A stretch of DNA of 64,000 nucleotides, from assembly GCA_907165135.1 (NCBI GenBank), contig OU015567.1, positions 11,966,001-12,030,000 of the forward strand, in the 5' to 3' direction. The translations under genes were made by a program, and so were the position numbers. Below are positions 1 to 64,000 of this stretch, piece after piece (the stretch's first letter is position 1; each line of letters opens with the position of its first letter). Origin of the DNA: Oikopleura dioica (Eukaryota > Animalia > Chordata). Under the pieces are notes generated by a model. The model saw nothing but the letters and a program-made list of their open reading frames with translations, did no database searches and was not told the DNA's origin.

Positions 1-3000
1 ACGCATAGCTGCTTCGTTAGTGGTAAGTTTACATTTCCATTTGCCGTTGTCAAGAGCTTGTGGAGCAACACAGCTGACAGTTTCGCGGCCACCATAAGTA
101 GCCATGCAAGTTCCTGGGACGACTTCCCAAATTCCGCTGTCCATATTACAGATAGCCATTGTGGAACCCTTTTCAAAAGTTATTTCAGAGAAGAGATGCG
201 TTTCATTTCTACCTGCATAACGTAACCATTGTTACAGGTGGCAGTACATCGCCTGAAACCGACAGAGTTGTAGTCCTCGTTCTTTTGGTTCTTTTTCTTC
301 TTTCCGCGCTCTTCTTCAACAGATCGTCGCTCAACAGTCCTGAAAATAAATTTATTTTGATCAAGTCATTCTTATCTTACTTGAGAGCTCGCTCGAATTC
401 TCCCTCTCGTCGTTCTCGGTTCTTTGGGTGATTGAAGCAAGCAATTCCATATTTCTCTGGATCACAAGGAGCTTCTTTGCACTTCATGTTCTTTTGAACT
501 TGGAGTGGATTCTTTCGGTTGTAATAAACACCATCTCTGCAGATGATGATAAGCTCTCCGTGCCATGGACGGAAGTTTTCTGCGCACTTGATCATGCAAA
601 GCACTTGGCCGCTTGAAGATTCTCGGCAATCCATAACACCACCCTTGACTTCATTGATAGCTGGAGAAAGCTCACAAGCGCCGGTAGCGCCGACAAGCGT
701 TTTTGGATCAGGAGTTGGAACAGTAAACTTAGGATTAGCAGTTGTCTTGACTGCCTCAACTGGTGCCTTTTCTTCTTCGCTGTCGTCACTTTCGGACTTC
801 ATGTAGTTAGTGTCGGCGGCGATGTAATCTTCGCATTCCACATTACCGTTGTCAAGAGAAGGAACATTCTGGCAAGTAGCGACTTCTGGGACACAGTTGG
901 TTGCTGGAATCTGCCAGATACCGTTGTTCTGATCACATCGTGCTTCCCATCGTCCGTTAGCGGGTCTAAATATTTTTACCACAAAAAAAAACAAAGAAAA
1001 GTGTTACCTGTAACCAGGGTTGCATCGAAGATTACATCTGAGGAGGCCATAATGGACATTACCGTAGCCAGCGTATTGATCTTCATCGCAGATGTAGTAA
1101 CCATAGTTGACCTGAGGTCGGTAACAGTATTTGTTTGCTGGGGGCTGTTTGTTGCAGAATGCAGCGGGTGGCTGAAGCCATTGCCCAGTAGGAACTCGGC
1201 AGACAGCAATGTACGAGCCGGAGAATGCATATCCATTATCGCAGTTTGCGAGGCAGACGTAGTTCTGTGGCTTGCCGTAGTTGTAAGAGCGGCTCATTTG
1301 CTTCTTGGAAAGCTTAGTATGTTTGTTTTCGAGCTGATCGCCAATGACTTGAACTTCATCGCTGTAATAATCAGCACCACTGATTTCTCGTCGTCTTCGG
1401 CCAATCTTTTTAGCTCCCTTTCGAGGTGGTGCTGGATCAGTCTTGATAGAATCCCAGTCCTCAGTTCGTGTTGTTGAAGATGGGTAAGGGGCATCATAAT
1501 CTTGGAGATAGCACTTCCACTGTCCATATGGAATGGGGGCAGGCTCTTTGCAATATTCTGGGTATGATGGAAGAGTCTTCACCTTGCAGCCGATCGGTTG
1601 AGGAGTAAAAGCACCAGAAGCATAGTTGCACTGGTAAGTTGTTCGATAAGGATCTCGTGGGACGAATCCGTCATAGCAATGAAGCGTGCATGAGGTTGTG
1701 TAAGCAGTCCCTTGTTTCTTGTAACCGCAACTGAGGTAACCACCGTTCACATACTTCTGATTACACATGGGGTTGTAGTGAGATTTAGAGCAGTGAGTTG
1801 GTGGACTGAGCCACTTTCCGGATGTCTCATCGCACTTAGCAACCCATCGTCCATTTTGCGGGGTGTAGCCAGGTGAGCAGTTCAAGTCACAAACTAAATG
1901 GCTAGAACTGTATCGACCCATAACAGCATTTGGTTCGGACCATGTGCTTCCAAAGTCCCCTTGATCATCGTGAGCGTCACTTACAAGCTCAGTTGTCTCT
2001 CGCCGTTTTCTACCATATGATGGTGGGTTGTAACCACCTTTCGAGTAGCCATAGCAAGATTGCTTGTAAACGGTAGGGTCACAATAACCAGGCTGGCAGT
2101 AGAAATTGTTGACGTAGAATTTACCGTTGGAGCATCCAGAGAATGTCTGGCTAGTGGCTGGTCGGTACCCGTTGCTGCACATAAGTTGACAGAAGTATCC
2201 GTATCCCTGCTTCTCGCAAGTGACGAAACCACCACTGACATTTGTTTTCAATGGACAAGTTCCGTAAACTTGGGCTGCTGGGTAAGTGGCCTTGATACCA
2301 TTACCGTAGTAGTAGGTATTTGGCTTTTCACTGTATGGTTTTGGCTCGCCATAAACCTTGGAGCATTTGTAAGAACCGTAGTTGGCATATGGCTGAGAAC
2401 ATTTTGTTGAGTACCCGTCGAACGCGTTACATTTTCCTGGTTTGGGGTACCAGAATCCAGTAGAAAGATCGCACATGGCCTTCGACGAGCCATATCCGTA
2501 GGTTCCGTCGTAACAAGTCAATGTACAGACGAGCATTTTTCTAGTGTTGTATTGCTCCCATCTGTTGGATCCTTCATCTGCATCATCGGAAACAGCTCGG
2601 AAACCATCAATATTGAAAGTATTATCAACAGCGATGTAGTCAGAGAACTCGTAATCGATTCCAGAGTCTCGGTCAGATTGTTCATCTTGATCAATGACTT
2701 CGCTGAAACCATGTTTGTCGACAGCTCGTCGTCGTCGGCCATAAGCTGGGGATTTTGGATAACTTGGAGCTCCATAAGCAGGCGGGCTTGGATAAGAGCT
2801 CGGGCTTGCATATCCAGATGGTTTGTAGCTATATGTTGGCTTGTAAGCGCCACCATATCCTCCAGAACTGTAGTATGATCCACCGACCTGTTCAACTCGG
2901 CAATACCACTGTCCGAAGGGATCTCGTGATGGAGGTTGACATTTGTAGTCCTGCTTGCAATAAGATGGTGGGATAACCCAAGTTCCGTCAACGCAAATTG

Positions 3001-6000
3001 ATACAGGCTGAACAGCCGTGTATCCAGGCTCGCATGTAAGAGAGCAAAGCATTTTCTTGCTGGCCATATCTTCCCATCTGTAACCGTCCATTGATTTGAG
3101 GCCCATGTTTTCCAGGCTATCTTCGAGAGATCGGAGATTTCCTTCGTAGGTGTCTTCGTTACCTTCCCAGACATCACCTCTCCATGGCGAAGCTTCCTTC
3201 TTCTTTTTAGGCTTTTCTTTTTGATCTTCTTCTTCTTCACCAGAGCCTTCAGTTTCGGTTTCGTTACCAGATCGACGCTTTCGGCCGGGATAAGGATTGT
3301 AGTACCCTCCAGGTTGTGGATAGGCACCACCATTGTAGCCACCATATGGTGTGTTTGGAATGGCTTGATAACCATTTGTCTGAACAGGCATCCATTCGTG
3401 CTCGTAGACACAAGTGTATTCTCCATGGGCAGGATTGTTTGGTTTGGCACATGGAGTGTACTTCTCGCATGTTGGTTCTTCGAACCAGTAGCCCTTTACA
3501 CACTTAGCATGACCACCACCAACGTAGAAGTTCTTGCAGTTGACATCGCAAACAGTGCATGTAGTCCAAACATTACCGTTGACGACTTTTTTGACTTCCT
3601 CGGTAATCTTGGTCAAAGGAGCGTCTCGTTTACAGCCCATGATAGACGGCGTGAAAGCACCAGTAGCGGAATTACATTCGAAATGGGTCTGTCCCTGTGG
3701 GTACGAATTCTTATCACAGATTAACTGACAGTAGGCAGTAGCTCCGGGTTGAGCAACGGGTTTAGCCGTCGAATATGTTCGAGCAAGGGATCGCTGAACA
3801 GATTCATCTTCATCAGAATCATAAAGAACCATCATGTCCTCATCAGCACTATCGAAACCAGAATCTCTGTATGATGGTTCGTCATCGCCTGATCCTTCTG
3901 CTTCTCGTCGACGTCGCTCTTCAGCGTCTTCATCTGCGTTCACAGTAACGTTGAAGCAAGAGTCACCAAATGTGTACTCATCACAGTATCCAGCAACACA
4001 AGAAAGCTGTTGGCTGATTTCACCGTCGGTGCAGGAGGCATACTGGTTCATTTGAGCCGGTGTATGATCAGCATCACATCTGAGTTTGCAGACGGAGCTC
4101 TCACCAACTTCTCGGCAGTCCAAATGTCCATTTGGCATAAGGATTTCAGCTTCGCATTCCTTCTTGGCTGTTAATCGCTGACCATAGTAGTTATTTTTAG
4201 CTGGTGCTCCTGGCTTGCCGTAGGTCATATCTCCATTAGAGGTATCGACGGCCTTGATGTAACCGTATGAAACTTGTTGCTTGTAAGTGTTGTACTTGCT
4301 AGAATCATAGCCTTTTCCATAATAAATTGGCTTTTCGTAGCCATGAACAGGGTTGTATGCACCAGATGCGTAACAGTGAATCCAACCGTATGAGACTCGT
4401 CGTCGAGACATGCAAGTTCCGAATCCAGAATATGTGACAGAATTTTTAGTGCTGCTTTGTTTCTTCTTTTGATTCTTTTTGATTTTGCCTCGTTCTTCGC
4501 CCAAGTCAGTTCGGCCGAATCGTGATTCTTCGTCTTGATCATCGTAGTCGATGTCTTCCATGTATGGTTCTGGTTCTCCAGCATCTTCACCTTCGTAAGA
4601 ATCAACTGGATCCATAACTGGGACACCATCAACGTATTTGAATGTCATGAAATCGCCATCTTCGTCGACCTCAACAGTTCCTTCGTATTCTTCATCTTCA
4701 GTCTCTCGTCGCTTTCGTCCCTTTTTGGTGCTTGAGTATGGTGAGTTAGCATATTGAGTTGAGGCAGCATATTGTCCGGGTGAAGGTCCACCGTAAGAAG
4801 CTCCTTCGTAGAATCGCTGTCCAGGCATCTTCTCTTGGTAAACAGCAAGTGGAGCCTGACATCGCTCTTTCTTGCAGTTAGTCATTTTTGCTTGTGAAAC
4901 TTTGTATTTTTCACATGGAGGTTCGTACTTGCAGCCCTGTGGTTCCTTTCCGATCCAGATACCACGCTTGCAGGAGAATTTCCAAGTGTCCGACCATTTG
5001 GCGGGGACAAATTGACCGTTGCCCTTGCATGTAAGCTGGCAAACTGTCATACCATCCTCTTCCCAGCAGTCGTACTTTGCATTTGGTTTTTCTGGCTTTT
5101 CACATTTGAGGTTCCATTCGCACTTGCACCACGAATCCCATTCGCCGGACTCAGCGTTGCATCGCATAGCTCCTGGTTGTTCTGGATCGTAGTATTCAAC
5201 CTCTTCTTCGTGTTGAATGGTCACTTGTCCGACAGTATTGTAGGGTTTATTTTCATACTTGACTGGAATCTTGTGATAGTCCGTTGATCCATAGGAAGTG
5301 CTATATCCACTTGTGGAGTGAGTTTGAGAATAGGAAACAGACTGAGAAGAAGATCCGACGTAAGACGCTCCGTATCCAGGCTTATAAGATCCAGCGTAAT
5401 TTGGCTTGTAAGATCCAGCATATTGGTTGGGATAAGCTTGTCGTCGACCTCTTCCTCCTTTAGATCCTCCCTTAGTGCTGGCAGGCGCTGTTTGGCACGA
5501 TCCTTGTTGGATAGCATAATTTTCATGACATTGAACCATGCAAACGTGGTTATCTGTAGTGATTGTGCTTCGTTTATTCTCTGTTTCCTCGATGATTCTC
5601 TGACATTCGACGTAAGCATTGTTGATTCTCGGTGGAACATCAAGACATCGAGTGTTGAAAATACAATGAACTTGATTCTCCCACTGTCCGTTGCAGTTAT
5701 CGCACTTGGATGTCAGGGAGATCATTGGGTTGTATCCTGCTGGATATTGCGAGGAATAGCCTTTGCCAGAAGAGTAGCTTCGACCGAAACCGTCAGTGCT
5801 ACTTCCGTCAGTATAGTCCTCGTCATATTCCCAGTAGTCATCACCTTCGGATCGTCTCTTTCGTCCGTAACTCGAGCCGTAGCTCTTATCACCATAGCTG
5901 CCTTCGTATCCGGCATTGACACCGACAGTGTGGAGATAGCTGCTAAACTCGCCCCAAGCGTCACCATGTCCCCAACAGGAAGCGCCGAATTTATCGGGAT

Positions 6001-8550
6001 CACAGGCGCCAGCGACGCAACCCCATGCGGTCTTCTTTTTAGGCATTGAAGGGAACATCTGGCCGTTTTCACAAGTAGCCTCAAGGAGAGCATCAGTAGA
6101 TGGCACGAATCCTTGATTACACATAACTCGGCATGTGTATGGTTTCTTCTCAGTCTTACATTGCCACCAACCATTGTCAAGTTCATGAATTGGCTTGCAT
6201 CGAGCACCCCCTTGTCCTTGCATTGGGTTGTAATTTGGTGGAGGAGCAAGTGCGGGAACAATTGGAGCACCGATGTAGAATCGTCGACATCGAAGGTTGC
6301 AAGTTCGGAATTTTCCGGCATCTTTGCAATCCCACTGACCTTGTCCTTGATCCCACCATGGTTCGTCTGGGCAGTGTCGCCAGTGATTGCACTTTCCTGG
6401 CTTGTAGTTCTCAAGCCAGACACCATTGATGCAAACCGCTCGCTGGGTTGTTGGGCTGTAGCAGTCGTTACAAGAGAGGACGCACTCTTTTTTGACAGAG
6501 AAGTTCCATTTTGACTTGTCAACTTCAGGCGCGTTTGGAACACCCCATTTCTTTCCACGGCCAACAATAGTTTGTTTTTCGTGGGAAAATGGATCGAAAT
6601 CTTCAACACCGGTGTAGAAGTCATCTGATTCGAGCTCAAAGAGGTCTTCAGATGACATTTCCTCGGTGCCGTTTGTTTCTCGACGTTTTCGAGCAAATTC
6701 ACCCTTTTCGAAGGAGTCCGTTCGGGTGTAACTGTAATCATCATCTTCTGGGATAGTCTGTTCCCAACACTGGAAGACACCATAAGGTGTGGAAGGAGTT
6801 CGGCATGGAGAAGAGTAAACACATTGAGTTGGTCCGGGGCTCCAGTATGACGTCTTGAGCGAACATTTTGCTTCTTTTTGGCCATTCTTTGGCTTGTGGA
6901 ATCGAGCGCAGAAGATTCGACAAGTAAGTTTTGCATCCCACCAGGCATAGTTAACAACGACGGTTGTCTGCTGGACATTTGTCACCTTGGTTGATGTCTG
7001 AGTGACCTTGACAGTAGTTTGGCCGCTGTAGCTATTTCCATAACCGCCTCCATAATATCCTCGGCCTGATACTTCCTCGCCTTGCGGTTCAGATTCATCT
7101 TCTCCCTCTCTTCGCTTTCGACCATATGGTGGGTTAGAATATGGCTTTCCGTAAGAGCTACCATAATTTTTGTTAGGGTACGCACTTCCATAATTGCTGC
7201 CGTATCCTCCGACGTAAGCAGATCCTGGTTGAGGAATGAGAGAGTGTCCCTGATCATAGTACCCAAGATTAAGAAGATTATCGTAGCACTGGTAGTAACC
7301 CATCGGGCCAGCAGATGGCCAGTAGCAATAATGCTCGAAATTGCAAGTTCCGATAGCCTTTTCAAACCATTTTCCGTCAGACAACGAGCACTGAGCTCTG
7401 TAACCAGCAGTTGCTCGATGGACAGGGTCACATTTTAGGTAACAGACGTAGCAAAGATCTGGACCGGGGTAACTGTAAGGGCTACCGACTTGGTAAGGAT
7501 CATTGTACCCTCTGTAGCTGTTTTCTTCAGTTTCATCGTCCCAGGCGCTTCGGTCTTGAGCCTCGTCTTCTTCTTCTCTTCGGCGTCGACCTTTATTCTG
7601 GTTGTTCTTCTTATTCTTTCGCTTCTTATCAGCTTCTGTATAAGCAGAAATGGGGATAGGACTCTTTTTGTAAGGATTTTTGCTGACGTATGCATTAGCT
7701 TGCTGCTTGTACTTGTTCACATACTGCTGATTGTATGGGGGAGCATTTGATGGTAAATATTGATCATACGGATCGTACTGCTGGCAAGGTTGAATTGAGC
7801 ATTGATAAGCATAGTTTTCTCCTCGTGGTGGATCTTGGCATTTATTCACAAATTCGCAATCGGAGTTTCCGTTCCATCTTCCTTCAGTGCATTCGAACTC
7901 ATTGACTCCAGTTCGCGAGAACCAGTATCTTGGGCATTTCAATGTACACTTTCGGTTATAAATATCTCCACTGCACGTGTATGATCCGTAGACAGCCGTT
8001 AAATCTGTACATTTTACGAGTTGCTTGCAGTAACCGCTTGCACTGTTGTACCAGAACCCAGTTTGAGAGTTACACTCGGCTGTGGCACTGCCGACAAGCT
8101 CCCAGCCGGGATGACAGGTGAGCGAACATTCCTTTACGTAGCCGTTGTAATTGACATATGCTCCTCTATCATCACCCTCTTCTTCGCCTTCTCGACGTTT
8201 TCGCGCGAGCTTTAATCGGCAAGTCCAGTAACCTCCCTTTGCTGGAGGAACAGCGCATTTTCCTGTGGCTTGTCCATAACCTGGCTGACTAACATATGTC
8301 CCCTGATTCTGATAACCTGGATTGGGCTTGTAATTGGAAGCCTGGTAGGTTTCCTTGTAGGGCTGCTTTTGATAAGGCTTCTGGTAGCCCGATTGATAGC
8401 TGGGACCGTAGTACCCACGGTCACTACCTTCTTCGGCGCCTGAAAATTTTAGTTTATTTTTTTTCTCTTTTAAAATCTTCTGATTGAAAGTCCTCTTATA
8501 GAAAGTCTCTTACCGTAAACGGCGGCGAAAACGGTGAGCAGTTGCTTCAT
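1..8550 (-). CDS. Large secreted Sushi/CCP-repeat polyprotein with multiple furin-type cleavage sites (oikosin/extracellular-matrix-like); 3' end runs off the window
   Basis: ATG at 8550 (MKQLLTVFAAVY, signal-peptide-like). GT-AG introns at 8513-8440, 1007-966, 380-340 and 212-169. Exon 8439-1008 is one open frame containing the 2312-aa track ORF. Repeated 6-Cys modules C..P....G.W.C / C.L.C..GY.P....A.C....G.W.....C and about 13 R-x-[RK]-R sites. Confidence 0.9.
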
Positions 8551-8980
8551 GACCCGACCGTCCGGTTCCGAATGAGAAAAAACCTACTGAGCATAAGAGC
8601 AATTGTTTACCGACCAGTGCGCTCCAAAATAGAGGTTCCAAAAACTGCGAACTGGTAGTCGATAATTTTGGTCATTTTGTTTAGGCCAGGCGACCACATC
8701 GCATCAGAGTTTTCCAGCAAGACGTAAGAGTCCCTTATTTATTTGATATCATGCACCGCGAAAAATCCCGCTTTTCTGATATTTTGTTACATTCTTAATT
8801 GGCAAAATGGAGTTACCCGCTGAAGATTTAATCAATATCAAAAATTTTCATCAATTATTTTTATTGCCCTTCTTTCATGTTCAAAATTAAAGACTATTCG
8901 TGGAGGGAGGAGTCATCTGTTGTCTCTTGCAAAAGCGCGCTGCGGTCATACCACACGTCAGAAAAACTTTATTTCCGAAA

Positions 8981-11900
8981 ATGGGAGAATATAACTGCTC
9001 TCAATGCAATAAATCTTTCCGTTCGGAGAGAGCCTTGAAATTTCATGCAGAAAATCATGCTGATGAAAAATCGGACAGAGAATGGGCCTCTCGGCGAGAA
9101 AGATCGAGAAGCAGAATCAGAGAATTGAGCGCCTCGAGAGACTCCTTAGGAACTGATCTACGAATTTTCTGATGATTTTTTTGTCAAAAACGAGCTCATT
9201 TGTGGATACAGTTGTAGAAAAAGATGCTTATCAAGCAGGAGAAAGGGGTGGAAGAACTGCGCGTCGAGATCTGGGGCTTGGTGCTGGACTTAGCAAAAAT
9301 CTCGCAAGCTTGGATCAGAAGACAAAAACCTGTGGAGAGCCTGGTAATCCTTTATATAATTATATGGTACATGGATAAGAATATTACTGCCTCTATATCT
9401 TATTGACAATCAAGGTTGTGGGAGAACCTTCTCCACAAAAGTAATGCTCGACTTTCACATGGACAGGGAGCATAATAAGAAGCAAGACGGAGCGCTCGAA
9501 ACTGATCGGCATAAATTGTCAGCTTCATATGATAGAAAACACAGTCTTCCTCCATCTGGTAAAAGTGAAAGGAGCTCAATGCTTTCGATGAGCAAAGAAG
9601 AATTCATCGATCAAGGAAAAAGTTTGCCTGCGATGATTGCGGTCAGCGCTTCGTCTCCGAGCGTGCTAAAAACGTGCATGAAAGCACGATGCACGCAGAC
9701 AAAGCAGAGCCAAGTGAAAAATGCAACAAGTGCGGAAAAATGTTCAAATCTGCGCGTGCTTTGAGAACTCACTTGGATATTTTTCATGGAAATGATGCCG
9801 GGGATGAGGATGATTTCAAATGCTCGATTTGTAACAAAACTTATTCTTCGCAAAGATCACTCAATGCGCATATGTCTTCTCATGGCAGAGACGCTGATCA
9901 AAGGAAAAGTTACCAGAATTTTATTCTAGAGAAACCATAACAGTTAACATTTACTTACTCGTTCGAATTAAATAGTAACTGACGTCGTGGAGAGTTAAAA
10001 AAGAGCTGAAAATCGACTTGCCTCCTCGAAGATCTCTATTAAATAGAGTCTATTTTATGTCAAAATAAATTAACTTTTTGAAGCAACGCACCTTCCGGGT
10101 ACTCATCAACACGGGGATCAAGATGGTCCAGCTTTCAAGCAAAAGATGCAGAAACCGAGAACGACCGAGTCTACAACGTCAAAATGCCAACTTTTATCAA
10201 CGATCGTTTGAAAAAAGAAAACGAGACGGAAAAGAAATCACTTCTCGACAAGGCACCATATGTGGTCAATACTGACATTAAAAGTATCTTCTGCAAGTAT
10301 TGCAATGAAGCTTTCTACACAGAAAGAGCAGTAGAAATGCATATAACATTGGCGCACGATGGAGATGTTGATCGAGCGAAGAGAAGAAAAGCGAGAAAAT
10401 TTGAAGAAGCAGAAAAAATGGAGATCGCTGAGGAAGAAGAAGATCTTGTCAATACTTTCAAGTGCGACGAGTACCCTTGTAAAAGGAAATTCCCCACCTG
10501 GCACGGCCTGAAAATCCATCTCAAATCTTCTCATAAATACACGACTGCAGATTTTGCTCTCAATTGCGACACTTGCGGTAGAAAGTTCACGACAAAGAAC
10601 TCTCTCGAAAATCACATCGAAAATACGCACTATTTGAAGTGCCAGGAGTGCGACGAAAAATTCCAGGAGAATCATCAGCTCGAAGCCCATATTAGAAGAC
10701 GCCATAACAAGCAGGTCAATAAATGTGACCAGTGCGGTCGGGAGTTTAGAAGCGCTGAAACTCTAAGACTCCATATGGAAATTCATAAGAAGCCGGAGTT
10801 CGACTGTCTGAAATGCAAACGACAGTTTATGACAAAAGGGGAACTGGACTTCCATATCATGGAGCACGAAAACGACGAAAAGATGAAGAAACTGAAAGAA
10901 GAACAAGAAGCTGCGGCGAACTCGAAAAAGTGGTTTTGCGATAATCCCAAGTGCAACAAAAGCTTTCTGACCGAGAAGTCATTTAAAATGCACATGGACA
11001 TGCATGCTGCGGAAGAAGATGTGAGGAAAGAATGTCCGAAGTGCCATAAAACATTTATGACGGAGAAGAGCTTGAACTTTCACATCGAGAACTTTCACCC
11101 AGACGTTGACTTGGATCAAGTTGAACTCGATAGATCCAAAGGCGTGAACTCCTACGAGCAAGAATACAAAAAAGATGGCTGGAAATGCGACGAATGCCAC
11201 CGCTTCTTCGATTCCAAGCAGATCTACGAGTACCATATGCAACGTCACGCAAACACCTTCAAATGCACCGAATGCAAGGCAAAATTCAAGACAAAGCAAG
11301 GGCTCGAAATGCACGTAGAAGAAGAACACAGACGTAAATCTGTCGAGCTTCATATGTGCAAGATCTGCTCAAAGGAGTTCGAAAGCGCGGCGATGTTGAA
11401 GTTCCATGAAACAACTGCTCATGAAAGTCAACACGATTTTGAATGTGAAAAGTGCGGAAAAATTTTGTCAAGTGAAAGTGGCTTAGAAATGCACATGGAA
11501 ACGCATGAATTTCTTGAATCGATGGAAATCAAATGCCCGGTAAAAATCAATCTAAAACGGATATACGGAAAAAGCAATTTTATAGGAATGTGGCAAGAAG
11601 TTCTCAACTGAACGTAATCTGGAGCTTCATATGGAGTCTTATCATCGAGAAGAAGTCATTATAAAGGTAGCGTAGAAAGAATACTCGTTGTCAATTCTTG
11701 TAGTGTCTGTATTGCGATCGTCAATTTGACTCTGATGCTACGATCGGAATTCATATGAAACACAACCACCCTGCGGAATATAAACAGCAACAGCGAATGC
11801 GACAGCAGGAAAACATCAACTCAGCTCCGGTTAAACAGCGGCTCAAGTGTCCATATGAAGACTGCGACGCAACCTTCAAATCTGAAAATACGCTTAATCT

Positions 11901-13315
11901 ACATGTCAACAATGCGCATGGCTTTGAAGACATGGAAGAGTTCAGGTGAGCCTTTTTGGAATCATTGATTTCTAAGTCGAATTTTAGCGCGAGAATGAAT
12001 GCAATGACGAAGAATCGAATTCAAGAAACACTCGAGGATTTTGATCTCGATATGCCAAAACCAACTCGTCGAGCAGCTCCAGAACCAGAGCCTGAACCAG
12101 AACCAAGGAAATACAGATGCGAAGAATGCGGAAGCAACTTTAGCTCTGAGCGCACTTATAAGCAGCATATGGAATATATTCATCCAAAGGTTTGATTTTA
12201 TGAAAAAGATTTTCTGTGAACTACTTTCTTAGGAGGAAACGAAACCAGAACCAGCCTGGAAATGCGAGGAGTGCGGAAAGACCTTTAGAATCGAAGCGGG
12301 CTACAATCTTCACATGTCAAATCATAAGCAAGAGAAAGAACAGTCAAGCTACAGCTGCGAGCATTGTGAAATGACATTCGATTCTGATCGCCAGCTCTCT
12401 CGTCACAGCAGAGCTTGCGCCGCCAAGGATAGAAAAGATGCCCAAGAAGAAGCTCAGCGAATCAGGTAATACTTTTTTATCCGCTTGATTTCATCAACTC
12501 TCAGATCGCGCTATGAGACAGCAAGAGAGCCAGAAGAAGAACCTGAGCCAGTTCAAACTCGCAAGTCTTCACGGTACACGATTCCGGACGATTCTCCCGA
12601 GCCAATTAGGAAGAGTTCAGTTGCACCAACCATTACAGACGATGATGAAGACGATTATCGACCAGCTTCGCCCCAATTTGCATGTGACCTCTGCAAGGAA
12701 CAGTTTAATTTAAAACAAATTTCTATTCGCGAATATTCTTTGAACTGTGAAAAGCAAAAATTCTTGTCAGAAATGATGGTCAAGTACCACGACTGCCCGG
12801 AGAAAAAAGATGAGCCCGACGAATTCAAATGCGACAAATGTGGTAAAACATACTGGTCGGAAAAGATGCTCAAGATTCATGCTCGCACGCACATTAGCTT
12901 CGATGATGACGTCGACGGTGTTGATGAGGGCATTTTGAACATGAAGATTGAAATGCCTGCTATCAAGAAATCAATCAGGAACGGGGTTAAAATCATGTTT
13001 CAAGCTTCAAAAGCAGGCTAAAATCAACCCTTAAAAGCACGGCTAATGACGACGAAGATGAGCTCACATGTGATCAATGCGATCAAACCTTCTCATCTTC
13101 AATTCTCCTGCGAATCCACAAGAGAGCGCACGAACGCGAGCACCTCTACGACGACGGTGAACTTTTGTCCGCGAAAAAACTTGACGATAATGACGACGAT
13201 GAGGCAGGAGCTCCTAAGACTTCTGTTCAAGAACTTTTGTAATTATGTTCTAAATTCTCAAAAATATATTCTCAACGCATTTTTTACTTTCAGAAAACGA
13301 GAATTTTCTAACTGA
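8981..13315 (+). CDS. Multi-exon C2H2 zinc-finger protein (possibly more than one gene)
   Basis: MGEYNCSQCNKSFRSERALKFHAENH at 8981. Many C-x2/4-C-x12-H-x3/5-H fingers in ORFs 9674-9940, 10184-11611, 11755-12195 and 12485-13021, joined by short GT-AG and GA-AG introns. 3' end approximate. Confidence 0.85.
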
Positions 13316-13339
13316 TAGAATGGATAAGATGATCTAATC

Positions 13340-14400
13340 GCAAAGCGCTAATTAATATGTTAAAATCACGCTTGACTGATCACAGATTTTCCGTATATTA
13401 AAAGAGCTCTCGAACATAAAATGTTCCAGAAAAAATCTTACGTTGATGGACGTTTTGCCCTGCAGTTCTCGGCCTCTTGAAGATTGAGCTTTTTTTATTG
13501 CTTACTGGCAAGTAGACACCAAAGATAATGTTTTAGAGCTAGCTCTTCAGATAAGACTGAAGCGGTAAAGCCGGGAGAAATTCTTGCAGTTAATCTTGGC
13601 CTGCTCAAATTAAAATCAAATCCATTATTTTTTGGAACGCGGGTTTACATATACAGACAGTTATCTGTATATAGAAGGCGCTTAATCGACTGCTGCCCAT
13701 TTTGTACTGTCGCATTCAAAGAAAGGAATAGAGACATGCAAAAGAAATAACTTGCTTCAAATATTATTGAAGCAGTCTGGCTTTTCAGACGAGATAAGAG
13801 AAAATCGACGAAAGAATCGACAAAATTGAAAATGGAACGTGCAGAGTGACACATTTACAGTTCAACGCGTCGTAATCAATTCCAGCTCGACGGAGGCACT
13901 ATTCTGACTTCTTTGAGGTCTAATTGGTTTCCTCATTTAAAGAGAGAAAAAAATCGGCGCAAGAAACAATGGTAAGATAGATCGTTACATTTTTCCTTGG
14001 TCTGATAGACTTCCTGTCCATGTTATTATTGGTTCTCGTAAGAGTTTGCGACGCCATCAATAATTTGCAATAAAAAGATTTTTTTTCGGTAGTCAAACCT
14101 GAACAACCAAGAATTAGCAACGAGAGAAATTATGAATTAATTTACGGTCTTGATTTATATTTACATAGTGAATCTTTATTTTTTTAATTTTCGTGGAATG
14201 AAGAAAAGAAATATCGGAGTTATCGTATACAATGTGAGTTAGGGCTGCGTTTGAACTCAAAACTTGTTCTGAATTTTTCGCTAAGTACACTTGGCATCTC
14301 GTCACTAGGGCTTGACGGGCAGATTCTAGTTTTCCACGGCCGTTTTCCGTGGTCTCTGCCACGTTCAAATAATTTATGTACCTGCAGAAAACAAGGGGAC
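13340..14400 (-). CDS. Possible multi-exon gene of unknown function
   Basis: Protein-like segments (14114-14368, 13645-13854, about 13505-13610) bounded by ctgcag acceptors and gtaag donors on the minus strand. No family recognised. Confidence 0.35.
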
Positions 14401-14678
14401 GAAAATTTTTTTTATTTAAAAACGAAGGGAGCGTTATAATCTTTTAAGCTGGAGGGCACGTTATCTTTGACTAAATAAAATATATTTTATCGCCCCGCAG
14501 TTTTAAGTATTTAAATTTTCTGTCGCTTTTTAAATAATTAAGTGTGCGCTTTTCTCGCCTAAGTGATAACATGTTCTCCTTCTTGACGAGTTAAATGTTA
14601 TTGACGGCAGAACGTAAACCGGCTATAATCCACTCGCTTGGAATTTAACTGCCCCTCAGTTGGAAATCAGTTAAAAGA

Positions 14679-17600
14679 ATGAACAAGAGGCCTAGTAAAG
14701 AGAAACAAAAACAGGAACCAAATGATACTGTTCAGAATCCACCAGAAGAGCCCAAAAGATGGATGAAAAATTTAGGCGGAAAGAGGAATAAGGATCAGCA
14801 GGAAAACGGTTTCATTATATGAATTTAGAAAAAGAATTGTTTAAGAAATTTATAATTGAGCGAACATATATATAACCTTGTGAAAAGAGAGGTGGAAAAA
14901 TTTCCGAAAACAGCTATGAAATCCAAAACCCAGCGAAACGTGAGCAGGCTAGAGTTTATGATGTTTTTGACATTGGAGCTAGACAGTTTTTTTTTTTATT
15001 AATTTGAAGACTTCTTTTTTAAAGACTTGTCTCTCATGAACTTTGTTGAAAGGAAGCAGTGTCTCCTTGGCAAGGGCCGACGACAGTTTATCCATCATCT
15101 GTGGGCTTTCAGCCGCCTCATTGTTACCCGCCGCCGATAAATAACGTAAGTCAAAATTGCCAATTCGTCGATAACCTTTGTCAAATGGAGAATTCATTAG
15201 GCAAGAGCTTTTATCCATCGAATTTAGCACGAAGCGAACATGGCTTACTTCCAATCGATTGCATCCCACCAGCCACTTAGTTACCTGAATCCTTATTCGC
15301 TCCCTTCAATTCCTCCTTTTCCTGCCATCTCGACGGAGAGCCAGCCTCTTCCACCGGCAACTATTACGTCAGAAATCGGGCTTCCTTCATATCAGTACCC
15401 CCCTGCTGATCTCAGAAATTCGAGACAGAAGAAGCAGGATTCAATATTACTCGACAACAGCAATTTCAACTACAAATTTGCGAGTACATGTCTTGAGCTG
15501 TGGTCTTATGAAGACTACGCGCGGGGTCACGTGATCTCACTTCCGATGTCAATGGAAAACGTCGAATACCGTCATGACCAGCTAGAAACACTCGCCGCGA
15601 GACTCTTCAAAGATCTCCGGAGAATCAATAGGCTTATTAATGGAAAAATCAACCCTTTTTTCTATCTTGATATAGGGGTCACATAACACAGCCTTAGAAA
15701 GCCCAGAACCTAAGCTTTCATTGAGGCACCATATGAAGGGGTCTGGGTTATGCCCGCAAGGCAATTCAGGGGCCCGGAACTCCAAAAATAGGCACTAGAT
15801 CTCTAAAATCGCCTGGGGCAACCGCCTCCACGCTCGAGAAGTCTCGTGACTACGTCTCAGTGAAAGCTGAGGGTCTGAGCTTTCAGTAGATGTCAAGTAA
15901 TCCTGCTTGCCTCTCTCCTGAAGTCATCTACAAACAATAAACTGCCAAAAAAGCATGATATTTTTCCATCTTTTGCTGGAGAAAAGCCCGGATTTCCCTT
16001 AATTTTGGGTGCAAAAACGACTTCTTTTCGCTTCTAACTTACTCGTTAGCACAGGCAAGCAGGATTGTTTGCTATCTACTGAAAGCTAAGAACAAGCTCT
16101 TTCACTTAGAAATGGTCACGAGACCTCTCGAGCGTGGAGGGGGTTGCCCCAGGCGATTGAAGCGTTCTAGTGCCTATTTTGGGACTTCCGAGCCCCTGAA
16201 TCGCCGTGCGGGCACGGCCCAGACCCCTTGATATGGTGCCCAAATTAACGCTCAGGTTCTGGGCTTTCAAAAACTGTGTCATATGAGCACATTATCAAGC
16301 TAGAAAAAAAATTATTTTTTTTCATTAATAAGCCTAAGAATCAACCAAAACGACCCTGGAAAATCAAAAGGAAAATTCATCAACCTTCTTGATACTGTGC
16401 TTAAGCTCAAAAGAACCCTCAGTGATCCAAATCCAAATCAGTCGAGTTTGGCAGAGGCCGAAAAGCTTCGGAAGACACTGAAAAACTCGAGTTGTATTTT
16501 GAGCGTCACAACTAGAGTGAATGATAATCGAGTGCAGTTAGAAAAGTGGGATTCAATGGGACGCCCAAAAAAGGTAAAATAAGAACGGTTATCTCGCAGA
16601 GTGTCTGTGGCAAAATTGTTGGTTTAAAATTGTCAAGTCCTGACGTAAGAAGTACTGTACATTTACTAGGTTTACCTGTTCTTCGAGTTGTACAACCTAC
16701 TCCACAAATACGACAAGCATCGACAAACCGTTAAACGAATCCGCCCAAACAACAGTAAGCGAAATTCCACCTTCCATTTATTTCATCTTCAGTCTACCGT
16801 GCAAATTGTAAAAGCGATGAGCTCACCACTAAAATGAACCTGCTGTGCCTCAACCCATTCCACTGGGAATGCCTCATGGATAGAAATGAGTTTACCGAAA
16901 GAATGGTGAAAATAGGTTTGCTGACCAAAATTTATTTTGATTTATCGTCGTCGTAGTTTGGACAGAAGATAAGGGTGTTCACATGAAATCAATCTGCGGT
17001 CTCTGGGCGGCGGATATTCACAAGGAAAGGGCTCAAATGTAGGTAGTTATCCTCACGAGTGCTGAAGTTTCTTTATTAAAAAGCGTTATTTCGACTTTCA
17101 TTGAGAATTATCTGCGATGTTCTAATTCTCCGAGCATCGTTTTTATGCTTTTTCATCATCATCAAAACAGCATGATTCGATTCAGCATTTTCTCGCTGAA
17201 TTCAATGTCTTCCCGGCGTTATATGGCCTCATCAGGTCACTTGAGAAATAAGATACCTTGGTTGAGCCTGGTCAAAGTTCGTCGATTGGAATGAAAACTG
17301 CTCACCGGAGAAATTTCTGGACCTTGTCAAGATGCGAGTTGGCTGCTCTGAAACTAAAGATATCACTCAAAGTATGCAATTTGCTTCTTTATAAGTGCTA
17401 CTAAACTATCTAAGTGATGAATATGTACTGCAAGAAGCTAAAATTCCTCGGTGTTCGAAAACTCGATTGCATTTACTACAACGAGAAAACTTCAATTGAG
17501 AAAATACGAGAGATCGAGCGACGCTTGGTCAAATTTTGTCGGCCGGAAGTTTACGAAAAGTTTGCTGTTGGAAATGATATTTTCAATACTGACGTCGAGA

Positions 17601-18977
17601 CCAAGTTTAGGCCGGTGTTAAAAATGCGAGCATAGTGAACTCACGAAGAAATTAACGACTGTCTGACGATTGAATCTGAAAAATGAGATTTATGCGAAAC
17701 TCATAAATGAGTCCCATGAATTAAAAAAATAAGCAGATTTAGCATTTTATGGGAGAATAGGCTATACAAATTATGACAACGTTAACAAAGATACATGGTT
17801 TTTTCGCCAGGTGTGGCTCGCACCTTTGAACAATCATAAAAAAATTACCATTTTTGAACACATCCAAAAGATGGACTTGCGACGACGTCAAAACCAGCCG
17901 TATCTGTTGCAACCCCGACCATGTTGATTCCGTCCACCCGAATAAAGACCCTTTCCGGCTTAATAATGTCTTTGGGTACAATGCTGCTAGCTCAAAGTTG
18001 AAAAAGATAATTGAGAGTAAATCTGCTAATGCTCCCTTGTCCAACTCCGATGGACACAAAATCTGGTGCTACTTGTATTTTAATAGATGTAAGACAGTCT
18101 ATCTTAGACAGACCCTTAAAAAATATTCATTTCAGATGGAACGCGTTCACGAAAAACAGTTCACGACCAATTCGTAGGCTGGTTTCTTACAGACAAGGTC
18201 AAAGATGTCAAATACGACTCCGAAATAAACATCGAGCCCCTGATGACGCAAACTCACATGGGCAAGAATCTTAACGAAGGCGAGCTTCAAAATCCTTCCT
18301 CTTTCAAGTTTGCTATTTCCAACGGAGGAAATATTAACATGTCGATAGTCTTCAGAATAAAACGATTGATGACAAAAAGCGTTGCCAACGATTAGGGCAC
18401 AAATGCTCGAAAGCAATTTGTGACTTGTCGTTTGCTAGGCCAAAGAACTTTCAAAAAGCATCAGGTGTTCGTCTTAGGTAATTCCTTCTTACCAAAGGGA
18501 AGTACTGAAATAAAAGGATTCTCTAGTGTTACCCTAAAACGAGAACCGACCCTTATCGGCTTTGATCAAAGCGATTCTGCCGACTGCCACGATTCGATAA
18601 TAACAATTCACAATAATGGAACGGAGAAGATTTGGTACCACTCGATGCTCACCGAGATTCAAAAACTTGGCAAAACAGCCGAGAAAGAAAGCAAAGTAGT
18701 GACGTACAACGACTTAGAAGCCATCGATCCATCCGTCTATCGCGTCATTCATCCGGGAGAGAGTGTTCCTGTTTTCAAACTCAACTTGGAGTTTCGACGA
18801 TTGACGAGCTCTTTGACTTCGAAGCAACTGCGGAATGTTCGAGAGAGGTTCTTTACCGTCTATGTTGTCCCTGAGTGGGACTCAAAGACGGAGACGATGT
18901 TTTCCGATATTGGAAATGGCGTTGCTAAGTTTACTCGTAAGTTACCACTTTGCTTTCCTACTGTAACTCTATTGTAG
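14679..18977 (+). CDS. Highly divergent Smad-like (MH1 + MH2) protein, coding exon interrupted by a MITE; could be two genes
   Basis: Pro-rich N-terminal exons. MH1-like stretch LDTVLKLKRT..SLAEAEKL..SSCILSVTTRVNDNRVQL..RANCKS..LLCLNPFHW (16370-16866). Second ICCNPDH motif (17902-17922). ORF 18420-18977 has ITIHNNGTEKIWYHS, RVIHPGESVPVF and TVYVVPEWD, matching MH2 blocks such as Smad7 VWVYNRSSYPIFIKS / HKVFPGFSIKAF / SFVKGWG. Confidence 0.6.
15629..16336. mobile_element. 708-bp foldback MITE with 8-bp TSD (hAT-like)
   Basis: Imperfect inverted arms of about 284 bp (15629-15912 and 16053-16336) around a 140-bp spacer. Ends TAGGCTTATTAA...TTAATAAGCCTA. Perfect direct repeat AGAATCAA at 15621-15628 and 16337-16344. 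Confidence 0.9.
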
Positions 18978-20754
18978 ACGCTGATGGATTAGGTGGAATA
19001 GAACATCTAGCCTTTATTTCGGTAATCCACCTCGACTACCTCAGTCACGCGGAAAAGCGTAAAACTCAATCCTCGCTCTGCCCAGATTCCGACACTTGAT
19101 GCTATACCAGTTTGAAGATTTATGCATATGCAGCCCTGCCGAATAAAAGAATCAAAGTTGAGATTTTTTGCAAAGCTTTCATCATATTTTGTTTTATTTT
19201 TTATATTTTTCGCAAAACAGGAAAGTCGGCTAATTTACCAAATCTGATTTGAGAGTAATTGAATATTTAGAATTGGAACAAAAGTAAACAAGGGGGAAGT
19301 TTTTTTTTTATCAGTAGCAGTCGATTTCTTTATCAGTAGAAGGTTTATTCAGGGTAAATGTAGATACATGAAAAACATCCCGAAGACTTGATGATTTATC
19401 TTAGCTCTTTAGGAAAGTAACAGAGAGTCCAGTATAAAACCACCGAAAGGGTGGGCTAATATCAGCAACGCTCTGTATGTAGGTTAAGAACTAGAATCTT
19501 AAAAAGGGCTAAGAATCGGTATTAAGTTGAAGCATGTGGTAGTTCCTACTTGAATATAAATAAATAAACGAATCAGGAGCAAAAGGAGATAAACTAAAAG
19601 ATATAATATACAAAACGTGCATATTATCGCGCGGAACTACTGTAAGAGAAAGAGTAAAGGATAATAAAGGAAATAATAATAATAACTTAGTTAATAAAAA
19701 ACTGAAAACTGATGAAGGGTGTGCGTGGGCATCGCGGTAAATATAAGAGCGCCACCACCCGGCAGATCGACGCAGAACTTTTGGGAACACTTGAAAGAGT
19801 CACGTGAGAGAACAGGTGGCATGGGACTATGGGTTTGGGAAGCAGGTAGAGGCGAATTCCACAGGCACACAGGCAAAAACGCGTAGGCTATTGACTGAAC
19901 GCGCCTAAGGGCGGTTCAAAATCTCCCTTTAGGGGTTGAGAATTCAAGATGATGAAAAAATTCTAGTTGTTGGGGGCATGTTAAAAGCCTTGTCTGCCTC
20001 TTCGATATGGGAAGATATGATAGGCTAGGGAAAATAATTATGCTTTTTCAAATGAAATTGGTCTCGGTGGGCATTTGGTGATTTTTTTATACTTTCGAAA
20101 TTTCACATTACTAGATGGAAGTCATTTTCTTTCGAATTTGAACCGGTCGAAAAGTTTTCCATAATCGAGAAGTTTGTCCCTGAAAAGGTCGCCTTCAGAT
20201 CTTCGGCCAAGGTTTAATTTGGTCAAGGCGTGTCCTTGCGGGAGGTTTGATTTGGCCAAAGGGACTTCACTTCCGGGAGGGCCACAAAAGAACAATTATC
20301 ATGCATTAACGCCCATATGAAGTGGTGTAATGTCTGGGAAGGATAGTTATGGTCTGTGAACTGCAGAGTAGATTATTATAGATGTTCTGGGCATAGTCCG
20401 AGCACAGTATTAGTACAGTACTGTAACTACTTTAGTTTTTGTTTCATGAAGTCAGATATGAATTGAAAGATATTATACAAGGCGGTGTCTAGTTTCCCAG
20501 AAAAGAAGGTTGAATTGAATCTCTTGATATGGGTTCTCGTAAGAAATGAACTTTTTGGTGGATTTTACAAAGACGAAAGCTTTTCCAGGAGGCGCAACTC
20601 AAAAAGAAAGAAAGAAAAACTGTCCAAAAAGGTGGAAATGACAACTGAAGCACGCTGGATACTGTGAGTGTCTCAGGCAGAATGTGTAGGGGTAGAACTT
20701 CGGGCAGGGGCGCGCATGGCCCGAAGACGGGCGGCGGGTGGACTCGCAGCGCGC

Positions 20755-23700
20755 TCATTCCGACTCCATTTTGATGCCTTTCAGACGCTGGTTTTCTAAT
20801 TGCAGCTCCATCACTGTTCGCTTTAGACTTTCTAATTCGGCATCCTTTTCATCATTCTGAATAAAATCGGTGAGTTAAACGATTCTCCGTTAATTATAAT
20901 TACCTGTTTTTTCAACGCGCTCAAATGTCTTTCATATGCCTCCTTGGCTTTTACAGACTCTTCATAGGCTTTGGATAATTTTTGTTCAGCCTGCTGTGCT
21001 CTCTTTAATCCAGGTCTGTACATGTTGATTATTTCTTAATTTTCGATGAATCGAGCGAAGATTAAGAATCTTCTGGCTGTGAATACGATGTCAGACCGAT
21101 TTCCTGTAAGTCAAGCGTCAGCTGATGCGTTTGTGTCTGTCTCTTCGTCCGGCAGTTTGCCGCGTAGCCTCGATTCTTCAGTGTCCTTCTGCGCTGCTTG
21201 ATGTTGATCATTTGCTCTTTGGTGCAGCCGGACTGTTTGAGCTTTCTGTTCAACTCGCGGACTGAGATGCTCTTTAGTTCTTCGTCCGGGATCTGAATGA
21301 GAGCGTTTTTAATGCCGTTTTCTGTCGACTCGGGCAGACTTGGCCAAAACAAGCTTTTCATGCCTTCTAAGCAGAAAGCTATAAACCAAAATCAGCAATC
21401 ACGTGCTCGAATTTGTGCCCGTTCTGATTGAAAATTCTTGATGCGCTTCTCACCGAAAGCAGAAGCTGTTGTCTACCGGCAAAAATAGTTTGTTGATAAG
21501 CCAGCATAAACATCAACATAACAAATGGCCATCGATAAATCAATTTCCTGTTACCAATTTAATTCTTACGTGAGTCACATCTTTGTCAAATTTATGTCGC
21601 TTGATGAGATATTCAAGATCACCAAAAAAGCTTGCAATCGAAGTCTCCATCTTAGCTGTATTACTTGGGGACATTCAACAGGAGTAGAACGTCTTTTCCT
21701 TCAAGGAATTCGGAGTAATTATTTGTAGCTAGAAATCTACAGTCTTGGGTTAATTGTTATTTTAATTATTTGCTAGGTCTTTTGTTGGAAAAAATTGACG
21801 TTCTACTCCTTGAAAGCGCGCGTGATTATTCTCCTATTTTCTCTTGTTATTATGAGTTTTGTGCTGGTGGCGCAGAGTGGGACTAGGAATTAAGCGGAGT
21901 CAGCGCTTTTGCGAGGGAACGGGATTTGCATCGCGCAGCACCTTCTCATCTTATTCCTGGCCTCACTAAATGTCTGCAACCGGATTTTAGCCAAGCTAAG
22001 CATCTTTCGAATCAGTCGTTAGAGCATTTTAGTGTTTTTACGCCAAGCAAGCCCGATTGATACCTTTGCTGTTCCGGCAATATTGACCTTTCCCTCCGAC
22101 GACTTTCGCATGGCAAGGCCCAAGCCGCCCTGACGCCATCTGATGCCGCAATTCGAACTAAACAATGAAATTGGAATTACATAATGTTTATATGTTAGAA
22201 TTTCCGAAACTGCCTACTTTGCTATTTAATCAATTCGCTCAATAAACAGACATCAAAAGTCAAACAAGACCATTGAGGGTACAAATAGACGCGCGTTCAG
22301 ATTCCCACTGTCGCAGAGACTTTTGAATTTGATTCTGAACGCCCAGAATTTGACCTCCAAAGAAAATCAATGAATTTTGAGTATTGTCTTGCGAAAAAGA
22401 TAAACAGAAATCAAGGAAGAGTCACTTCAACAAAACACTCATTTTTAGGCTAATTCAATGCTTATTTGAAGCTTTGCCGTAAAAAATTTTAACAAATTAT
22501 CCAACGTTGCAGAATTAATTGCCAGTCTGACATTTCGTTGAGCGTTTTTTACGGCAGGTTTGATATTCCAACTAAGCCAGCGTTACTTACCCTGAGTCGC
22601 TGTCATCTGAATCGTTTGACATATTCACTTTATCCATCTGTCCGTTCTGCTGTTGTTGCTGCTGCTGCTGTTTCCATAGGCCGGCTACGGTTTCTGGAAG
22701 GTTGTCTGGCAAACTGCGGGGCTGGTCCTGTCCGAAGTTGCTTCCAAGTCCAAGAGGATGTCCAGACGAGGAGGATTGGCTCTGGTTGGCGGCTTCAGCG
22801 AGCGAGTTGAACGCTGCCGAGGGATAATTGTTATCTTCATCTAGAAGGGCTCGTTCATGTTCATCAGGGGCAGTAGAAGCTAGATCCAGAGCGTGAGCGT
22901 GATTATACGTAATCAATTTGATTAATTAGACTTTTGATAATGAACATTTCTCAAAAAGCAAAAAGAAGTCAATCCATTTAAACAAAACACCCTCGTTATC
23001 AAAGTCCGAAAAATATTCACCATTTTATTTGAAAAATTGAAATAAAATGGATAATTGGATTTTTCTGATTCTGTAAATGCTAAAATCCTTCTTTAGGATT
23101 CACACAATCGAGCACCGCAAGCGAAAGAGGAAGGAAGTTTAGAGTTACTGTCAGTCACTTACATCTGTTATTCAAGCTACTGTTGATACTGCTGCTGATG
23201 CTTGTATTCGGAAGGTTGAAGTTGCCGTTTAGGAAGTTTGCGCCTCGGAGTCCAGCTTCGACAGACTGAATGAATCCATAATTGGAACTGACCGGTTGGG
23301 ATTGAGTGACTTTTGGCTGAAAACATTATGATTGAAATCATCAAGCAAGCAAAGAAAGCAAGCAGCTTGTCTATTCTAGCCTCATGGAAATTTGAAGATG
23401 GGTATTTCTGCCACCCGGCGACAATCAACGATGGAACAAGCCTGTTTCATTTTGTAAAATGAAGCTCAAAATGCACAGTTTAATGTGCTCCGAAAAGCAC
23501 CTTGTAACTAAATATTGTCAATTAAAAAGCACCTGGCTGGAATTCAAGCAGCGAGCGGCGTTTTCCGATTTTTTTATTTTTTGCGCGAGTGGTTTTAAAG
23601 CTGTCTTGTTCTTTGCTTACCGTGGTTTCGCTCAGAATGTTCTGCAGCTGTACCTGTTCCGCGGTGATCTGAAGACTACCGTTGGCACTACTGGTGACGG

Positions 23701-23836
23701 CGTCGTGCGCATTCTGTGAGACCAAGTGCAGCGAAAAGCAGTTGGGATTCGAGAACGCCGCAGCCGCCAGCGGAAACTCGATGGGACCACCGCTCTGACC
23801 TATCACCATAGGTCCGAGCCCGTTCCCGTTGGACAT
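20755..23836 (-). CDS. maf: Maf-family bZIP transcription factor with Q/S/N-rich N-terminal extension
   Basis: EHR + basic region [38 protein letters not shown] (21062-21361). Coiled-coil exons to TGA at 20757-20755. Phase-compatible upstream exons at about 23836-23619, 23312-23161 and 22843-22592. Confidence 0.88.
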
Positions 23837-23911
23837 CTGAAAAAAGCACAATTTTAATCAATCATCGAAAAATAACAGTATCAAATAAAATTAAAGAACA
23901 TTTTTTCTTAA

Positions 23912-24026
23912 CCCCACGAGTCTAAGTCGACATATTTTGTCGAAATCCGGTTTTAATCAGCTGTACTGCTGTAAAAAATGTCGACTTAGACTCGTGGGGT
24001 TACGCCCTCCAATTGGACTCGTGGGG
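23912..24026. mobile_element. 115-bp piggyBac-like MITE (TTAA-CCCC...GGGG-TTAA)
   Basis: TTAA at 23908-23911 and 24027-24030. CCCCACGAGTCTAAGTCGACAT is inverted at about 23978-23999, and a second copy of the terminus GACTCGTGGGG lies at 24016-24026. Confidence 0.75.
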
Positions 24027-25426
24027 TTAAGAAAAGGATGATCGAATCAAGAAAAGACCAAATCCGCCATAAATTCAATTAAAAAGTTATCGCTCAAATT
24101 ACGAAAATTCCATCAGTTCTATCATTTCAATTGCTAATAATTTCAAAAAAAATCGACAAATCAAAAGAAACTCTTGACGATAATTGTTTATCTTTTAGCT
24201 CTTAGATTCTCAAATGCCCTCAAGTATGCCACTCTTGAAAATCGAAATCAACAAAGACTACTCCAAACCTTGCGCCGCAGGTATTCAATTTTTAGGTTAT
24301 CTAGGCCGAGGAAATTGGACATTTTTCGTTCTCTATAAAATTGACTGTTGGAGGCAAAAACCTCACTAACGTATGTGAAATCGTCGGACGGAAAATGTCA
24401 AGTTTTAGGTTTAGAAATCTGCGGATTATCATACCATACTCAGCAAGATACGATGCTTGAAATGTCAGCGAGATCTCCTCTCGGATGATGCCTCTCCTTT
24501 TTTCAAAATTGGTATGTTTTATGGTTGAATTGTGCGAAGACAAAATACCAAAACAAGAGCGGCAAGAAATTTTATGATGAATTTTATCTTGAAACCGCTT
24601 TTTACATTCATACCATCGTCTCTCCATTAATCAAATTATTATAATCAACAAGCGTTAACGGTATCAATTAAAATTTACAACAATTATTAAACATCTCAGT
24701 GAAGCAAGTTCATAACTGAAATATAGCGAGACAGACGTCTCCGTTACTAAGTGCGTTCTACCGGTACAGAGATAGATAATTTGCTCCTTTGATAGACCCT
24801 GATAGGATCAAAATAGCTATCTTTACTAATCAAACAAATACATGAACTAATTACCACCTTAGCCCGAGAGCAAGTTCAATTCTGCTTCTGGCAAGTGCCT
24901 AAAATATTCTGATCTTACCGGGGAGCTCTCTATTTCTTCAATTAATTCCTCTTTTATTTCGATCATTGTTGAAAGATGATGAGTGTGAATATCCTCAGCG
25001 AAAAAGTACATAACTGTAAAAATCTGGAAATTCGTCTCTTGCTTTTAGGAAATTTTATAATAAAGTGTCCGACAATTCCCGGAGTGGCGGTAAAACGGAA
25101 GGATTAGCACTTTAGCACTTTACGCTCGCAGAGAGGGGTTCTATTTGTTAATTCCTTACCAATTGGAGCATATTAATCCCTTGACTAGTATTGAGAAACA
25201 ACCGTATTTGATACATTGTTTGATTAAATTTTGGATTAGATACATTATTGGCGAAACGAACTTGATAAGTGTGGGAATCTTGAGAGGCACCTGATCTGGC
25301 TTATCAACTTTAGAAACTGAACAAAATGACCAACCGCCAGTAACACTTGAAATCACTGACTCAAAAGTTGAAGTACCTAAGGGTACCTAAGGTAAGATCG
25401 ACTCCTAGTCTTGTCGACCCCTTACC

Positions 25427-25449
25427 GTAATTTACGGTCCGTAAATTAC
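25427..25449. repeat. Perfect 11-bp-stem palindrome GTAATTTACGG-T-CCGTAAATTAC, near a GTACCTAAGG tandem duplication
   Basis: Read directly from the sequence. The 10-bp tandem lies at about 25373-25392. Confidence 0.8.
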
Positions 25450-27039
25450 AGTCATAAATTAATGATAAAATTAATACTGGATGAATGAATGCTCATCATA
25501 TCGAGCACTGTAGCGCAAAATTGCACCCCAAACAAGATCTGTCTTCTTTTGCCTTTGGTCGGCAGAAAAATCAGTCTCTGCGCAAAGGGAAAAAATACGC
25601 TGAAAGCCACAAAAAATACATTTCAAGTTTGCTTCGCCCGCGTTTGCGAAAAAACTCCACCCGAGTTAGTCTTGCCACGTCTTTGTCTGTCAGATCTTTT
25701 TAAATGCTATTGGCCTAAGAGAAGGCAGCAGCAATAAGTTGAGAGACATTGAAGTTGGAGAGAAGAAGACTGAAAGAATCTTCTCAGGAGCTTAAAAAAG
25801 CTAAAGCGTTTTTTCATATAAGAGAGAATGAGTTTTATAACAGAGAATATGTAATTGTACGAAAGAAAAAACCAGAGCATCAGTTAAAATCTATCATTAT
25901 TTTTTAGAAAGATAACTTAAAAATTGTTTCAATAATAACCACAAAAAGGGACTCTTGTATAAATTCAAGTGCCAAGGGCGGTCCGAGCCGAACGGTAAGG
26001 CCGAAAGTCGCCATGTTACAGTTTGTTTACAAGAGTGACCACAAGTAAGCCCTAAGAAAAATGGTTTCCTTGAAATTCCGCCGGGCAAATTTGAGAAAAT
26101 ATGGAAAAAACCAAGAGAGAAAAGATCGGAAAAAGCGCCATCCAACGGGCAGCACCACTGGTGGCTCCAATGAACCACACCGTGTATTCTTCTCCCGCTG
26201 CGGTGGCCTGTGCTATGCCCCGTGCTCACTGTATCCTTTTGTCAAGGCTTCTAACGGAGTTTAATTAAGGTACTCAAAGACACGAGAGCTCAAGAGCATT
26301 TGACGCGGAGCTTTTGATTTGAAGCTGAAATCTGTTCTGCTGCTCTAATCAGTACGTGAGGGCCCTGCGCGGCCAGTCTCAAGGTCATAATTTCACAAAA
26401 ACCAGCTTTAAAGACAGTTAATTGGCCATTTCTAAGCATCAATAGGCGGTTCTCGGTAAAAACAAAAACCTCAAAAATTTTGGCGGATTTTGGCCCTTTC
26501 CTTGTTGATTTCCCTTCTTCGAAAAGTCTCTGACAATTCGGCACTCGCCGGCGGACAATTCACATTTTTTCCAATTTAAAAGCGCTGCCAAAATCTCTGA
26601 AATTCGGAAAATTCTCACAAAAAACCGCTGAGCGGCCAACTCTGTGCAACGAATAGGAGGCAATGGTAGCACCTTGAACTTCCTTCTTTTCGCTAAGGTA
26701 GCTATCGATTCTAATTCGTCATTGCGAGGGCGAAGCGCATGGCTCCCTCCATTTCAGAGGGCCCTACCACGCCAGAGCACAAGGGTGGTCAATAGCTTCC
26801 AGAGCATGTCTCTCAGACGGGATAGTCAAAGCTGGACATATGCTCTAAAATTGCTCGAAATTTTGCGGGCGCAGTTTGACCAGGCTTCAAATTACCCTTT
26901 AATTAAGAAGGCTAAGTCTCCTAACTACCCACTGAATCTTATTGTTGCAGGGGTTTGAACAGATACGCAGAACCCTAAGACATGTTCTTCCTTAAGAATT
27001 CTTGATTTTGATTCTGATATTAGCTAGCAATTACAGGTG

Positions 27040-27380
27040 GCTTTACTAATACGCGGGTCTATTTGCAGCATAAATAAAAAACCCAAATTGATTCACGGTT
27101 TGTTCAATGAAATCAAGGAAGAGAACCTGCCGGAAAACAGGTTTTTGTCGACGAGTATTCAGTTGGAGCCATTTTTGGTTGCAGGTGATATACAGTTCCG
27201 TGCTAGCCCTAAGAGCAACTTGACCCGAGTGTGGTTGCTGGCGAGGACGTGAGGCGGTGGACGGTGACGGATCGTGACTGACTTGCCCCAGTCGCCTTCA
27301 GCGCCATAATTCGACCAGCGAGCGCCAGCACCAAGACCTCCACCGCCACCGCCAAGACCATATTTCCTTAAGTCTTTCTT
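27040..27380 (-). other. Coding-like exon segments (Gly-rich DDKKDLRKYGLGGGGGGLGAGARW..; QPHSGQVALRASTELYITCNQKW..), possibly downstream exons of the FN1-repeat gene
   Basis: Open frames with protein-like composition. The phase-1 acceptor at about 27380 is compatible with the phase-1 donor at 28578. Linkage not proven. Confidence 0.3.
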
Positions 27381-28578
27381 ATCATCTTTTTAATAATGAA
27401 ACTTTTTCCTTGATAGCCGAGATCAGTAGAGCCAACGTACCCAACTAACTAAGTTGAACTAAGCAAATACGAGATGAATCTTTTCTCAAATTTGTTGAAA
27501 GTCTGTTAATTATGATTTTGCGGTTGTAAAGTTTTAGGTCAAGAGCTTGGGCCAAAAGCGGAAAATTCGCGAATAAGCATTTATAAATATTTAACATCGA
27601 TCTCTTCTATTGAAGATTCTGGATGTTGGAATCAAAATAAATGATGAAATTCAAACTGGAATTTTTTTTCAAGTTTAACGACCATCACGAGATATCTTTT
27701 GGACAACAGATCGATCATCGATCAAGAGACTCTTTTGATTGTAGCATGTAAAGTTTATCCGTGAAAATACGTATGAATTTGTTTTTCGCGATCTAAGATC
27801 TTGGAACGAGTAATTGTCGATTCGTGTAACGGTTAACGAAATTTCGAAATTGAAACTCAGGAAGGGAGCCTTCAACAAAGCCCTGTTTGGAAAAGGAAGC
27901 TCTTTTTTCCGTCTGATCACGTGCTGAAGCTGTCTATCTCTTTGATAATTCAATTTTATGGGGCGACTTAAACCGCATCGAAAAGTTCGAATTTAAGTCA
28001 GTTGTTCTCTTTTTTTAGAAGTTTAAGATCTTTTTAGTTCAAAAATATCTAAATAGAATATTCCCTAGTCAAGCAGTTTTGATGATGCGAGGTAAATGCA
28101 GTGATTCTATTGCCCGAGGGAATCCTGTTCTAGGGCTTGTAGCCTTTCTAAACTGAACTTCGGAGGCCAAATTTACCTGCGGTTTAGTACGGTGATTGAC
28201 TTTTTAAAACGAGGATTGAGCAACAAAAGATGATTATTCCGCTACAATTTGATTCAATATTGACCAAAGTCTGGGAGACTTAAAATCGCTGCTCGATTCG
28301 TAAGAATACTTTTATTCGGAATCAAAGTTAGAGCCTTTAACTTTGCTTTAATTTTACAGACAATAAAGAGAGTAAGTTCTAATCGTAGTCGACTTCGATT
28401 TCTTGAGTTGCCACGGCGTCTAAAATTGTTTTAATACTATCAACCCTTTTCCGTTTTAATTTGCTCTGTTCAAAGCTGGTCGATATTATGTATTCTATCA
28501 CGTGCGGGTGCACGTGACCCTCGTCATCGACAAGGGCTTAGGAAAAAAAAAGAAATTACGATTCACGTCGTCTCTCAC

Positions 28579-29800
28579 CTTGAATCGGTTTGGCTTCGAT
28601 AATGCACGAAGTCCTGGCAGCGTCGATGCATTGGCAAGTTTGTTTCTGAGTTGCTGTTTCGATAACGATTTCTTCTCCCTTTTCCTGGGGTAGCCAAACT
28701 GCTTATTGTTGCAATTATAAATATTATCATTTTCGCGCGTTTTTATCAGCGGCGTCCTTAGCTAACCCTGGAACGATTAGCGCGCTAGAAGATAAGAGGA
28801 AGATATCTCCCAAGTCTACAAGTGTTATCTGTGGAAGTATTTAACAGTCTGCTCCCCATTTCCTTCTCGTAATACTCCCCATTCAAGATGCAATACCGGC
28901 TAAGTTCGCAAGAAATAAACCTCGTCTTCTCATCCCCTGAGCATTTGCAATCACGGATCTTTATTCGGAGATTGACATAATATCAAATTCTCAAGTTGAG
29001 AATTTCAACTAAAGAACAAAACTACGATGAATTGTCAACCACGTTCCAGGTTGTCGTCTGTGCGTGTTTGCTCAAACTCGGTATTCAAAGGGTATTTGTT
29101 CTGCGTATGCGCGTCCCAGCAACCTGGATTGATCTCCTTACAATCCACTGAACCTTTTCGTGTGCCCAAACATTCGCACTAAAGAAATTTTAGAAGTCAG
29201 CAACGAGGAAAGTTTAGAAAACTGTCAGTAACTCGTCATAATTGCGTGTCAAATTGATCTAGCTTGTAGCAATTAGTAGCAATTATATAACTACCCGCGT
29301 TTGTTGTCAAACAACTGAAATCATGAGTTCATGTACACGTCTGACAGAAATTTGAACGAATATTGTCTAACTAAGGCCTTTTTTGAAAAAGAATAGAAAG
29401 ACTTGTACTTTGACGAGCCTTACCTCGTAATCCATGTGTTTGTCCATATAATTGTAGAGCTTGAACTTCTCCCCAATCTCGTAACCCCTATCGTTGATAA
29501 TACAGGGAAGTGACAATGAGCTGCATCTCATCGAGCCATCTGCTTGGCAGACGCATGAAAACTGCCCCTGCATTCCTTTTGTTGGACCGTCGTTGAAGAT
29601 TTTGTTTCTTTCGGAGATTTTCGGAGATTTCGCTTCAACAAGATTCGATTTCCGTGGAAAACCCGTTGCCTGACCCACTCCTCGTTAGGTTGATAAAAAA
29701 CACCTGTATCTGGATCTCTACAAACCGCATTGCTAGAAACTTGCCCAACAGATGCAGCTTCGGAAGAGAGCGCTAGAATCGTTCCTACGGCAAGTTTCAT
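28579..29800 (-). CDS. Secreted protein with four fibronectin type-I-like modules; 3' end unresolved
   Basis: Signal peptide MKLAVGTILALSSEAA. Modules: CRDPDTGVFYQPNEEW..SCVCQADGSMRC; CIINDRGYEIGEKF..CECLGTRKGSVDC; CWDAHTQNKYPLNTEF..DCKCSGDEKTRFISC; CILNGEYYEKGEE..TCQCIDAARTSC. All follow the 4-Cys C..C.C..C FN1 pattern. Confidence 0.75.
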
Positions 29801-30370
29801 TTTCCCCTTCTGATCGTCTCTCTTTCGATTCTTGGCCCAAAGCCGAAGAGGTATTTCAACTTTTTCAGATTGATGATTGATTCGGGAAAATCAACCCAGA
29901 TCAACAACAAATAGCTAATTTGAGAGCAAACAAGCGGGACTCATTCAAACAGCTGATTTGTGATACATACCGTTTTACAGCTGATTCAGCTAAAATCAGA
30001 CGAACCAATTTACTGATCTCATTATTTTTTTTACACTTTTTTACTCAAAACCGCATCTCTGAATTTTGAATAATTTCATGTCTTGCAGGGAGGATTTGAC
30101 CTTCTTCGAATAAATAAAATAAGGGACGCTGCTTACAATAAATTCAGAGGAACCAATTCCTAAAGATCAAGACTCTGTCTAGACAATTTGATATTTTCTT
30201 GGCATTTTCTTCCGCAAAATGCAAAAAGTCTATTCATTTGAGTCTGATGATTTAATTGAAGATTGTTTTATTACAAAAATATAATATATATCATACGAAA
30301 TGATGATTCGCTATGTACAGAGTTATACAGAATAAAATAAATAATATAATATCATTTTTTTTTCGTTGAG

Positions 30371-33300
30371 CTAGTCAGCAAGCTGGCAAAGTACCGCAGC
30401 GCCTCTGTTAATCCAGTGCGCTGGCTCTTTCTTAGTTGGTAGATGCATCGGTACGACAAAGTTCGTTGAGTGCCCAGTTGTTGATAGAACACCCTGACGC
30501 AATCCTTCTTTGTACAAAGGACAGATGTAGTCTGCCTTGTCGGGCGTGAAGTCCATTTCTGGCACCATCATGAAGACGGGCACGGGCGTGTTCATCACTC
30601 CAAGGTCGCTTTCTGTCATGCACATTTCATTGTCGTCCCATTTCCACGCGTCGGTGAAGATTCCGTGAACAAGAGCGCCATCTTCTGGGTCTGCGATTTC
30701 GTCGTCTTCTGGGCACGTGCCATCGTTTGCATCTAGAAAACTCGTAAAATTTGGTTTGGTGGGGTGAAGAATATACCTAAAATATCTTGGTAGGTAGCCT
30801 GATCGCGATATCTCTGTGTCATCGTAAACTTGAAACTCAGATGATCAATTGGCAAGTCGTACTTTCTCGCGTGTGTTTGAAGCAAACCAGTGAGGAAACC
30901 CTGAGTATAGAAGAATCCAGAGATCCAGAAGGTCTTGCACGTTCCCAACTCGATCCATCTCTTGGTGAAGATTAACCGAAGACGCAAATCGTTGACCCAG
31001 GATGAGAGAGGCTTCAAAGATGGATACGCGGCCTACAATCAATTAAAAAAAGGCAAAGGGGTTAAATTTTTACCTTTCTGTAAAGGTCCGGCACTTGATT
31101 ATTCAAGAAGGCGATAAAGATTGACTCCATTTCTTCGTTCATAACGACCAAACCCGCAATCGCCTTTTTCAACGTCTCAAGTGACGTTTTGATAACTCGC
31201 TGAAGCTTGGCAAATCTTTCGACTTCCTGCTTCAAGACCGTCGTCATACTGTACTCTCGTCCTTTGTGATCCAGCTCGAAGAGTTCTCGTTTTCCCTCTT
31301 CGATGTCGAGCACAACATCGATTTTTTCCAGAATGCTCTCAGCCATGGCCATGACCTTGTCATCATCGGATGAGCCACCGCTGCCGCCACTTGACCTAGG
31401 CTGCAAGTCAAGAATCGTTCCCACAATCGCCTGCGTTTCCTGACGCAAGAACGCCAAGTTAGCATTTTCGTGCATGCCAAATACAACTGGCTCGTCTGTA
31501 AGTGGAAGCTGCTCAATGTAATCCTGGAAGCTCTTGAGGGTATCGCCTGCTGGCGCGTAGTAAACTGATGATCCGGAGAACTTGTAGTTGAGATCAAGAG
31601 TTTTTGGTGCGAAGAAACGGACCAAAATGGCGTCAAGACATCGCTGATCCCAGGCATCAGTAACTCGGCCACCATAAGTGATCATTCCTAAATTGAATGT
31701 ATAAGACAAGTATTTTTAATCATTTAATATTAAAACTGATAAATTTCAATAAATAAGTCAGCAAAAATTAATCTCTTTACCTGTAATGTAAGTAAGAGCA
31801 TCCCATGGAATCTTGCCACCCTTACAGAAGAGGTCCAAGTTTAGAAGGCAGCATTCACGATCAGAATCGTTAAATTCATACTTGATGTTCCATCCCAGAG
31901 GTCCAAACTTCTTTCGTTCTTGCAAGATTGCATGGAAGAAGCACAAGCTGAATACAATACGTCTCCAGTCGAGTTTTAGCTCGTGACTTTCGAAATGCGC
32001 CGCGTCGATTTCTGCAAGCGCTCGTCGAACGTTTGCGCGCAGACCCTTTGGCGGCTCGTTGGTGACTTTGACCGAGGATTGGAGGACAGAGACTGGGAAG
32101 TAATTCGCCGGCATGGCCGAGAGGTACAGTCTGAAGTCCTTGTTCAGCGTGACGCCGGGCTCGTTGAAGCCCTTGACGATTTCCTCGAGACGGGGAAGCC
32201 ACGACTTGGCCAAGTGACAATTCTGAAGGAAAACCCAGTCGCCGTTTTTCGTCGCGGATGTAATCAAACGCTCAGCCACGGGCCCTTGACCTTGACCGAG
32301 TGAGATGGCGTGGACTCGCTCTAAATAATTGCTCTCAGAAGCGAATCGCTGGAAAGCGCCCATAGGATCTGAGCCAGCTGAGAGGACGAAGACCAAGGGG
32401 CTTGAGGGAGTCATGTTAGCGTAAAGATCGCCAATGGAAACTGGTGGATTTTCGACAAATGGCTTTCCGATGTTGAGAATGACAAAATCTTGAATTGCAG
32501 TCACGACTCGTTCATCAGCGAAGAACTTGAGAAGCATGAGCTTTGCGAAACTTGATAGTCGATCATTCCAGTGGCCGATAATTTCTGGCTCTTCTTCTTC
32601 CTCTACAGGAGATTTTCCAGGCAAAGGGGGTGGAGTTTCATGTGAGTATGCGTGTTCGCCTTTAGGTGGGTTCAATCGCAGCTCGTTGCCGCCGAGGATG
32701 ATATGAATCGGCGTGCGTGTCACGTCGGCTTTGAGCCCCTTGAATATCTCGGGTTGCTCGTCTTCCAGGTCCACGATTTTGTTCCACGTATCTTCTGTAA
32801 GTCCAGCTATGCCTGTGGGCATAGAAGGCCGTTCTTTCTCAAGTGGAGGAAGACCACGGAGGAAGAGAAGCCACTGATCGTCTGGGATAACTCCACGCAT
32901 TCTCAGAATATCCACACACATCATGAATGAGAACATCAACTTATGCCGTTCAAATAGACCTCTGGAAACGTTTTGATAAATTGCCATTGAGCAAACATCA
33001 ATCAGTTGCCTCAGGCGTGCTTCGAGATCATCTTTTTTCGGCGCAGTGGAGATGGTATTGTTGAAAATATCCGTAAAGTATTTGAGCGAGAACTGGTACA
33101 TAGGATCGACGTTTCCGAGCGCTGCGACGACAAAATAGAGTACTGAGCCGCGGTTTGCAACCGGACGGTACTTTTCTCGTGCTTCCGAAATGGAAGCCTC
33201 AGTCTTTTCGGCTTCCTGCATTCTGTTGTTAATGACGCCAGAGGTAACCTTGGAATCGGCCAGCGTGTTGATAAGTGCCTCATTGTCCAATATATTGCCT

Positions 33301-36300
33301 TCGGAAGTGAAGAGGAGGTGCAGGATTTTGTCTTCAATGCCACCGAGCTGTTCTTTATCGGCATTGATCTTGACGACAAGTTGCGTACGCGTTTCCTCCA
33401 AATCCGGTCGTTCCAAACGCACAACGTCAGCAAGGACTTGGTCCTCCAAACCACTTAGGGTGACGGTAAAGTTAATGATCGTGACTTTGATGCAAATCTC
33501 TGGCAAGTAGTGAGGGTTGGACATCTTGGTGGTCATGTAAAAACGGAAGTTCTTGTCGTAATCGATGTCACTGTCACCAAGTCGAATAAGTGTTCGACCG
33601 CCAGATACAAAAGTCTGTTTGAGTAAAATTGGCTCAAGAGCGGGATCAAGAGTTTCTTCAATTTCTTCAAGCAGGACTGGTTGACCAATTCGAATAGCAT
33701 TTTCAAGAGTTCGCAAGAAGGTAGAATCAGAAAGTTTGATGACCTTCAAGCCGTTCTTTTGCTCCTTTGATCGGATCCATCTGTTGGCTTGATCCTGAGG
33801 ATCGATCATCAATGGCCATCGACGAGCTCGAGTAACCAAAAGAGCATTTTCTGTTGAGACATCGTCTCGTGGCAAGCCTTCCGTATTCCATTGTCTAATT
33901 TCATAAGGGTCACCAAGGATGGAAGCAAGTGAGAGTGTTTTAGAAGTGGGAATTCCAAGTTCGATGCACTTATCTTTCCAGGTGTCGATAAGACGTACTC
34001 GATATTCGGAGGTGAAGGCACCGTAGTAAGAAACACACGCCGCGGCGATAAAGACATCTCCCACAACGTTGCCGATAAGCTCATCGTACATGATCACATT
34101 CTCACCCCATCGAACTTGTTCATCGGCCAAGGCGGTTGTTAATTTGGCCGCACGCTTCAATCGCGCTTCTGTGAGTGCCATTTGTTCCATCAACGAGTTT
34201 TTCTCGTTAACAGAGGCTTCGAAAGATGCCTCAAGACCGGCGATTTTATCTTTGACTTCTTGGAGCTGAGCCTGTTTCTGCGCCAAACCTTCCATGACGA
34301 TTTTGAGTTCGGCCTGAGCGTTAGCGAGTTTTTGTCGCTTTGGCTCGACTTCTCGGATCACACGTGAGTAGACATCCATCGCTCGAACCCACATGCACAT
34401 AGAAGTGCAGGCTTTGGAAACTTTCGCGACTTTCTCGGGAACAAACTCTGGGTTCTCGATGTATTTCTTGAGCTTCTTTGTTAACGACATTGGGATGTTG
34501 TCCTTGTCGTAAGTCATGAGCTTGTTCAAGAATTGAGAGTCACCAAGAACGTTCTTTGCGCTCTTCCAATCTGTCTTAGCACCCATCAGAATACACACAG
34601 CCTCCATGACGGTCTGGACCATTTCTGGTGGAGTAGTGAAAACTCGCAACTCGGAGATGTCAGATTTATCAAGAGAGTTAAGCGCATCGTTAGCAGCTTC
34701 AAGAGCTGGCAGAGCTTCATCAAGATCTCGTTGGGCGTCGTCTGCGATCGCTTGAGTCTCCGTCTTTTTAATCATTGCGGCTGCTTCTTCAGCAGAAACG
34801 ACCTCTTCAACTTGACGAGCCGCGACTTTATCTCGGTCCAAGTCAATCATCAGCGCTTCAGTCGCCGCTGATTTCTCCTTTAAGACTGGTTCCAATTCTG
34901 TCAAATGTGCTTTCATATCGTCGATAATCTTGTTGGTTGATTGAATCTTCTCGAGACCCGTTTTGTATCGATCTCGAGCAAGGACGAGCTTCTTTCTTTT
35001 GTCTGACAGCATCGAAAGGTAGACGTTGATAAGTTCAAGATAAGAAGTCGGCGTGGTGTAGTACCTTCTGCGCAAAGCGTTGAAGAAGTCTTCTGCGGTT
35101 TCGGTGACCGAAGTGTGAATTTCCACGCACATCAATGAAAGGGGCTCTTTGAGTTCTTCGGGTATCTCATCTTCCACAGTTGAGAAGAAAGTGCGCGACA
35201 CTGACAAGAGTGCATCTCGAGGCCACTGGACGAACCAATCGATCGTACAGCAGTTGACTAACGAAGGGAACATTCGACATCTATTTCGGAAAGCAGAGCC
35301 AACTGGTGACATACAAAGAACGACGTGAAGCTTTTCTCGGACTCTGTTGATCAAAAATTGCCAAACAACATCTCGGTTACCTTCATTCAGTCCAGCTTCC
35401 TTGGCTAAGGGACGTGCAAGACCCATGATCTGCTCAAGCTCATCCTTCTCAAAGAGGTTGGGAACTTCACCGGAGTTGAGGATATTGTTGATGTCTTCCA
35501 GGAATTCTTCGACAACAATTTGTGTGTCTGTAAAAAGGAATACAGTATCGTTTTGAACAGCAAGTTTGTATAACTTTCGCAAGTCTTCGTGAAAGGCTTC
35601 GATTCCGTAGCCTCGAGTCAACTCAATCTGGAAGCAATTGTAGCCGCACATGTGAGCAGCAAGACGGGTTAGTGATTGTTTACCAGTACCACCAACACCG
35701 ACGAGCAAGGCATTTCCTCGTTCAGTTGTAATCATTCGTACAATTCGTGTAACGTGATGAATGGCGTCAGTGAAGAAGACGAGCTTCATTTCTTTAGACG
35801 AATTGAGATTGTAATCGTCGAGGTAGTCTTCCATCACGGTCTTTACTTTTTCGCCGAAGTCAGTCAGATCGTCGTAAACTCGATCGGCTTTTTCAATACC
35901 AGGCTTCATGAAATCGCCAAAGATGTACGGTTTTTCGAGGTATTTTTCAAGGTCCACTTCTTGTCGGAAATGTTTTCCAGCAACATCAAGCAACATCGAG
36001 TTGAAGTAGTCCTTATCTTCGTGGTCGATGAGACGATCATGGAAGACTCGGCTGGTTTCGTGGCAGAAAAGTCGGAAGATACCGGCTTCATCTCGGACAA
36101 CAGCTGGGTCAGCTCGAAGCATACCCTGAATGACCTTGGACAAATCTCGTAAGTTGAAAACGTAGTGTGACTTAGATGGAGTTGGAAGTAAATCTTCCTT
36201 GATTTTTGCGTAGATGTCGATAGCAGCTTGGACAGCGCCGGTTGACATTCCTCTGACATTTGGCGCAAAATCTTGAAGGAAACCGCCAAGAATAGACGAG

Positions 36301-39300
36301 AAGATGGTCTTAAGAGCTGTATCAGATGGAGATGGGATGGAGAACATAGCAAAATGACGGATCATTCTCGGCGAAACTGGATTTCGTCCACCACCAGGAG
36401 GAGCACATGCAGAGCAGAGAATGACATTTTCAATGTCTTTCCAGAACATTTTTTCGCGATCGTAGAGGCCACCGAAATCTTGGTACTGCCGAAGAAGTTC
36501 AATTGGTGGTTGAGAGCCGTAAGTGTCCAACTTGGGCATGTTAAGATCGTCAACGAAAACGACAATCTTCTTTCCGATCGGAGCGCCGAGGAGGTTTTTA
36601 CGCTTCTTTTCAAGCTTGCCTTCGATCATTTCTTGCGTTCGAGCGGATGATGTTTGAGCAGAGAAGCCAATGAAGACTGGGTTGAAATCTTTTTCGATGA
36701 GGCTCTCTAGTTGAGCTCTGGCGACGACGGATTTACCGACACCAGTCAAGCCGGTAAAGAGGACAGAATGATTCATCGTTAGGAGTTTTTCCATGATGAA
36801 CCCAAATCGAACGGTATCTACGGTTGGCACGAGAATATCGAAAAACGCAGCGCTTGGATCGTATTTGAAAACAGGGAGGATCTTTTCCCATCCTTCGAAT
36901 CGGCCCATAGATGGCTCCATATAGAATGAGAAAACATCGCCAGATTGAGGAAGTCTGATGTCATTGTTTTCTTCCATTTGTTCGCGGATAAAAGTGTCAA
37001 ACGATTCCCAACCAGATTCGTTGAGGTTTCCAGCGACGGCCCAAACGTACGCAAAAGCGAAGATTCCGCCAAGAGTCTTTGTCGCATTTGCTGGATCAGC
37101 TGCCAGCTTAGGAGCTTTGGGATCCTTTACGACAGATTCAATCAAAGAGCAGAGGGTCGCCACTTTAGCTTGGTTGACTTGGAGCATCATCTGAATAATA
37201 AGTTAAGCTAGTAAATCGTCGCTGCGTCAGGGACTCATTAAATCGAGAAAGGGACAAAAGGACATTTTCGGTTTTCGTTTTTACGATAGTTGCCTTATAC
37301 AATTCCCCTCTATGTCGTCGTCAATTGAATGAATAGAGATCATATTTGCCTGGGAAGTAATCGGTGAATAGACTTCTGACTGGCACTCGCAGACGAAAAT
37401 TTAGAGACGAGGTAAATTTTATTACTTGGATTTTTACCCATCTTTTACCTCGGGACTTTCTAGGAGAGAGCGCAGACTCTTTTCAATAAAAATCACTTGA
37501 CCGAATGATTTTTTTCATAGAAAACATTTTTGAGCGGCACTCTGAGACGCGACAGTAATTAGTGATTTCAAGAGCATTGAGCTAGAACGGCTAGGACAAA
37601 AGACGGCTCATCTCTCATAAAAACATTCTTGATGTTTGTTTGACCACTTCTCCCGCTACCCTTATTTCAATTTTAGCTACGTTCGAGTCTTCCTCTTCCG
37701 CGCCCTTTTTTGGCAGTTGGCTTTGTTTGAGAACGAGACGATTAAAAAAAAAAGAGAACGAATGGAAAGAATTTAACAAAAAGTCTTGAAAAGAGAAGAA
37801 AGATAAAAATGGTTCTTTCAAAAGAAGCCAAAATTGGGATTATCGTCGGCTCGATAGCTGGCTTCATTGTTATCACATTAGTTATTTGGTGGATATGTTA
37901 TGTAAGTTAAAAATAGTGGTTAAAAATATTGACGATAATTAAAAGGTCCGAAGAAAGCGCAAAAAAGCGGGTGAATATCGGCCCGAGAGAATGGAGCGTG
38001 CCCAGATTCAGGTGAACACAATCACAAGTTCTGGCAACGTCGAGCGTCTGATTTGACCCTGCTTTCGTCATTCGTTCTTTAAGTATTTTAAATTTTATCT
38101 GCATATATACCGCTCTATATAAATCTGCACAATCAAATAAACTGACACCAGCATTCCATGAAAACATGCGTGACACCCCTTTTATCGGTGGGTTTCTCAA
38201 ATATAAGAATAGTTCAAATTTGCATAGCCTCGGATTGTCAGAGCAACGAAGCGCTTGGGGCCAAAAAATTTTAACGTGCATACGAAAAGCTTTATTTTTT
38301 AAACGATGGCTTTCGGCTTTTTAAAATGCTGTACAAAGGAGCAAAAACCGGTCGATCCTGCAGAAAACGCCGCGCAAGAGAACCCAGCACTTCAAGAAGG
38401 ATCTGAAGCTCCTGAGCTAAAACTTCCGCCGAAAGAAAAACTCATCTAATTTCAATTCAAAAATGAGCATGAATAAATTCCTTCAACTCTTAAAACAGCT
38501 GCTTTTAAGCAAGAAAATAGGCGCGATGAGTAGTAAAAATGACTCGACGGATATTTGCGAAGCAAATTTGTATAGCTTTGAGATGTGAAAGAGAGATGGA
38601 AGCTATTAACGTCAGCGAGGAGAAATATTTTTGACAGGCTATTCTCCCCTATTCTCCCAATATTTTGCAACCTTATCAATGCCCAATAGGTCCCACGAAA
38701 ATGTCCTGTTTAAATTTTAATACCTGTTTGCAGTTTTTGCTAACAAATCGGAGGCCATCCTCGACATAAGCATCGAACAAATCAGACAGGAAATCTTTCA
38801 TAAGAGGCGTTACCAACTCGTTGTCAAGTCCTTCAAGCCACGTTCGCATGTACGGCCTCCATCCGAGATCGTTAGAGTCAATGTAGACCATACCACAGCG
38901 AGATACAGTGGCAGGTGAGGCGACAGCAAGATCTTGCACTTCGAAAACCATGTGGATTTCGGCGGAAAGTTTGATACGTTCAGAGTTGGCAAGACACAAC
39001 ATCTTGTTATCATCCAAGACAGTGTTCATGTTTTCAATCCAGAGGGCGTCGACCGGACCGTCGCAGATGATCCACTTATGATCGTCATTATAAGTTGAGG
39101 ATGCTTGTCGCACACACTTCGCCATGAGACCGTCTTTCCATTCCATCGTGAGTGGATCTTCTTCACCGTACAGCTCACCCATTGTGATTGACTTTGGATT
39201 CATAACCATCAGGGTAACTGGTTGATACTGAGGATTCTTCTGGCCTTTCTTTTTCAGAGTTTCGAGGGTATCAGCAAGGATTCGATAGACTGTAGTTTTT

Positions 39301-42300
39301 CCTCCGCCAGTTGGTCCGACCAACATGACACCGTGTCGTACAACCATAGTTTCGTATAGCTGGATGACTTTCGAGGATTGGGCAGGGATGACCTGCAAGT
39401 CTTTTGCAGCAGTGCATTCTTCAATAGTCTTCAAGAAGATGCCATAATCGTGCTCTGGAATTTCAACGCCAGGGAACAGATCAGATAGAATTGCTTTGAA
39501 GAGGATCGCATCTTGCGTCAAGAACTTTGGCAAGTTAGAATCTCGCAGCGCTCGGATAAGGGTGACGTCTTCAACGATTTCGGGATTTTCTCGCTTGAGA
39601 GAACCGGCCATGACGAGGACAGATTTGACGGCACGCATACCGAAATCATAATGGTCTTGCTGCGAAAGCTGTTCGGAACAGAGTTTGTACATTTGGGTCA
39701 TCTTCTTGGCCAGAGGCTTGGAGTTTTCGAAACCTTCAGAGTACAAGATGACCTCAGCGATGAGACCGTAGTCGGGAACCATCATGGAAATTGGTCGGAA
39801 AAGCGCCTTCAAGTTGTCAGGAAGTTCCGTTCGTCCAGCGTAACCGGGGTTCATCGTAATAAACGCAGCGCAATTCTTCTCAAGTTTAATCTCTCGACCT
39901 TCGAAGAGGAAGCGAGTTAAGTTCTGGGCCTTGGCGTTTCTGATCGTCAAGATTTGTTGAGCAATGACAGACAAGACTTCAATACCAATACGGTTAAACT
40001 CATCGAAACAAGCCCATGCACCGGACTGAGCTAGACCAGAGAAGAATTTACCCATGATTTTGTAATCGAGATCTTCTGAGCAGTTGAAGACGACACATTG
40101 TGTTGCGAGACCCTTCGCCAAATCCTTGGTTGTTTCTGTTTTTCCAGTACCAGCGGGACCAGCTGGGGCGCCACCAAGATCAAGCTGCAAAGCGCCCATA
40201 AGACACAAGTAGCAGCGATCAGTGAGTGGGGTGATGACAAGTCGAGGACAAGCGCCGAGGTATTCGTAGGCGTAAACGTATCGAGAGGTACTCATACGGA
40301 CGACGCAGTTATCAATATCTGTCTCCCAGTAATATCGCATTTGTTTCAAAAATTCGAAACTATCACTGCGATCGATCTTTTGTGCGCAGAGCTCTGCAAT
40401 AATATCTCGAGCGTGGACGTCGATGGTGATGAGGGCTCCAAGAATAGCTCGATGAATTGGAGGAAGTTCTCGGCGGACAATCGCGGCGAGCTGATTCAGC
40501 CGACGGAAATTTTCCTTGAGGAATTCATCTAGAGCTGCGAGTCTGTCTCCGTCTTTTTCAAGACATTCAGTCAGTTCTTTTACCCAGTAGATTTGAGATA
40601 CAGTAAGGACGACTTGAGAAGCATGTCCGGCGACTGTCCACTCGGGGCGGTCTTTTTGCAAGAAATCAGCGATCGCAGCTTTGGTGAGTTTTCGCAAGTT
40701 AGCAATCATTGCTTCTTCGACCTTTCCTAACCACTCTTCGACGTTACCTCGGGCCTTGAGACCTTTTCCGAGACTGACCACTTCTTTCTCGGGAGATTTC
40801 ATCGCAAGAATATCAGTCGTCGCGACCATTTCGCCAGTTGCCTTGTCTTTAGCTTGGCCAAACTCGAGCGAAGCGATTGCGTCGAAGCATTTTCGGAGAT
40901 GAGGTTGTACAGCGAGAGGATTCCTTGTCTGAGCAAGGATTTCAAGAAGCTCATCGTTGGACAAGAAATAGAATCGAGGGAACACCGCTCGCTTGGACTC
41001 GAGATATTGCTCCAAGCATTTTTGAATTTGATCGAGGAGGTTGTTATTGTTCTTGAAAGCTTCAAGAAGACCGGGCGTAGTGGATGAACGAAGGGCGACA
41101 GGAAGTCTGTTGACTTTTCGCATAATGTCTTTCCATGATTTGTCGACAGCCAAGAACATTTTTGCTTCAGCAGGCAGTTGTCGCTGAATGTCGGGCGCGG
41201 AGAAAATCGACTCAAGGTAAAGCCAGTTTCTTTGACACGTGAGCCACTCTTCAAGCGTTTCATTCATCAGGTTCAAGTTCTTTTGCCACTCTTCGACCTT
41301 TTCTCGAATCGGGCCGACGTATCTGGATGAAGCAATAGTTGCTACTGCAACTCGACTGTCATCAAGCTGCACTTGAATTTCGTCAGTTCCACCAAGAATA
41401 AATACATCTTTTGAATCTCGATGAGGGAGAACAACGTATTCAGCCGTTTTCCAAATGTCTTCGACTTTCTTCAGCATAAGAACAAGTGCTGCTTCACCAG
41501 ATGCTTGTCCAGAAACTTCTTCGATCTCTTCTGTGTGTTCGAATGCTTCCCATTCGTCCAAAAGCTTCAGAGTGAGTTTTTGTTCTGAATCTTCTGCGGG
41601 AAGTTCTTGTCCAAGAATTTCTTCGATCATCTGCCAATGACGGGGTTTGAAAGCATCGTTTCGCAAATTTGTGATGACCGACATTCGATCTTTCTGTTTC
41701 TCGACTTTCTTTTTCAGAATTTTTACCACATCGTTTGGTGGGAGACCCTTATCCAACTGATGGGCATATTTTGCGTATTTTTGAACGACGGTTCCCATCT
41801 CATCCGGATCAATGGTGTTGAATTCAAGATCGTACCATTCAACAAGGAGGTTATCCCACTCTTCCATCGAGTTCCAGAGCAGCTCCTTGAGTCGAAGCTC
41901 AGCGTGGACTTCTTCGAGTTCTTCATACTTGGTGACTTCAATGCTGAATTTTTTCTGATACGTTCGGTACTCATGAGCTCGGTCTTGCATGCCATTGATG
42001 CTCTCAACAAGTCGTTGGACTTTTTCGAGTATGACTTTTCGCTCTGCTTCGGCATCGAGAATCTGAGGATCTTGGATTTCAAGCTTCGTGTCTTTCAGCT
42101 CCTTGTTCATTTCTTCGATGTCCTTTTCAATCAAGCCAGCGAGGTTGTCCACAAATTTGTCTCGGTCAGAAACACACTTGTCGATCGCTGTCCTGCAGTC
42201 CATGACGGCTTGTTTGAGAAGTGTCTGGAATTGAGCAAGATCTTCTGGCGGAATAGGAACTTGGAAGTTCTCCATAAGTTCGTACATTCCTGTAACGATG

Positions 42301-45300
42301 TTGGTCTGTTCTTCAATCGGTTCGATTCGCTGCTGAATTTCATCCAGGAATGTGAGGAGCTTGACGTAGTCCACTGTGCTAGCAAGTTCTGATTCCAGCT
42401 TGAATGTAGCTTGGCCAGTCTCGTCCATGATTGCGTCCATCTTTTTTCGAGCCAGCTTGGGCATAAGGTCGTGAACAGCTTGGAGGCATCTGAGTGGATT
42501 GGGGATAAGCGTGTTCTTGAATCCCTTGCAATCGAGATTTAAGAAGCCGATTGGGCGAGCATCAGGGACGGATAGAGCGTCAGCATGTTCTGAAGAGTAT
42601 TTTTTCAGGGCGCCGTTGAAGAATTCCACAGATGGATCAAGCTCCATGAATTCATCTTCTTGCAATCCTTCGTTCTCAAGGTAGAAGACGACCAGTTTAT
42701 CGAGAGTGTCACTGTACTTGAATGCAGATCTGAAAGCGCCTTCGAGACACTCTCGGATAGAAACAACGAGAGGCAAAAGGTGGAGATCATCTTTGAAAAT
42801 TGCCTGAAGAGAGGGTCCTTCGCCACATGTTTTCTCTTCGAAGTTCTTGTTAATCATTGGACGGGTAAACGCGTCGAAGTAGGGATCCGGGACAAGATTT
42901 GCGACGGACAGGACGGTGTTTTCGAATCCCTGGATAACTGATTTTACTGTCTCATTAAATTCGTCCAGCGAAGGCTTGTAAGTGAATTTGCCGCCTTCGA
43001 GGTAAAGAGAAGTGACGAATAAAGGCACAATTTCTTCGTCGGGTGCCTTGTAAGTCCAGTGGTCGAATGTTGTAGGAGTAACTAAAGTTTGGTTTATGTG
43101 GGTTATAAAGTGAATTTTTACCTTGAATCATTTTATCGAATCTTTCAAGAAGCTTTGTGACCGAGTTCATCGCAAGTGCATGCATCGTAGTAGTGATGAG
43201 ATAGTCGCAAAGTCTGATGAAGGACGTAAGTCTTTGACAGTGTTGACGCTTGTTCGCTTGCTGCGTGTAAGTCATCTTCTCGGGCTCATCGCCTTCGACA
43301 TCGTGTGACTCGCCGTTGTGAATGATCTGGCGATGGGCGTTCTCGGGCATTTCTTCTGGCACGTCGTAGTAAATGTCGTCCGGCAAGAAACCAGCATCCA
43401 GGAGAGCTTTGCTAAAGAAGGAGTGTAGAGGTTGAAGAGGAAACATCCTGCCTTGATAAATGAGATTTTCATGCAGAGGCTCTTTACCTGTTGGCATGTT
43501 TCAGAAAGATAAATGAGGATTCGATAAATGAGCGGCGGAAATAAATGAATGCCCTGCTTTATACCTGCAGCCGTCTTTAACAATAGGTTTCAAGGTCTTT
43601 AGTTCGTTTAACTTTTCAAGTGCCTCGCTGCAGATTTGCTCTTGTTGCTGTTTGAACTCGCTCAAACTGAAATGAAGGTTATTTACCGACAGGCGGTGCG
43701 CACGATCTCGCAGATGAGGCCGCGGAACTTGTCGAGCTCCTTCTCGACGTTCTGGAGGTAGTCGATCTGTTTCTGGAGGTATTCTTCGATTCTAAGAAAT
43801 TTGGGATTCAGAAATGTTAAAAATATTTCCTGTGTAAAACTTTTGAGTCAAATTAAGGAATCTATCTGAAATATTAAGAATGACTTACTGATAAGTTTTA
43901 TCCCGGTCGATGCGACAGAGAGACATATCGGATATCCTGTAGCACATTTCTCGAACATTTCCAAGCGCTGGACGGAGTGATTCATTAATTATGAAGCTAA
44001 ATACGGATACGGTATAATTATTTTCAAAGGAGCCCTTCTTACAGATTTTGCTCCAGTTGCTTTTTCGATTTCTGGAACTTGTCCTGGCGCACGTTTTTCC
44101 TCCATGTTTTAAACGCTTTTCCTCTGCGGAAGTTTTTGAATAGTGGAATCGTCATCAGCTTACAATAAGATGCATACTCGGCTCTCCACCTTGAGAGCTC
44201 GGTGATTTCTGTTTCGCCGTTTACCCGTCTGGTCACCATTTCGGGACCTAATTTAGGGATCGGACTCGCTCTTCTTCGAATATAAACTCAACGAATTTAC
44301 GATCCCTTTCCTATAGTAGTATGCTCTTGTTCTCCAATAACACTTTCCACTACCTTGATTGACCACATCGAATAATTCACGCTATTGCGATCAGCTCTAA
44401 AGTCATTCATTATCTTTTGAAATCAAGGAAGACTTTTTTTACCTCGGAACGATATATAGAAATCCAAGTTCTGGTCTGCGAGTTATTATGTCCGCAAGCA
44501 TTAAAGGGTCCGATATATCTGCAGAAATAATTTGCTGGATCAAGCCGTACTAAAGTTGGAAATTAATTTTCTGCGAGGCGGTGGGTAGGACTTACTCGTG
44601 AATGATCAGAAACTGGTACTTTCGTTAATTGCTCCAGTTTCTCCCTTGACTTAGCATCTGTTTCATCTTGGACCACGCTTGGTACAGGGCTACAGTAATC
44701 AATTAAGGAGGTAGATATCAAGAATCGGATTTCTTGTCAGTGTTTTCTCAAATTTTTAACATAGTGACCCCCTTATTTTTCTGCTCAAAATTTATTTCAG
44801 ATAATTATCTCTTTCCTATGGAAGCCAAAAATTAGGATTTCTTGAGCTTTCGAGGTGCTACAATGCAAATCTGGCACCTCCGATTGTCGTCAAAAAGCCC
44901 ATTTTAGGAAAGTCAGCGATCTTTGACGAAAAATTTTGTTAAAAATTTTCTTGAAAATCGAAATTTCGGTTTCCATAGGAAATAAAGAAAGGTCTAAAGT
45001 TTTTGTTTCCAAAGTAAAATAAGGGTGTCACTATTTTAACTTTGGGAGAAAAGTCTGACAGAAAATGGCGATTCTTGATATCTACTTCCTTAAGTTCTTG
45101 TTAAAAGGGATATGAATACCTAATTGGTTTTAGTCGTTTGACTGGTTTTGCGTTTGTGATTGGTGGTAACGCATCGCGCTGGCGCTTCCGCACCTCGTCT
45201 GGGTGCATGTATGTTCGGAACGAGTCCAGGTGTGGCAGCGGGTTAGGAGGCTGCTCCTTTTCCTCCTCGCCCGAGTGGTGCTCGGCACCAGCTTCGGGTT

Positions 45301-45470
45301 CCACGCGCCATCCGACGTTTAGCTCTCGACCTGGCACCCGTCGTTCCGGACGGGCTTGAAGCCGTTCCTACATAAATTTGTAAATAAAAAAATATAATTA
45401 AAATAAAATTAAATAATTAAAAGAGCAGTAAGAACCCCATACATACCTTTAAATTAGGTCGTGTCGGCAT
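30371..45470 (-). CDS. DNAH6: Axonemal (inner-arm) dynein heavy chain, DNAH6-like
   Basis: Four P-loops ([32 protein letters not shown]), stalk coiled coil, and C-terminus [28 protein letters not shown] matching DNAH6. ORFs 38676-43028 and 31758-37190 plus short exons. Start ATG at 45470 is tentative. Confidence 0.95.
37809..38449 (+). CDS. Nested antisense single-pass membrane microprotein (about 67 aa) inside a dynein intron
   Basis: Exon 37809-37901 [31 protein letters not shown] with gtaag donor. Exon 38339-38449 [36 protein letters not shown] after an aag acceptor. Phase 0/0. Confidence 0.6.
44707..45089. mobile_element. 383-bp foldback MITE with TTAA TSD and GG...CC ends (Kolobok-like), intronic in the dynein gene
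   Basis: TTAA at 44703-44706 and 45090-45093. GGAGGTAGATATCAAGAATC inverted as GATTCTTGATATCTACTTCC (1 mismatch). Arms remain alignable for about 140 bp. Confidence 0.8.
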
Positions 45471-45839
45471 CGCCGTAAATCGACTAACTGAAGTTTTCCC
45501 GTTTTTCGACCGACAACAAACCGAGTTCTAGAAAAATTCTCTTTTAGTAAACATTTAGTGATCACTGATAAGGCTCTGGAAAGAATTTCAAAGGATTTTC
45601 TTAATTTTAATTTGCGGAAAGAACTAAACAATTAGAAAACTGAAGCTCGAGCGTGGTTGCTATGGGGACTGTGACCGAGCAAATCATGACACTTTCCCTT
45701 GAACGATAAAATTAATAGAGAATAAAATGAAATGCTAAAATTACTGCAGTTAGCCTTTTATTTACGAGGAAATTTCGAAATAAAATAAATATGTCTGTAT
45801 TAACAATTCAATAAATAATTCCAGTAATCAGATTGAACC

Positions 45840-46685
45840 TAGCCTTCTTTTTGTTTTCAATGACCAGTTTTGGCATAGCAGGAGAATTCTTTACGTCTTC
45901 AACTCGTTGTGCTGAAATCTCTGCTCAATTCAAGCCGATTTACTTTTTGAAGTTACCGATGGCTCTTTCGTCGAGCTCGTACTGTACTTTTCGCGTTTGC
46001 TTCTCCATCTCATCAGCGAAATCAAGGAATTGATTGAGCACGTCATTTTTGTCGAGCTCAGGGCAGCTTCCCCAGTCTACTTTTTGCGCGAGTACTTCCT
46101 TTCAAAATGAGTAAGGATAAAATTGAAGAAGCAACTTTACCTTGTTGTAGTCAAAGTCAATAGCGATTCTTCGATTTGCTTCGTAAATTTCCGTCAATTC
46201 TAGCTCCACAGCTTTGTTCGCCAAAGTCAGTTCTTCTTTTTCTAATTCCGATTTCTCAGGATCGCCTGACATTTTCAACTCGTCTCGCATTGCGCGTAAT
46301 TTTCGCAGTCTATTCGCGAAGGAATTGTATTCTAAAATGGCCCAAAGTTCAAGCGAATAAAAAACAAGGGAGTACCGTCGAGTGCTTTTGGAGTAAGATG
46401 TTTTACTTTGGCATATTCGAATGTTTGTAGAACGGTTCCTCCTAGATAGACGATCTTTTGCTCTGTCGGATCGTTTGCTATTCGAACTTCCTTTCTCCTA
46501 GTTTCTACAGAATTTTCTTAGTGCTGCAATGAAAATTGGTAAAAACAAGTTCCTTGAGCTCTTGGGCGAGTTTTCGCAAATCATTTCTCGTCTTTTTGTA
46601 CTCAGCTGATATTTTCAAAGTCTTGTCGAACTGAAACTGAGTACAAACCACTTCCCTCATAAAAAGGACTTACCGGTGCACTCAT
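45840..46685 (-). CDS. Small multi-exon gene of unknown function immediately upstream of the dynein gene
   Basis: ATG AGT GCA CCG|gtaag at 46685. Helical/coiled-coil-like exons (e.g. 46102-46290) with GT-AG boundaries. No family recognised and 3' end uncertain. Confidence 0.45.
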
Positions 46686-46872
46686 CGTTGCCTGACTTTT
46701 AAACAACAAACTGAAGATCAGCTAAGACCAGGCCGCTGAAAATTTAGATCAACAGATCGAGATTCTAGAGATCGCAAACCATTATTTAACAAGATGAATT
46801 TAAATTCTTTTGACTACTTCCGCTTCTGGGATGGAAATGACGCATAATAAGTCGAATGAATAAATAGAGAAA

Positions 46873-48482
46873 ATGGGAAAGAAAAGTTCTTTTTTGACAA
46901 AACTATTTGCCCAGGGAGCAGACGAACCTGATCCAGCTGAAGAAGGATTTATTCTTAATTCGATCACCTTCAACTTGGCGAAGCTGATTTTTGCTCCGAG
47001 TCTTCCTGCTGGGTTTTCTTATTGCAACCTTGATCCTCGAAACGACGAAGACTTTCGGGAGATTTCGGGTTTGCTCAGAGGGCATTTTATTAAATCCAAA
47101 CGAACTGATGCGTCTTTTACCCTTTATTACCCAGATCCCGTTCTACGCATGGTTCTCTATCGCACGCCCCCAGAGTTCAACGTCGGAATCCGATTTGAAT
47201 CAGGTTTACTGTCCGAAATGTGGAAAAATGACGTCGATGACTTTCGTTTTGGAAAGTAAAAAAGAGCTTATTGCGTATGCAAACATTATGCAGCAACAGA
47301 TTTCCATCAAGGGCAGAAATTCAAATGCTTTCCTTATTGATTTTCTGGTTGTTCACGGAGATTTTCGCGGGCGCAGGTGTCGAGTTTGGAATATTTAAGA
47401 GCTCATTACAGTTCAACGAACTTACAGGAAACTAACTCTAAATGAAGATTGACGCCCTGTCTTGCCGCCAAGGGGCTGCAGAACATGATCAAATCGTCGT
47501 CTTTTAACAAGGAATCCGTCGTACTTGTCACGTGCGCTTATGATCTCCCGCTCAAGAGGTACGTAAACTCTAGTAAACTATGAACTCCACTTAGAACCTA
47601 CTACTGTTATTGCGTTTTTCAGAGTGGCGCTGCATAAAATATACCACAGGCCGATTCGACCCATCAAACTTATGGGAGTTGGAATGATGCCGATCCAGAT
47701 TGATATTGACAAGTGCAGGCAAAAGTTTAGCTTGAAAACTGGAAAGAACAGACTCAACATGGAAAGACTTCAAGCCAAAGATTCTGACAGCGCCAGACTG
47801 AGGCTTTATCACTTCCTTGAGGATGGCGATATCGCGCCAATTTTCAAGAAAACAGATTTCGAGCACTTTTTTCTTCGGTCAACTTTGTATTCTTGTTTTC
47901 ATCAATGCTATTGAAACTTTTTAGGGATGATGGTGCAACAGTGTCCTTTGTGTTGAAAGAAAACGAAGTTGTGAAAGATTTTGTGAGCTTTTATAGAGCC
48001 GACACGGAGATAAAAGACGAAGATGGTGAAATCGGAAAGGAAAAAGGTGACCAAAAGTAGCATAAGACTCTTATGATAAGAGCTAATTAGCGACAAAAAG
48101 GCATCTTGGATGAGAATTGATGAAATGAGCAGCCGTATGCTTTTAGACAATATTCTTACTTCGGCGGATTCATTATCAATTATTTGAGAAAGAGTAATGG
48201 TATTCTGGCTAATGTACGTTGCCAGTGATAGGCCAAAAGAAGTTGTCGAGAGTTGCTTGGAATCATTGAAAGATTTGGGCGGTGATATGCTCAACATTTC
48301 AAAGTAAAAGCAAATTTTTGTAACTATCAATATGTAGTAAAAGGGGTTCCATTGGAAAAGAGCATTTTCCCGACTTTGAAAGCAGCAATCTTTACCTGGA
48401 AGGAACCGGTACATTACGATATTACATGTTCAATTGGCGGAGCATCGGAGAGTATCCAAATGTTAAAATTACGCTTATATAA
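46873..48482 (+). CDS. Divergent glycylpeptide N-myristoyltransferase-like protein
   Basis: SLPAGFSYCNLD..FTLYYPDPVLRMVL..VGIR, LIDFLVVHGDFRGRR, IYHRPIRPIKL, IAPIFKKTDFEHFFL, KDFVSFY and GTGTLRYYMFNWR..KITLI* are collinear with NMT blocks (SLPQGF, EINFLCVHKKLRSKR, YWHRSLNPRKL, TDFLSFY, GDGNLQYYLYNWR). Confidence 0.8.
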
Positions 48483-48632
48483 AAAGACATCGTTTGAACT
48501 GACCCTTTGCTGAATAAATTAAACGCCTAAGTGCACTTTATTTTCAACAAGTTTTGTTTGGGTTCATGAACTCTGTCCTCTCATTACTTTCGCAAATAAA
48601 ACCAAACTTATTCTCATAAATCCAGCATTAAT

Positions 48633-49467
48633 GTCAATCAGAAAACACGAAGACGTACGCGGCAAAACTGGAGACATCTTCCGACATTCGACTGGCAAGA
48701 CGATCCACATATTTCCTCGATTCTCCGACCCGCTTACAGCAATCGACAGTAATTCACCGTCTGTCTAAAACTGTTCGGCTCACTGTTTATCGTTATGGGC
48801 TATTAATAATTCACCAAGCGTATTGTACGAGATCAGTACCGTCCCGTTTTTACCTTCCACAATTGGAAGTCAATCTGATTGAAGAAAAAGCTAAAGGGCC
48901 GTAAGTTCATGCTGCGCTAGAATCCATTTTGGGCTGGGTGATCGATCGAAGTTTAGCTTTTGAATCAAGCTGGAGAAAACTCAACATTCGTTGAATGAAG
49001 AAAATAAATAAATTAACGGATTCTCAAGAACCAAATCAAGCTCGAATTTGCCCTTGACATTACTCTAGAATTTTATCCTTTTTGATCATCAAGGACTCGT
49101 AGGATAAGTAAGAAAAGTTAATTTTGAAGATGCAAAACGCATTAGAAAAGAATCCGGAATAGAAAGAAATAGACTAAATATTAATGCTTTCAAAACTAAA
49201 ACAGAATATTACAGCTGGATAAAATCATACCCATCAAGCTGCCTTTCCAGTCGAGAGAGTCGATTTTAGAATAATGAAAAACAACTGAGAGACAAGAAGA
49301 AAATTTTCCAGTTGGCTGAAATCGCAGATGGACAAGTGTTCAAAAATACTCTAAAGTTTTTAGTCATTTCGCAAAGGTGGAATAAACAGAAACTCTTTTA
49401 TTACTCCTATAAATCGATTTCAGAGTTGAAAGCCCTGATTCAAAAGATCAGAAACAAGCAACTATAA
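48633..49467 (+). CDS. Possible multi-exon gene of unknown function
   Basis: Coding-like segments with gtaat/gtaag donors following the NMT-like stop. Frame not fully resolved. Confidence 0.3.
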
Positions 49468-49484
49468 GTTCAAATTCGGTAGTA

Positions 49485-49640
49485 CAGTCAGGGCTTGCAA
49501 TTTCACTGATATTCTTTCTGGGGTTTTCTCTTTCTTCGTGTAATTGCAAGCCCTAAAATGTACAAAATAGTGCAAATTGTTTTCAGGGTTTTTACCAAAA
49601 ACCGTGTATTTGCAAGGCCAGAAATTGCAAGCCCTGACTG
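49485..49640. mobile_element. 156-bp Tc1/mariner-type MITE
   Basis: Perfect 20-bp TIR CAGTCAGGGCTTGCAATTTC (49485-49504 and 49621-49640), TA on both sides (49483-84, 49641-42), plus an internal partial TIR copy near 49542-49554. Confidence 0.9.
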
Positions 49641-51536
49641 TATATTCGACCATTGACACAAAAATTTATCCCCTTTCTGGTCTTCGAATTATTCAGCTTT
49701 TATCATCTCCGGTGCAATCTCCGGAGAACCTTTAATATTATCAAAGGTCGGGAATCTGGTCTTCTTTGGTCCAGAAATAACTTCGGCTTTCTCGTTTTAG
49801 ACAAGATTTTGAACATTTTCGCAGAGCATGGCTTTTTACGTTGCCCAAGACTTGTGCCTGGAGAAAAAGTTCTTTGGAAAATGGTCCGATAGAGCGACAA
49901 CCTGTAAGAAAGAGAGTGGTCATAAGAAATCTTCGAAAAATGCTGATGATGAAGGTAAGTCTGCAAAATATTTGTTTGATGAGCAATTATGTGATGGGCG
50001 GAACCGAACGATTGTGGGTGCTTCAAATAAAAGCGATCGTAAAGATCGTAATAAACAAATTGTAAAACGCGGAAGAAGGTTGTTGAGAAAGTCATATTCT
50101 GCGAATCGATCAACAAACTCAGTGGCAGTTTCACTTGATTTAGGGAGGAAAAGGGCTTTGGGCATACGCTGGTACAAGCGTAGCGCGCGCTTGCAAATTC
50201 GCGCCCGGGCGCCATCCCCCGGACAAGCGAGAGAATAAACCTGAAGGCAGACAGCTTGTTTTCTTCCGATATCCTTTTCTTTCAACTTTTTTTGGAAACT
50301 TGATATCGGGCAAATAATCGTTTTCCTTTTTTCAGAGAATCTTTGATTTAAAGAAAAAGAGGATTTTGGAAATCAAGGAAGAGAACCTTCGGAGATGATG
50401 ATTCTTAGGCTTGTTTTCTTCTTGTAATTTAATGGATATTGATGGTTGATGATAAATGGAGGGAGTAGAACTTGGGTAAATGGAATATTAACTCTGAGGT
50501 CAGCAGATTTGAGCCTTGATCTAGTGATCGATCGGTGACGTTCGGGATCACTTTCCATGTTCGAATTTTATCCCCCTGGGGAATTTATTGCCGTTGGACC
50601 AGAGGTTAGGGCCTATTGAATCAAATCGCTGAACTAAATGGGCAGTTAACAAATTATTCCAAAAGGGACGAGCCTTGACACGATGATCGCTTCTTGATTA
50701 TTTATCCCAAAGTTATCAGCTCTTTTTCAAGATTGAAAACATAAAGACTTTCTTGAGCAAGGGTCGTTTTTTCGAAAAATGGACCAGAAAAGAAGATGTG
50801 GGAGATATAATGAGAGATGAACGATATAGAATGTAGCTCGCTCTTGGACGAAGCTGATGCAGCTGAGCAAAAGACAGGTATTTTTCCGTCTGGAAAGTCT
50901 GATCCGGCTTATTGCGCAGATGGACTGCACCCAAATCGGGATTATCGTTACGAATACTATTATTTTTGCTTGAAAGAAATGAACCTTCTGCTTGATTGAA
51001 AATCCTGTTAGCCGTAGATGTAGGACGGTAGATGCGTGAATCGTGCGTCTATTAATGACGTCCTTAATCTTGGCAGATACTGCTTTCAAAATGTCGATAC
51101 TCCAATTAACGTGGCTACCGTCGTTTTTTTTCGTATCCTGGTAGCCACTATTATCTCGAAAGAGTATAACATTCAGAATGAACTTGCTCATTCATACTGG
51201 ATTGTCGATGGGTCAGCGAATTAATACGGCTCTTACGAACCAAAATGTACAGACATTATTAATGCGACATCTAATTACCTAACGAGAAGCTTAGCCCACT
51301 GACCAGAGAACAGACAACTGTACTGTCTATCAGACAGGCTTAAGAAAGCTTAACATGTGTAGAACAGGCGAAGAGGCTTCAGTTTCAGTCCCGATAATTT
51401 AATTTGATTCAGAGTTGTCCTTTTTTTGCTGTGTGAGGCTTATTGTCGATCGATTCAGCTGAGCAGAACGCAAATCTGACGGCTGCAATAAGTTCCTTAC
51501 GTCCCACAATGTCTGAAAAAAAATGCTAAGCCAAAT

Positions 51537-54500
51537 ATGCCATTAATGTTATCGAGAGTTCATGGAAATGGGAATGAACTTGTTCAAAATTTCAAAAGTT
51601 CAAAATTATAAAGTATTTTTAGTATCCGGCTGGGCCGAGTTTGCAACACAAGACCTCCCGCGGATTCCGCATAAAACTAGGAAGCTTGATGATCAAATCA
51701 TTGTTATAAATGTTTCCGGCGTCCGTTACATGTGCTGGAAGTCTACTTTGGAGGTAATTTACCTAATTTTTCATACCTATTCTATAACTAAATACATTTT
51801 CCTAAACAAATATAGAAACAGTATATAGAAACGTCAAAAAGCTGAGAATTTATTTCAGTAAACATATTGTCAACCCTGATAAATGTTTGATTCGATAATC
51901 GGACAAGCTTTTATCGCCTGAATTTTAATGATCCCTGCGCCCCATAAGTTCCATATGGTTAAAAGTGAGCGGCAAAAGTTATTGCCAGAAGAAATACAAT
52001 AGTGATTAGCGCAATATGACTGGGAGTGGACAGTGGACAGTGCTTTTATTACAGTAGCAACAGGACAGTGATTGTTACCTTTTGGCCCCGAGCACTCGTT
52101 CATCACAATAAACGCCATCTCCTCCATCTCGCTAACACATATTTAGGCACACATTCACTTCTAATCTAGGAAAATAGTTTACTGTATTCATAATTCTAAA
52201 CAAATGCTGAAATTCCCTTTAGAAATTCCCTGAATCTCTTTTGGGCTCCCACGAGCGCGATTTCTTCTACGATCAAGTCAATGATGAGTATTTCTTCGAC
52301 CGAGACCCAGAAGTTTTCCGACACATTATCAGCTACTTCCGCACAGGTTCTTTCATGCTTTTTTGACGATCACTAACGATCCTAGGAAAACTACACTACC
52401 CGAGAACAGAGTGCATTGGTTTGGTGGAAGAAGAGCTTGTTTTCTTCGGGATTTCCCCTGATATTATCCACGATTGCTGCTATGAAGACTATCGAGAGAA
52501 GAAAAGAGAGTTTATGGAGAGAACGATGGAGGACAAAGTGGAGGGTGGCAACGAAAATTCCAAGGTAGACCCTTCTTCTTCCACTAGCTGAAATTAATGA
52601 ATTTTCAGCTTCCGGTGCCGCATATCTCCCTACGAAAGAGAATGTGGTCTCAATTCGAAAATCCGCACACATCTACCGCTGCCCTTGTGTTTTATTACGT
52701 TACAGGTTTCTTTATCGCCGTTTCTGTCATGGCTAACATTATCGAAACGATGGGTTGCGGCGAGGACCCTGTAGATCCGTCGAAGGAACTGGTCCAGAGA
52801 GTTAATTGTGCTCTCTTCGCGAAAAACGGCGACTATCTAACACAATAAAGAGCTCATCTTGACCGAAATTAGGTTTTATCGTGTGGCGACAAGTACAAGC
52901 TTATCTTCTTCTGTCTTGACACTGCCTGTGTCATGATCTTTACAATCGAATATATTCTGCGTCTCTATGCTTCGCCCGACAGGTTTGTCCTACTTTATTG
53001 CCCCGGCTAAAAAGTTAATCTTAAAGGAGTTCGTTTCTCCAAGATCATTTTAGACCTAAGCAAAATCAGTAAAAATGCAATCATTTTCGCATCCAAATAA
53101 CTGATGATCATTCTTATCCATTAACAACTTTTTAGGTGTAAATATATGCGAGGAGTTATGAGCGTAATAGATGTTGTTGCGATTTTGTGACGGGATGAAA
53201 TCATTTCTTTTTCTTATTGAAACCATCATCAATATAAGTCCAATAATTTTTATCCCACTAAAGCCATATTATGTTGGACTGTTTCTGCCAGCAAATGACG
53301 ACGTCTCCGGTGCCTTCGTGACCCTGAGAGTGTTCCGAGTGTTCAGAATCTTCAAGTTTTCAAGGCACTCCCAAGGTAAGCAAAAAGTTGGACAAAAACT
53401 CATTACTGGTATATATGAGCGCTGGTAATAGAATTCACAAGCGCGAATTCTCAAAAGAACCAGTCTGACGAAAAGATAAATGGGCCGATCATTGACGCGC
53501 TGTTTAATATTTCAGTAAAAATCTATACTCATTGCAAAACTAAAAGCGAACAAAGGGCCATTAACTAGCTTCATTAGGGCTTCTTTATTAGTGCAACTAG
53601 CAATTAAACTTATGAGTTATTGAAATATTCTGACTTGGAGACAGACAATAGTCGACTTTGATTCTTTCAAAATTGATAAACCAAGTTAAAGAAATAAAAT
53701 GTCGTTCTAGTTTTACTTCTACTTTGAAACTTTAAAAAGTATCCTGATTTGTGCCTTTGAGCAGCAAAAAGATGAGCTGTTTTCAATATTCTGACCACTT
53801 TTGCTCTTGACAGGGACATATAAGGAACAGCCTATATATGTAATATACAAGGCTTATTGGTAAACTAATATAAGAGGATTTTGTATTTGCGTCGAAGATT
53901 GATTACTTTTCGCGCATCCTGGCGAGGCAATAAGTTCTACTATAGCATCACGTAGATTAGCTTCTCGTCATTGAGGCCCTCTCCTCAACAGTAAACTTAT
54001 ATAGCACCCAGTAATAATTATTCAGGTTTGCGGATATTGGGCTACACGCTGAAATCATGCGCCTCCGAGCTCGGCTTTTTACTTTTCTCCATTGCAATGG
54101 CGCTGATTATCTTTGCCACTGTCATGTTTTACGCAGAAAAGGGATCAGCGGAAACCACTTTTACGAGCATCCCAGAAGCGTTTTGGTACACCATTGTCAC
54201 GATGACTACTTTAGGGTGAGTAAAGAAACAAAATCTGTTGAATTTTTTCATTATTTTTTGCGCAAAATATCGTTAATCTAATTTGATAATCCCTTAGCTA
54301 TGGTGACATGGTGCCGACGACTGTAACTGGCAAGATCTTCGGCTCCGTCTGTTCCTTATCCGGCGTGTTGGTAATCGCGCTCCCAGTTCCCGTCATCGTC
54401 TCCAACTTTTCGCGGATTTACTCGCAAAATCAACGAAGTGATAAACGCCGCGCGCAAAAGGTATGAGAAACGACTATCCAACTTCAAGTCGACACCGAAC

Positions 54501-55027
54501 TATTTTTAAACTGAAAAAGGCGGGAATGAAAAATTCACCTTTGCAAGCCACAATTCGGCTCTTTTAAACATGGGCCAGTCGGTTAGTTTGGGTGAATAAA
54601 AAAGTGCAAAGGAAGGAACTAAGTCACCGGGCGCTCGTAGGGCCTACTCAAGGGGTTTATCAATAATTCTAGCGCGCTCGTCTGGCCCGAATCCGTGCAT
54701 CCAAAAACAGAAAATACACGAGTCTCGTCAGCGTCCAGGATCCGAGCAATTCAGAAGACGCACCTAAACAGGTAATCACAATTTCTTTCCAGAGCAAGGC
54801 GGTTCTCGATGCAAATCATATCTGATCCCTTGCTAATAAGTAACTTACGAAACGAGATTAGGGTTCCCCTCGAGTCTGAATAAATCAACTTATCTATGAT
54901 CCAGTTAACTCGGCTAATTGTAGAATGGAATCAGAATAAACGACTGCGCTGCTATTGACGAACGTACAAACGAACCTTACTCCGAAGACCGAATTAATTA
55001 TAACACTTCACCATCACCTCACTTAAT
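51537..55027 (+). CDS. KCND: Voltage-gated potassium channel Kv4/Shal family
   Basis: T1 domain [31 protein letters not shown]1 [19 protein letters not shown]4 [18 protein letters not shown], pore [12 protein letters not shown]|YGDMVP, S6 [13 protein letters not shown]-terminal end approximate. Confidence 0.95.
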
Positions 55028-55527
55028 TAAGGAAAGCGGTTCTAAACTTAAATTTGCCGACTTCATAAAACTGAAAATCGAAGACATGGAAACAACCGCC
55101 TTTCAGAATATTCATCAGTCGCAACAAGAAAGCACAAGTAAGGCGCTGAACCACATTGCTAAAAAGACAATTATTGAAGCTTTGAATAAATAAACAAAAT
55201 GCTCTGTATAGTAAATAAAATAAAATTTGCTTTGAATTTGAAGATTGGTTTTTCCACCCAATAACCGGAAGAACATGAGTTGTTCTTCAAGAGTTAGTCC
55301 GATCCAATATGGAAATCTATTTCTGGAAAGCAACTAGGGCGGAAGAATTGGCAGGCTATTTTTAGTGACATGAATGGGGCCACGCCGCCGGGCAACTAGC
55401 GCGGCCGGTAGTTGCGCACCCGCTTCCGCGGCGCTAGAGATTCATTCCAGAACCCCATAAAAATCGGTTGAGAACCGAATGCTCATCAAAAAGTATTAAA
55501 AAACCAAAAAAAAAAATTTTTTTCAAT

Positions 55528-55857
55528 ATGAGAGTCAAGTCCCTTCCAGTCCACAACTACCGCCGGGTCGCCAAAGACAAGCATTCCATCGGGAAAGGCT
55601 CGTCCAATGACGCATTTCAAGCCAATTCGAAGCCAAAAGCGAAGCAACTCTTTCTCCTGCCACCAAAGAAGCGACTGCTCATGCCGGTCCAGAAGGCCTC
55701 TCGAAAATCCGCCAATCCAGAACGAATCCTGATCGACACTGGCTACGAGGGTGATGTAGAGTCCGACACCGACGACCAAGAGAGTGGATTCTGGCGCGAC
55801 TACCTGTACGTCATCGCTCAGCTCCATGTCCACTTCAACGCGACCAAACAGCGATGA
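55528..55857 (+). CDS. Orphan single-exon ORF (109 aa), GC-richer than its surroundings
   Basis: ATG at 55528, open to 55857, basic N-half and acidic DTGYEGDVESDTDD. No family recognised. Confidence 0.3.
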   Translation: MRVKSLPVHNYRRVAKDKHSIGKGSSNDAFQANSKPKAKQLFLLPPKKRLLMPVQKASRKSANPERILIDTGYEGDVESDTDDQESGFWRDYLYVIAQLHVHFNATKQR

Positions 55858-55871
55858 ACTGACCAACAATT

Positions 55872-55963
55872 GCCTGCTCAGAGAAGATCAAAGACCAATC
55901 TACGCTTGCTCCAGAGAAGTTCCAGACTAGACCATCGACCAATGCTTGCTCCAGAGAAGTTCC
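55872..55963 (+). repeat. Short direct repeat GCTTGCTCCAGAGAAGTTCC x2 (period 40) plus a degenerate third copy
   Basis: Copies at 55904-55923 and 55944-55963, degenerate copy at about 55872-55889. Confidence 0.8.
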
Positions 55964-56299
55964 TTAATATAATGAATGAATATGAAATTTATAAAATGAA
56001 GCTGCTACAAAACCTACTATTTGTATGATCAAACATATTAGTAATATCTATGTTTTAAAATGAATCTTTTTCTTTTCATAGACTCTCTCCTCTCATAAAC
56101 GCGAAGACTATCGATTAAAAATAAAATATTCAAATAACATCTTGAAATTCTATTTCAGTATCATTGTGTCTAAAAATTCTTGCAGGCAGCATTGTTCAAA
56201 GCAGTGAGTGTGGTCCAGGGGCATCTTGAGCGATACAGTCGAGTAGAATATGATCGAGCAGTAGTAAACCTAGAAAAGACATTTGAAATATAAAAATAT

Positions 56300-59200
56300 A
56301 CACTCAGAACCGACCTCTTTTGGGATTTCCTTCTGTTGGACCCTTGAAGAATTTCTGATCGAAAATCCAACAAAATTGCAAGTAGACGGTCTTTTCAGTT
56401 GGCCAGACCTCCCGGTTGTTGAGTTTGATTGAGCTTGTCACTTCATACTTTCCCTCAGTTACTTTCGATAATTCGTGGTCTTCGATGAAGTAAATTGAAT
56501 CTTCTTCAATCCCGTAGCGAACTCGAACCGCGAGTTTTCTGCTTGGATCAACTGGTGAGTAGAGTGATGCCTTTTGAGGGATTTCTTGAGAATACTCGCG
56601 CGATTTACGCAATTTAGCAACTTGATTTGGCAATAAAATAGATAGATAGAAATGCCTCCCTTGAAGGCCGTTTTAGTCCCAAGCGTGACTAGCCATTTCA
56701 GTTGTTGATGCTGCTTTGGTTTATGAATTTGCGCGTGAATCTTACAAATATCCTTTGTAGTCAGAATTTGAACATTCGGAGCAAAGGAAGAGTCACTAAA
56801 ATGATCTCAATAAACGCTGATTTCTAACACTCAAACCTGAGAATTGAATTGAGAAAAGACTTCAAGAGGGAATAGCGTTTGATCCCTCTGCATTGATCGA
56901 TTAGACTTTTTGTGAACTTTGATGGAGTAAACTCGTGCTGGGCGATTTTTAGCGAGACCTCGTCAAGGAGAATTTGAAAGTTTGCCGAGGAAAAAACCGA
57001 TTCTTCGTCTTCGTTGAAGAAACACAGAATGGCGAAGACGATGAGTTTGTATTCTCGCAGGTAGAACTTTTCTTGCTCAGACAGGCCTTTCAGTAGATTT
57101 TCAAGGCGGTGAATTATTCCCAAGCAGTGATGAATTGGATTCATATTTGTTCTGGAAAGATAAAATTAATATAGGCGGATAATTGACTGAAATAACCTGG
57201 AAAAGGAATAATTCCTCAAAATGCTCTGTATCTCCAAGAAATCCGCATGCGCCAGAATCAAATTCAGTTCACTTCTGTCCGAGCTCGCTTTTTTCATCCT
57301 ATTCAACGAGGCTAGCGCTGATGTCAACGATTGAGTAGAGTTGATTTGTGGCAACAACTTGACTCTCTTCTTGACGAATTCGGATGATTGGCAGTGGATA
57401 AACTCGCCTTTGTTTTTCGCTCTTTTTTCTTCGAGAAAGTCGAGTTTCGGCACGAGTTCAGGGTGTACATCGCGAAGGTAGGAGTAGTGTCGCTTGATGA
57501 AAGGAGGGAAGAACGTTGCCATTGACTTGGAATCAGAAGCAGCGTTCAGAATGAGAATTAGCTTCGCTGCGTAGCTCGTGTCGGAGATGTCGGTCTCGCA
57601 AGTGTCATAAAAGGGATGAATATTGAGCAACTGCGGCGTCAGAGCGGCGGTAAAGTGTGGGTGATTCTTTCCGAGGCAGCAAACAGCTTCGTAAATGGAT
57701 GATTGATCCTCCGGGAACTTTTGAAGACTTCGGATGAGCTCTTCTACTGTTCGATTCAGGCATTTTTTGGAAAGAAGACGGCAGCAGGACAGTAATCGAT
57801 GGGTAGAAATTCTGAAATAAAGATGAAACGGCGAAATAGCCGCTTCTTCAATTATTTTTCGCCCCTTTAGATAGCTTAAGCTATCTTTTTTCCCATTCTT
57901 TAACGATCGTACCTAATTTCGCGCCTAGAATCGGGCAAACAGCTGGTCAATACATTCTCATTCTGATCTTCAAGCAAAACAGGAACACGAGAAGCCAGTT
58001 TTACGCAGTTATTTATCGCATTTAGACGAACAATTTCCAACTCATCGTTGAGCATGTCTACCATGTAGTCCATCGACTCTTTGGCGAAATCTCCAGTGGA
58101 CTCTTTAGCGGCTAAGGTGCAAAGAGAATCCAGCGATGCAACTCTGACCGTTTTAAATTCATCTTCCAGGCCGTGAATGAAGGCTCCACACGCGCCCCGG
58201 GCGATAACGTTATTGTCATCCTCTACTTCTCCTCTTACAGCTTTGTCGTCACCGAATTTTCTTCCAGAAGAGAATTCTCCGCCACCTTCTCCTTTCGCTT
58301 TTTCGTTCAGGCTTCGAACGCGGTTCAGGTTCGTCATGAGATTCTTCTCCAACGTCTGGTGCAAGAAACGCATCGAAACGCCTTCAAATTTTCCGAGCAG
58401 AGTGGCTCCTTCTGCTCGAACACTTGGTTCTGGGTCGTTCAAAGAGTCGCACAAATGAGCAAAGGCGTCGTCTACGAGTCTGATTTCTTCGTTACCTTCT
58501 TTGTTCCGAGCTGGAATCATTTTCTCGGGCATTTGAATTGCGAAGGCGAACAGAAGTCGATATGCAGCTAGACGGACTTGGTGAGAGATGTCTCCTAACA
58601 TGCTGATTGCTTGAAAAAGGGTCAACATATATTAAAATTGAAAAAACTGCTTTGGAAGCACTGCTTCATATTCAAGTTCATATTCAAGTTTTTGGACCTT
58701 TTCCTTTGGAATACTGCGCCAAATCGAGATCCCCGCCTCTCTTAAAAATAAGATAGAGCGCATTTAATGCTGCCAGTCGAATTCGCTGATCGTGATCGTC
58801 GAGCATTATCAGAATCTTCTCCCTCGATTGCGTCGTGTCGATATTTTCGCCGATGAAGGAAATTGACATAATTTTGATTCTACTCTGGATCCAGGCATCT
58901 TCGCCGAAGAGATTCGAAGTCGCTTGATCGAGGAATTTCGATTTGAGATCGCCCGCGATTTCGGAGAGCTTGAAGCATTTTCGGACGAGAAGCCAGACTT
59001 CTGGGGCGTAACTTGTTGGGAAAGAATTGATCCTGGAGGACAAAGAGTCTTAGAATTCAATTTTCGTAAGCAAAAGAAAACTTTAACGAATCTTTACCAA
59101 TGATATGAAAAGCTAGAGTTGGGTCTTTGCTCACTTCTGAATCGAGCTTTCTGAGTAGGATTCTAGCGTCGCCTGCGTTAGCACTCGTGAACAAAGTATC

Positions 59201-59320
59201 CACGAGCTTGAGAGTTTCCGCTGTATCGGTCGCTAATTGAAGTTTTTGACGCTTTACCGGCTCTTCAGTAGAAGTGACGGTTTCGCTGACGATTCCTCTC
59301 TTGTTTTTTGTTTCTACCAT
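56300..59320 (-). CDS. INTS4: Integrator complex subunit 4
   Basis: HEAT repeats with IRLVDDAF, FLHQTLEKNLM, GEFSSGRKFGDD, GACGAFIHGLEDEF and DMLNDELEIVRL, matching INTS4 blocks. Start MVETKNKR at 59320; 3' end approximate. Confidence 0.92.
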
Positions 59321-59868
59321 TCTAAAATTACAATTTTCAGCAGAAAGTCACTTCTCGAAAGCATAAAGCATTTAACATTCTCTTATTAAACTTTTATCAT
59401 GCTAATTTGTAAATTGAAATAGAACTAAAAAAAAACTGAGAATGGCGATTTATTCAGAATGACTCATTTCAAGGAGCGTGCGTCACGGTATGAGCGCTCG
59501 TCTGAAAATCGAACACACCTTTCATCGAACTTACTGTTCAGTAGTGTTTGCTCATTGGAGCATTTAAAATAGACGATTCGAAGTCTTCCTGCAAGTGTGA
59601 TTCAAAAATACGAGCGCTATAAAAATCTGAATGCCTTCTGGACGTTTCCAGTTCAAAGTTTGCCAGCAAACGGCCCTGTTTAACCCGGCGACGATGGAGG
59701 TCTGTTTGCTTTTGGGTGATGCAAAAATTGTACAATATGCCTGTATTTATCTTTCTGAGGATTGTGAACTGCTTTTGATTCCTCAAAGACCAAACTCTAT
59801 ATAATTCGAACTCTTTTTGACATAAAACAGATACAGTATCGAAGAAGAAGAGTGAGAGACTTAAAAAG

Positions 59869-62800
59869 ATGAAGCTTGGAATCTTGCTTTGGAAAAATTT
59901 CACAATACGAAAAAGACATCCAATTCGAACAATTTTCGAAATATTATGGCCACTTTTTCTTTATATGATCATGGTTATTATTCGAATGACCATCACTCTG
60001 AAAACCCAGCCAGAATGTCACTATCCGGCAAGAGCACTCCCAACTGCCGGTGCTCTGCCCTGGCTGCAGTCAATCTACTGCAACTTGGATAGCGCAAGAA
60101 ATTGTGCACAGGAAGAGGTAGCATCTGAAATTCCAGGAAAGCTCTTCAACCCGCCAGGAAGCGATCCCGCCGTCAGTTGTGATGATTTTTGCACAGCGAC
60201 ATGTTTACTCCAGCAAAAGTGCAATAATACGATTGAAGCACTAGAAGACGCAAATCGCTATTTATGTCCAAATCACCCTCCTATCGACTTTCCTCCGCCA
60301 GAAGATACTCAAGAAAGAAGCCTGAGAGATACAAATTCGTCGAACCCATTTGACTGGACTTGCAAAGAAATTATTAATGGAACAGGAACGTGGTCTAATA
60401 TTTACACTTAGACACTCCGAAGTTAATCATTATTGACCAAATATCAAGCAAATGATCCTTTTGCCGCAGTCTTCTACGAGTCTTACAGATATCTTCTCAA
60501 TGGGAAAGTGCTTTACTATCCCAAAACGGCGCAAACGGATGCAATTATTGCCAACGCAAACGAAACATTCCTTGCACTTGCTGAGCTCACAGATGAGCTT
60601 GAGCAGCTTTCCCCGATTCAGAAACCCGTTCAAACTTTTTTGGGAAAACTTCTTGGTTGCTTGGACTTGGACAAATTCGAAGGATTCACAAATGAGACGG
60701 AGCTTATTATGAAGGAGGGCGAGCTTTCTTGCCAAGCAAATGCTACGAATTGCGAGCGATCACTCTGGGCTACTGTAATGTTTGCCGATGAAAACGGCGA
60801 AGACTTGAAGCCAACTGTTACTACCGAACATATAATTTACACAATCAGAATGTCGAGAGATGTCGTTCCGAGCACTCGCTCAGTAACGCCGACATACTGG
60901 GCGCCGAATTCAAATGATGGTGCCGGACGGATGAAATATTTTGACTCGGGCTTCATCTACTTGCAAAATATGATCGATGATGGAATTATCCGACAAAAAG
61001 AACCAAGCGTTCAAACTGATGGTATTTACATGCAAATGTTTCCTTATCCTTGCTACACTCCCGATGCTTTTCTTGATGCTGTCTCTGGCTCGACCCCGCT
61101 TTTGCTTACTCTCAGTTGGGTGTTCACAGTTGCCATAATGGTGAAAAATATCGTCGTGGAGAAAGAAACGAGGCAGAAAGAACTGATGAAGATAATGGGC
61201 TTATCTGGTGGTGCTCTTTGGGCTTCTTGGTTCATCGATATTTTCCTGTTGATCTTGATCTCGTCAGGTTCGTTGGCGTTGCTGATGAAGTACGGAGGAA
61301 TCTACCAGTACTCAAATGGGTTTATTGTTTTCCTCTATGTCTTCAGTTTTGGATGCTCAAGCATCGGAATAATCTTCCTGCTTTCAACATTTTTCTCGAC
61401 TGCGTCTATTTCAGCCGCAGTAGCTGGGATTGTATTCTTCCTTTTGTATCTCCCGTATAACATCTGCTCGATTTTCCGCTACCAAATGACAACAGCTCAA
61501 CAACTCTGGTCCTGCCTCTGCCCGACAATTGCTCTTGGTTACGGTTCCTGGCAATTCGGTGACTTTGAAAAGCAAGGAACAGGTGTTACTTTCGACAACT
61601 GGAATATTGAGCTGCAGACTACTGATAATTGGGGAGCAACGGCCAATGTTATGAGCTGCATTTTGTTCATGTTTGCTGATGGAGTTATCTACTTTTTGAT
61701 TGCTTGGTACATTGATAATGTCTTTCCCGGGAAGTATGGTATTCCAAGGCCTTTCTACTTTTTCCTGCAGCCTAGTTTCTGGACTGGAAAGACAAAAAGA
61801 ACGACAGATGATCACTTTGAAGACTTATCGAAAGTGAGGCAGGAGGAAGTTTCAGAAAATTTATTGGCTGGAGTTGAGATTCAGGATTTGGGAAAAACAT
61901 ATAAGTCAGGAATAATGTGCACAAAGAAGGAAAAGGTAGCGGTGAATGGATTGAGTTTAAATTTTTACGAAAGTCAAATTACTTCATTTCTTGGACATAA
62001 TGGTGCGGGAAAGACAACAACGATGAGTATGCTTACGGGATTGTACCCTCCAACATCTGGAACAGCAAAAATTATGAAACACGATATTCATGATGAAATG
62101 GATGCGATAAGAACGATAATAGGAATGGTGTTCGAAAGTCTTAAGACTTATTGACAGAGCTACTTACCCCTAAAGGCAATATCATAATCTTTTGACAAAG
62201 GGAATTTCAAATGTGTGTCGAATTCTGTTTCACTGAAATTGAATAATTCAACAAATATTGCTTTCATATAGCCAAGGAATGTATATTTATCATTAAAAAT
62301 TTCATAGAAATCAGGAAAGGAGTTATCTTCAAGAGCAATAAACTGATGGATATCATGCTCAATTGGACATAAAATTCTCATTAAACAGAGCATAAAAGAA
62401 TATGCCGAAGGGAGGAAATTAAAAATTTTAAACACATACGAAGTGTTCACGTGAAAAGGCAGAAATTGTTTCGCGAAAGGGTTATCTTGATTTCTAAAAG
62501 TATCAAAATGCTCTCTGAAATTACGCATAAGCTCAAAATATGCAAGAAAATTTTGGCCATTATAATTATTAAACTCGTAATTAAAATTAATTATGTTGAC
62601 ATATTCGGTTGGTTTTATCAATGTCTGTCCACTCCTTTTTAAGTTCTCGTAAATTGGTGTGAAACGTACAAATGCCAAAGGAGATCGAATTCTACTGTCT
62701 TCATGTCTTTTAAAGAATGACAACAACGAAGACTCATCTGATTGTGATGGTCTCTCGTTAGAGACCTGATAATAGCCAATTAGAAGTAAACCGAATAGAA

Positions 62801-64000
62801 TATTACGCCAGCTTAAAAGAAAGGCATTTTGAGGTAAAGAAGAAGGATCGTAACAGAGATAAATTTTTGAATATTTGGCAAAAACTCTATTATTTTTGAG
62901 AATTCGAAAAATTAAGTAATATCGTCTTTCAGCCATGATATCTTCAGTGGTAAAATGATCTGGGAAATATGATTCAAAACAATTTTGTTCTGACCTTGGT
63001 TTCCTTCCTTGAGAGACATCCATATATTCTTTATAGATGTCCTTTAGAGTTTCTTTTTTCTGAGAAAGCCAAGTCAGTTGAGAAAAGAAATAAGTGGCAG
63101 TATGAAATACTTCTTTATAATTGCGACTTTCTATGCAATTCATATGCCAATCAGTATTCAGCTTGTCTATGATTTTTAATATCCTCGCTCTTCGAATTGC
63201 CTGCGATCGTTCATCTTCAGAATGACCCCCTGAATTTGAGAATTGCCTATGGATTCTTTGTAGATCTTCTTCAGATGAATTACTCTCCATATTCTCCTTT
63301 TTTTCCTTAAAATGAAATCTTTTTGAAGGTGTTAAAATCAACAATTATTTTATATTTGCAAAAATGAACACCCTAAAAGGCTTTTGTCCGCAGCACAATG
63401 TTTTATGGGATGATCTTACCTGTAAAGAACACGTCTATTTCTTCTCCAAACTGAAAGGATATCCCGCAGCGCAAATCGATGATGAAATCAAAAGTCTCTT
63501 GAAGCGAACTGGACTCACTCAAAAAGCTAATAATCTGGTTCCGAGTTTGTCTGGTGGTATGAAGCGGAAACTCTCTGTCGCGCTTGCTTTTTGCGGAGGT
63601 TCGAAGGTAAACATTCGGCCAGTCCGCTTCAAATTTTCGGAATCAATAGAGGCGTCAATAGCCTGATTGATTACTGTCATACAATACGATTATCTTCGCA
63701 TGAATCATTTTTAGGTTGTTTTATTAGACGAGCCGACTGCTGGCGTCGATCCTTATGCCCGACGTGGAATTTGGGACTTGCTCTTGAGCTACAAGAAAGG
63801 CAAGACTGTCATTCTATCAACACATCATATGGACGAAGCTGAAATTCTCGGGGACAGAATTGCGGTCATTTCTGATGGACAACTTCAATGCGTTGGCTCT
63901 TCTTTGTGGATGAAACGAACTTTTGGAAAAGGATACCTGATCACGGTAAACACCCCAGACAGGAAATCTGTATCGGAACTGGTGTCAAATATATCGCCGG
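59869..64000 (+). CDS. ABCA: ABCA-subfamily transporter (N-terminal half; runs off the window)
   Basis: [20 protein letters not shown] with [17 protein letters not shown], Walker [39 protein letters not shown] and STHHMDEA. Confidence 0.97.
62160..63290 (-). CDS. Intronless orphan ORF (about 376 aa) antisense inside an ABCA intron
   Basis: Uninterrupted frame 63344-62160, first ATG at 63290 (MESNSSEED..), AT-rich with F/Y/N/I-rich product. Lies in intron 62123-63379. Confidence 0.7.
   Translation of the reverse strand: MESNSSEEDLQRIHRQFSNSGGHSEDERSQAIRRARILKIIDKLNTDWHMNCIESRNYKEVFHTATYFFSQLTWLSQKKETLKDIYKEYMDVSQGRKPRSEQNCFESYFPDHFTTEDIMAERRYYLIFRILKNNRVFAKYSKIYLCYDPSSLPQNAFLLSWRNILFGLLLIGYYQVSNERPSQSDESSLLSFFKRHEDSRIRSPLAFVRFTPIYENLKRSGQTLIKPTEYVNIINFNYEFNNYNGQNFLAYFELMRNFREHFDTFRNQDNPFAKQFLPFHVNTSYVFKIFNFLPSAYSFMLCLMRILCPIEHDIHQFIALEDNSFPDFYEIFNDKYTFLGYMKAIFVELFNFSETEFDTHLKFPLSKDYDIAFRGK

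Follow-up and report, generated by a model that had tools for sequence, protein, structure and literature searches.

A spliced Sushi-repeat gene of Oikopleura dioica with predicted cleavage cassettes inside its disulphide-bonded modules

Introduction

Larvaceans inflate a compact house rudiment within minutes, several times daily, and to our knowledge the protein chemistry that times this inflation is largely unknown. At one end of the window (the whole 64,000-nt stretch of Oikopleura dioica DNA analyzed here), a sequence-only reading had proposed a secreted polyprotein of Sushi/CCP modules bearing R-x-[RK]-R, the site of furin and related convertases, within the modules themselves.

Gene model and locus

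The gene lies on the minus strand and its model encodes a spliced, secreted product of about 3,400 residues. It extends beyond position 1 of the window and, inside it, comprises 2,783 codons without a stop, interrupted by GT-AG introns of 74, 42, 41 and 44 nt.

8551..8790, minus strand: non-coding block upstream of the gene, conserved with a Norwegian O. dioica scaffold
8514..8550, minus strand: exon 1, signal peptide, 13 residues, last codon split by intron 1
8417..8437, minus strand: N-terminal acidic mini-propeptide outside any module, ending Asp-Arg/Gly-Tyr-Tyr; a cassette without furin site
1008..8439, minus strand: exon 2 (7.4 kb), bulk of the modules and 12 cassettes; 2,477 codons open
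381..965, minus strand: exon 3, spliced junctions found in transcript contig L004
213..339, minus strand: exon 4, transcript contig L004
1..168, minus strand: exon 5, leaves the window; about 610 more residues expected from comparison with P0002

The start and intron 1 of the model recur in the database counterpart, the partial and unnamed CBY40984.1 (FN656209.1), and the spliced transcript is nearly complete in an assembly from a marine sample. The signal peptide was called by eye and by conservation. The upstream block together with exon 1 is 83% identical over 389 nt to the Norwegian scaffold, and judging from its sequence the block is the probable promoter and 5' UTR. At the position of the mini-propeptide, P0018, P0027 and P0047 carry Lys/Trp-Gly. 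A locus scan returned only two loci. The C-terminal 240 residues of P0002 were classed as Sushi-like by Atlas (0.90) and, used as query in a length-limited search, matched only themselves. Searches were run exon by exon, while the joined spliced model served for numbering, counting and pairwise comparison.

Identity and fold of the modules

The window holds 21 complete six-Cys modules of the selectin type. Across 64 modules the six Cys are invariant and consist of the four canonical Cys plus an additional Cys2-Cys3 pair with conserved spacing; the loop between this pair ranges from 8 to 124 residues. A profile of the 64 modules matched both E-selectin SCRs (4c16) at E 5e-10 with all six Cys aligned. 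A profile search of the PDB with the N-terminal third of the protein gave CCP matches that were all weak. A Pfam scan of the whole of exon 2 gave no match at all. The entire protein likewise has no Pfam score, which explains how annotation came to miss the gene. Taken singly, 17 of the 64 modules score against PF00084 at E<=0.01, and the nested unit N1 described below reaches 22.2 bits (cut-off 20.7), so the Sushi identity first proposed can be seen by Pfam module by module, though not on the exon as a whole.

8027..8257, minus strand: module 1, six-Cys CCP interrupted by cassette 1 (predicted model)

The model of module 1 has a pLDDT of 85-94 in both halves and of about 52 in the loop, and resembles beta2-GPI and E-selectin at Z 6.2. 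In two predicted models, built on alignments made around the Cys pattern, a single Sushi fold is rebuilt around inserts of 30 and 150 residues. The best rows of the fold search were all CCP domains, at Z 6.2-6.5; such values are middling, as expected at 60 residues. That the modules are Sushi/CCP domains, and that the cassettes lie within rather than between them, is supported by the profile match and the models. The parse into modules is based on Cys spacing, alignments and models, since local half-module HMMs recovered the split halves only in part.

In selectin-type modules the disulphides join Cys1-5, 2-3 and 4-6. If this pairing, taken here from homology, applies, two disulphides would span each cassette cut. 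The resulting chains, roughly 15 in number, would then remain one covalent string, as the first reading had anticipated for the two halves of a module.

Cleavage cassettes

Clusters of R-x-[RK]-R are far in excess of chance (14 observed against 0.69 expected; maximum of 4 in 2,000 shuffles), and the excess is 20-fold in six sequences. Each cassette is laid out as a polybasic site, an acidic spacer and a single Arg; in motifs such as DDR/GAY and Arg/Trp, the slash after Arg or Lys marks the predicted second cut. Thirteen lie in the window, or 14 when the portion past the window is included.

8165..8203, minus strand: cassette 1, RKRR, 9-residue spacer (net -5), DDR/GAY, Cys2-Cys3 loop
7511..7588, minus strand: cassette 2, 22 residues (-9), SYR/GYN, within the Cys2-Cys3 loop and flanked by an additional Cys pair
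7061..7120, minus strand: cassette 3, 16 residues (-6), SGR/GYY
6557..6691, minus strand: cassette 4, 41 residues (-11), VGR/GKK
5780..5863, minus strand: cassette 5, 24 residues (-8), FGR/SYS, Cys4-Cys5 loop
5441..5452, minus strand: site 6 (RGRR), Cys4-Cys5 loop, without acidic spacer in O. dioica
4490..4717, minus strand: cassette 7, 72 residues (-26), FGR then EER/GKI
3779..3916, minus strand: cassette 8, 42 residues (-12), LAR/TYS
3077..3283, minus strand: cassette 9, 65 residues (-9), GYR/WED, retains the Trp of distant orthologues
2561..2737, minus strand: cassette 10, 55 residues (-12), SNR/WEQ, conserved aromatic motif in spacer
1913..2011, minus strand: cassette 11, 29 residues (-6), MGR/YSS
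1289..1399, minus strand: cassette 12, 33 residues (-1), MSR/SYN
306..418, minus strand: cassette 13, RERR, 20 residues (-2), EER/GKK, crosses intron 3

The sites start at 8203, 7588, 7120, 6691, 5863, 5452, 4717, 3916, 3283, 2737, 2011, 1399 and 418, so that all 13 positions claimed beforehand agree with the computed ones to within about 10 nt. All 13 fall inside modules, and the inter-module linkers (5-11 residues) hold no R-x-[RK]-R site. The sequence-only reading placed every cassette between Cys2 and Cys3; this is correct for 11, while those at 5863 and 5452 occupy the Cys4-Cys5 loop. It also gave each site an acidic spacer, which the site at 5452 has lost in O. dioica and kept in P0001, P0018, P0021 and P0022. 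The 14th of the clusters counted above, RCRR at 6292, was rejected as a site, as it belongs to the module core and is not conserved. Tandem repetition of DNA was likewise discarded as the origin of the cassettes, only one 24-nt repeat being found.

The spacers are 5-72 residues long, share no sequence among themselves and sum to a net charge of -121; in the window part of the protein the charge would go from net -16 to +44. At the second site, P2 is Asp, Glu or Asn in 4 of 12 O. dioica cases and P1' is variable; spacers end in Gly-Arg in 4 of 12 cases, and in 8 of 14 in P0018. Gly precedes the basic run at 9 of 13 O. dioica sites (P 3e-7) and at 7 of 13 in P0018, and some orthologous basic sites are plain Gly-Lys-Arg. 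The arms (Tyr 15, Gly 13, Ser 12, Pro 9 and Lys 9% in O. dioica) are Tyr-rich in most cassettes, not in all, and mildly cationic (net -6 to +8 upstream, -2 to +7 downstream).

Nested modules

On this parse, four whole modules sit inside loops of other modules, each ahead of a cassette, which corrects the layout initially described.

5975..6199, minus strand: nested unit N1, a complete CCP with a mini-loop of two Cys; putative host, the module starting at 6373 (Cys4-Cys5 loop)
3467..4915, minus strand: putative doubly nested block, outer module from Cys 4915 to 3469 with cassette 7 and a middle module
3956..4156, minus strand: nested unit N2 (Cys table, half-module analysis)
2054..2257, minus strand: nested unit N3, whose host module runs from Cys 2401 to Cys 1792 (alignment)
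437..676, minus strand: nested unit N4 (Cys table, half-module analysis)

From Cys bookkeeping we infer that N1 is nested in the module starting at 6373. In the block at 3467..4915 the middle module (4414 to 3634) contains N2 and cassette 8, and the balance of Cys1-2 and Cys3-6 halves would imply nesting two levels deep. N3 is missing at that place in the aligned P0018, P0030 and P0056, and the predicted model of its host unites both outer halves as one CCP. A tree of the uninterrupted modules was poorly resolved. The CCP fold would tolerate inserts between 150 residues, as in the model, and about 440, as inferred, and would hold whole modules in its loops.

Conservation in other lineages

Orthologues from several marine lineages, at 30-50% identity, retain the cassettes. 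In P0018 (30% identical) all 14 polybasic loops end in Arg/Trp, which strengthens the single-Arg second site of the original proposal, and 13 have net-acidic spacers; Arg-Trp occurs 16 times against 4 expected. The stretch separating it from the next Cys varies between about 7 and 23 residues, and it is present at the N-terminus too, so that it is a linear site. In the most distant orthologues all 14 spacers end in a small residue followed by Arg/Trp. The arms, on the other hand, are Tyr-rich, His-rich (P0001 and P0020, where His makes up 9-10% of the whole protein) or nearly absent (P0018), and the net charge of P0018 shifts little (-12 to 0). Together, these observations point to a second site with an aromatic new end as the conserved feature. 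The cationic Tyr-rich arm, which the first reading had expected to be unmasked, is on the sequences compared lineage-specific.

O. dioica lineages agree with each other in the P1 Arg in 11 of 11 cases and in 49 of 52 furin residues, with identities of 84% in spacers, 80-86% in arms and 92-93% in cores. Across lineages, spacers fall to 28-39% as against 46-58% for cores. Aromatic motifs within spacers 9, 10 and 11 are conserved across 6-8 orthologues, and the paralogue P0044 carries acidic-Arg/Trp stretches in which the furin site is absent.

Proposed function and alternatives

The reading we favor, with modest confidence, takes the secreted protein for the precursor to an extracellular material, from which a convertase and a trypsin-like protease would strip acidic shields while the chain stays tied by disulphides and assembles. 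The signal peptide and the conserved, exposed, above-chance R-x-[RK]-R sites fit a convertase-processed precursor, the processing itself being predicted. A convertase would very probably open every loop within the secretory pathway, and the Gly ahead of the basic run may or may not allow amidation of the upstream arm. A trypsin-like protease preferring a small residue before Arg would then probably cut the acidic spacer off. Each N-terminus so freed would have an aromatic residue among its first three, as Gly/Ser-Tyr in O. dioica and as Trp-Gly/Ser in distant lineages. It is about an even chance that the spacers act as shields keeping the precursor soluble in its granule and that their loss frees ends and arms (Tyr/Gly/Ser/Pro/Lys or His/Gly) for binding and for peroxidase or metal cross-links. 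The product would be a house, filter or feeding-mucus matrix; the house itself is a tentative choice.

Weighing against the favored reading are the small charge switch of P0018, the Asp, Glu or Asn at P2 in 4 of 12 O. dioica second sites together with their variable P1', and the lack of a match among the 80 catalogued oikosins by size, annotation and seven primers. The conserved aromatic motifs suggest that several spacers may stay bound. They also suit a scheme in which only the convertase cuts and the spacers persist as free N-terminal tails for calcium, water or cationic partners, Arg-Trp or Arg-Gly-Tyr being a binding motif. Spacers no less conserved than arms and the furin-less stretches of P0044 agree with this scheme, which we nonetheless consider unlikely, given that an acidic stretch precedes the motif at the N-terminus too, with Lys for Arg as a trypsin-type P1 permits, that P2 is mostly Gly or Ala, and that the spacers vary so widely in length. 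Acidic-spacer polyproteins are typical among peptide precursors, and the Gly-Arg spacer ends and the Gly ahead of basic runs could mean that released, amidatable spacers or tethered cationic arms are signals or antimicrobials on a CCP carrier. We judge this improbable: instead of repeated similar peptides cut on both sides and released, only the spacers are releasable, with no common motif and lower identity across lineages than the cores, the arms cannot be freed, each being anchored at its end by a bonded Cys, and one lineage is almost devoid of arms.

Equally hard to credit is a granule-packing or defence clot protein, stored densely until secreted, that would gel in wounds, along the lining of the gut or on the surface of the egg, rather than in house or filters. 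We know of no clotting cells in larvaceans, and the mechanism would be that of the favored reading at a different site; signals for the regulated pathway in the sequence, absence from the house proteome list and a logic shared with coagulogen, stored in granules and polymerized upon proteolysis (PMC2873049), speak for it. Neutral growth of the hypervariable CCP loop in an ordinary, uncut Sushi-repeat matrix protein would explain a loop that accepts insertions and arms that are of low complexity and vary by lineage; it is very improbable in view of the 20-fold excess of sites, their conserved positions at 30% identity and the constant order of basic site, acidic spacer and single Arg.

The assembling precursor that we favor can be extended to a larvacean-specific, multi-trigger class, a doubtful proposal: 14-15 disulphide-locked modules, each with an internal activation peptide, would have aromatic knobs and amidated arms uncovered by two protease classes and polymerize into house or filter fibers, the gene growing by insertion of modules into loops, at most two levels deep. 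Were this role true, fourteen built-in shields would be a direct candidate trigger for house inflation. Wherever the protein acts, Tyr, His and Trp chemistry appears to be exchanged on one scaffold between lineages, and a split, nested CCP fold with such swaps would be of use for studying how domains evolve and for the design of materials triggered by proteases.

Comparison with known systems

A literature search, with most subscription journals beyond its reach, found no paper on CBY40984.1 or on its layout, in keeping with the initial failure to recognize the architecture among described Sushi proteins. E-selectin SCRs, SVEP1 and SRPX have the six-Cys spacing and fold in common with the O. 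dioica modules (models against selectin-type CCPs: Z 6.2-6.4, rmsd 2.3-2.6 over 56-60 residues), but have a Cys2-Cys3 loop of about 12 residues and neither cleavage site nor nesting. None of the generic Sushi matches in a search of representative sequences has a cassette. In the IL-2 receptor alpha, whose Sushi pair exchanges strands between two domains, the fold is likewise formed from discontinuous chain, and module 1 aligns with residues 3-165 of 2erj_A; unlike the O. dioica protein, the receptor has neither a protease site nor a whole module in a loop. Proinsulin and complement C3 and C5 are cut by convertases within a disulphide-bridged chain, C3 at a tetrabasic site followed by a peptide ending Leu-Ala-Arg, yet with one event per molecule, hormone or effector products and no repetition per module.

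Oikosins, secreted proteins of O. dioica, include CCP modules in oik17a, oik23 and some of oik35-43 and commonly have short signal peptides (Hosp et al. 2012, PMC3390340). The house proteome includes peroxidases (oik21) and trypsin-like domains (oik24g,h), and furin is not mentioned in the oikosin paper (PMC3390340). The gene found no counterpart among known oikosins: by size and annotation tables none of the 80 catalogued is near 380 kDa with CCP repeats, and seven oikosin primers did not match the gene (7-10 mismatches). Mussel byssus, worm jaw and squid beak contain structural proteins rich in Tyr/DOPA or His/Gly, to which the arms are alike in composition only, without homology, through Tyr in O. 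dioica or His in P0001/P0020.

Horseshoe crab coagulogen loses an internal peptide, excised at Leu-Gly-Arg and Ser-Gly-Arg, while its two chains remain disulphide-linked; these sites are close to the LGR/SGR second sites of the O. dioica protein. It too is a stored precursor that is cut by a protease and then polymerizes (PMC2873049, PMC5302069). Coagulogen differs in being a small cystine-knot protein with one excised peptide and a single enzyme for both cuts, and since PDB sequence and fold searches gave no match to it or to its cystine-knot fold, the likeness is one of analogy. In fibrinogen, acidic peptides are removed at a single Arg and short new N-termini drive assembly. No coiled coil or FReD domain was matched by Pfam in the O. 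dioica protein, and its new ends differ from the Gly-Pro/His-Arg knobs. Fibrinogen, built of coiled coil and globular parts, sheds terminal peptides of two kinds per half-molecule, whereas the O. dioica protein carries 14-15 cassettes, all of them internal.

Gene model and relatives

The following features were annotated in and around the gene under study.

1-8550 (minus strand): secreted Sushi/CCP polyprotein gene, running off the window at position 1
8906-8997: second non-coding block upstream of this gene, 75% identical to a Norwegian scaffold
9170-13020 (plus strand): clustered exons coding for C2H2 zinc fingers, in head-to-head arrangement with the Sushi gene
31062-43497 (minus strand): large gene, which we take from its translation to encode an axonemal dynein heavy chain
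57900-58628 (minus strand): exon of a HEAT-repeat protein
59869-62154 (plus strand): exons of an ABCA-type transporter
62160-63344 (minus strand): intronless 394-aa ORF, Phe/Tyr-rich, without a Pfam match, immediately after and opposite to a seemingly incomplete exon of the ABCA-type transporter; the ORF may lie within an intron of that gene

From 8550, the Sushi gene first encodes a signal-like peptide of 13 residues, followed by an intron of 74 nt, an exon of 7.4 kb and three short exons, the later introns being 42, 41 and 44 nt long (GT-AG). The reading frame is open to the window edge over 2,783 codons. The start and first intron are identical in place in the partial, unnamed Norwegian O. 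dioica product CBY40984.1. The last three exon junctions are already joined in L004, a marine-sample contig that lacks introns, has 77% nucleotide identity to the gene and ends beyond a stop codon and poly(A) signal. Around position 4310 of L004, a one-base frameshift within an A run, probably an assembly error, splits one transcript into two called genes. The window's source is a divergent O. dioica lineage.

In exon-by-exon searches, orthologues came solely from marine material, as genomes, transcript assemblies or metagenomes (P0002, 89% identity; P0001, 41%; P0020, 39%; P0003 and P0018, 30%; plus ~20 fragments); other matches were generic Sushi proteins without the putative cleavage cassettes (R-x-[RK]-R, acidic spacer and single Arg in a module loop). 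Because the signal-peptide intron is shared and the genes are compact, this suggests that the orthologues are other larvaceans. Adding the portion of P0002 past the window edge, the full protein comprises ~3,394 residues (380 kDa). This C-terminal portion (P0002 residues 1345-1697) has a Thr/Pro/Ala stretch and a long tract rich in Lys, together with acidic Asp-Arg motifs; it also holds divergent modules that resemble Sushi, without a Pfam match.

Sushi modules and putative cleavage cassettes

The sequence-only reading had proposed a signal peptide followed by many six-Cys Sushi modules, and this was borne out. Parsing the Cys table gave 22 module halves of the N type (Cys1-Cys2) and 21 of the C type (Cys3-x3-Cys4, Cys5, Cys6). 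Across 64 aligned modules of this protein and its relatives, the six Cys are invariant, while the Cys2-Cys3 loop spans 8 to 124 residues. The top PDB match of the 64-module profile is E-selectin (both SCRs, E 5e-10), with all six Cys in register, and an Atlas feature search returned Sushi at 0.95. Pfam Sushi matched 17 of the 64 modules taken singly but nothing on the whole 7.4-kb exon. Two additional Cys (6463 and 5695, minus strand), kept in 4/4 aligned lineages, may bond to each other or join molecules.

All 13 polybasic sites were recovered where that reading had placed them, and 14 polybasic clusters were observed versus 0.69 from shuffles, an excess likewise present in five relatives. 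The claimed location in the Cys2-Cys3 loop holds for 11 sites but not for the other two, which lie in Cys4-Cys5 loops; none of the 13 falls in an inter-module linker. The predicted model of module 1 resembles CCP domains along its full length (Z 6.2), its halves (pLDDT 85-94) folding around the cassette, a low-confidence loop joining two strands. Together, site positions and model place the cassettes within rather than between modules.

A net-acidic spacer of 9-72 residues terminated by a single Arg follows 12/13 sites, as anticipated; at 5452 the spacer is missing, in O. dioica only among the relatives compared. The protein's N-terminus copies the cassette's second half (acidic heptapeptide, Asp-Arg, Gly-Tyr-Tyr). 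Gly comes before the basic run at 9/13 sites, and some orthologous sites read Gly-Lys-Arg, the usual amidation signal. Spacers 9-11 (2561-2737, 3077-3283, 1913-2011) carry aromatic/acidic motifs conserved down to 30% identity and are thus not random filler.

The predicted Tyr-rich arms flanking the cassettes occur in the window protein and P0022/P0040, but arms are His/Gly-rich in P0001/P0020/P0021 and short in P0018/P0030. It is in the distant group that the second (single-Arg) site shows the greatest regularity: 14/14 polybasic loops of P0018 terminate in Gly/Ala/Asp/Tyr-Arg before Trp, Arg-Trp being four times its chance frequency, and the N-terminal copy in this group reads Lys before Trp-Gly. 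At the second site in the window protein, Arg-Trp is kept in two cassettes, Tyr occurs within three residues in seven and Gly-Lys in three. In P0001, residues 318-352 and 2095-2120 (single Asp-Arg, acidic stretch, polybasic site) read as a reversed or doubled cassette. A transcript-derived paralogue (P0044/P0059; contigs L011, L012) has six-Cys modules, lacks furin sites and bears loops with acidic stretches terminating in Arg before Trp or a Lys-rich run.

Nested modules

Four intact modules sit in other modules' loops; after each of them comes first a mini-loop with two Cys, then a cassette. The unit at 2054-2257 is cleanly missing in P0018, P0030 and P0056, where a plain cassette separates the outer halves. 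P0018 carries a nested unit in the preceding module, where the window protein has none, and this unit is 84% identical to P0018's own second unit. In the model of 1580-2413, with a mean pLDDT of only 53 (ordered parts 60-70), residues 1-211 form a single CCP domain (57-60 residues aligned; Z 6.5 to factor H, 6.4 to E-selectin) round a 150-residue insert. Block 3467-4915 parses as two nesting levels, as bookkeeping.

Proposed processing and comparison with known systems

Selectin-type disulphides pair Cys1-5, 2-3 and 4-6, so that two bonds would span any cut made in one of these loops; the ~15 chains expected from processing would thereby still be held as one string. The putative steps are precursor cleavage, amidation, assembly and cross-linking. 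Spacer removal shifts the computed net charge of the window part from -16 to +44, in agreement with the proposed unmasking of positive charge, but that of P0018 only from -12 to 0. This small change indicates that an aromatic new end, more than positive charge, is the conserved product. Spacers may act as shields packing on the modules, which would fit the conserved aromatic motifs inside some of them; these motifs would equally suit acidic spacers that stay attached after processing, an alternative we consider unlikely relative to their removal.

The house proteome includes peroxidases, trypsin-like domains and proteins with CCP modules (PMC3390340). The suggested link to the house found no counterpart among the oikosins, the catalogued O. 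dioica house proteins, by size, annotation or the seven primers compared, and a single-cell preprint does not mention the gene. If cross-linked or mis-modelled, the protein could have been missed in the house proteome.

The polyprotein with its cassettes is real and conserved. A literature search for the gene or its architecture gave no description, consistent with the earlier impression of a layout unrecognised in described Sushi proteins. Its individual parts and trigger logic are already known; we know of no precedent for their repetition inside split, nested CCP modules. The proposed trigger logic is that of fibrinogen, here once per module. Coagulogen is likewise stored, cut and then polymerised (PMC2873049, PMC5302069), a logic that would here be repeated in each module.
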